A stretch of 64,000 bases of DNA from Candidatus Heimdallarchaeum aukensis. Its GTDB lineage: Archaea > Asgardarchaeota > Heimdallarchaeia > Heimdallarchaeales > Heimdallarchaeaceae. The number at the start of each line of letters is the position of its first letter. Position 1 is the stretch's first letter. The notes under the pieces are model-generated. The model had not been told where the DNA came from and searched no databases. It worked only from the letters and a program-made list of their open reading frames with translations. The DNA lies in assembly GCA_021513695.1 (NCBI GenBank), contig CP084166.1:480001-544000 (forward strand). Reading direction: 5' to 3'. Positions 1-64,000 of this stretch are shown here, piece by piece. A program made the position numbers and the translations under genes.

Positions 1-2
1 TA

Positions 3-503
3 TTGAAAGGATACTTTGCTATGTGGCTGTCACAGTATCTATCTTACAATTTTGGAAATAATGACCCTTGGAGCATTTGCTTTGCAGGTATTTTTGCTAT
101 ACTTGGACATAATTGGCCAATATGGTTATTAAGTCATGGTGGAAGAGGAGTAGCAACAACTCTTGGTAATTTGATGTTTTTCAATCCTATCTTCTTTTTA
201 ATATGGCTAGCAACGTTTTTCTTACTCAGTTTTCCTCTTATGTATTCAGCTATCGTTTACATCACTAGTTTTATAGTTATGGGAGTTATTCTATACTTCT
301 GGCCCTGGTATGTAAGTCCGATGGTAACAGAACTGAAAAACGACCCCAATCTAGGTTTTTTATCAATGATAATGCTTTTCGGTATAACTCTTGTTGTTCT
401 TTCGCGTCAAAAATCTAATTTCATGAAAATAAAGAATGGTGAAGCAAAAAGAATGAAATTATGGAAAATATTCCAAGGAAAGGCAGATGAAGCCTTAAAA
501 TAA
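3..503 (+). CDS. plsY: PlsY-like glycerol-3-phosphate acyltransferase (acyl-phosphate dependent); N-terminus cut by the window edge
   Basis: The ORF is open to the left edge. GHNWPIW...GGRGVATTLG matches the PlsY signature (GH-x-[FW]-P ... GGKGVAT). The profile is hydrophobic and multi-helix throughout. Confidence 0.7.
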   Translation: MKGYFAMWLSQYLSYNFGNNDPWSICFAGIFAILGHNWPIWLLSHGGRGVATTLGNLMFFNPIFFLIWLATFFLLSFPLMYSAIVYITSFIVMGVILYFWPWYVSPMVTELKNDPNLGFLSMIMLFGITLVVLSRQKSNFMKIKNGEAKRMKLWKIFQGKADEALK

Positions 504-541
504 ATTCTTTCTTTCTTTTTCTATCTTTTTAACAATTTTTT

Positions 542-1288
542 CTATTTTAGTTCTATTAATTCAGAGGATTCTATTTCTAGCGAAAGAGTCTCTTTTTCAT
601 TTTGTATCTTTAAAAGTCCATTATCCTCAATTCCTTCTACTGTATATTCTTGATTTTTGTAGATAATATTATTTTTGCACAATATATCATAAGAATTAAA
701 TTCCTTCAAGATTTCTTTAAGATTGTTTTTTAGAACCTTGATAATATAGTTTTTAATTTGCTTATGCAATTCTTTTGTTAATTTCTCATTATCTACTTTT
801 ATTTTCAAGGATTCATTTATTGAAATAGCTATAGAATTGACTGGAGAGTCTAAAGAAAGAACTTTGTTATTTGTATTTATTCCTATTCCAACGAGTAGAA
901 AATTACAATTTGTATCTTTCACTGTATCAATTAAAATTCCGCCTAACTTTCTTTTTTCTAGAATTATATCATTTGGCCATTTAATTTTAACAGGTATAGA
1001 CAGAATTGTTTCTATTGCTTTTCTTACTCCTAAAGCAATAGAATAATGAAGAAAAGCATATTGTTTTTGATTTATTTCTTCTTTTTTACAAAAAACAAAC
1101 GTTCCCCACCAACCTCCTTTTGGAGAAAACCATTTACTCTGTTTTCTTCCAATACTTGCAGATTGTTCCTCTGCTATTATTAACAAATCTTCATTTTTTG
1201 CTAATTCTAAATAAGACAAAGCTACATTTTGAGTGGAAGGAACAGATTGAAAATGAATGATTTTCAAGGAAAAGGATTCTTGAGCCAT
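542..1288 (-). CDS. birA: Biotin-[acetyl-CoA-carboxylase] ligase (biotin protein ligase, group I, no HTH)
   Basis: GRKQSKWFSPKGG matches the GRGRxWxSPxG biotinyl-AMP loop. KIKWPNDI and VGIGINTN are also present. Length is 248 aa. Confidence 0.8.
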   Translation of the reverse strand: MAQESFSLKIIHFQSVPSTQNVALSYLELAKNEDLLIIAEEQSASIGRKQSKWFSPKGGWWGTFVFCKKEEINQKQYAFLHYSIALGVRKAIETILSIPVKIKWPNDIILEKRKLGGILIDTVKDTNCNFLLVGIGINTNNKVLSLDSPVNSIAISINESLKIKVDNEKLTKELHKQIKNYIIKVLKNNLKEILKEFNSYDILCKNNIIYKNQEYTVEGIEDNGLLKIQNEKETLSLEIESSELIELK

Positions 1289-1401
1289 TATTTTCGTCGA
1301 AAAACACTTTTATTTAAACTTTTTTTTGTTTTATCAAGATAAAATTATTTAATCATAAAAACAAATTGGGTTTTTAAAAGACCTTTTTTTCTTTAAACTT
1401 A

Positions 1402-2976
1402 ATGGCTCGTATTACTCATATTGGACATGATAAAGGAATTTTGGAAGAAAAAAGACAAACAATACTTTCACTAAGAGAAAAGTCTCTAAAAGGTGGGGGA
1501 GAGGAAAAAATAGCCAGTCAACACAATAAAGGAAAGCTTACTGCGAGAGAGAGAATAGAATTATTGGTTGACGAAAATTCTTTTTGCGAAATAGATCAAA
1601 TAAGAAAATCTCAACATTCTGAATTAGAAATGGAAAAAATAGAAGGAGACGGTGTAGTAACAGGTTATGCAACTATTAATGGTAGACGAGTCTTTATTTA
1701 TAGTCAAGATTTTACCGTTTTGGGAGGAAGTTTAGGAAAAACTCACGCAAAAAAAATTTGTAAAGTTATGGATCTTGCTCTTCAGAGTGGGTGTCCTATA
1801 ATAGGGTTACTTGACTCTGGAGGAGCAAGAATTCAAGAAGGAATAGATTCTCTAGCTGGTTATGGTGAAATATTTTATAGAAATGTAATGAGTTCAGGGG
1901 TAATTCCCCAAGTTTCTATTATTTTGGGTCCTTGTGCTGGAGGAGCGGTCTATTCTCCTGCCCTAACTGATTTTATTATTATGAATCAAATTAATTCATT
2001 TATGTTTGTTACTGGCCCTCAAGTTGTTAAGACAGTTACCGGTGAAGATGTTTCATTCTATGATTTAGGAGGAAGTGAAGTACATAGTTCACTTAGCGGA
2101 GTAAGTCATTTAGTAGGAGAAGATGAAGAGGAAACGATAAATTTAGCTAAGAGACTCTTATCTTACCTTCCATCGAACAATTTAGATGACCCTCCACAAG
2201 AAATAGATGATATCGAAGAAAATGATCAAGATATTCTTTCTGATATTATTCCTGAGCAGGAAAATGAACCTTATGATATGAAAAAAGTAGTTGAAACAGT
2301 TTTAGACCAAGACAGTTTCTTTGAATTACAAGAAAATTGGGCAAAAAACATTATTGTTGGTTTCGGAAGATTAGAAGGTTTAACTGTCGGTATTATTGCA
2401 AACCAACCTTTATTTCTTGGAGGAGCTATAGAATATAATGCTGCGGATAAAGCAGCAAGATTTATTCGTTTTTGTGATTCATTTAACATCCCTATAATTA
2501 CTTTTGTTGATGTACCTGGTTTTATGCCAGGATTAAAACAAGAGGAAGAAGGAATAATTCGTCATGGAGCTAAAATGCTTTTTGCTTATTCAGAAGCTAC
2601 TGTCCCAAAACTTGCAGTAATAACAAGAAAAGCTTATGGAGGAGCTTATATTGTTATGAGCTCAAAGCATTTAGGAGCTGATATTAATTTTGCTTGGCCT
2701 ACAGCAGAAATAGCTGTCATGGGGGCAGAGGGAGCTTGTAATATTATTTATAGAAAAGAACTGAAAAAAGCTGAAAATCCAGAACAAGCTTTGCAAGATT
2801 TTGTTGTAAAATACAAAAAACAGTTCAGCAATCCTATTCGAGCAGCTGAGAAAGGATATGTTGACAAAGTTATTTTGCCTGAAGAAACAAGAATTGAACT
2901 TTCTAATGCCTTGAAATTTTTACAAAATAAAAGGATAGATACCCCGAAAAGAAAACACGGGAATATTCCACTTTAA
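1402..2976 (+). CDS. pccB: Acyl-CoA carboxylase carboxyltransferase subunit (PccB/AccD5 type)
   Basis: 524 aa. Motifs seen: LDSGGARIQEG, GPCAGGAVYSPAL, DVPGFMPG, HGAKMLFAY, AYGGAYIVM. It has the two-halved crotonase-like carboxyltransferase layout. Confidence 0.9.
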   Translation: MARITHIGHDKGILEEKRQTILSLREKSLKGGGEEKIASQHNKGKLTARERIELLVDENSFCEIDQIRKSQHSELEMEKIEGDGVVTGYATINGRRVFIYSQDFTVLGGSLGKTHAKKICKVMDLALQSGCPIIGLLDSGGARIQEGIDSLAGYGEIFYRNVMSSGVIPQVSIILGPCAGGAVYSPALTDFIIMNQINSFMFVTGPQVVKTVTGEDVSFYDLGGSEVHSSLSGVSHLVGEDEEETINLAKRLLSYLPSNNLDDPPQEIDDIEENDQDILSDIIPEQENEPYDMKKVVETVLDQDSFFELQENWAKNIIVGFGRLEGLTVGIIANQPLFLGGAIEYNAADKAARFIRFCDSFNIPIITFVDVPGFMPGLKQEEEGIIRHGAKMLFAYSEATVPKLAVITRKAYGGAYIVMSSKHLGADINFAWPTAEIAVMGAEGACNIIYRKELKKAENPEQALQDFVVKYKKQFSNPIRAAEKGYVDKVILPEETRIELSNALKFLQNKRIDTPKRKHGNIPL

Positions 2977-2997
2977 AATTATTAAGAGGAGAATTTT

Positions 2998-5900
2998 ATG
3001 AAAACTCTAAAAGAACTAAAAAATGAACTACAAATTAAATATCCAATTTTTGGATATAATCCTATCGGACTTGCTGATCCCACGTTAGCTATTGAAATCT
3101 CCAAACTTGGAGGAGTGGGATTAATTAACACTATTGGACTTGAACAAGAAGAACTAACTAAGATTCTTGATCAATGCGAACTTAATCTACCCACACAACT
3201 ATGGGGAATAAGGATTAACGATCTTTCTCACATTAAATGGATTAATCATGAACGAAGTATTCCAATCGTTATCCTACCGGAGAAACCTACAAGATTACAA
3301 CTGGATAAACTGCGTAAAATAAGTAAATTTATTGTCGCTGAAGTTTTATTTGTTGAAGAAGCAAAAAGTCATCTTGAATGGTCAGATTTCTTTTTAGTTA
3401 AAGGTATTGAAGCAGGAGGAAAAGTTGGTACAAAAGCTTCTTTTATTCAGATTCAAGAGTTTTATGAAACTGGATGGCCTTTTATCATTCAAGGAGGAAT
3501 GGGTGCTTTTAATATTAGTTCTGCTCTAATAGGAGGAGCAATAGGAGTAGTTTTTGAGGGACAATTATATCAATTTCCTGAATGTCCTCTTTCTGAAGAA
3601 GCGAAAAAGTATCTTGCTTCTTTAGGTGAAAATGATTCTTTCATTATCAATGAAAGTGGTAAAGAAGGTTACAGAATTTCTGGAAAACTAGCTAACAAAG
3701 CAATTAGAGAAATAAAACAACTAGAAGAAGAATCAAGTGAGGAAAAAATACTTGATAGAATTACTGAATTTGAAAAACCTCACGATCAATTTGGTTTTAA
3801 GAGTCAGAACATTAAACACGCATTTTTACCACTAGGTAACGATGTTTTCTTCTCCACATTCTTCAAGAAAAGATTTGGAAATTTAACAAATTTTGTGGAG
3901 CAAGCTCTTAAGATAGCTGATGAACAAATACAGATTGCTCTAAGAAATTGGCCTTTTGCAAAAGGTTCTACTTTATCCAACTTTCTAGGTACAAAATATC
4001 CTATTATTCAAGGCCCTATGGCTAATGTTTCTGATAATGTAGACTTTGCTATTAATGTAGCGAAAAATGGAGCTCTTCCTTTCTTAGCTTTGGGTGGATT
4101 ACTAAAAGAAGAAACTGAGGAGCTTTTTGATAAAGTTAGAGAAAGTGAACTTGTAAAATATTCCTATGGTTGTGGGATTATAGGTTTAGAAGCAGTTAAA
4201 CAAAGGAGAGAAGAGCACCTTTCTTTAATGAGAGATCTTAAACCTCCCTTTGCTTTGATTGCTGCTGGAACAGTTAATTTAGCTAAACAAGTACAAGAAA
4301 TGGGTTTTAAGACTTTATTACACACTCCCGCTCTATCAATGTTTAAAGATTCTATCAAAAATGGAATAGATTTACAAATTTTAGAAGGGAGTGAATGTGG
4401 AGGACATATTGGACTTCTTTCATCTTTTATTTTATGGGAAAGTATTTTGGAATTTTTAGATGAAAATAGAGAACAGATAGAAAAACCTTTGAAAATAGCT
4501 TTTGCAGGAGGGATATCTGACGGCACTAGTTCTGCGATGCTAGCAGTTATGATTGCTAAACATCTAGATATTATAGAATCAGCAATACAGATGGGTACAT
4601 CCTACTTATTTACTGAAGAGATTCTAGAAACAAAGGCTTTAACTGGATTTTATCAAGAACTTCTTCTTAATTCTAACTACACCAGAATTATAGGCTCAAC
4701 AGTAAATACTCGAGCACGAGCTGCTCCTTCACCTTTTGTAGATCAAACAATTAAAAGAGAAAGAGAGAGAATTAGACAAAAAATACCAATAAAAGAAAGA
4801 AAAGAACTTTACGAGAAAGATAATCTAGGAGCTTTAAGAATTGCAGCTAAAGCTGAAAAATGGAATAACGATCATGTTCCTGGTACTGCAACTACACAGT
4901 TTATAAAAATCGATGAAGAGGAACAGAAAAACTTTGGTTGCTTTATGGCTGGAGAAGTAATAGCAAAGAAACGTAGTATTTACAAGATAGATGACCTACA
5001 CTATGATATTTCAGTAATTGGAAAAGAAATCTTAGAAAAGCAATCAACTTCTATTGCTGATTATTTACTTTCAAAAGAAAAACTAGAAGCTTATGTTTCT
5101 AAAGAACAAAGTCCTCTAGTTATAGATAGTACTAATAAAATTGCTATAGTAGGAATAGGTAGTTTCTTCCCTGATGCTCCAAACACAGAAAAATTCTGGG
5201 AAAATATTGTTAACAAACATTATGCTGTAACTGAAGTACCTATTGAAAGATGGGATCCTAAATATTATTATGACGAAGATCGAACCGCTCCAGACAAGAC
5301 TTATACCAAAATTGGAGCGTTTGTAAAAGAATTTAAATTTAAACCTATTCAATTCAAGATTCCTCCTAAAGTAGCTGAAAAGATGGATGAAGTTCAGAAA
5401 TGGTCATTAATTGCTGCAAAAGAAGCTTTAGAAGATGCTGGAATACCCACAGATGGCAAGAAACGCCTACCTATAGGAGTAATTGTAGGCAATGCTTTAG
5501 GTGGAGAAAATCAGAGAATTACTAACAGGAGATTACACTATCCAGAAATTGAAGAACAACTAAAAATTTTATTAAGCTCAAAATTGTCTGATGAGGAAGT
5601 AGAAAAGTTTGTTTCTTCTTTCAAGAAAGAATATCTCAGTAAATACGCAGAGATTACAGAGGATACTATGCCTGGAGAATTATCTAATGTTGTTGCGGGA
5701 AGAATAGCCAATATATTCAATTTATCTGGTAAATCAATGACAACAGATGCTGCATGTGCTTCTTCTCTTGCTGCTCTGGACATTGCGGTAAAAAGTTTGT
5801 TGAATAACGATTTTGATACTATTCTTGTTGGCGGAGCAGATAGATCTATGGATGTTTCTTCTTATGTTAAATTCAGTAAGATCGGTGCTCTTTCTGCAAC

Positions 5901-7518
5901 TGGTTCTCGACCTTTTGATTCCAAGGCAGACGGTTTTGTAATGGGAGAAGGATGTGGTTTTCTTGTCTTGAAGAAATTGAAAAAAGCTATTGAAGACAAT
6001 GACAAAATTTATGCCATAATTGATTCTGTTGGTTCTTCCTCTGATGGTAAAGGAAAAGGAATTACTGCTCCTAATCCTTTAGGACAAAAAGAAGCTATTG
6101 AAAGAGCTCTTGAACAAGCTAAAGTTTCTCCTTCTGAGATAGATTTAATTGAAGCACATGGAACTTCCACCATAGTAGGAGATAAAACAGAAGTTCAAGT
6201 TTTAAATGAGATTTTCACAGAAAAACAAAAAGAAAGAAAAAGGAAAATAGCTCTTGGTTCAATTAAAAGCCAAATTGGTCATTTAAAGAGCGCAGCAGGT
6301 ATAGCTTCTGTTATAAAAGTAGCTTTAGCTCTTGACAAGAAAATTCTTCCACCAACGATAAATGTTCAAGAACTTAATCCTGCGATTGATTGGAATAATT
6401 CTAATCTTTTTGTTAATCTTGATGCTCAACCATGGGAAAAGGTTGATAACTCTATCAGAAGAGCAGGAGTTTCTGCTTTTGGTTTTGGAGGAACAAATTA
6501 TCATACAATCTTGGAAGAATATATTCCAGAAGCACAGTACATAGAAAAAGAAAAGCAACCAATAGTTGAACTAAAAGAACAAAAAGAAGAAGTTTGCTTC
6601 CTTTATACTGGACAAGGAAGTCAATATTTAGGCATGATAAAGGAACTTTATGATAATTATCCAACTGTTAGAAAAACAATAGATGAAGCTTCAGTTATTG
6701 CTAAAGAGAGTTTAAATGCTGATTTGCGTGAAATAATTTTTGGTTCACCTCAACTTTCCAAAGTTGAAAATGAGGAAAGATTAAGACAAACAGAATACAC
6801 TCAACCTTCTCTCTTTGTAGTCGAAGTTGCTTTAACTAGATTATTGAAAGAAAAAGGAATTGAGCCTACAAGAGTAGCTGGACATAGTTTAGGAGAATAT
6901 ACTGCTTTAGTTGCTGCGGGAGTGTTCTCTTTTGAAGATGGATTAAAAGCTGTAATAGAAAGAGGAAAAGCGATGGCAAAAGCTTCTAAAAGTATCCCTG
7001 GAGCAATGGCAGCTATTCTTACATCTCAAGAAAAAGTTAAGGAAATTATAGAAAAGGTAAATGAAGGTTATATAACAGTAGCCAATTATAACTCATTAAA
7101 CCAAACAGTGATTTCGGGAGAAGAAAAAGCTGTAAACAAAGCTATAGAACTTTTCTCTGCAAGAAAAATAAAAGCAATAAAATTAAATGTTTCAACAGCT
7201 TTTCATTCTATTATTGTTAAAGATGCAGAAATAGAAATGGAGAGAGTGCTTAACAGCCTGACTTACAATAAACCTTCAATTCCTGTCTATTCAAATGTAA
7301 CGGGAAGTTTGTACCCTGACAAACCCTCTAAAATTAAAGAACTTCTAATTAATCAGCTCTGTAATTCTGTTCAATGGGTTAAGATTTCAGAAATGGTCAT
7401 TAATTGCTGCAAAAGAAGCTTTAGAAGATGCTGGAATACCCACAGATGGCAAGAAACGCCTACCTATAGGAGTAATTGTAGGCAATGCTTTAGGTGGAGA
7501 AAATCAGAGAATTACTAA
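2998..7518 (+). CDS. Type I PUFA-synthase/PKS-like megasynthase, part 1 (ER-like, ER, KS, AT); 3' end is an out-of-frame read into a tandem duplication
   Basis: ATG 2998 lies 5 nt after a GAGGAGA SD. aa 14-245 form an NMO/FabK-like barrel with KGIEAGGKVG, where a Lys codon (3421-3423) sits where His is usual. aa 332-665 form a PfaD/FabK-type enoyl reductase (YPIIQGPMANVS, LEGSECGGHIG, His codon 4405-4407). aa 714-1170 form a ketosynthase (IAIVGIGSFFPDAP, TTDAACASS with Cys codon 5755-5757, EAHGTST, SQIGHLKSAAG). This is followed by a malonyl/acyl transferase (FLYTGQGSQY, GHSLGEY with Ser codon 6886-6888, AFHS). The last ~44 codons (from 7386) are frame-shifted KS sequence. Confidence 0.85.
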   Translation: MKTLKELKNELQIKYPIFGYNPIGLADPTLAIEISKLGGVGLINTIGLEQEELTKILDQCELNLPTQLWGIRINDLSHIKWINHERSIPIVILPEKPTRLQLDKLRKISKFIVAEVLFVEEAKSHLEWSDFFLVKGIEAGGKVGTKASFIQIQEFYETGWPFIIQGGMGAFNISSALIGGAIGVVFEGQLYQFPECPLSEEAKKYLASLGENDSFIINESGKEGYRISGKLANKAIREIKQLEEESSEEKILDRITEFEKPHDQFGFKSQNIKHAFLPLGNDVFFSTFFKKRFGNLTNFVEQALKIADEQIQIALRNWPFAKGSTLSNFLGTKYPIIQGPMANVSDNVDFAINVAKNGALPFLALGGLLKEETEELFDKVRESELVKYSYGCGIIGLEAVKQRREEHLSLMRDLKPPFALIAAGTVNLAKQVQEMGFKTLLHTPALSMFKDSIKNGIDLQILEGSECGGHIGLLSSFILWESILEFLDENREQIEKPLKIAFAGGISDGTSSAMLAVMIAKHLDIIESAIQMGTSYLFTEEILETKALTGFYQELLLNSNYTRIIGSTVNTRARAAPSPFVDQTIKRERERIRQKIPIKERKELYEKDNLGALRIAAKAEKWNNDHVPGTATTQFIKIDEEEQKNFGCFMAGEVIAKKRSIYKIDDLHYDISVIGKEILEKQSTSIADYLLSKEKLEAYVSKEQSPLVIDSTNKIAIVGIGSFFPDAPNTEKFWENIVNKHYAVTEVPIERWDPKYYYDEDRTAPDKTYTKIGAFVKEFKFKPIQFKIPPKVAEKMDEVQKWSLIAAKEALEDAGIPTDGKKRLPIGVIVGNALGGENQRITNRRLHYPEIEEQLKILLSSKLSDEEVEKFVSSFKKEYLSKYAEITEDTMPGELSNVVAGRIANIFNLSGKSMTTDAACASSLAALDIAVKSLLNNDFDTILVGGADRSMDVSSYVKFSKIGALSATGSRPFDSKADGFVMGEGCGFLVLKKLKKAIEDNDKIYAIIDSVGSSSDGKGKGITAPNPLGQKEAIERALEQAKVSPSEIDLIEAHGTSTIVGDKTEVQVLNEIFTEKQKERKRKIALGSIKSQIGHLKSAAGIASVIKVALALDKKILPPTINVQELNPAIDWNNSNLFVNLDAQPWEKVDNSIRRAGVSAFGFGGTNYHTILEEYIPEAQYIEKEKQPIVELKEQKEEVCFLYTGQGSQYLGMIKELYDNYPTVRKTIDEASVIAKESLNADLREIIFGSPQLSKVENEERLRQTEYTQPSLFVVEVALTRLLKEKGIEPTRVAGHSLGEYTALVAAGVFSFEDGLKAVIERGKAMAKASKSIPGAMAAILTSQEKVKEIIEKVNEGYITVANYNSLNQTVISGEEKAVNKAIELFSARKIKAIKLNVSTAFHSIIVKDAEIEMERVLNSLTYNKPSIPVYSNVTGSLYPDKPSKIKELLINQLCNSVQWVKISEMVINCCKRSFRRCWNTHRWQETPTYRSNCRQCFRWRKSENY

Positions 7519-9378
7519 CAGGAGATTACACTATCCAGAAATTGAAGAACAACTAAAAATTTTATTAAGCTCAAAATTGTCTGATGAGGAAGTAGAAAAG
7601 TTTGTTTCTTCTTTCAAGAAAGAATATCTCAGTAAATACGCAGAGATTACAGAGGATACTATGCCTGGAGAATTATCTAATGTTGTTGCGGGAAGAATAG
7701 CCAATATATTCAATTTATCTGGTAAATCAATGACAACAGATGCTGCATGTGCTTCTTCTCTTGCTGCTCTGGACATTGCGGTAAAAAGTTTGTTGAATAA
7801 CGATTTTGATACTATTCTTGTTGGCGGAGCAGATAGATCTATGGATGTTTCTTCTTATGTTAAATTCAGTAAGATCGGTGCTCTTTCTGCAACTGGTTCT
7901 CGACCTTTTGATTCCAAGGCAGACGGTTTTGTAATGGGAGAAGGATGTGGTTTTCTTGTCTTGAAGAAATTGAAAAAAGCTATTGAAGACAATGACAAAA
8001 TTTATGCCATAATTGATTCTGTTGGTTCTTCCTCTGATGGTAAAGGAAAAGGAATTACTGCTCCTAATCCTTTAGGACAAAAAGAAGCTATTGAAAGAGC
8101 TCTTGAACAAGCTAAAGTTTCTCCTTCTGAGATAGATTTAATTGAAGCACATGGAACTTCCACCATAGTAGGAGATAAAACAGAAGTTCAAGTTTTAAAT
8201 GAGATTTTCACAGAAAAACAAAAAGAAAGAAAAAGGAAAATAGCTCTTGGTTCAATTAAAAGCCAAATTGGTCATTTAAAGAGCGCAGCAGGTATAGCTT
8301 CTGTTATAAAAGTAGCTTTAGCTCTTGACAAGAAAATTCTTCCACCAACGATAAATGTTCAAGAACTTAATCCTGCGATTGATTGGAATAATTCTAATCT
8401 TTTTGTTAATCTTGATGCTCAACCATGGGAAAAGGTTGATAACTCTATCAGAAGAGCAGGAGTTTCTGCTTTTGGTTTTGGAGGAACAAATTATCATACA
8501 ATCTTGGAAGAATATATTCCAGAAGCACAGTACATAGAAAAAGAAAAGCAACCAATAGTTGAACTAAAAGAACAAAAAGAAGAAGTTTGCTTCCTTTATA
8601 CTGGACAAGGAAGTCAATATTTAGGCATGATAAAGGAACTTTATGATAATTATCCAACTGTTAGAAAAACAATAGATGAAGCTTCAGTTATTGCTAAAGA
8701 GAGTTTAAATGCTGATTTGCGTGAAATAATTTTTGGTTCACCTCAACTTTCCAAAGTTGAAAATGAGGAAAGATTAAGACAAACAGAATACACTCAACCT
8801 TCTCTCTTTGTAGTCGAAGTTGCTTTAACTAGATTATTGAAAGAAAAAGGAATTGAGCCTACAAGAGTAGCTGGACATAGTTTAGGAGAATATACTGCTT
8901 TAGTTGCTGCGGGAGTGTTCTCTTTTGAAGATGGATTAAAAGCTGTAATAGAAAGAGGAAAAGCGATGGCAAAAGCTTCTAAAAGTATCCCTGGAGCAAT
9001 GGCAGCTATTCTTACATCTCAAGAAAAAGTTAAGGAAATTATAGAAAAGGTAAATGAAGGTTATATAACAGTAGCCAATTATAACTCATTAAACCAAACA
9101 GTGATTTCGGGAGAAGAAAAAGCTGTAAACAAAGCTATAGAACTTTTCTCTGCAAGAAAAATAAAAGCAATAAAATTAAATGTTTCAACAGCTTTTCATT
9201 CTATTATTGTTAAAGATGCAGAAATAGAAATGGAGAGAGTGCTTAACAGCCTGACTTACAATAAACCTTCAATTCCTGTCTATTCAAATGTAACGGGAAG
9301 TTTGTACCCTGACAAACCCTCTAAAATTAAAGAACTTCTAATTAATCAGCTCTGTAATTCTGTTCAATGGGTTAAGAT
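5393..9378. repeat. Head-to-tail tandem duplication, 2 x 1,993 bp (copy 1 5393-7385, copy 2 7386-9378), inside the synthase KS-AT region
   Basis: All shadow ORFs recur at an offset of exactly 1,993 with identical translations (5538-5783 vs 7531-7776; 6325-6558 vs 8318-8551; 6362-6544 vs 8355-8537; 6455-6664 vs 8448-8657). About 600 aa of the main frame are identical between copies. The junction reads gttaagat|ttcagaaatgg. 1,993 is not a multiple of 3. Confidence 0.95.
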
Positions 9379-12300
9379 AATTGAAGAGATGTATAACGAT
9401 GGAGGAAGAATTTTTGTAGAAGTAGGACCTAAAAAAGCATTGTACAACTTTGTTAAAGATATTTTAGGTGAAAAAGAAGACATTCAAACTTTTCTTACAT
9501 TAAACCCGAAAGTAGGAGAGTTAAAATCTTTTAATGATACTGTCTCTAAATTAAAAATGAGCAAAAGAAGAGAAACCGAAACCCCAGTTCAAACTAAAGA
9601 AAAAATAGTTTACAAAGAATCAGCACTAGATGTTTTACTTAAAAATAAAGAGATTAACAACTTGGTCTCTAAACCCTATTTCCGTGAGTATTTGAAAGAG
9701 AACAGCAATCTTCTTTCATCTATAATGAAACAAGGTTACGAGCAGTTCTCAAAGTACAGAGAATCATTGGTTATTGCTGAAAAAGCTAAATATTGGGATA
9801 TAAACTTTGATCTTATTGGTGTTACTGGTGTTGGAATTGGTCTCCCAGGAAAGAATAGAGCTGTTTTCTCTGATGATAATTTTGATCTTATTCTCAATGG
9901 AACAAATCTTATCGAATCTGTTGAAGATACAATAAAACAAGAAACTTTAGACAAAAACATCGTTAGGTTAGTTAAATCTCCTGATGGTAATGCAACTTTT
10001 GAAGCAATTGACGATATAAGTAAAGTTATTCAACTTGCAGCACAGATAGGAGAATTAAACTTCAAAGAATTAGGTATAGAAGATAAATTGGCTAAAGCTT
10101 TAGACTCCACTTTTATTATGGCTATAGGTGCAGGACTAGAAGCGTTGAAAGATGCTGGTATTCCTCTTGTTGAAAGCAAAATAGTTACTTCAACTGGAAA
10201 AACTTTGAAAGGGAGCTGGACTTTACCAGAATCCTTACAACATGATACTGGAATAGTTTTTGCTTCTGCTTTTCCCGGATATGATAATTTAGTAGATGAA
10301 GTAACAAGACATCTTGTAGCTAAATTTGAAAACAAAACTAATAAAGAGATTGAGGAGATATTTGAGCAATTAATTAATGTTGTATCAAACCCTGAAGCAA
10401 AAGAAGAGATCTCTAACTGGTTCTTGGAGAAACAATCTCTACTGGAAGAAAAAGAAGAAAAGTATACTTTTAGTAGAGAGTTCCTTTACAAAGTTTTGTC
10501 TATGGGGCACTCTCAATTTGCCCAATTTATTAAAGCTAAAGGTCCGAATACTCAAGTCAATGCTGCTTGTGCTTCTACAACCCAAGCAATTGGTGTAGCA
10601 GAAGATTGGATAAGAACTGGAAGATGTAAGAGAGTAATAGTAATAGCTGGAGACAATGCTGCAAGCAAGAATCTGTTACCTTGGATAGGTGGGGGATTCT
10701 TAGCAGCTGGGGGAGTAACCACAAAAGCCGATGTTAAAGAAGCTGCTTTACCTTTTGGAAAAGAAAGACATGGATTAATTATAGGTTCAGCTTCTGCAGG
10801 TCTTGTAATTGAAAGCAGAGAATCCTATGAAGAAAGAGGAGTTAAACCAATAGTAGACCTTGTGGGTACTTATATGGCAAATAGTGCTTATCATGGTTCT
10901 AGATTAGATGTCAACCATATTTCTGAAGAACTTGAAAGCTTTATTGAAAAAGTAGAAAGAAGATATAATATCGACAGGAAAAATATCGCTAAAGAAGGTA
11001 TTTTTGTCTCTCATGAAACTTATACACCTGCAAGAGGAGGAAGTGCAGAAGCAGAAATTCAATCACTTCTTAATGTTTTCAAAGAAGATGCTTATTCTAT
11101 GACCATAATAAACACAAAAGGATTTACAGGTCATTCAATGGGTGCAGGAATAGAAGAAGCTGTAGCTATTAAAGCAATAGAAAAAGGTAAGATTCCTCCA
11201 ATTGCTAACATAGAGAAACTTGACCCTGCCTTTTCTAAATTTAAGTTCTCAAAAGGAGAAAAGAGAAGATTTTCCTTCGCTTTGAGATTAGCAGCTGGAT
11301 TTGGGTCACAATTAGCTTTTGCTCTCTTCAGGTTAAATACTTACGACAACAGATTCTCTGCCCAATACAATGAATGGCTCAAGAGTCTTGGTGGTGGCAA
11401 AGAAGAGTTATTTGTTGAAGGCAGAGTACTTAAACTCAAAACAGATAATAAGAAAAAACAAGCTGATTTAGTTAAGAAACCAGCAGTACAAAAAACTGTT
11501 GAAAAGAAAATTAAAACTGTTACAAAAGCACCTACAGATATTCTTCAAGTTGTAAAAGATATTATTTCTGAAAAAACAGGTTATGAAACAGAAGTCATTG
11601 AAGAAAATATGCATTTAGAAGAAGATCTTGGGATTGACAGTATTAAAGCAGCAGAAATAATGAACGATATTAGCGATAAATGGTCAATACCTCAAGAAAA
11701 ACTCTTCGAACAATTTGATATCGATACACCAGGAAAAATTGCAAAGTTCATTTCTGAAAACACAAGCGCTCCTGAAGAGACAAGTTATTCAGTTGAAACA
11801 ACTGTAGCAAAAGAGGAAGTAAAAAGAGCAGAAACTTCTAGTGTTTCAACAGGAGATATTTTAGTGCGAATTAAAGAAGTAATTGGAAAACACACAGGTT
11901 ATGACATTCAAGATCTAGATGAAAACTATGACCTAGAAGAAGATCTGGGAATAGATACAGTAAAACAAGCAGAAATTTTTGGAGATTTAAGAGATTTATT
12001 CGGATTGGATTTAGATGAGACTTATGCTTTAGCAGATTATCGAACAATAGCTGACATTGCCCAAGCAATATCTACAGAGAAACCAGTGGAAAAGGTTAAA
12101 CAAGTGGAAACTGAAGAAAGCGGAGAGATTAGAACAGCACAACAACCAACAATCATATCTGAAGCTGAAAGTTCAATTTCCAGAGAAGAAGTTACAAAAG
12201 AAGTGCTTTCAATTATCTCAGAAATTACAGGATACGATACAGAAGATATAGAAATAGAGATGGATCTAGAGGAAGATTTGGGTGTTGATAGTATCAAGAT

Positions 12301-15300
12301 TGCTGAAATTCTAAGCTCTTTGGGAAGTAAGTTCGACCTTGAATTTGATGAGATGTCTGATCTTTCAGGAATTAGAAATACAGAAGATATAGTGGAAGCA
12401 GTGATAAAAATTAAGCAATCCATTGAACAAACTCAAACCCCAACCAAAACAGAAGAACAATTAGCTGTAAGTCAAAAACTTAAAGTTGAACAAGAAGAAG
12501 AAATAGTTATTCGTAGTGTAGAACCTGTTCTAAAGCCTTTAGAACAAAGTGAAGTAAATAAATTTAATCTAGAAGATAAAAATCTCTTACTTCTAGATAT
12601 TCATTCAAAAGAAGCCAAATATATCTATTCTTTACTTGAACAGAAGAAGGCTAAAATTGAGCTTGTTAGGATTAATTCTGAAGACTCAGAAAAACCAAAT
12701 AATAATAAATATGACTTAATCTTAATCTTATTACCAGATGATCACAATTCTGCAAATGATACTAAATACTTTGAGCAACTATTTCTTACCCTACAACAGC
12801 TAGAGTACAATCATAATACTAAGATTGTTTCTTACTCTGTTGAAGACTATTTAGACTCTAAAAAGGAGATAATTCCTTTAAGTGGAGGTATATCCGCTTT
12901 TGTTAAGACTATTGGTCAAGAATTTGAACTAGACATTAAACATGTTTATTCCACAAAACCTGAAGAACTAGTTACAGAGTTGGAAAATTGGGATAAAAAC
13001 CTTGAAGTTATTTATTCAGAGGGTAAAAGATACATTTTCAGTCACATGAGAAAAATACCTCTAGAACAATTACAAAAAGAAAAAATCGAACTTACAGAAG
13101 ATGATCTTATACTTGTTACTGGAGGAGCAAGAGGTATCACTTATGAATGTATTAAAGAACTTACAAAAGATGCTAAACCTTCAATTGCTATCGTTGGTAG
13201 AACTAAACTTCCAGAAGATGTATCTGAATTGCTCTTCTTAACCGACAAAGAAATAGCAAACAAAAAAGAAGAGATAAAAGAAAAACTTGCTCAAGAAAAT
13301 GAAAAAGTTACTCCAGTGATGATAGAAAAAGCTTGGAAACGCTTCCTAAACACTGTTGAAATTGCAAAGAATATTCTCTATTTAATTGAAAATGAAGTGA
13401 ATGCTAACTATTATTCTGCAGATGTTTCAGATGAAGAACAAATGAAAAGTGTTTTGAGTCAAATTGAAGAAGATTTCGAAAAAACTATAACTCTTATTGT
13501 ACATGGTGCGGGAATAGAAGAATCTAAAGCTTTCAAGAAAAAGAAACTAGAAATGGCAAAGAAAATAGTACAAGTAAAGATTTCAGGGTTATACAATATT
13601 CTAAATAATATAGATCAATCTAATTTGAAGAAGATCATCTGCTTTAGCTCAATTGCAGGAAGATTTGGTAATAGAGGACAAGTGGATTATGCTTTTGCAA
13701 ATGGTTATCTAGCTAGAACATGCTGGAAGTTTAAACAACAAGGAATTAACGCTCTAGCTATAGATTGGTCAGCTTGGGCAGATATAGGCATGGCAACACA
13801 AGGTTCTATTCTTAAAGTGCTGAAAGCTGCAGGAATAACTCCCATTCCATTAAAAGAAGGAATAAGAATATTTTCTGAACTAACCAATTACAATGTAGAA
13901 CAAAGTGAATTAATAGTTGCAGGAAAACTTGGACTTCTTCTAAAAGAAATAGAAGATAAAAAAACAAGTGGTCAACACGATACTAGTATGAACACAGAGA
14001 GTTATCCAATGATTGATGAAATTAGAAAAACAGACAACGGTTTTATTGCTTCAAAGACACTAAAATATGATTATGACTTATACATGAGAGATCATCAAAT
14101 CCAAGGATTGCCAATATTTCCTGCAGTAATGGGATTAGAATTCTTCGCTGAGATGTTCAAACTTACAACAGAAAAAGATGTTTACGCAATAGCAGAAGTA
14201 TCGTTTAGAGAAGCAATTAAACAGTTTAAGAACAAAAATGTTGAACTTCAATGTTCATTTGATACAGAAAGAGGGGATATGGAAATTAAAACAATCTTTA
14301 CAGACATTAAAGGAGTTCAAAAAGAAAAGAAACACTTCTTCTGTAAGTCTGTAAAAGATACGACAGAAAAAAGCTATAAGAAAAAGAAGATAGAAAAAAG
14401 AGTGATACCACTACTTTCCAAAGAAGTGATCTATCAGCTTTTCTTCCATGGTCCAAGTTTTCAAGTTTTGGAGAATTTGAATGAGATAAAAGGAAATATC
14501 ATCTCCACTAATGTCCAGATTCCAAATCTGCCTTTATTCAAAGATGAAGAATTGAAAACTATTCTCGTTCCTCGAGCAATAGAAGCGGCTTTACAGACAG
14601 CAGGGTTGTATGACATGTTCATTAACAATGTTGTTTCATTGCCATCAAAAATAAAAAACTTGGAAGTATACAAGGAAACAGAAGCTGTTTTTGCTGAAGC
14701 TGAATTCCTAAAGATAGAGGAAAGACATAGTTTCTTCAATGTAAAGATTTACGATGCTGAAGGAGAAGTAATAATGGTTTTAGAACAACTAGGAATGATA
14801 CATACTTCTATGCCCATAAATTTGGACGAAAAAGGAAAGAAACTCTTCCAGATGATTAAAGGATATCATGAAATAAGAACAAAAGTAGATGACGAAAAAG
14901 TAGCTGTTTTACCTATTCACAAAGTAGTAGAAGAATACAGAAAAAATAGACAAGAACTAGAAAATAAACTAGTTGCTTACGAAAAAACAAGATTTACTAA
15001 AATATCCAACGAAAAAAGAAAAATGGAATATTTAGCGGGAGTAATCCTTGCTAAAGAACTTTTTTCCAAATATGAAAACATTACCGATTTCAGAAGTATA
15101 GAAATAAAAAAGAAGAGTAAGGGGCAACCTTACTTTTTCAACAGACAACTAAAAGAAGAAACGGATTGGTATGTTTCTATTAGTCATTCAAATGATTTCG
15201 CTGTAGTCTCTATTGAGAAACAACCAGTAGGAATAGACATAGAAAAAGTAGAAGAAAGAAGTAAAAGTTTCTATGGCGAAGTTTTTTCAGATTATGAATT

Positions 15301-15538
15301 ATCAAAAATTGCTGATGACCATACTTTAGGAACAAAATATTGGACTGCTAAAGAGTCATTAACTAAAGCATTAGGAGAAGGATTACATATTAAACTAAAA
15401 GAAATTGAGTTTGGTTACAACGATGGCAAATTTGATCTAAAAAAATATCCTTCTTCTCTAAAACAAGATCAATTGCAGACTTCTATTGAATCTATTGAAG
15501 CAGCAGGTTATGTTGTTTCTAAATGTGTAATAAAATAA
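7577..15538 (+). CDS. Type I PUFA-synthase/PKS-like megasynthase, part 2 (KS remnant, AT, second KS, 3 ACP, KR, DH, PPTase); the called start is not a real start
   Basis: The frame is the KS frame of duplication copy 2, and TTG 7577 is internal to the KS. KS Cys codon is 7748-7750 and AT Ser codon is 8879-8881. The second KS-like domain spans aa 745-1255 (GVTGVGIGLPG; NAACAST with Cys codon 10568-10570; SHETYTP; TGHSMGAG). ACP1 has LGIDS (Ser codon 11639-11641), ACP2 has LGIDT (Thr codon 11957-11959) and ACP3 has LGVDS (Ser codon 12290-12292). KR shows LVTGGARGIT from 13106 and GNRGQVDYAFAN. The PKS-type DH has HQIQGLPIFP (His codon 14093-14095). The C-terminal 4'-phosphopantetheinyl transferase has GIDIEKV from 15230 and WTAKESLTKALG. 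Confidence 0.85.
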   Translation: MSDEEVEKFVSSFKKEYLSKYAEITEDTMPGELSNVVAGRIANIFNLSGKSMTTDAACASSLAALDIAVKSLLNNDFDTILVGGADRSMDVSSYVKFSKIGALSATGSRPFDSKADGFVMGEGCGFLVLKKLKKAIEDNDKIYAIIDSVGSSSDGKGKGITAPNPLGQKEAIERALEQAKVSPSEIDLIEAHGTSTIVGDKTEVQVLNEIFTEKQKERKRKIALGSIKSQIGHLKSAAGIASVIKVALALDKKILPPTINVQELNPAIDWNNSNLFVNLDAQPWEKVDNSIRRAGVSAFGFGGTNYHTILEEYIPEAQYIEKEKQPIVELKEQKEEVCFLYTGQGSQYLGMIKELYDNYPTVRKTIDEASVIAKESLNADLREIIFGSPQLSKVENEERLRQTEYTQPSLFVVEVALTRLLKEKGIEPTRVAGHSLGEYTALVAAGVFSFEDGLKAVIERGKAMAKASKSIPGAMAAILTSQEKVKEIIEKVNEGYITVANYNSLNQTVISGEEKAVNKAIELFSARKIKAIKLNVSTAFHSIIVKDAEIEMERVLNSLTYNKPSIPVYSNVTGSLYPDKPSKIKELLINQLCNSVQWVKIIEEMYNDGGRIFVEVGPKKALYNFVKDILGEKEDIQTFLTLNPKVGELKSFNDTVSKLKMSKRRETETPVQTKEKIVYKESALDVLLKNKEINNLVSKPYFREYLKENSNLLSSIMKQGYEQFSKYRESLVIAEKAKYWDINFDLIGVTGVGIGLPGKNRAVFSDDNFDLILNGTNLIESVEDTIKQETLDKNIVRLVKSPDGNATFEAIDDISKVIQLAAQIGELNFKELGIEDKLAKALDSTFIMAIGAGLEALKDAGIPLVESKIVTSTGKTLKGSWTLPESLQHDTGIVFASAFPGYDNLVDEVTRHLVAKFENKTNKEIEEIFEQLINVVSNPEAKEEISNWFLEKQSLLEEKEEKYTFSREFLYKVLSMGHSQFAQFIKAKGPNTQVNAACASTTQAIGVAEDWIRTGRCKRVIVIAGDNAASKNLLPWIGGGFLAAGGVTTKADVKEAALPFGKERHGLIIGSASAGLVIESRESYEERGVKPIVDLVGTYMANSAYHGSRLDVNHISEELESFIEKVERRYNIDRKNIAKEGIFVSHETYTPARGGSAEAEIQSLLNVFKEDAYSMTIINTKGFTGHSMGAGIEEAVAIKAIEKGKIPPIANIEKLDPAFSKFKFSKGEKRRFSFALRLAAGFGSQLAFALFRLNTYDNRFSAQYNEWLKSLGGGKEELFVEGRVLKLKTDNKKKQADLVKKPAVQKTVEKKIKTVTKAPTDILQVVKDIISEKTGYETEVIEENMHLEEDLGIDSIKAAEIMNDISDKWSIPQEKLFEQFDIDTPGKIAKFISENTSAPEETSYSVETTVAKEEVKRAETSSVSTGDILVRIKEVIGKHTGYDIQDLDENYDLEEDLGIDTVKQAEIFGDLRDLFGLDLDETYALADYRTIADIAQAISTEKPVEKVKQVETEESGEIRTAQQPTIISEAESSISREEVTKEVLSIISEITGYDTEDIEIEMDLEEDLGVDSIKIAEILSSLGSKFDLEFDEMSDLSGIRNTEDIVEAVIKIKQSIEQTQTPTKTEEQLAVSQKLKVEQEEEIVIRSVEPVLKPLEQSEVNKFNLEDKNLLLLDIHSKEAKYIYSLLEQKKAKIELVRINSEDSEKPNNNKYDLILILLPDDHNSANDTKYFEQLFLTLQQLEYNHNTKIVSYSVEDYLDSKKEIIPLSGGISAFVKTIGQEFELDIKHVYSTKPEELVTELENWDKNLEVIYSEGKRYIFSHMRKIPLEQLQKEKIELTEDDLILVTGGARGITYECIKELTKDAKPSIAIVGRTKLPEDVSELLFLTDKEIANKKEEIKEKLAQENEKVTPVMIEKAWKRFLNTVEIAKNILYLIENEVNANYYSADVSDEEQMKSVLSQIEEDFEKTITLIVHGAGIEESKAFKKKKLEMAKKIVQVKISGLYNILNNIDQSNLKKIICFSSIAGRFGNRGQVDYAFANGYLARTCWKFKQQGINALAIDWSAWADIGMATQGSILKVLKAAGITPIPLKEGIRIFSELTNYNVEQSELIVAGKLGLLLKEIEDKKTSGQHDTSMNTESYPMIDEIRKTDNGFIASKTLKYDYDLYMRDHQIQGLPIFPAVMGLEFFAEMFKLTTEKDVYAIAEVSFREAIKQFKNKNVELQCSFDTERGDMEIKTIFTDIKGVQKEKKHFFCKSVKDTTEKSYKKKKIEKRVIPLLSKEVIYQLFFHGPSFQVLENLNEIKGNIISTNVQIPNLPLFKDEELKTILVPRAIEAALQTAGLYDMFINNVVSLPSKIKNLEVYKETEAVFAEAEFLKIEERHSFFNVKIYDAEGEVIMVLEQLGMIHTSMPINLDEKGKKLFQMIKGYHEIRTKVDDEKVAVLPIHKVVEEYRKNRQELENKLVAYEKTRFTKISNEKRKMEYLAGVILAKELFSKYENITDFRSIEIKKKSKGQPYFFNRQLKEETDWYVSISHSNDFAVVSIEKQPVGIDIEKVEERSKSFYGEVFSDYELSKIADDHTLGTKYWTAKESLTKALGEGLHIKLKEIEFGYNDGKFDLKKYPSSLKQDQLQTSIESIEAAGYVVSKCVIK

Positions 15539-15572
15539 TATGGAGATTAAAAAAAAAAAAAGGTGATAATAT

Positions 15573-16334
15573 ATGTTACAACTGAATTATGATATAAAAT
15601 TTAGAAAGGATTTCATTCATGGAATTCTTTATTTGCCGGATGAAGAGGGGCAGTTCCCTTTAGTTATAAGATTGAACGGTTTTCCGGGCAATTCTCCAGA
15701 AAAAGAAGAACAAAGATTAGCAGATATTATCACCCAGAATAATATGGCTTTTTATGCCTTTGACTATGTAGGAGTAAGAAAAAGTACAGGGACATTTAAT
15801 TATTATACGAGTTTGGAAAACATAAATACTGTTATAACAGATTTATCACATCATCCTCGAATTAATCCTGCAAAGATTGCTCTTCTTGGAGAAAGCTTCG
15901 GAGGAGCAATGGCAATAAGCCAAGGAGTAAGAGACCAAAGAATAAAATGTATTGTTTTAAGGTCTCCTGTATATGATACTGAAGTTATTCCTCAAATACC
16001 GTCTTTTAATACTTTAGTTAAAATATGGTCCAGAAACAATCAAATACGTTTCCCTAAAGGAGACATAAGTGAATTATACTACAAACAAACTAATCTTTAC
16101 AATCCTAAAAAAATAGCAAATTTAGTTAATTGCCCCGTAAAATTGATTGCAGGAGATAAAGATGAGTTGTTGGAAGTTAAGGGTTTTAGAGAACTTTACA
16201 AATGTTTACCACGGAAACTAAGAAAAGGAATTGATATCATTAAAGGAGCAGATCATAACTTTACTAAACAAAAACAGTTTATAGAATTAAAGAGTGAACT
16301 TTCCAGCTTTTTGACTTGTTGCCTTTTAGGGTAA
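15573..16334 (+). CDS. Alpha/beta-fold hydrolase (dienelactone hydrolase / BAAT-type thioesterase-like)
   Basis: GESFGG forms a GxSxG nucleophile elbow. Downstream AGDKDELL supplies the Asp and GADHNF the His. An AGGTGAT SD lies 6 nt before the ATG. Length is 253 aa. Confidence 0.75.
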   Translation: MLQLNYDIKFRKDFIHGILYLPDEEGQFPLVIRLNGFPGNSPEKEEQRLADIITQNNMAFYAFDYVGVRKSTGTFNYYTSLENINTVITDLSHHPRINPAKIALLGESFGGAMAISQGVRDQRIKCIVLRSPVYDTEVIPQIPSFNTLVKIWSRNNQIRFPKGDISELYYKQTNLYNPKKIANLVNCPVKLIAGDKDELLEVKGFRELYKCLPRKLRKGIDIIKGADHNFTKQKQFIELKSELSSFLTCCLLG

Positions 16335-16355
16335 ATAACTTATGGAGTGCAAAAG

Positions 16356-16838
16356 ATGAAGAAAAAAATAATCTACAACAATGAAGAATACATAATAGAA
16401 GCTAAAGGAGAAGACGAGATAGTAGTGAATAATAAGACTTTCAAAGTTAACTTAAAAGAGAAAAACAAGAATTTTTTCAATATAGAAATTCAAGGAAAGA
16501 AGTTTATTATAGAAGTAAGAGAAGGAGAATTCTATTTAGACGGAGAGAAAATAGAAAAATTATCAATTAGCCCCTATTTTCCACAATTAAAGAAACAAAA
16601 ACAAATGATTAACTCTCAAAAAGAAGTAGTAAAAGCACCTATACCAGGAACTATAACTCAAATACTAGTTAAAGAAGGAGATACAGTAAAAAAAGACCAA
16701 GAATTATTTATCCTTGAAGCGATGAAAATGAGAAATAGAATCTTAACAACCATTGACAAAGGTGTAGTAAAAAAAATCTACGTTAGCGAGAATGAAACTG
16801 TATCTCAAGATCAAAAACTAGCTATAATTGAAAATTAA
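16356..16838 (+). CDS. accB: Biotin carboxyl carrier protein (archaeal AccB-type, biotinyl domain)
   Basis: The C-terminal biotinyl domain carries the EAMKM motif (ILEAMKMRNRI). A GGAGTG SD lies 6 nt before ATG 16356, whereas the ORF caller started at GTG 16347. Its size of about 160 aa resembles archaeal AccB. Confidence 0.8.
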   Translation: MKKKIIYNNEEYIIEAKGEDEIVVNNKTFKVNLKEKNKNFFNIEIQGKKFIIEVREGEFYLDGEKIEKLSISPYFPQLKKQKQMINSQKEVVKAPIPGTITQILVKEGDTVKKDQELFILEAMKMRNRILTTIDKGVVKKIYVSENETVSQDQKLAIIEN

Positions 16839-17073
16839 ATAAAAAAATAACAAAACAAATTTATTGCAAAAATAATTTAAAATTCGCACAAATATTTGGA
16901 TACTTCTTCTTTTTTAAATTCAAATTTTATCAAAAACTTGAAAAGAATGCTAAATAGTCTATTTTTTAAATAAATAGGAAACAAAAAAAGTTTAGACTAA
17001 GTGGTTAGTTTTTGAAGTATAAATGAGGAGAAATAGGAACTGTATAATTTAAAGAAGAATAAAAAAAATAGGA

Positions 17074-17661
17074 CTAATCAACCATAAGTTTGGGAAATTT
17101 TGAAAGTTCCATTAATTTCATGAATTTTTTTCCTTTCTTAAAAATAGTATCTATACATTCAATTATTATATCCAAAAGCTCTTCTACTTTTTCTTTTTTT
17201 ACAGGTTTTAGTCCATGAGCAAGTATTGATTCATTTCTCTCTTTTAAAAGGTCTTTCATTTTGTTGGATGAAGAAAACATTTTCCCAAGATCATCATTCA
17301 AATCGTCTAAAACTAGATAACAATCATATAATCCCAACTTTACTTTTGAACCATTACTTTTTCTTTCTTTGAAATAACTTATACGTTGAGAAGAAACTCC
17401 TAACTTTTCTAATTGCTCTAAGGATATGTCATGGGGAGGTAAATTGTAGGCACTCTTTAATCTATACTGTGCCATAAGTTCTACAGCTCTGTAGAGCCTA
17501 GCCATTGCATCATCAAACTTTTCTTCTTTTAATCGACGTTTTGCGTTATTTAATAAATCTGCAAGAAAATAAAGGTCTTTCTCTATTTTTTTATCACTTT
17601 TATGTAACAAGTCGCACAAAAATTCTTTATTAAAACTATATTCTTTGCCAAGCTGTTTCAT
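17074..17661 (-). pseudogene. Truncated duplicate of the csx1 3' half (C-terminal 195 aa, HEPN part)
   Basis: Its translation is identical to residues 215-409 of the 19770-20999 product. Its 5' end is the duplication junction at 17690/17691. Confidence 0.85.
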
Positions 17662-17679
17662 TTTATCAAAAGCTTCTTT

Positions 17680-18234
17680 ATGGTTAAATCTACTAAAATA
17701 TCCAACGAAAAAAGAAAAATGGAATATTTAGCGGGAGTAATCCTTGCTAAAGAACTTTTTTCCAAATATGAAAACATTACCGATTTCAGAAGTATAGAAA
17801 TAAAAAAGAAGAGTAAGGGGCAACCTTACTTTTTCAACAGACAACTAAAAGAAGAAACGGATTGGTATGTTTCTATTAGTCATTCAAATGATTTCGCTGT
17901 AGTCTCTATTGAGAAACAACCAGTAGGAATAGACATAGAAAAAGTAGAAGAAAGAAGTAAAAGTTTCTATGGCGAAGTTTTTTCAGATTATGAATTATCA
18001 AAAATTGCTGATGACCATACTTTAGGAACAAAATATTGGACTGCTAAAGAGTCATTAACTAAAGCATTAGGAGAAGGATTACATATTAAACTAAAAGAAA
18101 TTGAGTTTGGTTACAACGATGGCAAATTTGATCTAAAAAAATATCCTTCTTCTCTAAAACAAGATCAATTGCAGACTTCTATTGAATCTATTGAAGCAGC
18201 AGGTTATGTTGTTTCTAAATGTGTAATAAAATAA
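17680..18234 (+). pseudogene. Duplicated fragment of the synthase C-terminal PPTase domain
   Basis: From ISNEKRKMEYLAGV onward it is identical to the last ~178 aa of the 7577-15538 product. The first codons cross the duplication junction, and there is no credible promoter or SD. Confidence 0.85.
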
Positions 18235-18269
18235 TATGGAGATTAAAAATAAAAAAAAGGTGATAATAT

Positions 18270-19031
18270 ATGTTACAACTGAATTATGATATAAAATTTA
18301 GAAAGGATTTCATTCATGGAATTCTTTATTTGCCGGATGAAGAGGGGCAGTTCCCTTTAGTTATAAGATTGAACGGTTTTCCGGGCAATTCTCCAGAAAA
18401 AGAAGAACAAAGATTAGCAGATATTATCACCCAGAATAATATGGCTTTTTATGCCTTTGACTATGTAGGAGTAAGAAAAAGTACAGGGACATTTAATTAT
18501 TATACGAGTTTGGAAAACATAAATACTGTTATAACAGATTTATCACATCATCCTCGAATTAATCCTGCAAAGATTGCTCTTCTTGGAGAAAGCTTCGGAG
18601 GAGCAATGGCAATAAGCCAAGGAGTAAGAGACCAAAGAATAAAATGTATTGTTTTAAGGTCTCCTGTATATGATACTGAAGTTATTCCTCAAATACCGTC
18701 TTTTAATACTTTAGTTAAAATATGGTCCAGAAACAATCAAATACGTTTCCCTAAAGGAGACATAAGTGAATTATACTACAAACAAACTAATCTTTACAAT
18801 CCTAAAAAAATAGCAAATTTAGTTAATTGCCCCGTAAAATTGATTGCAGGAGATAAAGATGAGTTGTTGGAAGTTAAGGGTTTTAGAGAACTTTACAAAT
18901 GTTTACCACGGAAACTAAGAAAAGGAATTGATATCATTAAAGGAGCAGATCATAACTTTACTAAACAAAAACAGTTTATAGAATTAAAGAGTGAACTTTC
19001 CAGCTTTTTGACTTGTTGCCTTTTAGGGTAA
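18270..19031 (+). CDS. Alpha/beta-fold hydrolase, duplicate copy
   Basis: The 253-aa translation is identical to 15573-16334. It is part of the 2,696-bp tandem duplication. Confidence 0.7.
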   Translation: MLQLNYDIKFRKDFIHGILYLPDEEGQFPLVIRLNGFPGNSPEKEEQRLADIITQNNMAFYAFDYVGVRKSTGTFNYYTSLENINTVITDLSHHPRINPAKIALLGESFGGAMAISQGVRDQRIKCIVLRSPVYDTEVIPQIPSFNTLVKIWSRNNQIRFPKGDISELYYKQTNLYNPKKIANLVNCPVKLIAGDKDELLEVKGFRELYKCLPRKLRKGIDIIKGADHNFTKQKQFIELKSELSSFLTCCLLG

Positions 19032-19052
19032 ATAACTTATGGAGTGCAAAAG

Positions 19053-19517
19053 ATGAAGAAAAAAATAATCTACAACAATGAAGAATACATAATAGAAGCT
19101 AAAGGAGAAGACGAGATAGTAGTGAATAATAAGACTTTCAAAGTTAACTTAAAAGAGAAAAACAAGAATTTTTTCAATATAGAAATTCAAGGAAAGAAGT
19201 TTATTATAGAAGTAAGAGAAGGAGAATTCTATTTAGACGGAGAGAAAATAGAAAAATTATCAATTAGCCCCTATTTTCCACAATTAAAGAAACAAAAACA
19301 AATGATTAACTCTCAAAAAGAAGTAGTAAAAGCACCTATACCAGGAACTATAACTCAAATACTAGTTAAAGAAGGAGATACAGTAAAAAAAGACCAAGAA
19401 TTATTTATCCTTGAAGCGATGAAAATGAGAAATAGAATCTTAACAACCATTGACAAAGGTGTAGTAAAAAAATCTACGTTAGCGAGAATGAAACTGTATC
19501 TCAAGATCAAAAACTAG
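19053..19517 (+). pseudogene. BCCP duplicate with a frameshifted C-terminus
   Basis: It is identical to accB up to VVKK. An A7 run (A8 in copy 1) then shifts the frame, so the last ~20 residues are replaced (STLARMKLYLKIKN). The EAMKM motif is retained. Confidence 0.7.
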
Positions 19518-19769
19518 CTATAATTGAAAATTAAATAAAAAAATAACAAAACAAATTTATTGCAAAAATAATTTAAAATTCGCACAAATATTTGGATACT
19601 TCTTCTTTTTTAAATTCAAATTTTATCAAAAACTTGAAAAGAATGCTAAATAGTCTATTTTTTAAATAAATAGGAAACAAAAAAAGTTTAGACTAAGTGG
19701 TTAGTTTTTGAAGTATAAATGAGGAGAAATAGGAACTGTATAATTTAAAGAAGAATAAAAAAAATAGGA

Positions 19770-20999
19770 CTAATCAACCATAAGTTTGGGAAATTTTGAA
19801 AGTTCCATTAATTTCATGAATTTTTTTCCTTTCTTAAAAATAGTATCTATACATTCAATTATTATATCCAAAAGCTCTTCTACTTTTTCTTTTTTTACAG
19901 GTTTTAGTCCATGAGCAAGTATTGATTCATTTCTCTCTTTTAAAAGGTCTTTCATTTTGTTGGATGAAGAAAACATTTTCCCAAGATCATCATTCAAATC
20001 GTCTAAAACTAGATAACAATCATATAATCCCAACTTTACTTTTGAACCATTACTTTTTCTTTCTTTGAAATAACTTATACGTTGAGAAGAAACTCCTAAC
20101 TTTTCTAATTGCTCTAAGGATATGTCATGGGGAGGTAAATTGTAGGCACTCTTTAATCTATACTGTGCCATAAGTTCTACAGCTCTGTAGAGCCTAGCCA
20201 TTGCATCATCAAACTTTTCTTCTTTTAATCGACGTTTTGCGTTATTTAATAAATCTGCAAGAAAATAAAGGTCTTTCTCTATTTTTTTATCACTTTTATG
20301 TAACAAGTCGCACAAAAATTCTTTATTAAAACTATATTCTTTGCCAAGCTGTTTCATTTTATCAAAAGCTTCTTTATGGTTAAATCTATCCCATAAACTA
20401 AAAGAATCAATTAAATTGTAATAGTATTCTTTTGTTTTGTCTCCGTTTAATAATACTATTTCATCTAAATAATTTCGTGCAGCATTATATCGATAATTAT
20501 TGAAAGATTCTTTCATTCTCCTTAACAATAATTTGTCATATACTGAATAAAGACTTTGCTCGACAATTCTTTCAGTACCTGAAAGAACAACACCATCTTT
20601 TCTTCTGCCTGAAATCAAAGTTAGTTTTTTGTGAAAAAGTACTGCAGCGATAGCTGCACTCATAGTCATTGTTTTTGTTCCAGAAGTATAGTCAATTATT
20701 ATTTCAGAATTGGAATACTTGTATATCTCATTCTGAATTAGTTGAAAACAACTATCAAAATCATCAATAGAAGTAAATTGAATAAATTCGTAAGAAGACA
20801 ATTCCTTGTTATACTGTGATTTATGTTGCCTTTCTATCTCCTTTATTGTTTTACGACTGTCTTCAGAACCAAAAAAAACAATATGATCAGGTTTATAGTG
20901 TTCAATACAAACTAGCAGTCCATGAGCTAAACTCTCAATTTTCTTGTCAACGTCCTCCCCTATTGCAGTTCCTACAGTCATAAAAAGAATACGTTTCAT
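19770..20999 (-). CDS. csx1: CARF-HEPN ancillary CRISPR ribonuclease (Csx1 / Cas02710-like)
   Basis: The N-terminal Rossmann-like CARF domain shows ILFMTVGTA and IIIDYTSGTKTMTMSAA. The C-terminal HEPN domain shows the R-x6-H motif ERNESILAHG. It lies immediately downstream of cmr6 on the same strand. Confidence 0.8.
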   Translation of the reverse strand: MKRILFMTVGTAIGEDVDKKIESLAHGLLVCIEHYKPDHIVFFGSEDSRKTIKEIERQHKSQYNKELSSYEFIQFTSIDDFDSCFQLIQNEIYKYSNSEIIIDYTSGTKTMTMSAAIAAVLFHKKLTLISGRRKDGVVLSGTERIVEQSLYSVYDKLLLRRMKESFNNYRYNAARNYLDEIVLLNGDKTKEYYYNLIDSFSLWDRFNHKEAFDKMKQLGKEYSFNKEFLCDLLHKSDKKIEKDLYFLADLLNNAKRRLKEEKFDDAMARLYRAVELMAQYRLKSAYNLPPHDISLEQLEKLGVSSQRISYFKERKSNGSKVKLGLYDCYLVLDDLNDDLGKMFSSSNKMKDLLKERNESILAHGLKPVKKEKVEELLDIIIECIDTIFKKGKKFMKLMELSKFPKLMVD

Positions 21000-21111
21000 G
21001 GTAAACCACTAACTAACTTTTAAAATAATTAAATCAAAATTTTTAAGCGTTACTAAAAACAAATATGTAAATAAAGCAATTACAAGGTAAAAATCCGTCA
21101 TCTTACTCAAC

Positions 21112-21930
21112 TTAAATTACTTTGAAACGGCCATAACCTAATGCAGTTTTTGCACCTAGTCCATGAATTTTCAATATGCCTGGCAGTAAGCTATTAATAA
21201 AATTCAAGTCTTCATCCATTTCAGTATAGTTTCTCTTTGGTAATAGCACAATTTGAAACTCTTGTTCAACATCAACAGCAAGAAACGGAATAGGAATAGG
21301 CTTCATCCAATCTCCTGGTGCTTCTTTTTCCAAATAATATTGTGAATAATGAGGAGTAATAATTTCTCCTTTTAATCTTGGAAATTTAGTTGGTAACATG
21401 TCTAAAAATATCATAGAACCAACTTCATTTGAGAGAGTTTTTTGATTTTCTTCTTTTGATAAAGAACCAAAAATTCTCTTTATTTGTTTTTTTTCGTTAT
21501 CGTCGTCCATTAGATCTATTATATAATCACGGATAGCACCTTTCAACGAGCTACCAGGTAGAAAAGGAACACCTAATGTATAGTGCCACAGAAAACCCAC
21601 TTCAATTGGATGTGGAAGACCAACACCTGTAATAAATGGAGTCAAAGTTCTAACATAAATAATTCTTCCATTTCGCTGTTCAGACAACAATAGTCTATGC
21701 TCAATGCATCTCTTAAGTAAAAAATTTTCATGTTTTACTTCATTATCAGTAAGTTTAGTAAAATGTTCAATCCATTTTTTCTTTCCCTCACTTATATATT
21801 CGATGTAATTATTTTTTTTCCACTTGTCAAAAAATTTTGAGTAGACTAAACCCTTGTTTGCACATTTATAGTTTTCATAGAAAAAGTTTTGTTCATTAAA
21901 CTTATGTCCTTTATAGATTACATTAGTCAG
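21112..21930 (-). CDS. cmr6: Cmr6 (type III-B RAMP subunit); start uncertain (CTG 21930-21928 or an indel-corrected ATG 21937-21935)
   Basis: PFLPGSSLKGAIRDY and the C-terminal glycine loop GLGAKTALGYGRF are present. The frame stays open for 81 codons upstream of the called TTG. That extension contains Cmr6-like N-terminal sequence (NKGLVYSKFFDKW) but no in-frame ATG/GTG/TTG. Confidence 0.8.
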   Translation of the reverse strand: MTNVIYKGHKFNEQNFFYENYKCANKGLVYSKFFDKWKKNNYIEYISEGKKKWIEHFTKLTDNEVKHENFLLKRCIEHRLLLSEQRNGRIIYVRTLTPFITGVGLPHPIEVGFLWHYTLGVPFLPGSSLKGAIRDYIIDLMDDDNEKKQIKRIFGSLSKEENQKTLSNEVGSMIFLDMLPTKFPRLKGEIITPHYSQYYLEKEAPGDWMKPIPIPFLAVDVEQEFQIVLLPKRNYTEMDEDLNFINSLLPGILKIHGLGAKTALGYGRFKVI

Positions 21931-22325
21931 TTTTCATTCACCTCAACCTTGGCTTGAGCTAGTTTTTTTAGCCATCCAAGGAACTCTAAAGTTTCTATCT
22001 GTGCAAGAATATACTCATCTTGTGTTGCATTTGTAATGTTATAAATTAAATCATTAGAATCTGTAAAAATATTCACCTTTTTTAACCATGTTTCTATAAT
22101 ATCAACAATTTTTTTATGGGCCTTTTTATCGCCATTATCGGGTTTAGGAGTTGCACTTGCTAGTTCCATTGCAATGGCTTGTCCAAGACCATTCATTACA
22201 ATTGTAGCTGGTAAACTTTTCACATAACTTAAAAAGCTTGAATTGTTTATTTCGTCATCATCAATTACTTCATTTATTGATGCTAAAGCAAATTTAGCCC
22301 TATCGTTATCTGATAAAAACTCCAG
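21927..22325 (-). CDS. cmr5: Cmr5 (small alpha-helical subunit); start uncertain (CTG 22325-22323)
   Basis: LPATIVMNGLGQAIAMELA matches the Cmr5 P-x-M-I-x-x-NGL-x-Q core. The frame is open for 35 codons upstream of the called GTG and encodes DRAKFALASINEV, which is typical of Cmr5 N-termini. Confidence 0.75.
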   Translation of the reverse strand: MEFLSDNDRAKFALASINEVIDDDEINNSSFLSYVKSLPATIVMNGLGQAIAMELASATPKPDNGDKKAHKKIVDIIETWLKKVNIFTDSNDLIYNITNATQDEYILAQIETLEFLGWLKKLAQAKVEVNEN

Positions 22326-22327
22326 AT

Positions 22328-23227
22328 TTATTCACCTCCTTTATCTGCATCAATTTTATCTATATGATGAATGATTTTTTCTGCATAATCCAGTTTTACA
22401 TGAAACCAACCTTGACCAACAGTTTCATTTCCTCCGATCTGGAGAAAACAACTATTAGTTAATAAATTGTCCAAAAAATCAATTCCATCTTCCTCAGAAA
22501 AAACTAAGCAATACATTAGAGTATCAGAGGAAATGTACTCTTCGTACCACAAATTTCTGCTTGACTTTGTCTCTGAATTTAATATATTCCTTGCTCGTAT
22601 TTCTAACCCAAAATTTGCGAACCATTTAAAATCATCATTATGAAGTATAACAAGCTGGTCTTTTAGTCTGTTCCTTACATCATCATCGGGTATCATAGCT
22701 GATAATAAATTAGCCAAATTGTCTATACCTTCACTTTCTTCTTTTTCAAATTGCCGTTCTTCAAGAAAAATATATTGTTCATTCACACAAGATAGAGTTT
22801 TTCCTCTTGTCACTTCGGGAATTGTAAATGAATATTTTATTCCTAAGCGTTTTAGGTCTCTTTTCAGTCTTTCTAATATATATGGACAAGTAATCCATCT
22901 ATAATTCGTCAATAAACTTCGTACTGGTAGCAATAGTAAGCGTGCATCAGAAATTAATAATTTTCCAGCAGAATCAGAACTTCCAAAGTACTTATCAACC
23001 TTTTTATTTGTTATATTAGAATTAACACCAACATTCTCATTAGCTAAACCACGCAGTGAGCCTTTTAAACTAGTGCTTGGTATGAAAGGATAACTTGTAA
23101 TTGTTTCACGAGCTACGGGACAATCTACTATTGATGTAGGATGTCCAGTTCCTGTATGAACAAATGTTTCAGCCAACATTTTCATTATTTTCCCTTTTAA
23201 ATTCGACTTCTTTTCATTTTGTTCCAT
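22328..23227 (-). CDS. cmr4: Cmr4 (backbone RAMP, target-RNA cleaving subunit)
   Basis: Motifs seen: FVHTGTGHPTSIVDCPVARE, IPSTSLKGSLRG, and C-terminal IGGNETVGQGWF. ATG 23227 is preceded by GAGGTGA with a 5-nt spacer and follows the cmr3 stop. Confidence 0.85.
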   Translation of the reverse strand: MEQNEKKSNLKGKIMKMLAETFVHTGTGHPTSIVDCPVARETITSYPFIPSTSLKGSLRGLANENVGVNSNITNKKVDKYFGSSDSAGKLLISDARLLLLPVRSLLTNYRWITCPYILERLKRDLKRLGIKYSFTIPEVTRGKTLSCVNEQYIFLEERQFEKEESEGIDNLANLLSAMIPDDDVRNRLKDQLVILHNDDFKWFANFGLEIRARNILNSETKSSRNLWYEEYISSDTLMYCLVFSEEDGIDFLDNLLTNSCFLQIGGNETVGQGWFHVKLDYAEKIIHHIDKIDADKGGE

Positions 23228-23228
23228 A

Positions 23229-24371
23229 TTAATCACCTCTTTCCCATTTTCCAAAAAGAAATTGTCCAAATCCAAATTCAGTTAATTTACCTATTTTATT
23301 GGAAACCAATCTTTTTAATGAAGATGTATTTTTTTCATCAAAAAAGAATGTAGACCCTGGAGGAATAAAAGGTCTGACTTCTAGAGGTTCTTTTTTTACT
23401 GCATTCCATCCTCCAATGCGAAGAATATCACCAATGTTAGCACCTATAACCTCAGAACCAAACTTTTTTGACAAAAATGTCATAACTTCATCTAGAGAAT
23501 CTCCTAAATATGCAGGAGTAATAAATGTAATTGTAAAATTATCAGAAACTGTTGAAATAGGGGGTATTTTATCAATTACTGGGAATTCTATTTCCTTGTA
23601 ACTAATATTAGCTATCTTTCCTTCTCCACCTATACGGTTACACCAATTTTCAATTGAGTCAAGTAAATCAATACCATTGACTTTCATACAAAGTACAATA
23701 TTTTCTAACCTTATCATTTGACGCGAAAATAAATTTCCAGTAACTGCAGTATTGGTTGTAGGATCTATTTCAATACCAATCTCATTTTCTTTTTGCCATA
23801 ATTTATTCTCAGAGAGAAAACGAACATTTTTAAGACTTTCAGAAGAAAAGGACAATAATCTTTCTAGATCATCAAATTTAACATAATAATTTTGTAATGT
23901 TTTATAACCATAATTACCACTTCTTCTTGGAAGTAAAATACTCTTTCTATCATGTTTGTCTTTACTTATACTTGACAAATACTTTTGTTTAGAAGGAATT
24001 AAATAATCCAGATCTACAATCTCTTCGTTTTTTTGAGAGGAAATGTGTCCAATTATATGTAAAGGAACAGGAAATAAAGGATGAAATTGATTATCCTCTT
24101 TTAATAATAAGTAAGGACCAAAAAAGTCTAAAGGCCCAAGATCGGTACCATCACCCAATTTACTAATTATATTTTCATCCCATTTACTGCTTCCATCCCA
24201 TCCATAATATCGAGCTAGTAAGGATCTTATTAGTCCAGTAATTGAAAATGGAGATGGTGGAAAAACACTTTTAACAAAATCTGACGAACTATCACTTTTA
24301 TAGAAAGAATAGTTTCCTCTAAAAAACAACCTATCTAAAGGTTCAATTATGAAACACTGTTCCTTAGCCAT
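23229..24371 (-). CDS. cmr3: Cmr3
   Basis: N-terminal FIIEPLDRLFFRG and C-terminal EFGFGQFLFGKW are present. It sits between cas10 and cmr4. An alternative ATG exists at 24389. Confidence 0.8.
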   Translation of the reverse strand: MAKEQCFIIEPLDRLFFRGNYSFYKSDSSSDFVKSVFPPSPFSITGLIRSLLARYYGWDGSSKWDENIISKLGDGTDLGPLDFFGPYLLLKEDNQFHPLFPVPLHIIGHISSQKNEEIVDLDYLIPSKQKYLSSISKDKHDRKSILLPRRSGNYGYKTLQNYYVKFDDLERLLSFSSESLKNVRFLSENKLWQKENEIGIEIDPTTNTAVTGNLFSRQMIRLENIVLCMKVNGIDLLDSIENWCNRIGGEGKIANISYKEIEFPVIDKIPPISTVSDNFTITFITPAYLGDSLDEVMTFLSKKFGSEVIGANIGDILRIGGWNAVKKEPLEVRPFIPPGSTFFFDEKNTSSLKRLVSNKIGKLTEFGFGQFLFGKWERGD

Positions 24372-26373
24372 TTTTATTACCAACCCCATGTTGATAAAGA
24401 AATTTTATAATATCAAGAAAACTTATAAAAAACTCATTTTCAGAGCTTTCAGGTATATACTCATTATTCTCATCTAATACTCTATATGACCGCTTCATTA
24501 GTTTAATCAATAAGCAAATAGTGGAATCTAATTTTTCGTTATTTAATTTTCTGTTTTCATGAGTAACAAATTCAGATTTTAATACTGTACTCAAATCTTT
24601 TCCAAAATCAGATATCTTTACAACATTTAGAGATTTACTTATTTCTTTATTTTCGTTTAATTTTCTAAAGACATTTCTAATTCTATACAATGCTCCTATC
24701 GAAAGATCGACATTAGAATCATAAAATAATTCAGAAATAAATTTCTCAAAATCATATCCATTTTTCTCAATAGAAGAAATAACGTCAAAAGTTGTTACAT
24801 ATTGATATTCTTTAGTTCCTCCTTTTAATAATGAAATTGCAATACTAGATCGACCATTATAATCTTTTGCAACTTCATCCAAAAGATAATGAGCTTTTTT
24901 CAAGACATCTTGTAAAGGATCATTAAAATGAGCGAAAACAATTCCTGCGGACATTGTTGCTTTTTTAGCATGCTTATCCATTTCTTCAACAAATCTATTA
25001 TTAATTGAAATTGCACATGAAATAACTTTATTTATTGGAACAAAAGCTAGAACATCGTCACCTCCAGCGTAAACAAGTACTCCATTATAATTTCTTACAA
25101 TTTCTTCTACTTCAATTGCAAATTTGGCAAGAATCTTACTAACTTTTTTTATAGCTTCTTTTTCTCCTTTTTCTTTCAATTTTTTGATAACATCACCTAT
25201 TTTATCACCATCCATTATCAGAACAGAGTAATAAGGTGATGGTATTATTTCACACTTATCGTAAATATTATCAACAAGATTTTTAGAAAGTTTTTTTCGA
25301 TATTCTTCGTATTCGGATGGAAACATAATTTTATTCTCATTTTTTAATAAGTCAGTATAATAAAGTTGAGCATCTAACTGAAAGAAAGGTTTGATTGCCT
25401 TTGCATCTTCTGATGCTCCTTCTTTATTGAAATTAAAATCAAACCATTGAGTAACATTAGGTCTTTTCAAATGTGATAAATCTTTGACTTTTTTAGCAAA
25501 ACTAATCAAAGATTTTCTCAATTCTAAATCTGTAGCAGCTTTTTCTTCTAACATGAACAACCAAGGTAAAGCTGCAATATAAACCGTTGAGGGCCAGTTT
25601 AGTATAGTTTTGCTTTTTAGAATTTCTTCTGAACATAAAGGAAACAATCGTTTTATTAATGCAATAGAAGAAAGCCTTTCATCATCTTTTAGTACGTATT
25701 TTAAAATATTTTTTCTAACTCGTTCCCAAAATGCATCTTGCTTATCTTTTTCACTTGTACTTTTTCCTCTGATAAAACCCGATAATTCTTGCCAATTTCC
25801 CATCATTTTACAACGATCACCCTTCTCAACAGGGAAAGAAAAAGGTGACCAAAGTTTAAAGTTAGAGAAATATTTTATTTCTTCTTCATTTTCTACTATT
25901 AACCATCGTATATTCCAAAAATTACTAGTTTGTCTAGCCCAAATCTTCTTTACTTCTGGATATTGTTTTTCTAGACTTGAAAAATATCTATCCCAAATCG
26001 TATCACAAATCCTCAACCATTCATTTCTAACAACAATTTCTGCTTTTTTAGCTAATTGAAAAGGATCTTTGCTTTTAGTTTTTATCACAGCTTGGTTTGG
26101 AATTGAACCTACTTTTGGGACTCCTTCAAGACCTTTGGTTTCATTCTTATCTGATTTTTCTTTTAAAGCATTTATAAAGGAATAAAATTCATTTCCATCT
26201 AGATTAGGCGATTCTATTGTTCCTCCAGAAATCATAAATTCATGCAATGCAACCCCAGTTAAGTAAGAAAGCAAATAAGAACCTACCCATAAATCTTGAG
26301 TCTTTCTAGCTTGTGCAATAAAAGACTGAACTGGGCCTATGGAAAAAATAATTGTAGTCTCATTAGTATCCAT
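24364..26373 (-). CDS. cas10: Cas10/Cmr2, short form without a recognisable N-terminal HD domain; GGDD cyclase motif intact
   Basis: The protein starts directly with FSIGPVQSFIAQARKTQDLWVGSYLLS. Palm motifs LIMDGDKIG and VYAGGDDVLAFVP are present. Length is 669 aa. Confidence 0.9.
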   Translation of the reverse strand: MDTNETTIIFSIGPVQSFIAQARKTQDLWVGSYLLSYLTGVALHEFMISGGTIESPNLDGNEFYSFINALKEKSDKNETKGLEGVPKVGSIPNQAVIKTKSKDPFQLAKKAEIVVRNEWLRICDTIWDRYFSSLEKQYPEVKKIWARQTSNFWNIRWLIVENEEEIKYFSNFKLWSPFSFPVEKGDRCKMMGNWQELSGFIRGKSTSEKDKQDAFWERVRKNILKYVLKDDERLSSIALIKRLFPLCSEEILKSKTILNWPSTVYIAALPWLFMLEEKAATDLELRKSLISFAKKVKDLSHLKRPNVTQWFDFNFNKEGASEDAKAIKPFFQLDAQLYYTDLLKNENKIMFPSEYEEYRKKLSKNLVDNIYDKCEIIPSPYYSVLIMDGDKIGDVIKKLKEKGEKEAIKKVSKILAKFAIEVEEIVRNYNGVLVYAGGDDVLAFVPINKVISCAISINNRFVEEMDKHAKKATMSAGIVFAHFNDPLQDVLKKAHYLLDEVAKDYNGRSSIAISLLKGGTKEYQYVTTFDVISSIEKNGYDFEKFISELFYDSNVDLSIGALYRIRNVFRKLNENKEISKSLNVVKISDFGKDLSTVLKSEFVTHENRKLNNEKLDSTICLLIKLMKRSYRVLDENNEYIPESSENEFFISFLDIIKFLYQHGVGNKNG

Positions 26374-27569
26374 TATATCTCCTCTTTACAATCAAATCTA
26401 TCAAAAAATGAATCTAAAAACGACCAATTTACTGCTAAAGGGACTTCTGTTGAATTTACTATTTTTTTTACTGTTCTATTACGAATTCTGTGTTGTTTTG
26501 TTGCTATAATTTTGAGTTTATTGTTCTGTAAAAATTTGGATTTTAATATCAAACCTATTGCAGCATAATGCTGTTGAACTTTAATGATTTTTATGAAAAG
26601 CGGGCTTGCTCTTCTAGTTGCACTATTTGAAAATGGTGATATCATTACACTTGTTTTATTGCTCTGAAAATAATAATTATGAGGTAAGCCAAAAATAATA
26701 CGTTCAGGATGCTCTTCAATTTTATTTTTATTAGTAAAATCAAGCATTAGATCATGATCTCTCTTAAAGTTTCTCTCAGCTCTTATTCCTCCTGGTAGTT
26801 CTCCACTATCCCCATAACTTCTATATTTTAATAACTCAAATCCAATAGAATTTAACAATTTATTAACATCACTGTCAATTTTTAATAAACAAGCCCTAGA
26901 ATACCTTGAAAAACGGGAATACAGTAAATCATTAATTTGTATCTGGTCTTCTTCTTTAAATTCAGCAAGAAAGTTCTCAATATTAATTTTTAAATCTTTT
27001 ACATTCTTTGATTGGATATATTCTAGCTCATCACCATTTTTTATCTCTTCAATATGAAATGATCCTAACCCTCGTCTAGATCTTGCGCCTATACCTCCAA
27101 AATAACTGAGAGCTATTAGAGCTTTAATAATAGAATTTTTAATGGATTTTTTACATTTTTTATTCAAATTTCTAAAGTAGATATTTATTTTTCCATTAAC
27201 AGGTGGTAAAACATATTCCTTAATATCATCTTTATGTTTTTTAATACCATATGTTAAATAACTTAATCCATATTCATTTTTTCCATATCCTTTAAAATGA
27301 CCCTTTTTGAAGTAATCTACCTCTGCATTTAATATCACCTTAGATTTACCAACGGACTTATCTGTGCTACTGAAAATCATAGTTTCATTACGATATAATT
27401 CATCTATAGTTTTTAGCTTAAAGTATTTCCAAGCTATCGCTCGCCACCAGAATCTTAAAGCCCCTTTAAAACTAGAAAGTCTAAATTCTGCTTTAGACTG
27501 ATCATAGCCGCGTAAAAATAGAGGAGTAACTATTTCAAACTTAACTGAAATATGTTCATACTCTTTCAC
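26373..27569 (-). CDS. cmr1: Cmr1 (double RAMP)
   Basis: Motifs seen: IVTPLFLRG, FRLSSFKGALRFWWRA, and the glycine loop YFGGIGARSRRGLGSF. It is the first gene of the operon. Confidence 0.85.
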   Translation of the reverse strand: MKEYEHISVKFEIVTPLFLRGYDQSKAEFRLSSFKGALRFWWRAIAWKYFKLKTIDELYRNETMIFSSTDKSVGKSKVILNAEVDYFKKGHFKGYGKNEYGLSYLTYGIKKHKDDIKEYVLPPVNGKINIYFRNLNKKCKKSIKNSIIKALIALSYFGGIGARSRRGLGSFHIEEIKNGDELEYIQSKNVKDLKINIENFLAEFKEEDQIQINDLLYSRFSRYSRACLLKIDSDVNKLLNSIGFELLKYRSYGDSGELPGGIRAERNFKRDHDLMLDFTNKNKIEEHPERIIFGLPHNYYFQSNKTSVMISPFSNSATRRASPLFIKIIKVQQHYAAIGLILKSKFLQNNKLKIIATKQHRIRNRTVKKIVNSTEVPLAVNWSFLDSFFDRFDCKEEI

Positions 27570-27836
27570 AATTATGACACCGTCAGCAATACAATTATTA
27601 TTTTATCTATTGTTTTTTATTTATAAGTTTAGTCTAATATTTTAAACAAAGTGTAATTTTAAATTTAAAATTTAAAAAAGCAATTATTTATTTATGATAG
27701 TCCTCATTACGTTTTATTTTTAGTAAAAATAGTTGTTTTAGTTAATCTTTTTTAAATGTAAAAGATAAATACTAATTTTTTCTATTAAATGGTTTAAATA
27801 CTTTTTTAAAGAAAGTATTACCTAATACATATAATT

Positions 27837-28391
27837 ATGTGTGAGCTAGTATATGTAACATTAGCTGGTTCTTCTAAAAAAGCTATTGTAAACTCAATAT
27901 ATTTTACAGTAAAAGAATTTATTAAAAAAAATATTAAATCAGTTGAAAAATTGTCAATTTTGATAATAAAATCAAATACAAGTCCAATAAAAAAAGAGTC
28001 TATAAAAACTTCTATAACAGAATATTTTAGTCTATCAAAAGAATTATCGGATATCAAAATTGAATTTTTCGAAGAAAAAGTAGTTCCAGAGCATATGTTA
28101 ATAGATATTTTTAAAGAGATTCAAAATGAACTTGTTCCTTTTTTAGACAATAATCAAAATAAGCTAATTATTGTAGATTTGACCGCATCAAGAAAAATAA
28201 TGTCGATAGGTCTCACTCTAAGTATTATTGAGTATTGGAAAAAGAAAAAAAACAACAATGTTTTTGTGTCCTATTACTTACTTAAGAAATTTTACGACAA
28301 TAAAGAGAAAATAACTATAGAATTATTTCCTGATGAATTCTCCGTTGAAATATGGTCTATCAAAGATTTAGAGGTGATCTTTAGTGAATGA
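27837..28391 (+). CDS. Small Rossmann-like protein, possible stand-alone CARF-type sensor domain
   Basis: VYVTLAGSS and LIIVDLTASRKIMSIGLTLS parallel the csx1 CARF motifs (FMTVGTA; IDYTSGTKTMTMSAA). It is divergent from cmr1. Its 3' end overlaps the next gene's GTG by 8 nt. Confidence 0.4.
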   Translation: MCELVYVTLAGSSKKAIVNSIYFTVKEFIKKNIKSVEKLSILIIKSNTSPIKKESIKTSITEYFSLSKELSDIKIEFFEEKVVPEHMLIDIFKEIQNELVPFLDNNQNKLIIVDLTASRKIMSIGLTLSIIEYWKKKKNNNVFVSYYLLKKFYDNKEKITIELFPDEFSVEIWSIKDLEVIFSE

Positions 28392-28980
28392 TAAAGAAAC
28401 AGAACTATATTTTGCTCAGTTTTTTGAAAAATTTCTAAAAAACAAAGAAATTATCATTAAAGGTTACAATGAAAGCAAAAATAGTGAATTTGAAATATCT
28501 TTCTCTGAACCGAAATTAATTTTCACTGGTGGTTTGCTCAATAGTACCATTCGAGATCTACTCTTTAATATAGCTATAGACAAAAATCAATTTGCTAAAA
28601 ACTATGAAGAACTAATTAGTGCAATTAATGAGGAATATATCATCGCAAAAAAGGATAATCGAATTCTAGCTTTGGGTATTGATACCAATATAATCTATTC
28701 AGGAGTTCTACTTACTGGATTATACAAACGTTTAATGAAAAAATTAGACTGGAAATTCCCTTTAATTGTAATCTCACATACCACTTCAGAAGAAATTCAC
28801 TATAAACGAGCTTCTAAATATAAAAATCCAACTTTAAATCAATTTAAAGCTAATATTCAGAAACAATCTGAAAATATTCAAAGTTTATTAAATAAAGTAT
28901 TTGCTGAAGAAGGAATGAATATTTCAGAAAGTGTTTATAGAAATCTACTTGATAGAGATGGTAGATTAGGCCATCTCTAG
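28384..28980 (+). CDS. Hypothetical protein with a PIN-like nuclease core (tentative), possibly disrupted at the 3' end
   Basis: GAGGTGAT lies 5 nt before GTG 28384. LALGIDTNIIY gives a PIN-like first acidic motif and ISHTTSEEI a second. A further 46-codon ORF in another frame (28992-29132) follows the stop. Confidence 0.35.
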   Translation: MNDKETELYFAQFFEKFLKNKEIIIKGYNESKNSEFEISFSEPKLIFTGGLLNSTIRDLLFNIAIDKNQFAKNYEELISAINEEYIIAKKDNRILALGIDTNIIYSGVLLTGLYKRLMKKLDWKFPLIVISHTTSEEIHYKRASKYKNPTLNQFKANIQKQSENIQSLLNKVFAEEGMNISESVYRNLLDRDGRLGHL

Positions 28981-29200
28981 GAGTATACAAATTGCTCTTA
29001 CATCGCATTAAAATGAATACAATTGTAATAAAATCAATTCACCCTTATTACTCTGGAAAGTTTTCCAATAATGGAAATGTTCCTAGAGAAATTGGTGCAA
29101 TATATGATTCTTTAGTTTGCATTAATTCATAACTCTAGAAGAAGGATTTTTGAACAAGATTAAATTAAAAAAAAAAAAGGATATAGAGAAAGTTGAGTTG

Positions 29201-30718
29201 TTACCAAATGAAGTCTACTATTAAGTTTCCAAGTGTCCAAGTAGATGGTAAAATACCAACTGATGCCAGAGCACACCATGCATCATACGCAAATCCAATA
29301 CCATACACAGGTTCTAAAGCATCACCAATACCAGCATCAATAACATTTGCAACAATAGTTTTCATTTCACTTGTAGAAATAGTACCGTCGTCAACAAGAG
29401 CGATTGCAACAGAAATAACACCTGTAGCAAGCATAGATATACATGGTGAAAAATAACTCGTTTTAAGAGCGTTTTTTAGGATATTTCTTATTTCTTCTTC
29501 AGTTATAGTGTCAGTAGGGGATACCTTAAACAAGTTTCCAATTAATTCATAGGTAGCATCTTTTATGTGTGCACCTGTGCTCCCTATTATTTTATCAGTG
29601 AAGTCTCTTAATGCTTTTGCCATTTTTCCTGCGGTTTCTGTGGAATGAGAAAGATAATAACTATTACAGTATCCCTTAATGTCTTCAATGACTTTTAGAG
29701 TATTATCTACAAGTTGATAACTATTCAATGAAGCTTTGATATCAGAGGTATCTGATGTTCTATCGCTAGCGAATGCCATTATAAATTCCCTGATTTCTCC
29801 AGAACCATCACCCCAACTAAATACATCTTTTGCTAGTATTTTCCATTTAAGGGGTCTGTGGGCGTAAGAAGGATTGTTTACTGATATCGTGAATTCAAGA
29901 GTTTTTTCTCCAGGATCTGGATTGGAAGAGCTATGTCTGTCCCATAATTGTGCTATATACACATTTTCATTATTAACAGCATCGTAGTAACCCAAATACA
30001 CATCAAGTTGAGTCCAGTCTGAGTATGATATCCTTGTCTTTACATATATATAATCAACATATACATTATCTGGTACGTAATAGTTATATATTGAAGCATA
30101 AGCCATAAAGGGATCGTCTAATTCTACTTCATTGTGATAAGTACTATCGAAGTAATAAGCATCTCTTGATACTGCTACAGAACCTTCACCCCCCTCACCG
30201 CCATATGGACTGTTTGTTTCATACTGACTATTTCCGCCTATTCCAGTTGTAATCGCGATAGACCAATAATCGATATATCCTTTATCACCGCTAGCACAAT
30301 CTTCTACGCGTAATTTCCATGTACCATAACAGTTGAATCCTTTAAAATAACTTGTAATAACGAAATCCTGATGGATGTCATCTGAGCTACCACCTTCTCT
30401 GTCCCAAATTTGATAAGTTAACCCACTAGGACTGACAACCCATATTTTTAGGTCTCCAATCCATGTATGAATAATGCTCACGTAAACTGAAACAGTATCT
30501 ATAGAATCAGATTTTGAGATATATATATAGCTTTCTGTTGTAGAATGATCATAGATATTATAGTTTGATCCATTGGACCCCTGTGTACCTGCAGCACTTG
30601 TAGCGCTAGTTGGCATTATGAATGTATTTTGAGGAATCACTGTTACTATCATTAATGCTAATATAGACAGACTTATTAAGTAGATTTTTGATTTAGATTT
30701 TAATTTCATGTTATCCAT
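29201..30718 (-). CDS. Secreted or membrane-anchored protein with two proprotein-convertase-type P domains and no protease domain
   Basis: The N-terminal signal/anchor is KIYLISLSILALMIVTVIP. The P-domain consensus is IIHTWIGDLKIWVVSPSG...GTWKLRVEDCASGDKGYIDYWSIAI. A second, weaker copy runs WTQLDVYLGY...WKILAKDVFSWGDGSGEIREF. Confidence 0.7.
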   Translation of the reverse strand: MDNMKLKSKSKIYLISLSILALMIVTVIPQNTFIMPTSATSAAGTQGSNGSNYNIYDHSTTESYIYISKSDSIDTVSVYVSIIHTWIGDLKIWVVSPSGLTYQIWDREGGSSDDIHQDFVITSYFKGFNCYGTWKLRVEDCASGDKGYIDYWSIAITTGIGGNSQYETNSPYGGEGGEGSVAVSRDAYYFDSTYHNEVELDDPFMAYASIYNYYVPDNVYVDYIYVKTRISYSDWTQLDVYLGYYDAVNNENVYIAQLWDRHSSSNPDPGEKTLEFTISVNNPSYAHRPLKWKILAKDVFSWGDGSGEIREFIMAFASDRTSDTSDIKASLNSYQLVDNTLKVIEDIKGYCNSYYLSHSTETAGKMAKALRDFTDKIIGSTGAHIKDATYELIGNLFKVSPTDTITEEEIRNILKNALKTSYFSPCISMLATGVISVAIALVDDGTISTSEMKTIVANVIDAGIGDALEPVYGIGFAYDAWCALASVGILPSTWTLGNLIVDFIW

Positions 30719-30910
30719 TTCTTCTCACCTGTCGTAAGTAGAGGCATCCTCATACTCAAATGGGATGCCAATTTATATTTCACTACCGTTCTTTAAAAAT
30801 CAATTGTGCTTATAAGCAAAGCCTAATCTTGTTTTAATCACCATCAAGAACTTTTATGAATATAAAAAGAAGAAAGCTTTTTATTGTTGTTATCATATTA
30901 AAATTTATTA

Positions 30911-33541
30911 GTGAGGTTCACAGCAGCAAATAAAATATTATTGTCTCTTTTATTCAATGATTGTGTTCATATGTCTAATTCCCATCAATATAATGTTAGC
31001 TATTATGCTACACAGCGTGGAATAGCTGAAAGTACAGGTATTCCTCTGACAAATATCCCTAGAACCCTAAAAATGTTAATTAAAAAAGGATTTGTAGAAC
31101 AAAGTATGGGGTATACAAAAGATGCAATAAGAAGAAGAAAAGTGTATTTTCTCACAGAAATTGGAAAAAAAATGGCACAAAACCTTTACCATGAGCTATT
31201 AGAGCAAGAAATTACAATAATTAATAAACACGGTAAGAGTGAATTACATCCATTTAATGAAGTAGCGAAATTATATAATGTAGACGTTATAAAGATACTT
31301 AGAAATTTGGATTTGCAAGGAAATATTATGCTGGAAGAGCTTGTTCAAAATAACAATGAGGCTAATAAAGTTTATTTTCTTAATTATACACCAGAAGAGA
31401 ATTTTTTTTTCGGAAGAAAGGAAGAATTAGAAAAAATCAGAAGATTTATTGAACACGAACACAAAAAAGTTATAGCTGTATACGGTATTGCAGGTATAGG
31501 AAAGACCTCGTTGATATTAAAAATAATGCAGAATTATAGAAAGAATTACAATATTTTTTATTATAGATTACACGAGTGGGACAGCTTACGAAGTGTGTTA
31601 ACTTCATTATCTGACTTTTTAAGTAGGCTTGGAAAGAAAAGTTTGAGAAAATATTTGAATAATAACAGACCTTGCCTTGATGAAGTTCAAGCAATATTAA
31701 GAAAAGAATTAATGAACGTTAATTCTCTGTTGGTAATCGACGAAGTTCAAAACATTGCGAGCGATGAAATAGTTGATTTACTAAAATATCTTATAATAAT
31801 CTTTTGTGCTGAAATTGAGAATTCAATCCTTATTTTCGCCAGTAGAAAGAGGGTTAATTTCTACTCAATGAAACATACTCTAAAACGAAGCATCGGAGAA
31901 ATTGTTTTGAATGGGCTGGATAGGGAATCAAGTAATAAAATAATTGAGAAGAATATAAATATAAGAAACTTTGAGGAAATTTATAATATTACACAGGGAC
32001 ATCCCCTTGCTCTTAGATTCATAAGTAATTGCAATACGTTAAAGAAAGGAGAAAAAAACATCCTGAATTATGCATTCAATGAAATATATGACAATCTCTC
32101 ACCAAAAGAGAAAGAATTGTTATTTTTTCTCTATACATGTCGATATCCAGTGACAACTCAAATGCTTTTAGATAATAACTTTTCTTATGAAACTTTCCAA
32201 AGACTCTATAACAAAAGCTTTTGTTTTAAAACAGTTTTAGGTAATGTGCAACTACATTATATCCTTCGCAGCTTCCTTCACAAGCTTTTCTCACATAGTA
32301 TATCAGAAAACACGCAAATAGTAACTAACATAAAGATTGCAGAATATTATAGAAAAAATAAAACACCCTTGAACATTATTGCTGCTATATATCATTATTT
32401 TCATGCAAAAGAACACGAACAAGCTATAAAGCTAGCGATTCAATATGAGGATCTAATTATCGAAAATGGTTATTCTCAAGAGTTGATAGATATTTTAGAA
32501 ACGTTTGAAAAAGATATTATTTTAAAAGAAGATTGGAAGAGTATACTACAACTCAAAGGTAACGCGTATAATGCAATAGGAAAAATAAATTATGCGTTAA
32601 ATTTATACTTACAAGTCTTGGAATTATGCAAGAATACAGAAAAACCAGAAATAGAGCTTTTATTGGAAATAGGAAAATTGTATTTGAAAAAAAACGCATT
32701 TGATATTGCTTTAGATAAATATATCGAATGTTTAAGAAATGCAAAAGAAAGTGATAATAAAGAGAACATTGCTTATAGTTACTATTATATAGGAAAAACC
32801 TACTGGAAAAAAGGAAATCTTAAAAAATCGATTAGATGTTTGAAGAAAGCTCTTAGGTTCAGTAATCAAACCAACAATCTACACCTTAAAGGAAAAATCT
32901 ACATGGATTTTGCGATGGTATATTCTCTCAGAGCAATGTGGCAACAAGCAATAAATAGTTCTCTTCTAAGTCTTGAATTATTAGAAAGAACAGGCAATTA
33001 CTATGAGATAAGTAAGGCGTATAATAATATTGGAGTAATCTATTCCTCTAGGGGAGATTATGAGAAAGCAATTTATTACTACGAAAAACAATTAAGATGT
33101 GCAGAGAAATACGACTTTATACGAACAAAAGTTTATGCTTTTTGTAATATTGCATGGGCAATTGCTAATAAAAATAATGTATCTAAACAAGAGTTAGAGA
33201 AAGCAATAGGTTTATGCTCACAAGCTTTTGATATCTCACGACATCTTAAGGATGATAGGATAACAGCAGGTCTCTACACAGCTTATGGTTGCTTATTTGC
33301 AAAAATGCAAAAGTGGGCAAAAGCTATCCATTACTTTAATCATGCAATCAACTACTTAGAAAAAGAGAAGGATATCCTTCTCCTTCCTCGAATATTTTTT
33401 TGGTTTGGAAAAATCTATAAAGAGAAAGGCGATATAGCCAATGCTAAGAAATATTTTAACAGAGCTTATAAATATTATAAAAGAAGAAAAAACCGAATAA
33501 GAATTAAAGAGATTGAAGTTGAATTAGAAACATGTGTTTAG
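30911..33541 (+). CDS. STAND ATPase: N-terminal winged HTH, NB-ARC-like NTPase, C-terminal TPR array
   Basis: The wHTH is QRGIAESTGIPLTNIPRTLKMLIKKGFVE. Walker A is YGIAGIGKTSL (from about nt 31484) and Walker B is LLVIDEVQ. A GxP motif (QGHPLAL) lies about 170 aa after the P-loop. The C-terminal ~400 aa have repeated TPR-like A/Y/G periodicity. Confidence 0.75.
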   Translation: MRFTAANKILLSLLFNDCVHMSNSHQYNVSYYATQRGIAESTGIPLTNIPRTLKMLIKKGFVEQSMGYTKDAIRRRKVYFLTEIGKKMAQNLYHELLEQEITIINKHGKSELHPFNEVAKLYNVDVIKILRNLDLQGNIMLEELVQNNNEANKVYFLNYTPEENFFFGRKEELEKIRRFIEHEHKKVIAVYGIAGIGKTSLILKIMQNYRKNYNIFYYRLHEWDSLRSVLTSLSDFLSRLGKKSLRKYLNNNRPCLDEVQAILRKELMNVNSLLVIDEVQNIASDEIVDLLKYLIIIFCAEIENSILIFASRKRVNFYSMKHTLKRSIGEIVLNGLDRESSNKIIEKNINIRNFEEIYNITQGHPLALRFISNCNTLKKGEKNILNYAFNEIYDNLSPKEKELLFFLYTCRYPVTTQMLLDNNFSYETFQRLYNKSFCFKTVLGNVQLHYILRSFLHKLFSHSISENTQIVTNIKIAEYYRKNKTPLNIIAAIYHYFHAKEHEQAIKLAIQYEDLIIENGYSQELIDILETFEKDIILKEDWKSILQLKGNAYNAIGKINYALNLYLQVLELCKNTEKPEIELLLEIGKLYLKKNAFDIALDKYIECLRNAKESDNKENIAYSYYYIGKTYWKKGNLKKSIRCLKKALRFSNQTNNLHLKGKIYMDFAMVYSLRAMWQQAINSSLLSLELLERTGNYYEISKAYNNIGVIYSSRGDYEKAIYYYEKQLRCAEKYDFIRTKVYAFCNIAWAIANKNNVSKQELEKAIGLCSQAFDISRHLKDDRITAGLYTAYGCLFAKMQKWAKAIHYFNHAINYLEKEKDILLLPRIFFWFGKIYKEKGDIANAKKYFNRAYKYYKRRKNRIRIKEIEVELETCV

Positions 33542-33562
33542 TTTAACTTTTGTAAGTTATTT

Positions 33563-33838
33563 ATGCAATTTTCATTGTTTACTTACACAAACAAGTTGAT
33601 ATTAACAAAAGATAAGCAATTATATTCTCTGTTAAAGAGGACTGGAATACGTAGCGAATATATGGAGCTACCTAAATCAAGAGAAATAGCCAATAAAATT
33701 AAAATAACATACAATCAGTTTTCATATCTTGCTCGAGAATTGTTAGTATTATCTCCTTATTTAATAATAGAAGTAGATAATAAATCAATAGTACTAACAA
33801 TGAATTGGTTTGGACATGAAAAAGAAAAAATGGTATAG
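33563..33838 (+). CDS. Hypothetical small protein
   Basis: This is a 91-aa ORF with no recognisable motif. Coding status is uncertain. Confidence 0.3.
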   Translation: MQFSLFTYTNKLILTKDKQLYSLLKRTGIRSEYMELPKSREIANKIKITYNQFSYLARELLVLSPYLIIEVDNKSIVLTMNWFGHEKEKMV

Positions 33839-33932
33839 AGGAGTAAAACGCTACAACAAAAATTGATGGTAAAGTTAGACATTTGTGTATTAAATGAAAT
33901 AAATATACTTATACAATATGAGCTATTGCGAT

Positions 33933-34301
33933 TTATAATTCTTCTAATTCATATTCTGTAACTTCTTTTTTAAATTCTTCTTCAGTTAATAGTACAACAT
34001 CAAAATCTAAATCTTCTATTTTCATATTAATAACATTGTATGAACTACCAATTTCAATATGAGCTTTAGGAAACCCATACTTGAGATTGGATGCAATCAT
34101 AGGATAAATATTCTTTTTAGGAGGATCTCCTGCAACAGTAAATATGATGTCTAAATCACTCTTATTACGATGATTCCCTCTTCTTCTTGAACCAGCTCTT
34201 GCTATTCCACTAACTCTAAGTCCAGTATTGTTTTTTATGAAATTTCCAATACTTCTCCACAACTTTGCATATCTCTGTTCAAATTCAGGTCTTTCAGCCA
34301 C
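33933..34301 (-). CDS. Minimal nucleotidyltransferase (Pol-beta superfamily, MNT-like)
   Basis: AGSRRRGNHRNKSDLDIIF matches the GS-x(9-10)-SD[LI]D signature. Length is 122 aa. Confidence 0.7.
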   Translation of the reverse strand: MAERPEFEQRYAKLWRSIGNFIKNNTGLRVSGIARAGSRRRGNHRNKSDLDIIFTVAGDPPKKNIYPMIASNLKYGFPKAHIEIGSSYNVINMKIEDLDFDVVLLTEEEFKKEVTEYELEEL

Positions 34302-34405
34302 AAGCTAAATTATTACTTAAAATATAAAAACATTTTTTCTTTTTTTCTTTAATTATTCTTAAAAATTTTTATTTTGAATTTCAAATTATTTTTTCAATTT
34401 GAATA

Positions 34406-35414
34406 AGAGCGTTCAAAAATTAATTTTTATTAATGTGAGGGTTTATGTTGGAATTATGACTTACTTTCAGATCAAGATCCCCACAAAGTAAGAGAATTCA
34501 TAATCATTATGAACCTTTCCTTAAGAAACTGGTGGATGAGAAAACGAGAGAAAGCAAAAAAGGAAGAAAAAGAATAGCAAAAAGATGGGTGATTCTGGCT
34601 TTAGCGATTATTGCTAGAATAGACGGGATAGCTTGGAGGAAGTTAGAAGAAAAGTTGTCTCTATGTGATTTTTTGATAGAAGAGGGGTGGATGAGGAAGA
34701 TTCCTTCTAAATCTACTTTTCATGCTGTATGGAGAGCAACAGAAAGTAAAATCTTAGAGCAGTGGATAATAGATTTAGGGGGAGAAATAGTGAGAAAAAA
34801 AGGGTTGAAAGCTATGGCGGTGGACAGTTCAGGGTTTAAAATCCATCAAGCTTCTGTTTGGCGTTTTCTCAAATGGTCAAGAGGGACACTAAAGAAAACC
34901 TCTAAACTAAACTTCTCTTGAAGATACACCTTATAGCTGGTTTACCCTCCAGAGCTATAGTCTCTCTAGCACATTCTGCTAGTAACACTCACGATAGTAA
35001 AGTCTTCGGTTTGTTATGGCAAAAACTTCCTTCTGCACTCTTAAGACCGCTCTTGAGATTCTATGGTGACTGCGCCCACTGGACAGAAAATATCGTCGGT
35101 CTTCTTAGCCAACATTCCTTTTTTCCTGTTATTCCCCCAAAAAGTAATGCTCGTTATCCCTCTCCTCCTCCCCTTGGACCAATAGTTCAAGCTCATCGTC
35201 TCTACCCTGTTCTCTATCGTTTATCATAATCACCACCCCGAGTATCGTAGTAGTATTGAACACGTCTTTGGTCTCCTCAAACTCTCTCTTCCCCCAATCC
35301 TTGATCGCTTACCCTCTACCATTCTCTCTACTCTTTATAGTTCTCTCCTCTGTTACAACTACCTTTTATTCCTTCGGACCGTTTAGCAGGTGAAAAAGAA
35401 TTTTTGGACATGCT
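34406..35414. mobile_element. Decayed IS element (IS4/IS5-superfamily-like), about 1.0 kb
   Basis: The imperfect terminal inverted repeats are agagcgttcaaaaatt (34406-34421) and aatttttggacatgct (35399-35414), 12/16 complementary. Both are flanked by tttgaat (left 34398-34404, right 35416-35422). Transposase fragments lie inside. Confidence 0.5.
34460..35386 (+). pseudogene. DDE transposase broken into at least 3 frames
   Basis: AVDSSGFKIHQAS is a DDE first-Asp region and YRSSIEHVFGLLK is a C-terminal IS5-like motif. The pieces lie in different frames (34532-34921, 34918-35229, about 35230-35386). The 3' half is conspicuously C/T-rich on the + strand. Confidence 0.55.
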
Positions 35415-35861
35415 TTTTGAATTAAATTTATCAATTCCTTATTGTCAAGAAAATCATTCTTAATGGAAAAAAATCTAAACAATTTTCATAGTTTGTTTCT
35501 CCAGCAATTATATCCTCTTTTAAAGGTTAGTAAAATAAAAAAAGCAATATCGCTTTCTGCACTTTAAAAAGTTTTATTCCACTCCTTATTTTCGAAGAAT
35601 TCAGTCATAATATTCTTAATTTATTCAGTTCTTGTTAAATAAAAAAAACAATAAAAATAGAATCACATCATTTCTTGAAGTTACAACTAACTTTTGGCGC
35701 ATAATAATTATAGATTAAAATACAAAAAGTTTGCTCAGAATTTGGGACTTTGAATGTTAAAATCATTATTCACTCTAGTTCGATTAGACTTTTGTAAAAA
35801 AAACATACAATAATAAAAAAAAATTTATTTTGATTTGAGAAAAATCCAATTCTCGTCTCAA

Positions 35862-37361
35862 TTATATATTTCTCGTTTGCTCAAGTTTACTTCTTTGTTT
35901 CCACAAATTAAGTATTCTTCGCTGTTTTTCTGATATTGTTTCAGTTTTTACTCTTTTTATTGCTCCTATCTTTTCATAAAAAGCATATAGTGCTGCCACT
36001 TTTATTTCCTCATTTTCTTCTATTTTTTCTTTGATTGAAGCTTTTTCTATAAAGTCTGTTGAAACTATTCTTTCTTGGAATTCTTTTGTTTCAAGTATAG
36101 TTTTATGGAAATCTATGTTGGTTGTAATCCCACTAATTGTTAATTCTTTAAAAGCTAACCTTGCTCTTTCTATTGCGTCGTTTCTTGTTTTTCCCCATAC
36201 AATTAGTTTTCCTAAAAGAGAGTCATATTCATTTGACACATTGTAAGATGAAAAAACAAAAGTATCAAATCTTACATGATATATACTTGGAGCTATTAAT
36301 TGTTCAATTTTTCCTGATTTAGGTAAGAAGGTTTTTGGGTCTTCAGCATTTATTCTAAATTCAATTGCACTTCCATTTATTTTTATTTCATCTTGAACAT
36401 AACTTAATTTTAATCCTCCTGCTACTCTGATTTGTTCAACTACAAGATCTATTCCAGTAACCATTTCTGTTACAGGGTGTTCTACTTGAATCCTTGGATT
36501 AACTTCATTGAAATAAATTTGTCCATCTTTGTAAAGAAATTCAGCTGTTCCAGCATTAACATATCCTAGCTCTTTAGCCATCTTACAGACTTTTTCTCCA
36601 AGTTCATTTCTTTCTTGTTCTGTCAAAAATGAAGGCGCTTCTTCTATTAGTTTCTGATGAGAACGCTGAATGCTACATTCTCTATCTCCTAAGTGGATTA
36701 CATTACCATAACTATCTCCAATGAACTGTATCTCTATGTGTCTTGGAGATTCGATGTATTTCTCTATGAAAACAGACTTATTACCAAAAAAGTTCTCTGC
36801 TACAGATTGTGCTCCTAAAAGAGAGATTTCTAAAGTTTCGGGAGAGTTGACTATTTCCATTCCTTTTCCTCCCCCTCCAAAAGCAGCTTTAATAATTATA
36901 GGATAACCTATTTTTTCTGCTACTGTCTTTGCTTCTTCCAGTGTTTCTACATATCCTTTTGAACCTGGAACAACAGGTATTCCTACTTTACTTGCTATGC
37001 TTCTTGCTTTAACTTTGTCTCCTAGAAGGTCTATTACCTCTGGAGAAGGACCAATGAAAACAATCTTGCTTTTTATTACTTTTCTTGCAAATTCTGAGTT
37101 TTCAGAGAGAAAACCATAACCTGGATGTATAGCATCACATTTAGCTTTTTTGGCTATTTTTATTATTTTATCAATGTTAAGATAAGTTTCATTAACTGAA
37201 CCAGAACCAATACAATAAGCTTCATCTGCTAGTTTAACGTGTAATGACTGAGAATCGACTACGGTAAAGATAGCTACAGTTTTGATATTCATAAGTTTAC
37301 AAGCACGAATGATTCTAACAGCTATCTCTCCTCTATTTGCAATAAGTATCTTCTTAAGCAT
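35862..37361 (-). CDS. accC: Biotin carboxylase subunit of acyl-CoA carboxylase
   Basis: Motifs seen: MLKKILIANRGEIAVRIIRA, ATP-grasp GGGGKGM, EVNPRIQVEHPVTE. The start is placed at ATG 37361, because the called 27-aa extension is low-complexity. Confidence 0.9.
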   Translation of the reverse strand: MLKKILIANRGEIAVRIIRACKLMNIKTVAIFTVVDSQSLHVKLADEAYCIGSGSVNETYLNIDKIIKIAKKAKCDAIHPGYGFLSENSEFARKVIKSKIVFIGPSPEVIDLLGDKVKARSIASKVGIPVVPGSKGYVETLEEAKTVAEKIGYPIIIKAAFGGGGKGMEIVNSPETLEISLLGAQSVAENFFGNKSVFIEKYIESPRHIEIQFIGDSYGNVIHLGDRECSIQRSHQKLIEEAPSFLTEQERNELGEKVCKMAKELGYVNAGTAEFLYKDGQIYFNEVNPRIQVEHPVTEMVTGIDLVVEQIRVAGGLKLSYVQDEIKINGSAIEFRINAEDPKTFLPKSGKIEQLIAPSIYHVRFDTFVFSSYNVSNEYDSLLGKLIVWGKTRNDAIERARLAFKELTISGITTNIDFHKTILETKEFQERIVSTDFIEKASIKEKIEENEEIKVAALYAFYEKIGAIKRVKTETISEKQRRILNLWKQRSKLEQTRNI

Positions 37362-37625
37362 GAAAAGTGAATATGCTACACCTTTATTTAAATGAGTTGT
37401 TGTTTTATGAGTAAAAAATATTATAAAAAAATACAATTTCAATTTATTTGAAATTAATTCAACAGAGAAATTCTTACTTGTTACATAGGTTTCTAAATGA
37501 TCTTTAATCTTAATTATAATAACAATAGAAACAATCTAAAGAGAACACTTCCTAAATTAGTAAAGTCAGTAGACAAAAATATTAATAATTAGCAACTAAT
37601 TATCCAATTTAGTTATATTTCCCAA

Positions 37626-38590
37626 GTGTTTGACTTGAATAAAGAGGTTCTATACAATTTTTTTCATTCTCGAATCTTCAGTATCATTCAAGCTTTCTTT
37701 ATTACAATTCTGTGGTCATCTTCTTGGATACTAATAAAAGAAGGACTAGAAGATATTCCACCTATATTCTTTGCGGGAATTAGATATACTATTTCTTCAT
37801 TTATTTTAATCATTTTAGTATTTATTTTCTATAATAAAGAACAAACAAATGTAAAGATTTCCAAAAAATTATGAGGAAAACTAATTATTTATGGATTTAC
37901 TTTTTATACCATCACTCAAGGAGCTCAATTTATTGGAATATATTTTCTTCCAACTATTACAGTAAGCATGGTTTATAGTTTCACTCCTATAATTGTAGTT
38001 CTATTTTCTTACTTGATTTTAAAAGAGAAATCAAGTTTAATTCAGTTACTAATAGTTTTAGCTTCTATTGTTGGAGTAGTTCTCTACTTTAATCCCTTTT
38101 ACCAACAAGAAAGAACAGACTTTTTTACAATTGGTATTATTATAGTTATTTTTGGTGTAATAGCAAACGCCTTAGCAACAATAATTGGTCGAGACATTAA
38201 TAGTTCAAAGCAAATTCCTCCTCTTCTTGTGACATCAATTAGTAAGACTATAGGTTCGATTATTTTACTTATAGTAGCATTAATAATTGAGAATTTGCCC
38301 AAAATATCACTTAAATCTCTATTAATTATTCTTTGGTTAAGTATTGTAAACACAGCATTTGCTTTTACATTATGGAACAAAGTGATGCAAAAGCTAAAAG
38401 CAGTTGAGTTAATAATGATTAACAACTCTATGCTTGCTCAATTGCAATTTTAGCAGTAATATTTCTAGGAGAACGTCATCTAATTATAGAATGGATTGGA
38501 TTAACAATAGTTGGTTTATGCTCTATTTTTATCCAAATATTTAGAAATAATGGGACAAAAGAAGTAATTACAAATAAAAATGAAAATTAA
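37626..38590 (+). pseudogene. EamA/DMT-family transporter interrupted by an in-frame TGA (37872-37874) and a frameshift near 38438
   Basis: LIKEGLEDIPPIFFAGIRYTISS is a typical EamA repeat start. The sequence after the TGA continues in the same frame (GKLIIYGFTFYTITQGAQFIG). The C-terminal IAILAVIFLGERHLIIEWIGL lies in the +2 frame after ...NNSMLA. Confidence 0.7.
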
Positions 38591-38611
38591 AAAAGAAAAA
38601 CTAGAGCTTTT

Positions 38612-39997
38612 TTAATTCTGTGAAGAGATGTTTATACCCTTTGTTTTAATATAAGGAGTTTCTAGATAGCCATTAACTTTTTTGGTTGTTTTACTTAAAG
38701 ACACAATATTTTTCAGTACATCGAAAACATTACCTGCGATAGTCACATTAGTTAAGGGGGTTGTGATCTCACCATTTTTTATAAGTTGAGCACCTTTAGC
38801 TACTCCAGAGAATATACCATTCTCAGATCTTTGAGAGCCAGCAAAGTATTCAAAGACTATACCTTCTTTTATATCTTCTATCATTTCATCGTATTTTGTG
38901 TCTCCTGGTTTAATTACTGGTACATTTGGAAAGATATTATTTGGAGGATTCATAAAACTGCTATTTATAAATCCACGATAAGAATTTCCTGTTGATTGTG
39001 TGTTTGCTTTGTTTGCTGTCTTTATATCAAACAAATGTGTCATCAATACTCCATCTTTAATTATTTCTAGTTCTTTAACTGGTGTTCCTTCGTCATCAAA
39101 AGGTCTAGCGGTAGAGGATTTTCCATCTAATGAATTATCTATAAACGAGAAGCCATCTATCGCTACTTTTTCTCCTATACTATCTTTCCAAAGTGATTGA
39201 TTATGTTGTGTTCTTTCTGCTGATATAGCCATTGCAATAACAATGAATATTGGGCTAAGGACAGCATCAGGTTTGAAAACAACTATGTCTGAATCTATAC
39301 CTTTTAATTTTTCAACATTGACATTTCTAATGGCTCTTTCTACTAATTCTTTACCAAATTGGTAGAAATCAACTTCTTTTGGATCTTTCACACTAAATGA
39401 ATCCGATACAAAAGAACCTACTTTCTCTCCTTCTCTTGCAATTGCAAGAAATGATCCATCAAGGCTATTTCTGATATAGTTTCCTTCTACACCAAGAGAG
39501 TTTGCTATTCCCACATATTCTTCAGAAAGGATGATTCGACTAAGGTCTGTTTTAACGCTTATTGGTGCTTCTTCAAAGGGTAATAGTATCTGTTTAGCAC
39601 TGTCTATTAGTTCTTCAACCGTAAAAGTAGATAATTGTTTTGAAAAAAGTCCTTCGATTGTTGAATAGGAACTGGGAGGAGCAAGAGCTATTCCTTCTTT
39701 TTTAGGTTTGACTTTTAACATCACAATTGCTTGTTCAACTGTTTGCTCTATTGCTTTTTTATCTGCTTTATTAGTATAACTAAATCCTTCTACAGAATCT
39801 AGTAAAACTCTTATTCCAAAACCTAATTCTTGCACTTCTTTCTCATTAGCTATTTCTTTTCCAGAACAAGTAACTTCTAGTTTCTTGTTATCAGAGAAAA
39901 ATACTTCAGCGTCTTTAACTCCTTTCTTTTCAGCATACTCAATAGCATATTGAGCAAGATAATAAGCTTCATCTCTATTGATATTTGATTCACTCAT
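38612..39997 (-). CDS. pmbA: PmbA/TldE-family protein (partner of TldD metalloprotease)
   Basis: This is a 461-aa TldD/PmbA-fold paralogue without HExxxH. It lies directly downstream of tldD, with the stop and start abutting. Confidence 0.8.
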   Translation of the reverse strand: MSESNINRDEAYYLAQYAIEYAEKKGVKDAEVFFSDNKKLEVTCSGKEIANEKEVQELGFGIRVLLDSVEGFSYTNKADKKAIEQTVEQAIVMLKVKPKKEGIALAPPSSYSTIEGLFSKQLSTFTVEELIDSAKQILLPFEEAPISVKTDLSRIILSEEYVGIANSLGVEGNYIRNSLDGSFLAIAREGEKVGSFVSDSFSVKDPKEVDFYQFGKELVERAIRNVNVEKLKGIDSDIVVFKPDAVLSPIFIVIAMAISAERTQHNQSLWKDSIGEKVAIDGFSFIDNSLDGKSSTARPFDDEGTPVKELEIIKDGVLMTHLFDIKTANKANTQSTGNSYRGFINSSFMNPPNNIFPNVPVIKPGDTKYDEMIEDIKEGIVFEYFAGSQRSENGIFSGVAKGAQLIKNGEITTPLTNVTIAGNVFDVLKNIVSLSKTTKKVNGYLETPYIKTKGINISSQN

Positions 39998-41398
39998 TTA
40001 ATTTCCTCCTGCAAGCATTGCTTTAACTGCTATATGTGGACCTCCAGCATCCACTTTGGCCGGTTGAATCTTTCCACAAGAACCTGAACCTAAAGAAATA
40101 ACAAAATCTTTGCCTACGCCTATAATATTGGATAAAACTTCAAAAGCGTTTCCAGTTAAAACAGGTCCCTGGTAAATTTTCTCTGTTATCTCCCCTTTAG
40201 TAATTCTAAAAGCTTCTAATGCTCCAAACATGAATTCTCCACTTGAATCTGCCTGTCCATTTTGTAGAGATTTAAGGTAGTAACCGTCACCTATAGCTTC
40301 TAATAATTCTTCAAAACTCATATCTCCAGATTCGATGTAGGTGTTCCTCATTCTAACAATTGGTTCATCAGCAAATGTGTAAGCTCTTGCGTTTCCTGTA
40401 GGTTCAACACCTAACTTTGTTGCTAGTTCTCTATTAGTCATATACCCTGTCATAACTCCATTGGTAATGATTTTCACTTCTTTTCCTTTTACTCCTTCAT
40501 CATCGAAAGGTAACCATCCTACACCCATCCAGTTAGTGCTTTCTTTAAAAGGAGAATCTACTATAGTTATTCGTTCATCACAAACTTTTTTACCCAACTT
40601 ACCTTGAGTAAAAGAGCCAGCAAGAACTAAGTCAGCTTCAGCAGTGTGTCCTATAGCTTCATGTGCAAGAACACCTACCATCTGATGATCTAATAACAAA
40701 TTATGTGTCCCTGCAGGGGGTAATGTTGCATCTGTTAATTGTGTAGATTTTTCACATGACGATTTAACTAGTTCATCTAGTGGATGTAAATCAAAAAACT
40801 CTGCTCCACAAGTATGAGACCATGATTTATATCCTCCAGCTATTTTCCCTTCTTTTGAAGCAACAGCATAACTAATAACCGTTGGTTTCATGTCTTCCCA
40901 TTCTACTCTTGTTCCTTCGTTAGTGAAAATAATTCTTTTATCAATGACCTCATTATAGCTAATTTGAAGACTTTTGACCGCTGAATAATCATTTTTTAAT
41001 TTTGAAGCTTCTTGTATCATCTTTATTTTTTCTTCAAGTGAAATGTCTAACAAGCTAATTTTCCTCGGTGATACAGCTTTTTCATCGATTATTTCTACTT
41101 CAGCTAATTGTATTTTTTCACTTTTTGAACTTGCAGAGTTTTTAGCTAAAGAAACCGCGTTAGAAACAATTTTTTCTGCATTTTCTTTGCTCAACTTATT
41201 CGTACTAGCAAAAGCCCAACTTCCATCAACTAGAACCCTAATTCCTATTCCATTTCTAGATCCTATGTTAGTGTTAATTTCTCCATTCTTATATACTAAA
41301 TCTGCAGAATATTTGTCTTGAAACCGAGCTTCTACAAATTCTGCTCCTTTTTTTTCTGCATACTCTAGAATATAGTTTAATAGATCTCTTATTTCCAA
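39998..41398 (-). CDS. tldD: TldD metalloprotease
   Basis: An HExxxH motif is present (LAHEAIGHTAE). GIRVLVDGSWAFAS and the C-terminal GxC region (GSGSCGK) are also present. Length is 466 aa. Confidence 0.85.
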   Translation of the reverse strand: MEIRDLLNYILEYAEKKGAEFVEARFQDKYSADLVYKNGEINTNIGSRNGIGIRVLVDGSWAFASTNKLSKENAEKIVSNAVSLAKNSASSKSEKIQLAEVEIIDEKAVSPRKISLLDISLEEKIKMIQEASKLKNDYSAVKSLQISYNEVIDKRIIFTNEGTRVEWEDMKPTVISYAVASKEGKIAGGYKSWSHTCGAEFFDLHPLDELVKSSCEKSTQLTDATLPPAGTHNLLLDHQMVGVLAHEAIGHTAEADLVLAGSFTQGKLGKKVCDERITIVDSPFKESTNWMGVGWLPFDDEGVKGKEVKIITNGVMTGYMTNRELATKLGVEPTGNARAYTFADEPIVRMRNTYIESGDMSFEELLEAIGDGYYLKSLQNGQADSSGEFMFGALEAFRITKGEITEKIYQGPVLTGNAFEVLSNIIGVGKDFVISLGSGSCGKIQPAKVDAGGPHIAVKAMLAGGN

Positions 41399-41536
41399 TT
41401 AATCACCTTTATTAAATGAACTCTAAATTTAGTACTCTAAACTATTATTAAAACGTATACAAAAAATTAACAGTAGTAATATTTATATTATTTAAACCAA
41501 TAAAGTTCTACTTAGAACATCTTTTAGGGGTTCAAA

Positions 41537-44500
41537 ATGAAAAAGAAAGTATTTTTTATTATTAACATTCTAGTAATTATGTTATTGTTTTCTTCTTCAA
41601 CTTTTACTTTTGCTACAAAGCAAATAGACAAAAATACAGAGATCACTATTACAAGTATTGAAGAGTTTAACTTGAAGGAGAAACAAGTAATTGTAGGAGG
41701 TTACAGAGAGTTCTGCTATGGATGGGTAGGAACTGATGGTTGGGTAAATAGCTACGTCGGATTTGAAGGAATTGGATTAGTAGTGGGAAACTTGGATTTT
41801 TCAACCATTCCACAAATTTACATCGAGAATCTAGATTGGATTTCTCTCTCTACTCATTATTCTGAAGATCCATACGAGTGGAATACTAATCTTGATATTG
41901 ACTTTAGTGAATTAAGTTTTGAAGACGCTCAAAATGCAGCAGATTTAGTAAAAGAAATAATTCAACAATTCCTAATCGTAGAACTTGAGTTTGAAGGTTC
42001 GTACAGTTATGATGAGTGGAGAGGAGAATGGGTAGAAATAATATCATTTAGATATTCAGGACATGCGGACTGGTCAAACATCAAAGAATTGTATGAAGGA
42101 AGTATTCCTAGAGAAAAAGGAGGTATAGCTGAGACAATAGATATTGCAGAAGCTAAAGAATTGAGATTTGAAGGTTGGTATAATAGCTACGAACAAGCAG
42201 TGGTGGGAAGAATCGGTTTTTCATTCGGTTTCCAAAAAACAACTTTAGTCGGTGGACATTCAATAAGTTTGAAAGAGATTTTCCATATCGCAGATTTTGA
42301 AGCTTCATCAGAAGCGAGCAACCCACTAAACATATATGTAGAGTTGCCAGATGTTGAAAATTTAGATATAAGCCCTTGGTATAATGATACCCAACTAATG
42401 ATGTACTTGGAATATCACCCAAATATAGAAGAACCTTGGATCAAAGATTCAGCTTATTCAATCATAATAGATTTAAGTTCTGGAAAATATATAAGCGATT
42501 TTATTGTTTCATTTGACTACACATTTATTCCTTGGGACTTAAGAATACTTGAAGAAGCAGAATATTACATAGATCCAAGAGGATACGATAGCCGATATAT
42601 TGGTTACCAAGGTAGTCTTGCTTCTCTCTCAACAGATGCTTTTGACGAGTCAGTTCTTGAAAACATCTTCAACATTGATTTATGGTACTATGTAAATGCT
42701 TATTCTGTTGCAGAATATGCAAATATAGTTATCGATTTAAGATATACTGGGCCAGGTCCACACAACAATGACACTATAATTAGCTATTTTGAATCAATTC
42801 TTGGTTATACCTTTACTTTTGACGAAGTTACCACAGAATATGTATGGGACTATTATCAACAGCAAGATGTAGAAATAACTAGATATACCTCACATATACA
42901 AAACTTCCCTAAAGCAGATTTTGATAACTTAGTAGCTAATAGTATAGCCTATAAACATTCATCTATGATTAACAGCTCAAATATTCTTCCTGATATTACT
43001 AGATTTCATTGGAAAATAGACTACTTATCTATTTTTGATGATTATAGACACGAAATAGGCTTTTATGATTATAGTTTAGATGAATTTGAAGAATCACCAA
43101 CAAAAGCTTATACTGAAACCAGCGTCCCAAATACATATACCATAGATCTACTAAACAAATTCGGATGGACAACCTTTCCATACTCTTCTGAATCTTCGCA
43201 AATGAAAATAAGATTTGAGTCAACAATCACTGATTTAGATTCAGTGGTTTTTGACCCAGATAAAGGAAATGGATGGGGATATGATTCCTGGTTCTGGTTT
43301 TACTCGTGGAGTAATTATCAATATATCTATTATGATTTCAACTGGTTTACTGAAACTCCATATACAACAGACGATAATGGGAACAAAGTTGATCCTCTAA
43401 CAGGATTGACTATATCATTTGATAATCAATTTGAACCAGATACAATAGATATTGAACCTCCAAACATTAATGGACTACGTTATTATCCTTACCCAGACTT
43501 TTGGGACTGGGATATTTGGAGTTATTCCTATTCTGGATTAAACTTGTTTGGGGTAGATGTTGATGACAATGGATGGTTGTATTATTACGATACAAGTGTA
43601 GGGTATATGGTTCCGAGATTTCCAGGAAGTGGAGTAGATTCTGTAGAAGGAAAATTATTTTACACTGCATTACCTACAGAATTAAGCGGTGTAACTCAAA
43701 ACGTCTCCTTTATTTGGAATACCACTGCTAATCTTTACACAACTTATGTTGATTTCTCAAGTGGAGATTTTGCAGACGGTGAATGGGGTTTTGAAGTGTA
43801 TGCTAATGATTCTTATGGAAACGAGGCATGGATGTATGAGACTATAACTGTTGATAACTATGACGATGCAGAGTATGTAAATCCTGCTTCAGTAGTCTGG
43901 ACATCTACAACTCCAGAAGATGGAGCTACAGTTACTGGTGAGATAACTATAGAAGCAGAAATAACAGATGATGTAGGTGTATTCTTGGCAGTAATTTGGG
44001 CAAACTTTGGAGGATGGTTGTTTGAAGATCCAGACGAAGACGGAATTTATTCTAAAACAATCGATACAACTTACTACGTTGATGGGCCTTTAGAAATAAT
44101 TATAGAAGTATGGGACATGGAAGGACATCATACAGTTGTTTCAAGGACTTTTACAATAGACAATGTTCCTTCTGGAAACCCACCAACAATAACGTTCATT
44201 TATCCAACTGATGGAGAAACAGTAACAGGAACAATTTTGATTCAAGCAGAAGTAATCGATGATATTGGATTAAGATCTGTTACTTTCAGTGTAGATGACA
44301 GAACACCAATGGCTATGAGTTATAACGATGAAACAGGATACTACGAAGTAAGTTATAACACAAATCAGTTAACTAATGGAATGCATACATTCTACATTAC
44401 AGCAGTAGATCAAGACGAAAACGTACATACTGTTACAGCATCGATAGAAATAGAAGTAACAGGAAGCACAGGGACAGGAGAAGGCAATCCTCCAGAATAT

Positions 44501-44947
44501 AAGCTGATAAATGTACCAGTTAATCAAACAGAAGAGGAATTAGCAACACAAATAACTGCTGCAGTAGATGAATCAAAAGCAGTTGTTGATGTGTTTGTAT
44601 GGGAAATTGAAGCAAAAGACGATTATGGTCTTAATCAAATCTCTATTTCTATAGATGACAATCTGTCTGCAATGGAAGGAGCTGATGCAGGACCAGACAC
44701 ATGGAGTACATGGACCTACGAATGGGATAGCACAGAAGTAAAAGACGGAGCTCATTATGCGGTAATAACAATTTCTGATATTGATACAAATCAACATACA
44801 GTAAAAATTGTTATTGGTTTTACAACAAATAACGGAAATGTCGGAGAAAAGAAAACATTCGGAATTGATGGTTTCACCTACTTCTGGACTATTTTAGCAA
44901 TAATACCAATTTCAGTCATTAAAATTTTAAGAAGAAGAAAGCAATAA
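41537..44947 (+). CDS. Large surface protein: signal peptide, long Asp/Tyr/Trp-rich ectodomain, three Ig-like repeats, C-terminal TM anchor
   Basis: The N-terminus is KKVFFIINILVIMLLFSSSTFTFA. Repeated motifs are VTGEITIEAEITDDVGV, VTGTILIQAEVIDDIGL and VFVWEIEAKDDYGL. The C-terminus is FTYFWTILAIIPISVIKILRRRKQ. Confidence 0.6.
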   Translation: MKKKVFFIINILVIMLLFSSSTFTFATKQIDKNTEITITSIEEFNLKEKQVIVGGYREFCYGWVGTDGWVNSYVGFEGIGLVVGNLDFSTIPQIYIENLDWISLSTHYSEDPYEWNTNLDIDFSELSFEDAQNAADLVKEIIQQFLIVELEFEGSYSYDEWRGEWVEIISFRYSGHADWSNIKELYEGSIPREKGGIAETIDIAEAKELRFEGWYNSYEQAVVGRIGFSFGFQKTTLVGGHSISLKEIFHIADFEASSEASNPLNIYVELPDVENLDISPWYNDTQLMMYLEYHPNIEEPWIKDSAYSIIIDLSSGKYISDFIVSFDYTFIPWDLRILEEAEYYIDPRGYDSRYIGYQGSLASLSTDAFDESVLENIFNIDLWYYVNAYSVAEYANIVIDLRYTGPGPHNNDTIISYFESILGYTFTFDEVTTEYVWDYYQQQDVEITRYTSHIQNFPKADFDNLVANSIAYKHSSMINSSNILPDITRFHWKIDYLSIFDDYRHEIGFYDYSLDEFEESPTKAYTETSVPNTYTIDLLNKFGWTTFPYSSESSQMKIRFESTITDLDSVVFDPDKGNGWGYDSWFWFYSWSNYQYIYYDFNWFTETPYTTDDNGNKVDPLTGLTISFDNQFEPDTIDIEPPNINGLRYYPYPDFWDWDIWSYSYSGLNLFGVDVDDNGWLYYYDTSVGYMVPRFPGSGVDSVEGKLFYTALPTELSGVTQNVSFIWNTTANLYTTYVDFSSGDFADGEWGFEVYANDSYGNEAWMYETITVDNYDDAEYVNPASVVWTSTTPEDGATVTGEITIEAEITDDVGVFLAVIWANFGGWLFEDPDEDGIYSKTIDTTYYVDGPLEIIIEVWDMEGHHTVVSRTFTIDNVPSGNPPTITFIYPTDGETVTGTILIQAEVIDDIGLRSVTFSVDDRTPMAMSYNDETGYYEVSYNTNQLTNGMHTFYITAVDQDENVHTVTASIEIEVTGSTGTGEGNPPEYKLINVPVNQTEEELATQITAAVDESKAVVDVFVWEIEAKDDYGLNQISISIDDNLSAMEGADAGPDTWSTWTYEWDSTEVKDGAHYAVITISDIDTNQHTVKIVIGFTTNNGNVGEKKTFGIDGFTYFWTILAIIPISVIKILRRRKQ

Positions 44948-44994
44948 TTTTTTCTTTTTTTTTCTTCTTTTTTCTCTTTTTTAAAAGATCTAAC

Positions 44995-46233
44995 CTACAA
45001 AAAATCTTCTAATTTCTTTTGTTTCTTTTTCAATTCATAAATTTTGGATTTGTTCTTATAATAATCGATTGAGTATGCTAGGAATTTTGGAATATAAGAA
45101 AATGCAGAATCTAGGGTGTCTGTGCTAACTATCTGATTTTGCATTGCTTGTCTTGCTCCTTGCCTTACAACCCAGACACCCAAAGGTAATTTATAATTCT
45201 GGTCAATTTCTCTAAAGGTTATCACTTGTGCTTGTCTTCTTATTTTTCGGAGATACTCCGTAACTGCTAATCTTGTAGCATAATATCCTCCAGATACATT
45301 TTTTGCATAAGTTTTTCGACCATTGTATAGTTCATAATCTGAAATACCAATATCCTTTGCACTTGGATTTAAGTAAGCACCCTTATACCAAACTTCAATT
45401 GCTTCAAAACCCCAAAAATCAGGTATTAATATGATATAAAAACGATTTCCAAAAAAGTAACTTGTAAAAACTTGAAATTCGTTGATTGTTGGAAACTTTT
45501 TGATTTCTTCAATATGTGATTTACTCAAAGTGTCATCAACAGCAGTGATACTCCAACGAGTAGGAACAAGTTTCCTATTTTTGCCCAAACCCAACATTCC
45601 TGCAGACATCACTCTAATTAAATTAGAAACAGAAATATTTTCTTTTCCTAAAATTGTAATCGCTTCTGAAGCTTTTAAATCTGTATCGTAATAAGCTTTC
45701 TCTATAGGTTTTAATGGGGTTTGATTCTCTGTAACATCTAGTTTTCTAATAGGAGCTACAGGTCCATGAGGAGCTAAACGAGGATCAATAGTTAGTCGAG
45801 GAATAATACTCCGTTCAAGTTCAACTTCAACATTGATGGGTTTTATACCTAATAACATTTCATGACTTTTCTGAATAATTCTAGATTCAAGAGGTTTCTT
45901 TGCATCAATTTGTGCCTTAGTCCTAATCATAGATAACCTCATCATAATAATTTCTTCTTGTGTTTTATTATTCCACAAATCACTATCATCAACCACAATA
46001 GACGGTTCTTTCGACGGAGTTAAAACTGGACCAGCATTGATTTCAGGATAGTTAAACCTTCCAACAAAAAAAGCAGGAGGAGCATATGCATCTTCAATTC
46101 TATCGATCTTCTTTACTTGAATACTCATCTCATCCATCCATTTTTTCAATAATGGACAAGGAGAAATACCACACAGATTCCTTGAAGTTTTGCATATTAC
46201 ACATAGCTCAAAATCGATATCCTGCTTTTTCAT
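44995..46233 (-). CDS. Nre-family (archaeal DNA-repair associated) protein with a C-terminal PIP box
   Basis: The N-terminal Cys cluster is CVICKTSRNLCGISPCP. Length is about 410 aa. The extreme C-terminus QKKLEDFL matches the PCNA-interacting motif Q-x-x-[LIM]-x-x-[FY]-[FYL]. Confidence 0.5.
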   Translation of the reverse strand: MKKQDIDFELCVICKTSRNLCGISPCPLLKKWMDEMSIQVKKIDRIEDAYAPPAFFVGRFNYPEINAGPVLTPSKEPSIVVDDSDLWNNKTQEEIIMMRLSMIRTKAQIDAKKPLESRIIQKSHEMLLGIKPINVEVELERSIIPRLTIDPRLAPHGPVAPIRKLDVTENQTPLKPIEKAYYDTDLKASEAITILGKENISVSNLIRVMSAGMLGLGKNRKLVPTRWSITAVDDTLSKSHIEEIKKFPTINEFQVFTSYFFGNRFYIILIPDFWGFEAIEVWYKGAYLNPSAKDIGISDYELYNGRKTYAKNVSGGYYATRLAVTEYLRKIRRQAQVITFREIDQNYKLPLGVWVVRQGARQAMQNQIVSTDTLDSAFSYIPKFLAYSIDYYKNKSKIYELKKKQKKLEDFL

Positions 46234-46378
46234 TATATTTATATCTTTTTTTCAATTTTTAAATATTAATAACATTAATTTAATCTTTTTTTTATATAAT
46301 AAACAAATTATCGAAACATATATGTTAGAATTTTTCATAAAATTAATAAATATGAAAAATAATAACATTTCGATAACA

Positions 46379-46840
46379 ATGAAAATTAATTTAATTTCTA
46401 GGAAAAAAAGCTTGATATTTGGGGTTCTATTGGTTTTAGTGATATCTCTTTCATGGGGAGTGAGAGCAGATAGCAACATGAAACTTTCAATTACCACAGC
46501 ATATTACTGTGACATTGATGGAGATGGATTTGAAGATGATATTTATGCAGAAGCAATAGTATTAGCAGATGAAGGATTCAAATTTTACTACATGGAATAC
46601 TCTTTAATTTACCCATCAGGAAATGTTTATTCTGATGATCATACATATTACACCTTTGATAGTGAAACAACTTTTGTTTTCAGATTAACAAATGCTGCTA
46701 CAGAATCAGGATGGTATACATTAGAAATAACTCTATACGTATTAACTGGTGGTGGAATAACAGTTCTTTACGATAGCTTAGAGTTCGATCCCCCTGGTGG
46801 AAGTGGAGATGAACCAATAGGTGGAGGAGTTTCTCCCTAA
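46379..46840 (+). CDS. Small secreted protein
   Basis: The signal-like N-terminus is MKINLISRKKSLIFGVLLVLVISLSWGVRA. The tail is Gly-rich. The called upstream extension overlaps the Nre start region and is AT-rich low-complexity sequence. Confidence 0.45.
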   Translation: MKINLISRKKSLIFGVLLVLVISLSWGVRADSNMKLSITTAYYCDIDGDGFEDDIYAEAIVLADEGFKFYYMEYSLIYPSGNVYSDDHTYYTFDSETTFVFRLTNAATESGWYTLEITLYVLTGGGITVLYDSLEFDPPGGSGDEPIGGGVSP

Positions 46841-46874
46841 ATCTTGCTGAAAAAATAGAAGAAAAAAGAAATTA

Positions 46875-46926
46875 AAACTCCTTAGGTTTTAATTTTTATT
46901 TCCGTCGCTCGCCCCCTAAGGAGTTT
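46875..46926 (+). terminator. Perfect 12-bp stem hairpin followed by a T-rich tract
   Basis: aaactccttagg (46875-46886) and cctaaggagttt (46915-46926) are separated by a 28-nt loop and followed by ctttcttttatttctttct. The hairpin begins 35 nt after the stop at 46840. Confidence 0.3.
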
Positions 46927-47024
46927 CTTTCTTTTATTTCTTTCTGATTTAAACTCTACTAGTTACCTATTGTAAAAAATACTTTAATATTTAGTCAGAA
47001 AGAAATAAGGGGCAAAAATAGGAG

Positions 47025-48260
47025 GTGAAAAAAATATATAGAATTCCTTTATTACAAGTAAAAATAATTCATGCATTACAAGATAACCCTTTGGCTTCTT
47101 ATGAAGAGATAGCAAAAAAGGTTAAAATTCCTCTTACCACACTATACAGGAAAATAAGATCACTAGAAGAAAAGAAGATCATTAGAAACACTCTTTCATC
47201 CAAAATAGCTGAAAAAATAGGTTTAACCCGCTATACATTTGAATTTAAGATAAAGTCACTTGAACAGTTTCAACTAATGCAGCTTGCTTTTCATGAGCAT
47301 CCTTTTACTTATCATTATAACAGATTTTACGGAAACCAATTTGGTTTTTATGCTAAATTTGACATTCCTGAAGGAGGAATAAAGTATTTTGAATTATTCT
47401 TAAAAGAATTAATAAATAGAGAAATGTGTGAAAGTTACAACCTATATGCATCTACAGGCCATTGGGTGGATATTCAAGAGCCTATACCAAACACAAAGCT
47501 AAATCCAAAAAGTTTCAACCTTGTTGAATTCTGGGGAAAAAGACAAGAGATGAAAGAAACAAATGGAGAGAAAATTGAGAAAATTGATATAAAAAAATTA
47601 CATCCTATTCAACTTTTAATACTTCGAGATATAAACAGGAATGCTAAGCAGAAACAGAAAGACCTTTTAGAACTTTACAAAAAAGCTTTAGAGAATGAAA
47701 AAGTGAATTCAGAAGAAACAAAAATCATTCCAGAGGCATACAAATCATTCATTGAAGAATTTTTTGAAGGTAGAAGTCATGAAGCAATAATGATGGACTT
47801 TAATCGTAAATATAAATTCGTTTTTGAAAATTTAGTCACTAATTTCAGAATTAACTTTTCTCGTAACTATTTTGAGATATATCCTATGCAAGCTTATGTT
47901 ATTAAAGATATAAGCTCTGAAGAAAGTTTCCAAACTTTAAACTTATTCAAAAAATATAGACCACCTTTCAGAGCAGGTATTGATATATTAAACAGAGGAT
48001 TGTTCATTGCTGTTACTCTCCCACCGTTCTATGCTTCAAGATTCTCATACTTAATATATAGTTCCTATTCTGATTTTAAATTTTATAACATGGACTTCTT
48101 TGGAGAGCATGGTGTGGCTTATCCTTTCTATGTAAATAACTTTGATCCAATAAAAAATGAATGGAAAACAGATAAAAAATGGATAGTAGATGATGTATTT
48201 TCAAGAATTGATGGAAAACTAAACAATGGTAATTATGGTGAAAACAACAATCACCATTAA
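47025..48260 (+). CDS. Lrp/AsnC-type HTH domain protein with a long uncharacterised C-terminal region
   Basis: The N-terminus is IIHALQDNPLASYEEIAKKVKIPLTTLYRKIRSLEEKKII. A second HTH-like stretch is LLILRDINRNAKQKQKDL. The start codon is uncertain because the GTG sits inside GGAGGTGA. Confidence 0.55.
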   Translation: MKKIYRIPLLQVKIIHALQDNPLASYEEIAKKVKIPLTTLYRKIRSLEEKKIIRNTLSSKIAEKIGLTRYTFEFKIKSLEQFQLMQLAFHEHPFTYHYNRFYGNQFGFYAKFDIPEGGIKYFELFLKELINREMCESYNLYASTGHWVDIQEPIPNTKLNPKSFNLVEFWGKRQEMKETNGEKIEKIDIKKLHPIQLLILRDINRNAKQKQKDLLELYKKALENEKVNSEETKIIPEAYKSFIEEFFEGRSHEAIMMDFNRKYKFVFENLVTNFRINFSRNYFEIYPMQAYVIKDISSEESFQTLNLFKKYRPPFRAGIDILNRGLFIAVTLPPFYASRFSYLIYSSYSDFKFYNMDFFGEHGVAYPFYVNNFDPIKNEWKTDKKWIVDDVFSRIDGKLNNGNYGENNNHH

Positions 48261-48399
48261 TTTTTTTATTTTGCACCAAAAGTGTATAATAATTGACTAG
48301 ATATCAACAGTAATTCTTCTTAAATACTCAATTGTTTTTTGCAATTTTTTTGTCTTCAAAAATAGAATAGTTTTTGTATTTGAAGAAAAATAATTACTT

Positions 48400-49512
48400 A
48401 TGGTATCGAGTGAGTTAGAATTATACATAAAAATAGCGCAAATAACTCTTATAACATTTATTCTTGCATACTTTATCTACAGAAGAATAAAAGATAAGAT
48501 TACTGGATTTAACTGGTTTATTTTCTTATTCATTTCAGCCTTAACTCAAGGTATTGTTGAAATGATTTTATATGGATTAACATCAAATGGTTCTATTTCA
48601 GAAAATTCTACTCTACAAGAAGTACATATCATTCCTTATGCAGTTGGGTTATTCACCTTATTCTTATATTGCGAACTAATAATGAGAGAAAGACCAAATG
48701 AGATATTATTGAGCTTTATGACTTTACTGATTGGAGCTTATTTAGCAACTTTTTCTCTAGAACTAGCTTTTAACTTAAATACAGATATCCTTCCTAAATA
48801 TCGTTTAAATAGATTAATTTTCAACATTTTCCAATTTTTTGTTCTATTGGAAGCAACACTAATGTTTGCACTGGATGCGAAGAGAGTTGAATATAAGAAA
48901 CTTAGAAGAATTTCTCTTGTTATAGCAATTGCAATAGGTACATCTGCAGTTTTTGCTTTCTTCAAAATATTGGAATACTGGGTTCTTCCTTTTTCCTTTT
49001 ATGGAGCGATACCTTATGGAATTTTATTTGGAGTTTTAGCAATTGAATTTATTGCCAATCCATTCTTTGTTTATTTGCTACCGTCAAGAATAAACAAAGT
49101 TGTAGTCATAGACGATTCTGGAGTTTTACTATTTGCTGTTAGAGTTGGAAAAGAAGAACCTGACATAATCGAAGACACATTACTTTCTGGAACACTTTCT
49201 GCTATGAAATCAGTAATAAAAGAAACAACAGGAACACAAACAGAACTTCAAAAAATAGAGTTCAGAGATAAATATATGATAGTTGCAGAGAATGAAGAAA
49301 AAACAATTTCTACGATTATTATATGCGACAGAGATTCATTTATGCTACAAACAGCAGCAAGACAATTTATCAACGCCTTTGCTAAAGAGTTTAAAGAACA
49401 TTTAGAAAAGTTTGATGGATCAATTGGTAGGTTTGGTGCTGCTACACATCTAGTGCGACGTATCTTTCCTTTTGTTCCACCTAAGGAAATAGTAGAAGTA
49501 AAAGAAAAGTAA
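48400..49512 (+). CDS. Multi-TM protein with a C-terminal longin/Roadblock-like domain (paralogue 1)
   Basis: The first ~230 aa are hydrophobic, with about 7 helices. The C-terminus reads KVVVIDDSGVLLFAV...LLSGTLSAMKSVIKETTG...LQKIEFRDKYMIVAE...ISTIIICDRDS plus a long helix. The terminal motif is RRIFPFVPP. Confidence 0.55.
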   Translation: MVSSELELYIKIAQITLITFILAYFIYRRIKDKITGFNWFIFLFISALTQGIVEMILYGLTSNGSISENSTLQEVHIIPYAVGLFTLFLYCELIMRERPNEILLSFMTLLIGAYLATFSLELAFNLNTDILPKYRLNRLIFNIFQFFVLLEATLMFALDAKRVEYKKLRRISLVIAIAIGTSAVFAFFKILEYWVLPFSFYGAIPYGILFGVLAIEFIANPFFVYLLPSRINKVVVIDDSGVLLFAVRVGKEEPDIIEDTLLSGTLSAMKSVIKETTGTQTELQKIEFRDKYMIVAENEEKTISTIIICDRDSFMLQTAARQFINAFAKEFKEHLEKFDGSIGRFGAATHLVRRIFPFVPPKEIVEVKEK

Positions 49513-49651
49513 TAAGTTAGGGTTCAATTCTCTTTTTTTTAGTTTCTCTTTTATTTGAATATTAATCAAAAAGTTGGAAGAAAAAAATAAATAGTTGTTT
49601 AAGAAGCTAGAGAATTAGCAAAACTTAATCATTAAAAAATTGTAGATAAAA

Positions 49652-50545
49652 ATGGAGATTGAAGAAAAAGATAAAGTAAAACATGCTAATAAGGATAAAG
49701 AGAATACGATATACGGAGATTTTAGATCTTTAGGTTTCCTATTTCTTTTTACAGTCTTAACGGCAACAATTCTTTCTCTCGTTGATTTTTCTGTCTTAAG
49801 TAATGCAAAATGGCTTTTATCCTTATTGTTTGTTGCAGATCTAATTTTGTTAATATTTATACTACTTGTTCATAGGAATTTTATAACTATAACAGGTTTC
49901 ATAATTACAGAACAATTAAAAGAGATGTTTATTCCAAAGAAAAGAAACAAAGAAAGATTTCTAAAAAAGATTAACAAGTGGAACAGAAAACAAAAATCAT
50001 ATATAAAAGATGCAAAAGAACTTAAAGAATTGATTCCAAAGCTTATTGGATTAACTCTAATTTATTATTTGCTTATTTTCACTATCTTGTTTGATCCCTC
50101 AGCACTAACAGGTTATGGAGCATATTTCACTGTTATGTATTGGGCTTTTATTCTCTTATATGCCTTTGTTTTTCTCTTCATTATGAGATTATTTAATAAA
50201 CATCCCTTAATTTCTGGAGGAATATTTTGGGGTCTAAATGGACTATCTGTTTTTGGTTTAAAAGTACTTAATCCTATTCCTTTGTCTTTATTACTTTATA
50301 TAGCTGGTAAGAAATCATCTGAAATGAATGATGCAATCATTAGCATTATGCAAAAAACATTAATTGCTAAATTTATTTTTGCAGTTTTAAATGTTGTTAG
50401 TGTAATTGGTATAATTGTTTATTCTTTTAGAAACGCAATGAACTTTAACTTTAGTCCAGACTTAATTGTTTTTAAAGAACAATCTGCAGAAGACAACAAG
50501 AAAGAATTTCGTGGAACTGATAACCAAATTAACAAAGAAGAATAG
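49652..50545 (+). CDS. Polytopic membrane protein, unknown function
   Basis: 297 aa, with a charged N-terminus followed by multiple hydrophobic helices. Confidence 0.5.
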   Translation: MEIEEKDKVKHANKDKENTIYGDFRSLGFLFLFTVLTATILSLVDFSVLSNAKWLLSLLFVADLILLIFILLVHRNFITITGFIITEQLKEMFIPKKRNKERFLKKINKWNRKQKSYIKDAKELKELIPKLIGLTLIYYLLIFTILFDPSALTGYGAYFTVMYWAFILLYAFVFLFIMRLFNKHPLISGGIFWGLNGLSVFGLKVLNPIPLSLLLYIAGKKSSEMNDAIISIMQKTLIAKFIFAVLNVVSVIGIIVYSFRNAMNFNFSPDLIVFKEQSAEDNKKEFRGTDNQINKEE

Positions 50546-50557
50546 ATATTCGCTAGA

Positions 50558-51320
50558 GGTAGTGTCTAGTTTTCTTCCGACAAAAATATTTGTGGGGACT
50601 CTAATAGTAAGATATGAAAACACAAAAACTATCTACTCTTTTTAAGAGATGCAGAGTCCCCAAAAAGATAATAATAAAAGCGATTTATGAATATATTGGT
50701 TCAAAGAATGGTTTGAGGACAGTAGCATGGAAGAATGGTTTAACGCATCAAACATTATGGTATTGGGTAAAGAAGTTCAGGCTCTTTAGGGAAAGTTTAC
50801 ATAGAGTTGTAGCAGAAAGAGGGGGAATACCAGAGATTATAGTAGTTGATGAAACAGAGATTAAGACCTCTCAAGGCTCAATATATCTGTGGTTCGCGTT
50901 AGATCCTTACAACAAGACTTTACTGGGTTTTAGTATTACTAAAGGACGGAGTAATCTTGAATGTTTACTAACTTTCCGTTATTGGTTCAAATGTTGGGGT
51001 TTTAAGCCCCGTATTGTCGTTACAGATGCAGGGGTATGGTATCCTGTCTTACTTCGTCTCGGTATCAAAATCTCTGTTATCAAAGGTGGTTTACGCTCCT
51101 ATATTGAACGTTTTAATGCCACCCTTAAGAGTTATCATTGGTTTCATTCTATTCTTCACTGTACTTGTCCTATCCGTGCCGTCTATGGCTCTACTCATCT
51201 TTCTGGTTTCCTTACTCTCTTTATGCTCCATTTTAATTTCGTTCGTCCTCATCAGAGCTTGGGACATCCTCCCCTTAGTTCTTTTTTACCTAGGAGGTGG
51301 TATAAAAACTAGACACTACC
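50558..51320 (+). mobile_element. Intact 763-bp IS (IS6-family-like) with 16-bp perfect IRs and a 10-bp target duplication
   Basis: IRL is ggtagtgtctagtttt (50558-50573) and IRR is aaaactagacactacc (51305-51320). The direct repeats attcgctaga sit at 50548-50557 and 51321-51330. Confidence 0.8.
50614..51312 (+). CDS. DDE transposase (rve/IS240-like)
   Basis: The N-terminal HTH is LTHQTLWYWVKKF. DDE candidates are VVDETEIK, VVTDAGVWY and YIERFNATLK, followed by FNFVRPHQSLG. Length is 232 aa, and the stop lies inside IRR. Confidence 0.8.
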   Translation: MKTQKLSTLFKRCRVPKKIIIKAIYEYIGSKNGLRTVAWKNGLTHQTLWYWVKKFRLFRESLHRVVAERGGIPEIIVVDETEIKTSQGSIYLWFALDPYNKTLLGFSITKGRSNLECLLTFRYWFKCWGFKPRIVVTDAGVWYPVLLRLGIKISVIKGGLRSYIERFNATLKSYHWFHSILHCTCPIRAVYGSTHLSGFLTLFMLHFNFVRPHQSLGHPPLSSFLPRRWYKN

Positions 51321-51372
51321 ATTCGCTAGAACTATCAAAGTTTTTAAATAAGTACTTCTTCCTTTTTCTAAT

Positions 51373-52479
51373 ATGGATTTAAATTTTGTAGTTTCACTTA
51401 CTATCGCAATTTTCATGTTTATTTTAGGAATTATTTTCATAGTTCAATCAATAATTAAGAAAAGAACAGCGTACGTTTTTACTTCTTCAATGTTTATAGG
51501 GATGATTGCTTCTCTTATAGAAGTCTTTAGAGTAAGTAAATTACCTAATTTGGATTTTAATTCAAGCGTTTTACTTGTAATTCATTTATCATTTTGGTGC
51601 TTGATGTATCTACTTTCTTTGATTTTCTTCATTCAGCTTGAAAAAGAAAAAATCTTATCCTATATACTTCCAGTCGTCATGATTATTTATGTTCTACACA
51701 TAACTTTCGGGATTTTTTGGATTTACTCTGGTTCTTTTCCTGATCAAGCTCAGTCAACAATAACTATGTTATGGGACTTAACTTACGCTCTCATGGGAAT
51801 ACTCACTTTCTCTTACGGTGCTTATGTCCATTTTAAAACTGGAATAAAAGCACATGAAAAAGAAGGTTATTTGTTAGGAGGAGCACTCATTTTAATAAGT
51901 ATTGGCTTCCTTTTGGGTTTCATTAAAGATTTAGGTGTAAAAGTTGATATTCAAAGTATTCCTGTTGGAGAAGTACTTAAATTAATAGGTATTTTCACCT
52001 TTATTATATTCTACATTGCAAAACCAGATTACATCTTCAGATTACCTTTCCAAATTACTTCAGTTCTTGTATTTAACAGACTTGGAATGTTAATCTATTC
52101 AGCACAATATTTGACTGAAGATGGTGATGAGGAAATAGATCCTGATGATACATCGATGGAGCTAATTACTGCAGCAGTAAATGCATTTTCAACCTTTATG
52201 AAAGAAACAACTGGAAGCGAAGAACCTCTAAAAAGAGTAAAAACAGGAGATAAACTTCTGATAGTAGAACAAGGAGATAAATGTTCTATAGCAATAATCT
52301 CTACCTCTTCTAGTTATTTCATGATACAAAGCATGAGGAAAGTAATTAAGGAACTAGAAAAGAGATATGAAAAAGAACTAGAACTTGATTATACTGACTC
52401 TACCTTTTTCAATGAAGTACCGAAACTTATTTCCTACTCTTTTCCATTCTTGGGAATACCAAAAAAAGAATTGTATTAA
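51373..52479 (+). CDS. Multi-TM protein with a C-terminal longin/Roadblock-like domain (paralogue 2)
   Basis: It has the same architecture as 48400-49512. The C-terminus reads SVLVFNRLGMLIYSAQ...ELITAAVNAFSTFMKETTG...LKRVKTGDKLLIVEQ...SIAIISTSSS. The terminal motif is SYSFPFLGIP. Confidence 0.55.
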   Translation: MDLNFVVSLTIAIFMFILGIIFIVQSIIKKRTAYVFTSSMFIGMIASLIEVFRVSKLPNLDFNSSVLLVIHLSFWCLMYLLSLIFFIQLEKEKILSYILPVVMIIYVLHITFGIFWIYSGSFPDQAQSTITMLWDLTYALMGILTFSYGAYVHFKTGIKAHEKEGYLLGGALILISIGFLLGFIKDLGVKVDIQSIPVGEVLKLIGIFTFIIFYIAKPDYIFRLPFQITSVLVFNRLGMLIYSAQYLTEDGDEEIDPDDTSMELITAAVNAFSTFMKETTGSEEPLKRVKTGDKLLIVEQGDKCSIAIISTSSSYFMIQSMRKVIKELEKRYEKELELDYTDSTFFNEVPKLISYSFPFLGIPKKELY

Positions 52480-52495
52480 AAAAAATCTTTTTTTT

Positions 52496-53617
52496 CTATT
52501 CTTCTTCTTTTTCAAAAGGAAAGACATAATTTAGTTTAAGATCATCGCGTAAAAAGATTAGGTCTCGAGCAATACTATCATTAATTGGTACACCATGCTC
52601 TCTTACTCTCTTTTCTGCTTCGTATTCTTTTTCTCCAGCAGTATAAATTCTTGATTCACCAGGAGCTTTTTTAGAGTTCCTGAGCTCTCTACATATCGAA
52701 CCAGAAATCTTTTTGAAAATATTTACATCAATAAAATGTTCTACGTTTATCGCAATAAAGAAATGACCAATCATAAAGTGCCTAAAAGAACCATCTTCGT
52801 TCAACCCACTTAAATCCTTTAGGAATTTTCCGTTCTGTAAAGCTGAAGATAATATCTCTACAACAGTAGAATAACCATACCCTTTATGTCCAGATAATTC
52901 TTCTCCCTTTCCTCCAAGAGGTAAAAGTGCAGCCTTTCCATTCACAAAATCAGAGATGAGCTGCTCAGCATCAGTTCTATACTCTCCAGTTTCAGTGTCT
53001 ATTACACAACCTAAAGGAAGATCTTTATTTTCCCGAGCATAAACTTCAACTTTTCCTCTTTGAATAATAGATGTAGCACAATCCAAAACAAAAGGAAAAG
53101 CTTCATCAGTAGGTATACCAAAAGTCAAAGGATTAGTGCCTAACATAGGCTCAACACCAAAAGTAGGTGCAACAGCAGGACGAGCATTTGTACCAGTAAT
53201 CCCTATACAGTTCTCTTTTACAGCCATAAGAGCATAATAACCAGCAATACCATAATGAGTACCATTACGAACAACAACCATACCTATACCAAACTTCTTA
53301 GCCTTAGAAATAGCAAGCTCCATAGCTTTATAGGAAATATAATGACCATTACCATGATGGGCATCAATAACAGCAATAGCATCTTTATCTTTAACAATTT
53401 CATATTTGCTAATAAGATGTTGCTTTCTCTTAATACGGTCATAATAATATTTTAATCGCTGAACACCATGACTTGTTATCCCGCGAAGATCTGACTCAAT
53501 TAAAACATCAGCACTAACTTGAGCTTCCTCAACAGGATAACCCAAAGAAACAAAAACATCTCGAATAAAATCATGCAATAAATCAACTGAAACATATTTC
53601 TGATTGGAATCTGTCAT
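52496..53617 (-). CDS. Ldh_2-family (malate/L-sulfolactate/ureidoglycolate-type) 2-hydroxyacid dehydrogenase
   Basis: Motifs seen: DLRGITSHGVQRLKYY, AHHGNGH, GTNPLTFGIP. Length is 373 aa. Confidence 0.75.
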   Translation of the reverse strand: MTDSNQKYVSVDLLHDFIRDVFVSLGYPVEEAQVSADVLIESDLRGITSHGVQRLKYYYDRIKRKQHLISKYEIVKDKDAIAVIDAHHGNGHYISYKAMELAISKAKKFGIGMVVVRNGTHYGIAGYYALMAVKENCIGITGTNARPAVAPTFGVEPMLGTNPLTFGIPTDEAFPFVLDCATSIIQRGKVEVYARENKDLPLGCVIDTETGEYRTDAEQLISDFVNGKAALLPLGGKGEELSGHKGYGYSTVVEILSSALQNGKFLKDLSGLNEDGSFRHFMIGHFFIAINVEHFIDVNIFKKISGSICRELRNSKKAPGESRIYTAGEKEYEAEKRVREHGVPINDSIARDLIFLRDDLKLNYVFPFEKEEE

Positions 53618-53959
53618 CTCATTCTTAACTTAAAATTAGTCAATATAAATATTGTTTAAAATAGAAAAAAAATAAAAGAAATTCAAAAAATAAATTTCCA
53701 AAAAAAATTATCTGTATTATCTTTACATTGCTAAATTAAATATAAAATATCCATACAAATAGTTTTTTAGATACTACAACAGAATATCGCATTTATTATC
53801 ATTTATAAAGAAGTAGCATTTTTAAAGAAATTTTTTTTTTGTTTTTTTTTGAAGCATACTGTTTTGCAAAAAAATGTAGAAAATGATAAATAAATCTTTG
53901 AAACAACTAAATAAAAAACTTGAAACATAACAATTAACATTTACTTTTTTGAGAAAAAG

Positions 53960-54523
53960 TTATGATTTTTTCATTTCAAGCTGATTTACCAACCATGTAA
54001 ATGCTTCGTTTACTCCTGTTCCGTTTATTGCACTGCAGTCAAACACTGCAAAAGTTCTATCTTTCATTTCTAAATGTAGTCCTAGCAATTGTATTAGCAT
54101 TGGTGCTTGTATTGATTCTGGTAGATCTTGTTTATTTGCTATTATCAGGCAAGGTATTTTTTCTAAATACGGATTGTTAAATACATGAACTTTTAATATA
54201 TCTCTCGCTTCTGGCAATCTTTCTATATCTGCTGCATCTATTACAAATATTACTGCTGAACTTCCTGGGTAATGCACTTCCCATAGAAATCTGAACTGTT
54301 TTTGTCCTGCTACATCTACTATAGTAATATTCCAATCTGCAAAGTTTACTGTATCTATGTTTTGTCCTATTGTTGGTACTGTATCTTGAAAGTCTCCTGT
54401 GTTTACATATTTCATTAATGTAGTCTTACCTGCTGAATCTAAGCCTAAAACGATAATTTTAGCCTTTTTTTCTGATTTAAGTTTTTTCCTTAACCAAGAA
54501 GAAAACGATAGTTTAGAGCTCAT
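53960..54523 (-). CDS. Arf/Arl-like small GTPase
   Basis: G1 is GLDSAGKTTL, G3 is DVAGQ, G4 is NKQD and G5 is CSA. The N-terminal basic amphipathic stretch is MSSKLSFSSWLRKKLKS. Confidence 0.8.
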   Translation of the reverse strand: MSSKLSFSSWLRKKLKSEKKAKIIVLGLDSAGKTTLMKYVNTGDFQDTVPTIGQNIDTVNFADWNITIVDVAGQKQFRFLWEVHYPGSSAVIFVIDAADIERLPEARDILKVHVFNNPYLEKIPCLIIANKQDLPESIQAPMLIQLLGLHLEMKDRTFAVFDCSAINGTGVNEAFTWLVNQLEMKKS

Positions 54524-54615
54524 TGTGTATTATTTCTTTATTCTAATTACCCATTAATAAAAATTGTCTAAGTCTTCAACAATAAAAAAAGAAAGTGATA
54601 AATCTTAAAAAAAAA

Positions 54616-56808
54616 TTATTGGTGTTTCTTTGCTAATTCTATTAGTTCAGGAAAGTCCATTCCTAGTTCTTTTAATTTTTCTATAGTAGGTACACCGTTT
54701 TCTGTCCATCCTCTTCTTTCATATACAGCTTTTTTCAACTTTTCATACCTTTCTTCTCTGTATTTTCTTATTGCGGCCATCTTTTCTTCTACTGTCATGT
54801 TTGTTGGATCTACACCTACTTTTTCTTTTAGTTCTTTAAGGTAGTATTTGTCTTCTCTGGACAGGTATTCTTCTTTTGTTACTGGACCCATAGCTCTAAA
54901 GGGTATAGTGTCTAATTCTTTGTAAGTTACACCTTCTGGAATGAAAAGTAAATTCATTACTCTTTGGAAGTTATAGACTCTTTCACTCATTTTAATATAT
55001 TCTCTAGAATCTATATTATTACCTGTTACACTATTGAAGTATTGGACATAATTTAGAACGTGTTCTGGCACTTTTGCAGGGTCGGCTAGATCTTCAGGAA
55101 CAGTCATTCCATGCTTTTCTATCTTTCCTTCTGCAAATTCTTTATTATCTTCTGGAACAATATCGTTCCAAGGTAACTTACATAGACCTAATAGTCCAAA
55201 GGAAGTTCTCCACATTGGGAACCACCATAGAGCTTCTGCTTTTTGTTCGAAAGTGGGCATAAAGTTATGCACCATGTCTAGAAAGATTAACCATGCTTCA
55301 TCGTGCTGTGGTCCCTTGAGTGTAAGACCATATCCTCCTTGTTGTGCAAGTGACTCTTTTGTCATATATTCGCTAAATTCTAGACCTTTAGATTCCATTC
55401 CTATATCGTCCAAAAGTTTGGCTTCTTCCTCACTCAAGTTAAACTCTTTCTTGAAGTACTCTTTCATGTATCTAATTCCTTTACCGAATATTTTACCGAA
55501 CCCATCTCCTTTTGCTACTTGGTGAATAACTTCCATTGCTCCTTCAAAATTGCCCCAAGAGAGATCTATTCCTCCAGTTCTTTCTTTGTTTAATATTCCG
55601 TATTCGTAGCACTCCATACAGAAGGCCATACCTGTTCCTACACTAATAGTATCTAAACCATAGTTATCACAATAGAAATTAACTTCAATAACATGGTCTG
55701 GGTCCCACATGTACCAGTTAGAACCTACTCCAGCAGCTGTTTCATATTCTGGACCGTCGACAGTTACTTTTTGACCTTTGTATGGTCCAGTTTTACATTC
55801 AAAACTACTCACACCATGAGTACATCCTACTGTACATCCTTTCCAACATGGGTCTGGTCCTTTTTCAAATCTCTTATAATAAGCTTCTTTACCTATTTTT
55901 TCTGCTTGTGGGTCAGAACCAAATTTGAAGTTCTTTGTTGGTAAAAGGTCAAAATCATTCATTATTGGAATCAAATGTATAGTTCCAATATTTCTCATAT
56001 CGTTTTGCTTTGGATCGAGTTCAGTTATTTCTTTACTGTGTCTCTTGGCTACTTCTTTCTCTGCTTCAGGATTAGCAGGATTGTTAGATTTGACGTTAAC
56101 ATTGCTTTTTCTTACAACTAGAGCTTTTATTTTCTTATTTCTAAATACAGTTCCTGTTCCTCCTCTTCCGGCTTGTTTATATCTTACATATCCTCTTTTA
56201 CCGTCAAACCAACTGAAATTTAAGCAACCCATATAAGCATTTTCTGCTCCAGGACCTGCAGATACAACAGAAATATTTCTTTTATCTTTTTCATCTACTG
56301 CATATCTCTCAGTAAGTATTTTTCCTATCTGAAAAGTTTCTGAAGGTAAATCTTCTGCTTCTTCGATGATTATTTTTCCATTATCTCCATCAATAAAAAT
56401 GACTAATTCTTTTTCTGCTTTACCTTGAATGGCCATAGCATCGAAACCTGCAAATTTGAGAAAAGGACCAAAATATCCTCCAACGTTTGAATCAACCAAA
56501 ATACCAGTTAATGGAGAAATGGCTGTTACAATACTTTTACCTGAACCAGGATAGTTGGTTGTTCCACCTAATGGTCCAGAAGCTATACAAAGAACATTAT
56601 CTGGGTCATCCCATTTTACTTTTTTGTCTTTAGGAATATATTTCCAAGTTAGCCAAAGATCAAATCCCCTTCCACCTATGAATTTTTCTTTCATTTCTTC
56701 TGTAACATCTTCTATTTTTGCTTCTAACGTTTCTAAATTAATGTACAATGTTTTGTTAGCATATCCTTTATCTATTACTGGAACTTCATAATTTATCTCT
56801 TTAATCAT
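54616..56808 (-). CDS. aor: Aldehyde:ferredoxin oxidoreductase family (tungstopterin enzyme)
   Basis: Motifs seen: AGRGGTGTVFRNKKIKALVV, the Cys cluster DPCWKGCTVGCTH, and C-terminal RRGWTENGVPTIEKLKELGM. Length is 730 aa. Confidence 0.9.
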   Translation of the reverse strand: MIKEINYEVPVIDKGYANKTLYINLETLEAKIEDVTEEMKEKFIGGRGFDLWLTWKYIPKDKKVKWDDPDNVLCIASGPLGGTTNYPGSGKSIVTAISPLTGILVDSNVGGYFGPFLKFAGFDAMAIQGKAEKELVIFIDGDNGKIIIEEAEDLPSETFQIGKILTERYAVDEKDKRNISVVSAGPGAENAYMGCLNFSWFDGKRGYVRYKQAGRGGTGTVFRNKKIKALVVRKSNVNVKSNNPANPEAEKEVAKRHSKEITELDPKQNDMRNIGTIHLIPIMNDFDLLPTKNFKFGSDPQAEKIGKEAYYKRFEKGPDPCWKGCTVGCTHGVSSFECKTGPYKGQKVTVDGPEYETAAGVGSNWYMWDPDHVIEVNFYCDNYGLDTISVGTGMAFCMECYEYGILNKERTGGIDLSWGNFEGAMEVIHQVAKGDGFGKIFGKGIRYMKEYFKKEFNLSEEEAKLLDDIGMESKGLEFSEYMTKESLAQQGGYGLTLKGPQHDEAWLIFLDMVHNFMPTFEQKAEALWWFPMWRTSFGLLGLCKLPWNDIVPEDNKEFAEGKIEKHGMTVPEDLADPAKVPEHVLNYVQYFNSVTGNNIDSREYIKMSERVYNFQRVMNLLFIPEGVTYKELDTIPFRAMGPVTKEEYLSREDKYYLKELKEKVGVDPTNMTVEEKMAAIRKYREERYEKLKKAVYERRGWTENGVPTIEKLKELGMDFPELIELAKKHQ

Positions 56809-56928
56809 ATTAATACACCCGAGAATATCGTTATAAATACGAAAAAAATCAACTATATAATTTTAACTCTATCTCGTCAAGTATTAAAGAAAACTAACTT
56901 TTTCTTTTAACTAAAAAGAAAGTTAACT

Positions 56929-57348
56929 TTACGAAGAATTATCAATCTTAAATTTATTAGCATTTTTGGGTTCGTGTCCAGCTTCAAAAGATTGTATCTC
57001 AAGAGTATATCTGTCAGGATCATTAAAGAAGATGTTATAAATTTGATATTTTTCGTACATACTAGGCTCTTTAGTTAGATTGACACCTTTCTCTTTAAGG
57101 TATTTCGCCCAAAGATTCACTTCATCTGGTGTTTCAACAACTAATGTTAAACATGTTTTCTCAGGATTTGAAATTTCTTCACTTGTTTCACAGAATCCCC
57201 AGTAACCATTTGAACCTATGTTATAAATTATACAGTTTGTCTGCTCTAAGGCAACTTCAAGTTCTAATAGACCAGAATAGAACTTTTTATTTTCTTCTAA
57301 ATTTTTTGTTTTCAAAAAGGTAATAGGATAAATAATTTTTGGAAGCAT
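56929..57348 (-). CDS. VOC/glyoxalase-family protein
   Basis: 139 aa. The beta-alpha-beta-beta-beta pattern shows in TFLKTKNLEENKKFYSGLLELEV and DPDRYTLEIQSF. Confidence 0.6.
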   Translation of the reverse strand: MLPKIIYPITFLKTKNLEENKKFYSGLLELEVALEQTNCIIYNIGSNGYWGFCETSEEISNPEKTCLTLVVETPDEVNLWAKYLKEKGVNLTKEPSMYEKYQIYNIFFNDPDRYTLEIQSFEAGHEPKNANKFKIDNSS

Positions 57349-57403
57349 ATATTAAATAAGTTATTCTTCTTTTAAAAATTTCTTGAGAATGTATGGATTT
57401 TTT

Positions 57404-58516
57404 TCAAACTCCAACTGTTAGTTTTGATTCATCTACAAATGGGAAGTACAATGGAATGTATTTCACTGCATCATCGAAAACAGAGGCATCTCCGCTAAAA
57501 CATACAATCTGCTCTCTAAACATTGAATTAAACTTGTTTACAAAATGTTCAAGTGAAGTGTCAAATATCCTTACCCTTCTATCAACTATTAACACTCCGA
57601 TAATATCATCTTTCTCTTTGGTTATCATGACTCTATCTTTTAGTTCAACACATTTTAATAACTGATAGGATGAATTGGTTACTTCAGAAATAAAATGAGC
57701 AAAAGCGTTAATCATTCCCCCAATTAACAAACCCTCTGATTCTTTTTTAGAATAGTTTGAAGCAGAGAAAAGAGTTGTTCCATTTTTATTAATTATTAAG
57801 AAGTTAAAAATCTCTGCAGAAGTGAATAAGACAAATTTAGGGTCAATTAAATAAATGACCAAAGTTACACCGAGAGCTAACCCAAAACCTATAGCACCAT
57901 ATGTTTCTAAAGGAACTACATGTTCCAAAAATTCCAAAATAGCCACTATAAAAGCTATAAAGAAGCTTATCCATAATAGTAATGTATGATATTGAGCTTT
58001 TTTACCTACACTCTTAACAAAGGTAAAAGTTATTCCTACTAAACATACTGTAACAACATATAGTTGAAAAAAATCTAAAAACCAAATATATAAACAGTCA
58101 TTCTTTGTTGGAACCTTCAAATTCGTAGAGATCGGGGGTAAATCAAAGAAAATATTTATCAAATAAGTAACAAATAAAGAAAAAATAATAATGTAACCTG
58201 CTTGAACTACTCTACGATCCCAAGCGTTGAAGTTACTAAAATGTATTAAAATATATAGAAATACAAGAGCATAAGGAATAATCTCTAAAGAAGGTAAATA
58301 ACTATTTTCTAAATATGCCCACTGATAACCTGCTACACGGGCAAAATAGAAAAAGAATTCTACTACACTTTGTATAATCGCCAGAATTAATGCAGCAATT
58401 AAATTTTTATAACCTTGAACTTTGTTTACTGTGCTCCGATAAGAAAAAACACCTAACATAATCAAAATAATAACAACTTGAAATAGTTTGAATATCGCTT
58501 GGCTTAGAGTTTCCAA
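57404..58516 (-). CDS. Multi-TM protein with a C-terminal longin/Roadblock-like domain (paralogue 3)
   Basis: The N-terminus aligns with paralogue 1 (YRSTVNKVQGYKN vs YRRIKDKITGFNW). The C-terminus reads NFLIINKNGTTLFSAS...LIGGMINAFAHFISEVT...LKCVELKDRVMITKE...IIGVLIVDRRV. The terminal motif is LYFPFVDES. Confidence 0.55.
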   Translation of the reverse strand: METLSQAIFKLFQVVIILIMLGVFSYRSTVNKVQGYKNLIAALILAIIQSVVEFFFYFARVAGYQWAYLENSYLPSLEIIPYALVFLYILIHFSNFNAWDRRVVQAGYIIIFSLFVTYLINIFFDLPPISTNLKVPTKNDCLYIWFLDFFQLYVVTVCLVGITFTFVKSVGKKAQYHTLLLWISFFIAFIVAILEFLEHVVPLETYGAIGFGLALGVTLVIYLIDPKFVLFTSAEIFNFLIINKNGTTLFSASNYSKKESEGLLIGGMINAFAHFISEVTNSSYQLLKCVELKDRVMITKEKDDIIGVLIVDRRVRIFDTSLEHFVNKFNSMFREQIVCFSGDASVFDDAVKYIPLYFPFVDESKLTVGV

Positions 58517-58647
58517 AGTAAATCAATTAATTGATTATATTTCTATTATATTAAATTTATGTAAAAATGCCAAAGTTACATTTTAGAAAAGATATTGAAA
58601 AAATATACTAAAACTTCTTGAATTACATATTTTTCTTTAATGAGATA

Positions 58648-58935
58648 TCATCCCCCTGCAACAAAAGGAAGTATCGATATTTCAGTTTTATCTTCAGTTA
58701 CTAGATAAGTTGACAGCTCTTCATGATGAATAGTTTTGCTATTTATCATTATATTATAAAAAGAATGTAGCTTTTTATTTGTAAATAGGAGTCCATCAAG
58801 CTCTGGATACGTCTTAGTTAAAAATTCTATTGCTTCTAAAACAGTTATTTCCTTATCTTCTAATTCAATTTCGACTTCTGCTTTATTTCCTAAAGTAGAC
58901 CTTAACTGACCAAACAAGCGAAAAATAACTCTCAT
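58648..58935 (-). CDS. MoaD/ThiS-type beta-grasp ubiquitin-like protein ending in Gly-Gly
   Basis: 95 aa. The N-terminus is MRVIFRLFGQLRSTLG and the C-terminus is ISILPFVAGG, followed directly by the stop. Confidence 0.65.
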   Translation of the reverse strand: MRVIFRLFGQLRSTLGNKAEVEIELEDKEITVLEAIEFLTKTYPELDGLLFTNKKLHSFYNIMINSKTIHHEELSTYLVTEDKTEISILPFVAGG

Positions 58936-59000
58936 TCTTTTTCCTCTGATAAGATAAAGTAGATTAAAAGAATAAAATTGTTATGTTTTGTCAATTCTTT

Positions 59001-59561
59001 TTATATAGAATTTACCTCAAAGAATTTGACTATATTTTCTATAAGAGTAATAAAAGCTCTTTCTACATTTTCTCCTGTTTTAGCTGAAGTTTCTATATAA
59101 GGTACTTCGAATCCACTCCAATTACTTAGGCTTTTGGCATAATCTGCAGCATATTCATATGGTACTGCATTAGGAGTTGAATCACGAAGATCAGATTTGT
59201 TTCCAATTAAAAGCATAGGAACAATCTTATTTTTGTTATTCTTGATTAACTCATGAATCCAATTAGGTAATAATTCATATGTTTCAGGTCTTGAAATGTC
59301 AAAAACTAGCAAAGCACCTGAAGTTCCTCGATAATATACTTCTCTCACTGCAGAAAAACGTTGTTGTCCTGCTAAATCCCATATCTGTAGAGTATACTCA
59401 ATATTATTTAGTAGCATTTTCTTTACTGCAAAGTCTGCACCTACTGTCATGGCATATCCTGATTCAAAAGTTTCTCCTAAATATCGACGTCTTAACGATG
59501 TTTTACCTACTGCTCCTTCACCAAGCAATGAAACTTTAAAGATTCTCTGCACTTTTTTCAT
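59001..59561 (-). CDS. Rab/Ras-like small GTPase
   Basis: G1 is GEGAVGKTSL, G3 is WDLAGQQRF, G4 is GNKSDL and G5 is ETSAKTGENV. There is no C-terminal Cys-containing lipidation motif; the protein ends FFEVNSI. Confidence 0.85.
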   Translation of the reverse strand: MKKVQRIFKVSLLGEGAVGKTSLRRRYLGETFESGYAMTVGADFAVKKMLLNNIEYTLQIWDLAGQQRFSAVREVYYRGTSGALLVFDISRPETYELLPNWIHELIKNNKNKIVPMLLIGNKSDLRDSTPNAVPYEYAADYAKSLSNWSGFEVPYIETSAKTGENVERAFITLIENIVKFFEVNSI

Positions 59562-59717
59562 CTCTCTCTATTTCTAAAGAACTCATGCACAACATATTAT
59601 TAAATTATTTGTTTACTTGCAATGTCTACTATTTAAGAAAATTATTTTTTAGAAAAACTCTTAGTGCATTTTACCTTTTAATTAGCTTTTTATAGTTCTT
59701 TAACTACTAATAACAAG

Positions 59718-61088
59718 ATGAGTGAAGAAACAGTTGTTATTCAAAATCCTTTACTAGTGTGTAAGTACATTAAAAAATTTACTCATTATCCAGAATTTGA
59801 TAGAATTTTAATAGATAATTTAGATTGGAAAAGAGAAGATATTATTGGAATCTCCATTATTCCTATTGTAGATACTGTTCCATCAGGCAAAAATGCAATC
59901 TTTAGAATATTTATTTCAAACATGGGAGAAACAACACAAAAGGTAAAAGTTCATGTTCGTACTTTTGGTTATTTAAGCAAAAAAGAAAAGTTAAATAGAA
60001 GCCAAATAGCATTTAAAAAATTAATTATCAACAACAATGAAGTATGGTATAGAGATGTTATCATACCAAGTGATATAAAATTAGGTAAAAACTTTTTCCA
60101 GCTTGTCGTTAAATATAAAGTAAACAAAAAGAAAAGAATAATCTATGAAATTAAAGAATATACAGAGATTATGCCTTTAGATCATATAAAACAGATTGCC
60201 AGACAAAACTTTTTAGGACTTGCCCAAAAGCCCTACATTGATCCTTCTTCAATAAGTTATTGGATATATTGCTCTCTTTTTGGTTCTAGAAATTATTCAA
60301 AAGAACCAACTTTCATTTATATAACTAAATGGATTGTTTTTCTTCTAAGTATTTCTACTATTGGTGCTTACTTCACTTTACCTTTACCTGAAATAGTTCT
60401 TTATATCAGTTCAGGAGGAGCTTTGCTTTCTTTCCTAACCTTTTTTACTGATTTAGATAGACATACAGTCCGTGAGATACATGATTTAGGTTTAACTGAA
60501 TTAAAAAGAAAAGCCTTCATAGATAACATCCCGAAAAAAACCGAATGGCTTAAGTTATTCACTCTGAAAAGTGATTATTTCTATTTCATTGAAGAAGAAT
60601 CAACTTTTGCATGGAAAACTAGTACAGATAATTCATTTAAACCAGTTATTTATTCTTTAAATCAAGTTTTAGATACACAATTAAGTATAAAAGAAGGAAC
60701 AAAAGAAGAGGAAGAAAGAATAATTGAAGAAATAATAACTAATAGGAAAATAGAAAAAATTAAAACAAAAACAAAAACGAAAGAAGAAGTAGAAGAACAC
60801 GAAGGTATTGTTTTTGAAGAAGATTTGTCCATAAGTTTTGATGCAAAGATGCAAATACTTGATAGTATAACTTCATATACTGTACCTAGCAAAGCAATTG
60901 AATTAGAAGATAGTTTTGAACTTCCTGTAGAAATAATAAAAACAGAAACATTCATAGAACCTGATTCTGTAGCTTTTGATGTTTTAGATAAACCTTTTAC
61001 AACTGATTTAGAACCAATAATTACAGACAGTGAAAGTATAGACTCTAAAGGTTCACTGAAATTCAAGAAAACAAACATAGATGTATAA
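59718..61088 (+). CDS. Hypothetical protein: N-terminal beta-rich region, two central TM helices, acidic C-terminal tail
   Basis: 456 aa. The hydrophobic pair is WIVFLLSISTIGAYFTLPLPEIVLYISSGGALLSFLTFF. The tail is E/K/D-rich. It is divergent from the Rab-like GTPase. Confidence 0.4.
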   Translation: MSEETVVIQNPLLVCKYIKKFTHYPEFDRILIDNLDWKREDIIGISIIPIVDTVPSGKNAIFRIFISNMGETTQKVKVHVRTFGYLSKKEKLNRSQIAFKKLIINNNEVWYRDVIIPSDIKLGKNFFQLVVKYKVNKKKRIIYEIKEYTEIMPLDHIKQIARQNFLGLAQKPYIDPSSISYWIYCSLFGSRNYSKEPTFIYITKWIVFLLSISTIGAYFTLPLPEIVLYISSGGALLSFLTFFTDLDRHTVREIHDLGLTELKRKAFIDNIPKKTEWLKLFTLKSDYFYFIEEESTFAWKTSTDNSFKPVIYSLNQVLDTQLSIKEGTKEEEERIIEEIITNRKIEKIKTKTKTKEEVEEHEGIVFEEDLSISFDAKMQILDSITSYTVPSKAIELEDSFELPVEIIKTETFIEPDSVAFDVLDKPFTTDLEPIITDSESIDSKGSLKFKKTNIDV

Positions 61089-61181
61089 ATAAAGTGAATA
61101 AAATAGATATGAAAAAATTAAACTGTAATAACTAAATTTGTTTTAAACAATAAATAGAAAAACTTTATCAATATACGTAAT

Positions 61182-61943
61182 TTGGTCGATTCAATGATTA
61201 CTGGAACACATCCTTCAACTATTGCCGAAGAAGATTATTTTTCATTTATTGGTATTTTTCTTTCAGTTCCGTTTTTTATTGCTTATTTTGTAAATGAGAT
61301 GATTCTAGCTTTATTCAGACTCACAAAATACGAAAGAGAGATTGGAACACCTGTTACTGCCCCTTATCCTACTTGGAGAATGATTAATGCTGTTATTTAT
61401 GCAGTAGCAATTATTATTTTAGCTCTTCAAGTTTTAAGTTGGAGTGTAACCTATCGAAGATATGAATTCAGAAAACTTGCAAAAAGAACTGTTTTTGCTT
61501 TTCTTATTACAGCTATTTTTGTAATTATTTTTGAGTACTTACAGATTTCAATGCCTGTTCAACCTAGAGATCAATCAGATATTACTGTGCCATTTTTCAC
61601 TTTAGTAGGCTTTCATTTGTGGTCTTTTGTTAGTTTTAAACAAGTTATAGAGCATTTAGGAAAACATTACAAAACTAGAGTAGGTGATTCTATATTTTAC
61701 ATTCTCTTTGCAAGCTATCCATTCATTAAATTTGGATTACCCATAATATTATTGATATTTGTCAGTTTGGCAATGTCTCCTTATGCTTTTATTCTCTATT
61801 CTGAAATAACAATGGCATACCTAGTCGGTTTCATTTCAATTGCTCTTGGTGTTGTTCTTATAAATGATGTTGTTAAAATTGGAAGAGCGCAAGATCATTA
61901 TTTTTTCACAAAAGAGAGCACCGAAAACAAAAAAGAGGATTAA
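61182..61943 (+). CDS. Polytopic membrane protein, unknown function
   Basis: 253 aa with at least 6 hydrophobic helices. An alternative ATG exists at 61194. Confidence 0.45.
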   Translation: MVDSMITGTHPSTIAEEDYFSFIGIFLSVPFFIAYFVNEMILALFRLTKYEREIGTPVTAPYPTWRMINAVIYAVAIIILALQVLSWSVTYRRYEFRKLAKRTVFAFLITAIFVIIFEYLQISMPVQPRDQSDITVPFFTLVGFHLWSFVSFKQVIEHLGKHYKTRVGDSIFYILFASYPFIKFGLPIILLIFVSLAMSPYAFILYSEITMAYLVGFISIALGVVLINDVVKIGRAQDHYFFTKESTENKKED

Positions 61944-62584
61944 CTTTTTTTCTCTTTTTTATCTTTAATTTTGTAGTATAAGATTTCTAGTCCAGGTTTG
62001 ACTATAAATACAATTACAAGAACACTAACTCCAATCCCAATGATTATAAAAAGTATTTTTAACAAATCGCTATTATCTTGCAGAGGATCAGAAATATATT
62101 GTTCAGTTTCGTGATTTATTGCAATTTTTATTTTTTCTTCAAGAGTTGAAGCGTAGGTAAATCCTTCAAATATGGCTACTATATAATTATAATCATCTAA
62201 AATTATTATAAATGGAACAATTCTTATCTTGTAATCTACGACTGTTTTATTAGTTACATACCCCATTATCCAGTTTTCAGAAAGATTATTTTCTTTTTTA
62301 TAATCTAAAAGTTGTTCATTTGTTTTGTTGAATTTTGCAGATAGACCGAAGATTGTAATGTTATACCTCTCTTCTACTTCTTTTATTTCATCTATTTCAA
62401 GATGACAATTTGGGCAAGTAGGAAGATAGACAAAAACTATTTTTATACCTGAATAATAAGTAACATCATCATTTTCTCCTTCTGTGTTTATAAAAGATAT
62501 ACTAACATTACTAGCATTGGCAAATAAAGAACTTAATGAAATTACTATTATGAACACTGATAGGAAATGAATTATTTTTCTCAT
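61940..62584 (-). CDS. Membrane-anchored thioredoxin-fold (TlpA/redoxin-like) protein
   Basis: It has an N-terminal signal, a CxxC motif in VYLPTCPNCHLE, and the C-terminal TM helix ILFIIIGIGVSVLVIVFIV. Confidence 0.6.
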   Translation of the reverse strand: MRKIIHFLSVFIIVISLSSLFANASNVSISFINTEGENDDVTYYSGIKIVFVYLPTCPNCHLEIDEIKEVEERYNITIFGLSAKFNKTNEQLLDYKKENNLSENWIMGYVTNKTVVDYKIRIVPFIIILDDYNYIVAIFEGFTYASTLEEKIKIAINHETEQYISDPLQDNSDLLKILFIIIGIGVSVLVIVFIVKPGLEILYYKIKDKKEKKS

Positions 62585-62771
62585 TACACTTAATCACAAT
62601 AGAGCACTTTTAAATCTCATTATTGATTAATATTAAGTGAAATTCTTTTTTCATTTTATTAAAAAAAAGTTTTTAATTCAGAACAAACAATAACAATTTG
62701 AAGAGAGATTGACACTACAAGATTCTGACTTTGATATTCCAGAAGAATTTTCTTCTTATAACAAGTTTTTA

Positions 62772-64000
62772 ATGGAAAACAAGAAAATCATTTTACCTAA
62801 AATAAAAGAATGGATGAAAAAAGGAAAAACTTTTTTCCAATCATTGGTCTATGCATGTGATGAGATAGGTTCAGAGCTACCTACTCCAGATGTGTTAAAA
62901 CCCACTTTCTTAGAAATAGCTATAATTGGATATTTCCTTTTAGATGAATATGAAAAAGTATTGAAAATAGAGACTATAAGCGATAATTTTCTTTCAAACT
63001 ACTTTAAATATAAATCTGCTTGGTTATTAGGTCACAAGAAAGCACAAGCTTACCTAGCTGATCTTGTACCGTCATTAATGGAGTTAAAAAAGCAAAATAA
63101 AGAGATTTACGAAATCTGTAACAATATAATCTCTCTTGAGGTAAGTTTCATCTCTTCTAACAAAGAAAATATATTAAAACATGCTGCACAGTTCAAGCAA
63201 GATCTTTTTGATAAATCACTTATCACTACTTTTCCTCTTTTGGCTATCGAAATTGCAGGAGATTTAGCTTACAGAGAATACAGAACTGGAGATCCTGCTT
63301 TCTCTGGTTGGCTTGAAATCTATAAAGAATTAGTAGAAGCTTTTAACATGGATTCTAGGAGATTAGACTGCTACACCATTTTAGGTGGTCTTTACAGGTA
63401 CAAGGGATATTTAGAAGATGCAGAAGAATATTACAAAAGAGCTATGGAATTATCAGAAAAAATAGGAAACGAAAAAGCATACAACGAAATAATAGCAAAG
63501 ATAGCGGATTTTGAACACACTAGAGGAAACTTTGACGTTGCTTTAAAACTCTGTCTGGATGTCATTCAAAAAACTGAAGGAAAAGGAGAGATTAACAAGT
63601 CAATTTACATAAATTTAGGCGAAATCTTAATTAAACAACAAAAGTACGAAGAAGCAGTAAAATATCTGAAAAAATTAGAGAACGATGAGTCTCAAGAAAC
63701 AGCTATAATTAACATTCTCCACGGTTATGCCTTAACTAAATTAGATGAAAAAGAATTATATAATAGTGGAATCAAATTACTGGAAAAGGGAGGAGCTTTA
63801 AGCGAGAAAACAGGAAATAGAAGATTTTTGACAATTTATTACTATTACAGAGGAAGAGCTCATTTAGACAGTTATGACTTGTCTTCAGCTATAAAGAACT
63901 TTGAAATGTGTTATAATACAGCAATAAATACAGAGTTTCAATATGTTCTTTTTTCTCAAATCTACTTGGCAGTAGCTTATCTTCACCGTTTCAAAGTTTC
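62772..64000 (+). CDS. TPR-repeat protein, 3' end beyond the window (not in the supplied ORF track)
   Basis: My own translation is open from 62694 to the window end. ATG is at 62772, with an alternative TTG at 62709. TPR-like repeats include LGGLYRYKGYLEDAEEYYKRAMEL, IADFEHTRGNFDVALKLC and LGEILIKQQKYEEAVKYL. Confidence 0.6.
   Translation, partial: MENKKIILPKIKEWMKKGKTFFQSLVYACDEIGSELPTPDVLKPTFLEIAIIGYFLLDEYEKVLKIETISDNFLSNYFKYKSAWLLGHKKAQAYLADLVPSLMELKKQNKEIYEICNNIISLEVSFISSNKENILKHAAQFKQDLFDKSLITTFPLLAIEIAGDLAYREYRTGDPAFSGWLEIYKELVEAFNMDSRRLDCYTILGGLYRYKGYLEDAEEYYKRAMELSEKIGNEKAYNEIIAKIADFEHTRGNFDVALKLCLDVIQKTEGKGEINKSIYINLGEILIKQQKYEEAVKYLKKLENDESQETAIINILHGYALTKLDEKELYNSGIKLLEKGGALSEKTGNRRFLTIYYYYRGRAHLDSYDLSSAIKNFEMCYNTAINTEFQYVLFSQIYLAVAYLHRFKV

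What the first reader, a model, noticed from the sequence alone, without database searches (positions are those of the whole stretch)
48400..59561. Three paralogous multi-TM + longin/Roadblock-like proteins interleaved with an Arf-like and a Rab-like GTPase
Seen: 48400-49512 (+), 51373-52479 (+) and 57404-58516 (-) each encode about 370 aa. Each has about 7 hydrophobic helices followed by a ~130-aa soluble module with a beta-beta-alpha-beta-beta-beta-alpha pattern. All three share a C-terminal FPF motif (RRIFPFVPP, SYSFPFLGIP, LYFPFVDES). Paralogues 1 and 3 also align at the N-terminus. Small GTPases sit at 53960-54523 and 59001-59561. Established: Roadblock and longin domains are GAP/GEF platforms for small GTPases (MglB-MglA, Ragulator-Rag, Mon1-Ccz1, SR). 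Inference: a membrane-embedded sensor or transporter-like domain is fused directly to a GTPase-regulatory module, giving a prokaryotic 7TM-to-small-GTPase signalling unit. I do not recognise this fusion from characterised systems.
Basis: partly seen in the sequence, partly recalled or inferred. Interest (0 to 1): 0.75.

Follow-up and report, generated by a model that had tools for sequence, protein, structure and literature searches.

The report
Asgard 7TM receptor-like proteins with longin tails
Three neighbouring genes in a Heimdallarchaeum genome belong to a large family, so far found almost only in Asgard archaea and not described in the literature I could search, in which a GPCR-shaped seven-helix membrane domain is fused to a cytoplasmic longin domain, the fold eukaryotes use as a platform for Rab/Arf GTPases; the proposed link to the two nearby GTPase genes is only weakly supported.

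Summary
The window is Ca. Heimdallarchaeum aukensis. The three ORFs are real paralogues (BLASTP E 5e-29, 2e-15, 1e-7). Each has seven TM helices, a ~140-aa C-terminal module and a near-invariant F-P-[FY] tail.

An exhaustive HMM search finds 953 50%-identity clusters at E<=1e-10. Nearly all of the best 150 keep the same ~370-aa architecture. Labelled members come from Heimdall, Kari, Hod, Hel and Odin lineages. None has a Pfam or NCBIfam assignment, and I found no paper describing the fusion.

Linkage to GTPases is weak. The Arf and Rab neighbours are conserved only as a Heimdallarchaeaceae synteny block mixed with metabolic genes. Among nine distant family members, two have a GTPase within 10 kb, which is about the background rate.

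GTPase regulation is therefore a plausible inference from the fold, not something shown here.

The parts
48400..49512 (+). Paralogue 1 (370 aa). 7TM GPCR-fold domain at residues 5-219 (nt 48412-49056). Conserved Y-x-Y-R-L-P-type linker. Longin domain at residues 231-355 (nt 49090-49464). F-P-F tail at nt 49465-49473.
51373..52479 (+). Paralogue 2 (368 aa). Same architecture, with the most divergent TM domain. It is 100% identical to a Ca. Heimdallarchaeum aukensis protein.
57404..58516 (-). Paralogue 3 (370 aa, TTG start). Same architecture, with a sub-threshold Intu_longin_1 hit at residues 263-334.
53960..54523 (-). Arf-family small GTPase (187 aa). It lies 92 bp downstream of the AFOR gene on the same strand.
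   Evidence: Pfam Arf E 1.3e-47; best PDB relatives Arf1/Arf2; Arf-AFOR adjacency is seen in most Heimdallarchaeaceae loci.
59001..59561 (-). Rab-like small GTPase (186 aa). It has no C-terminal cysteine, so no prenylation site. It is the first gene of the co-directional run Rab, MoaD/SAMP-like, paralogue 3.
   Evidence: Pfam Ras E 2.3e-46; best PDB relatives Thorarchaeota Rab, Rab1, Rab7, Ypt1; sequence; the trio is conserved in L001, L006 and L026.
58648..58935 (-). Ubiquitin-like MoaD/ThiS/SAMP1-type protein (95 aa) ending in Gly-Gly, between the Rab-like gene and paralogue 3.
   Evidence: Pfam ThiS E 3.9e-10; NCBIfam SAMP1 and moaD_arch top hits, both below cut-off.
52496..57348 (-). Context genes of the conserved synteny block: Ldh_2 dehydrogenase 52496-53617, aldehyde:ferredoxin oxidoreductase 54616-56808 and glyoxalase-family protein 56929-57348. 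Their products are metabolic and have no evident functional tie to the 7TM-longin genes.
47025..48260 (+). Winged-HTH protein (411 aa), 140 bp upstream of paralogue 1 on the same strand. It is a conserved upstream neighbour of par1 orthologues.
   Evidence: Pfam HTH_24; present upstream of par1 in about 16 loci.
49652..51320 (+). Insertion separating paralogues 1 and 2: an extra membrane-protein ORF (49652-50545) and an IS element (50558-51320) with perfect 16-nt terminal inverted repeats and an rve-type transposase (50614-51312).
   Evidence: In Ca. H. endolithica the par1-par2 spacer is only 226 bp (L006).

Best explanation
The three genes are paralogous members of a large protein family found so far almost only in Asgard archaea.

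Shown by prediction:
- A GPCR-fold seven-helix membrane domain has its N-terminus outside the cell.
- It is joined by a short conserved linker (consensus Y-x-Y-R-L-P) to a cytoplasmic TRAPP-type longin domain.
- The protein ends in a nearly invariant F-P-[FY] motif.

Inferred mechanism:
- The 7TM bundle anchors the protein and probably senses a signal. Its sequence and outer loops vary between paralogues, as in receptor families.
- The conserved longin domain is the cytoplasmic output. Most likely it acts as a dimeric docking or regulatory platform for a soluble partner.
- By analogy with TRAPP, Mon1-Ccz1, SRX-SRbeta and MglB, that partner is most probably a Rab/Arf-type small GTPase. The GTPase would then be recruited or switched at the membrane. 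This would suit Asgard Rab-like proteins such as the one here, which lack lipid anchors.

The Arf-like and Rab-like genes in this window are candidate partners at best. Their proximity reflects a lineage-specific synteny block, not a family-wide operon.
For: Paralogy.

Seven TM helices and a bbabbbaa module: pLDDT 80.9, pTM 0.80; pLDDT 90, pTM 0.85.

Longin fold:
- All top 50 Foldseek PDB hits are in the longin/Roadblock superfamily.
- The profile against PDB sequences gives only TRAPPC1/Bet5/Trs23 as its top five hits, E 0.0095-0.29, and shares the L-x-x-G-x-x-x-[SA] helix motif.
- Sub-threshold Pfam hits are Fuz_longin_1 (9 of 117 members), Sybindin (5) and Intu_longin_1 (2).

Topology: K+R count is 744 in loops 1/3/5 against 338 in the much longer N-terminus plus loops 2/4/6. 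107 of 117 sequences follow this rule.

Family size and conserved architecture: 2683, 953 and 100 representatives at E<=1e-3, 1e-10 and 1e-30. Most of the best 150 are 350-390 aa and match nearly the whole profile; shorter ones cover part of it.

Taxa: Heimdallarchaeaceae, Kariarchaeaceae, Hodarchaeales, Helarchaeota, Odinarchaeota.

Conservation is concentrated in the cytoplasmic module: G241 99%, F356 and P357 94%, P228 89%.

Local linkage:
- The run Rab, MoaD-like, par3 has gaps of 65 and 131 bp and is conserved in L001, L006 and L026.
- An Arf gene lies 2-9 kb from par1 in about 18 Heimdallarchaeaceae loci.
- A Kariarchaeaceae member has a Rab-like gene 30 bp away, in convergent orientation.

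The Rab-like protein has no C-terminal Cys.
Against: - No interaction or activity was tested.
- The family-wide gene neighbourhood shows no enrichment of GTPases. Two of nine distant loci have one within 10 kb, about the background of roughly 36 GTPases per ~3 Mb genome.
- In the window the Arf gene is paired with AFOR rather than with a paralogue. Unrelated genes are inserted between par1 and Arf in other species.
- Longin domains also serve functions unrelated to GTPases, as in SNAREs and adaptor sigma/mu subunits, and these are among the structural matches.
- The GP motif of the known longin GAPs is absent.
- GPCR similarity is structural only, at 6-13% identity. Sequence-level TM hits are insignificant and go to channelrhodopsins.
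- All structures are predictions.
Confidence: 0.5

Rival explanations
1. The architecture is as described, but the longin domain does not act on GTPases. It would serve as a trafficking or assembly module in the manner of SNARE longins or adaptor sigma/mu subunits. It would mediate dimerisation, autoinhibition or binding of coat-, SNARE- or ESCRT-like partners, making the proteins cargo receptors or membrane organisers.
Against: The only sequence-level signal points to the TRAPPC1/Bet5/Trs23 GEF core. Local Rab and Arf neighbours are conserved in Heimdallarchaeaceae, and one is adjacent in Kariarchaeaceae.
Confidence: 0.25
2. The 7TM domain is not a receptor but a transporter, channel or membrane enzyme. 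The longin domain would be a regulatory or scaffolding appendage. The resemblance to GPCRs would then be a generic property of seven-helix bundles.
For: There is no significant sequence similarity to any GPCR family. The weak profile hits are to channelrhodopsins, E 0.04-0.4. Conserved polar residues lie in or at the ends of the helices: E92 in 74% and E at position 169 in 51%.
Confidence: 0.15
3. The gene arrangement in the window is historical synteny with no functional meaning. The two GTPases work with other partners, for example Arf with the adjacent AFOR operon. The three paralogues arose by local duplication.
For: - The block mixes Ldh_2, AFOR, glyoxalase, MoaD-like, TPP-enzyme and HTH genes.
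- The par1-Arf distance varies from 1.8 to 7.6 kb, with unrelated insertions.
- L026 lacks the Arf gene altogether.
- Distant family members show the background GTPase density.
- Tran et al. report that MK-D1 GTPase genes generally do not share operons with RB or longin genes.
Against: The block persists down to 48% protein identity despite insertions and rearrangement. In L012 and L015 the Rab and MoaD genes have moved to the par1 side. Two GTPases within 11 kb is unlikely at the background rate (Poisson mean about 0.13). This estimate is post hoc.
Confidence: 0.5

Closest known systems
TRAPP core longin subunits TRAPPC1/Bet5 and TRAPPC4/Trs23 (Sybindin family, the GEF platform for Rab1/Ypt1)
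   Different: TRAPP subunits are soluble and work in a multi-subunit complex with Bet3-type subunits. Here the longin domain is covalently tethered to a 7TM bundle and carries a family-specific F-P-[FY] tail. The Pfam Sybindin threshold is not reached.
Eukaryotic GPCRs (class T TAS2R, class D Ste2, class C, adhesion) and the GPCR-like domain of LYCHOS/GPR155
   Different: There is no detectable sequence homology. There is no evidence of heterotrimeric G-protein coupling. The output domain is fused rather than recruited.
Bacterial 7TMR-DISM / HisKA_7TM receptors (7TM domains fused to diverse intracellular signalling modules)
   Same: The logic is the same: a prokaryotic 7TM sensor fused directly to a cytoplasmic output module. 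A few family members give sub-threshold Pfam hits: 4 and 2 of 117, best E 1.1e-3.
   Different: Known outputs are kinases, cyclases, GGDEF domains and phosphatases. I know of no longin output and found none. There is no extracellular DISMED-type domain, and the N-terminus is about 6 residues long.
Actinobacterial conservons / G-protein systems (CvnA sensor kinase, CvnB Roadblock, CvnC, CvnD Ras-like GTPase) and MglA-MglB
   Same: These are prokaryotic systems in which a membrane sensor, a Roadblock-superfamily protein and a small GTPase work together.
   Different: Their components are separate proteins in a strict operon and use a Roadblock fold with an N-terminal helix. Here the fold is longin, it is fused to the membrane domain, and there is no fixed operon.
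SRalpha SRX domain with SRbeta
   Different: The polarity is reversed. In SR the GTPase is membrane-anchored and the longin-like domain is soluble.

Membership tests
Longin domain (fold superfamily) | beta-beta-alpha-beta-beta-beta-alpha-alpha sandwich without an N-terminal helix | tested here: met
   The AF2 C-terminal model has pLDDT 90. Its elements are E10-17, E22-28, H38-56, E64-66, E71-76, E82-88, H93-115 and H122-134. The order is the same in the full-length model.
Longin domain (fold superfamily) | Structural similarity to solved longin domains | tested here: met
Sybindin/TRAPPC1-C4 family (PF04099) and Fuz/Intu longin families | Score above the curated Pfam threshold | tested here: not met
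   Only sub-threshold hits were found: Sybindin in 5 of 117 members (best E 0.0043), Fuz_longin_1 in 9 of 117 (best 1.2e-4) and Intu_longin_1 at 16.1 bits against a cut-off of 23.7. Profile hits to PDB TRAPP longins have E 0.0056-0.29. Distant homology is plausible. Family membership is not established.
Longin/Roadblock GTPase platforms (TRAPP, Mon1-Ccz1, MglB, Ragulator) | Binds a small GTPase and changes its nucleotide state | not testable with these tools
   No multimer prediction or biochemistry was available.
Roadblock/LC7 (MglB type) | An N-terminal alpha-helix before beta1, and a Robl_LC7 profile match | tested here: not met
   beta1 follows the TM7 linker directly. Robl_LC7 scores 13.4 bits against a cut-off of 23. 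Roadblocks align over fewer residues than longins.
GAP-type longins (FLCN, NPRL2, SMCR8) | G-P motif in the beta1-beta2 loop, as described in PMC12290439 | tested here: not met
   The invariant G241 is followed by Pro in only 5 of 117 members.
G-protein-coupled receptors | Seven TM helices, N-terminus outside, C-terminus inside | tested here: met
   The positive-inside count is 744 against 338, and 107 of 117 sequences follow the rule. This is prediction only.
G-protein-coupled receptors | GPCR-type helix packing | tested here: met
G-protein-coupled receptors | Sequence homology to a GPCR family | tested here: not met
   No Pfam GPCR family is hit. The best receptor hit in the profile search against the PDB has E 7.8.
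G-protein-coupled receptors | Coupling to heterotrimeric G proteins | not testable with these tools
   I did not examine whether these genomes encode G-alpha proteins.
7TMR-DISM_7TM (PF07695) / HisKA_7TM | Profile match above threshold | tested here: inconclusive
   4 and 2 of 117 members hit, with best E 1.1e-3 and 2.6e-3, below the cut-off of 29 bits.
Microbial rhodopsins | Schiff-base lysine in TM7 | tested here: not met
   No conserved Lys in the TM7 columns.
Arf family (ORF 53960-54523) | Arf profile above threshold, with Arf proteins as nearest solved relatives | tested here: met
   162 bits against a cut-off of 22.3. Arf1/Arf2 at E 4e-35.
Rab family (ORF 59001-59561) | Ras/Rab profile match and a C-terminal prenylatable cysteine | tested here: inconclusive
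   Ras profile 157.8 bits. The nearest relatives are Thorarchaeota Rab, Rab1 and Rab7. The protein ends ...KFFEVNSI with no Cys. It is therefore Rab-like rather than a canonical Rab.
Conservon / MglAB-type operon | Fixed operon of sensor, Roadblock protein and GTPase | tested here: not met
   Neighbourhoods of nine distant members lack a consistent GTPase partner.

The most novel reading that the evidence does not exclude
Asgard archaea possess a large, diversified receptor system in which GPCR-fold 7TM sensors signal directly through a fused TRAPP-like longin domain. That domain would recruit or activate lipid-anchor-less Rab/Arf-type GTPases at specific membranes.

This would be a prokaryotic forerunner combining two hallmark eukaryotic inventions: 7TM receptor signalling and longin-based Rab/Arf GEF platforms. 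It would also offer a possible answer to how Asgard small GTPases find membranes.
Probability: 0.3. Interest if true: 0.9.

Novelty: new variant of a known kind. Interest (0 to 1): 0.72.

Why it matters
Asgard genomes encode dozens of Rab-, Arf- and Rag-like GTPases and over a hundred longin/Roadblock families. Almost nothing is known about which regulator serves which GTPase, or how these GTPases reach membranes. Asgard Rab-like proteins lack prenylation sites, and Asgard proteins expressed in HeLa cells did not target membranes.

A pan-Asgard family that places a longin platform on the cytoplasmic face of a receptor-shaped 7TM protein gives a concrete, testable candidate for membrane-localised GTPase control. 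It also bears on two open questions: the origin of the GPCR fold, which a 2026 review treats only through microbial rhodopsins, and the origin of TRAPP/Mon1-Ccz1-type GEFs.

Even if the GTPase link fails, an unannotated family with hundreds of 50%-identity clusters in the closest archaeal relatives of eukaryotes deserves a name and a structure.

Tried and rejected
Only the par1 orthologue alignment A3 worked, so the genome scan returned orthologous loci that are not independent of each other.
- A degenerate DNA pattern for Y-x-Y-R-L-P-F-D...G in metagenome contigs returned 24 loci. None encodes a family member, so all are chance hits.
- The afdb50 fold library was unavailable, so I could not check whether AlphaFold DB holds annotated look-alikes.
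- Roadblock classification was rejected in favour of longin.
- GAP-longin classification was rejected because the GP motif is absent.
- Rhodopsin classification was rejected because TM7 has no conserved lysine.
- The N-terminal extensions of longer family members (407-448 aa) have no recognisable sensor domain.
- Supplementary tables of Liu et al. (asCOG list) are not held. I could not check whether an asCOG already covers this family.
- The Arf N-terminus has only a moderate hydrophobic moment, 0.3-0.48. I make no claim about an amphipathic anchor.
- One literature query with synonyms was uninformative.

Full report
**Source and observation**

The window has about 30% G+C. Paralogue 2 is 100% identical to a protein of the closed Ca. 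Heimdallarchaeum aukensis genome.

The three ~370-aa proteins are true paralogues:
- par1 vs par3: 28% identity over the full length, E 5e-29.
- par1 vs par2: 30% identity over the C-terminal 156 residues, E 2e-15.
- par2 vs par3: E 1e-7.

Hydropathy gives seven hydrophobic segments in par1 and par3 and six above threshold in par2. The C-terminal F-P-F is invariant in a 47-sequence alignment. It is 94% conserved in 117 diverse members. Pfam confirms an Arf-family GTPase and a Ras/Rab-like GTPase. Their nearest solved relatives are Arf1/Arf2, and Thorarchaeota Rab, Rab1, Rab7 and Ypt1.

**C-terminal module**

Pfam gives only sub-threshold Robl_LC7 and Intu_longin_1 hits. The full-length AF2 model of par1 has pLDDT 80.9 and pTM 0.80. 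A C-terminal-only model built on a diverse 43-sequence alignment has pLDDT 90 and pTM 0.85. Both give beta-beta-alpha-beta-beta-beta-alpha-alpha with no helix before beta1. That is the longin topology, not the Roadblock one.

- All top 50 Foldseek hits against the PDB belong to the longin/Roadblock superfamily.
- Longins align over 115-128 residues and Roadblocks over 89-105.
- A profile of the module searched against all PDB sequences returns TRAPPC1, Bet5 and Trs23 as its five best hits, E 0.0095-0.29. These hits share the beta1-beta2-alpha1 signature.
- The GP motif that marks the FLCN/NPRL2/SMCR8 GAP longins is absent.

**Membrane domain**

Sequence identity is only 6-13%, and no GPCR profile is hit. 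This is therefore fold resemblance, not demonstrated homology. A few members give sub-threshold hits to the bacterial receptor domains 7TMR-DISM_7TM and HisKA_7TM.

Across 117 members, K+R totals 744 in loops 1/3/5 against 338 in the much longer N-terminus and loops 2/4/6. 107 of 117 sequences obey the rule. So the N-terminus is outside and the longin domain is cytoplasmic. There is no conserved TM7 lysine, so this is not a rhodopsin.

Conservation is concentrated in the cytoplasmic module and the linker (G241, P228, F356, P357). The TM part is variable, apart from an acidic residue at the cytoplasmic end of TM3 (E92, 74%) and a Y..N-P..Y stretch at the end of TM7. These positions recall the E/DRY and NPxxY microswitches. 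I could not superpose coordinates, so this is only a lead.

**Family**

The word-indexed search found only 37, 9 and 3 close homologues, all from Heimdallarchaeaceae apart from one hit labelled Zixibacteria, and none with a Pfam domain. The exhaustive HMM search changed the picture. It found 2683 representatives of 50%-identity clusters at E<=1e-3, 953 at E<=1e-10 and 100 at E<=1e-30. Most of the best 150 are 350-390 aa and match nearly the whole profile; the shorter ones cover part of it.

Labelled members come from Heimdallarchaeaceae, Kariarchaeaceae, Hodarchaeales/Hodarchaeota, Helarchaeota and Odinarchaeota. Two odd labels (Bathyarchaeota and Zixibacteria) may be binning errors; I did not check this. 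Clustering 117 members gives 28-45 subfamilies at 25-30% identity. Several members occur per genome, for example three in this window, a fourth on another contig of the assembly that holds L026, and three in L033. NCBIfam has no model for them.

**Neighbourhood**

Across 27 Heimdallarchaeaceae loci, down to 48% protein identity, a block recurs. Its order is: wHTH protein, par1(+), optionally par2(+), Ldh_2(-), variable genes, Arf(-), AFOR(-), glyoxalase(-), and optionally par3(-), MoaD/SAMP-like(-) and Rab-like(-).

In the window the seven minus-strand genes are co-directional, with gaps of 65, 131, 55, 120, 92 and 342 bp. However:
- The constant pairs are Arf-AFOR and par1-Ldh_2.
- The par1-Arf distance varies from 1.8 to 7.6 kb, with beta-lactamase, luciferase-like and unknown genes inserted between them.
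- L026 lacks the Arf gene.
- In L012 and L015 the Rab and MoaD genes sit on the par1 side, separated from par1 by TPP-enzyme genes and two opposite-strand genes.

For nine loci of distant family members (about 170 kb in total), one has an adjacent Rab-like gene (Kariarchaeaceae, 30 bp, convergent). One has an Arf gene 9.9 kb away. Seven have none. That is about one GTPase per 85 kb. The background rate, from 291 GTPases in 8 Asgard MAGs and my assumed genome size of about 3 Mb, is roughly the same.

This is not strong evidence against a GTPase function. Tran et al. note that Asgard GTPases generally do not share operons with RB or longin genes.

**Mechanism**

Shown by prediction: a GPCR-fold anchor with N-out/C-in topology, a cytoplasmic TRAPP-like longin domain, a short conserved linker and a conserved C-terminal motif.

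Inferred: the longin domain is the output module, and it docks or regulates a soluble partner. That partner is most probably a small GTPase, because this is what TRAPP, Mon1-Ccz1, MglB, SRX and Ragulator longin/Roadblock platforms do. The local Rab-like protein also lacks a lipid-anchor site.

I give this about 0.5. The main rival, at about 0.25, is a longin role unrelated to GTPases, as in SNARE or adaptor longins. A non-receptor role for the 7TM domain gets about 0.15. Independently of these, I give about even odds that the two GTPases in this window are not the cognate partners.

**Comparison and novelty**

The closest known systems are:
- the TRAPP longin core, by fold and weak sequence similarity;
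- GPCRs and LYCHOS, by fold;
- bacterial 7TMR-DISM receptors, by architecture logic;
- actinobacterial conservons and MglAB, which combine a sensor, a Roadblock protein and a GTPase as separate proteins.

None of these has a 7TM-longin fusion. The searched literature mentions no such architecture. This includes the Asgard GTPase/Roadblock structural survey, the Asgard diversity paper with its 130 Roadblock-superfamily asCOGs, the Asgard Arf paper, the longin-GAP survey, a 2026 review on GPCR origins and a 2026 Asgard review. The asCOG supplementary tables were not available, so prior cataloguing without discussion cannot be excluded.

I classify the finding as a new variant of known kinds: a new domain architecture and an unnamed large family. 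Interest is about 0.72.

Noticed in passing
window 50558-51320 (and 49652-50545): An IS element sits about 53 bp upstream of the paralogue 2 start codon. It has perfect 16-nt terminal inverted repeats (GGTAGTGTCTAGTTTT) around an rve-type transposase. Together with an extra 297-aa membrane-protein ORF, it separates par1 from par2. In Ca. H. endolithica the two genes are only 226 bp apart.
   Followed up: partly
window 53960-56808; L001, L004, L006, L009, L012, L015, L016, L019, L022-24, L028, L030: The Arf-family GTPase gene lies directly downstream of a tungsten-type aldehyde:ferredoxin oxidoreductase gene, on the same strand and 92 bp away in the window. This holds in nearly all Heimdallarchaeaceae loci. 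It is an unexplained pairing of a trafficking-type GTPase with a redox enzyme.
   Followed up: partly
window 58648-58935: A MoaD/ThiS/SAMP1-like ubiquitin-fold protein ending in Gly-Gly sits between the Rab-like gene and paralogue 3. It could belong with AFOR cofactor synthesis or be a protein modifier.
   Followed up: partly
L020 32-3025 (-): In one MAG the divergent neighbour of the par1 orthologue, 75 bp away, is a protein of about 1000 aa. It has HEAT/adaptin-like repeats and a C-terminal Ras/Roc-like GTPase domain, and it is cut by the contig end.
   Followed up: no
L033 2-2356 and 9980-11697: A Kariarchaeaceae contig carries three family members within 11 kb: two divergent tandem copies plus P0053. 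A Rab-like GTPase gene lies 30 bp from P0053 in convergent orientation.
   Followed up: partly
par1 residues 92 and 217-228 (window 48673-48675 and 49048-49083): There is a conserved acidic residue at the cytoplasmic end of TM3 (E in 74% of members). There is also a Y..N-P-[DN]-Y-x-Y-R-L-P stretch at the cytoplasmic end of TM7. These positions are reminiscent of the E/DRY and NPxxY microswitches of class A GPCRs. I did not test this by superposition.
   Followed up: no
window 57404-58516 (-): Database entries for the par3 orthologue are 351 aa and start 19 codons downstream. The TTG-start ORF restores TM1 and aligns with par1, so the public annotation is probably truncated.
   Followed up: partly
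window 59718-61088 (+); L001 19929-21119: The 456-aa protein after the Rab-like gene is a conserved neighbour. Its homologue in L001 carries a weak precomputed Presenilin hit, but the window copy has no Pfam hit at E<=1.
   Followed up: no
P0045 (L005), P0073, L011: Family members occur in MAGs labelled Zixibacteria, Bathyarchaeota and Thorarchaeota. The first two labels lie outside Asgard. Thorarchaeota is Asgard, but L011 is about 50% identical to a Heimdallarchaeaceae protein. Mis-binning is one possible explanation.
   Followed up: no
window 2998-15538 and 41537-44947: Very large ORFs lie upstream of the studied region: 1506 aa, 2653 aa, and 1136 aa with Big_7-type repeats and a C-terminal TM anchor. 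I did not examine them.
   Followed up: no
L012 4226-5303: Split TPP-enzyme genes (N- and C-terminal TPP-binding domains) lie between the Rab-like and MoaD-like genes. With the adjacent Ldh_2 gene this resembles a sulfopyruvate decarboxylase/sulfolactate dehydrogenase set. That interpretation is from memory and was not tested.
   Followed up: no
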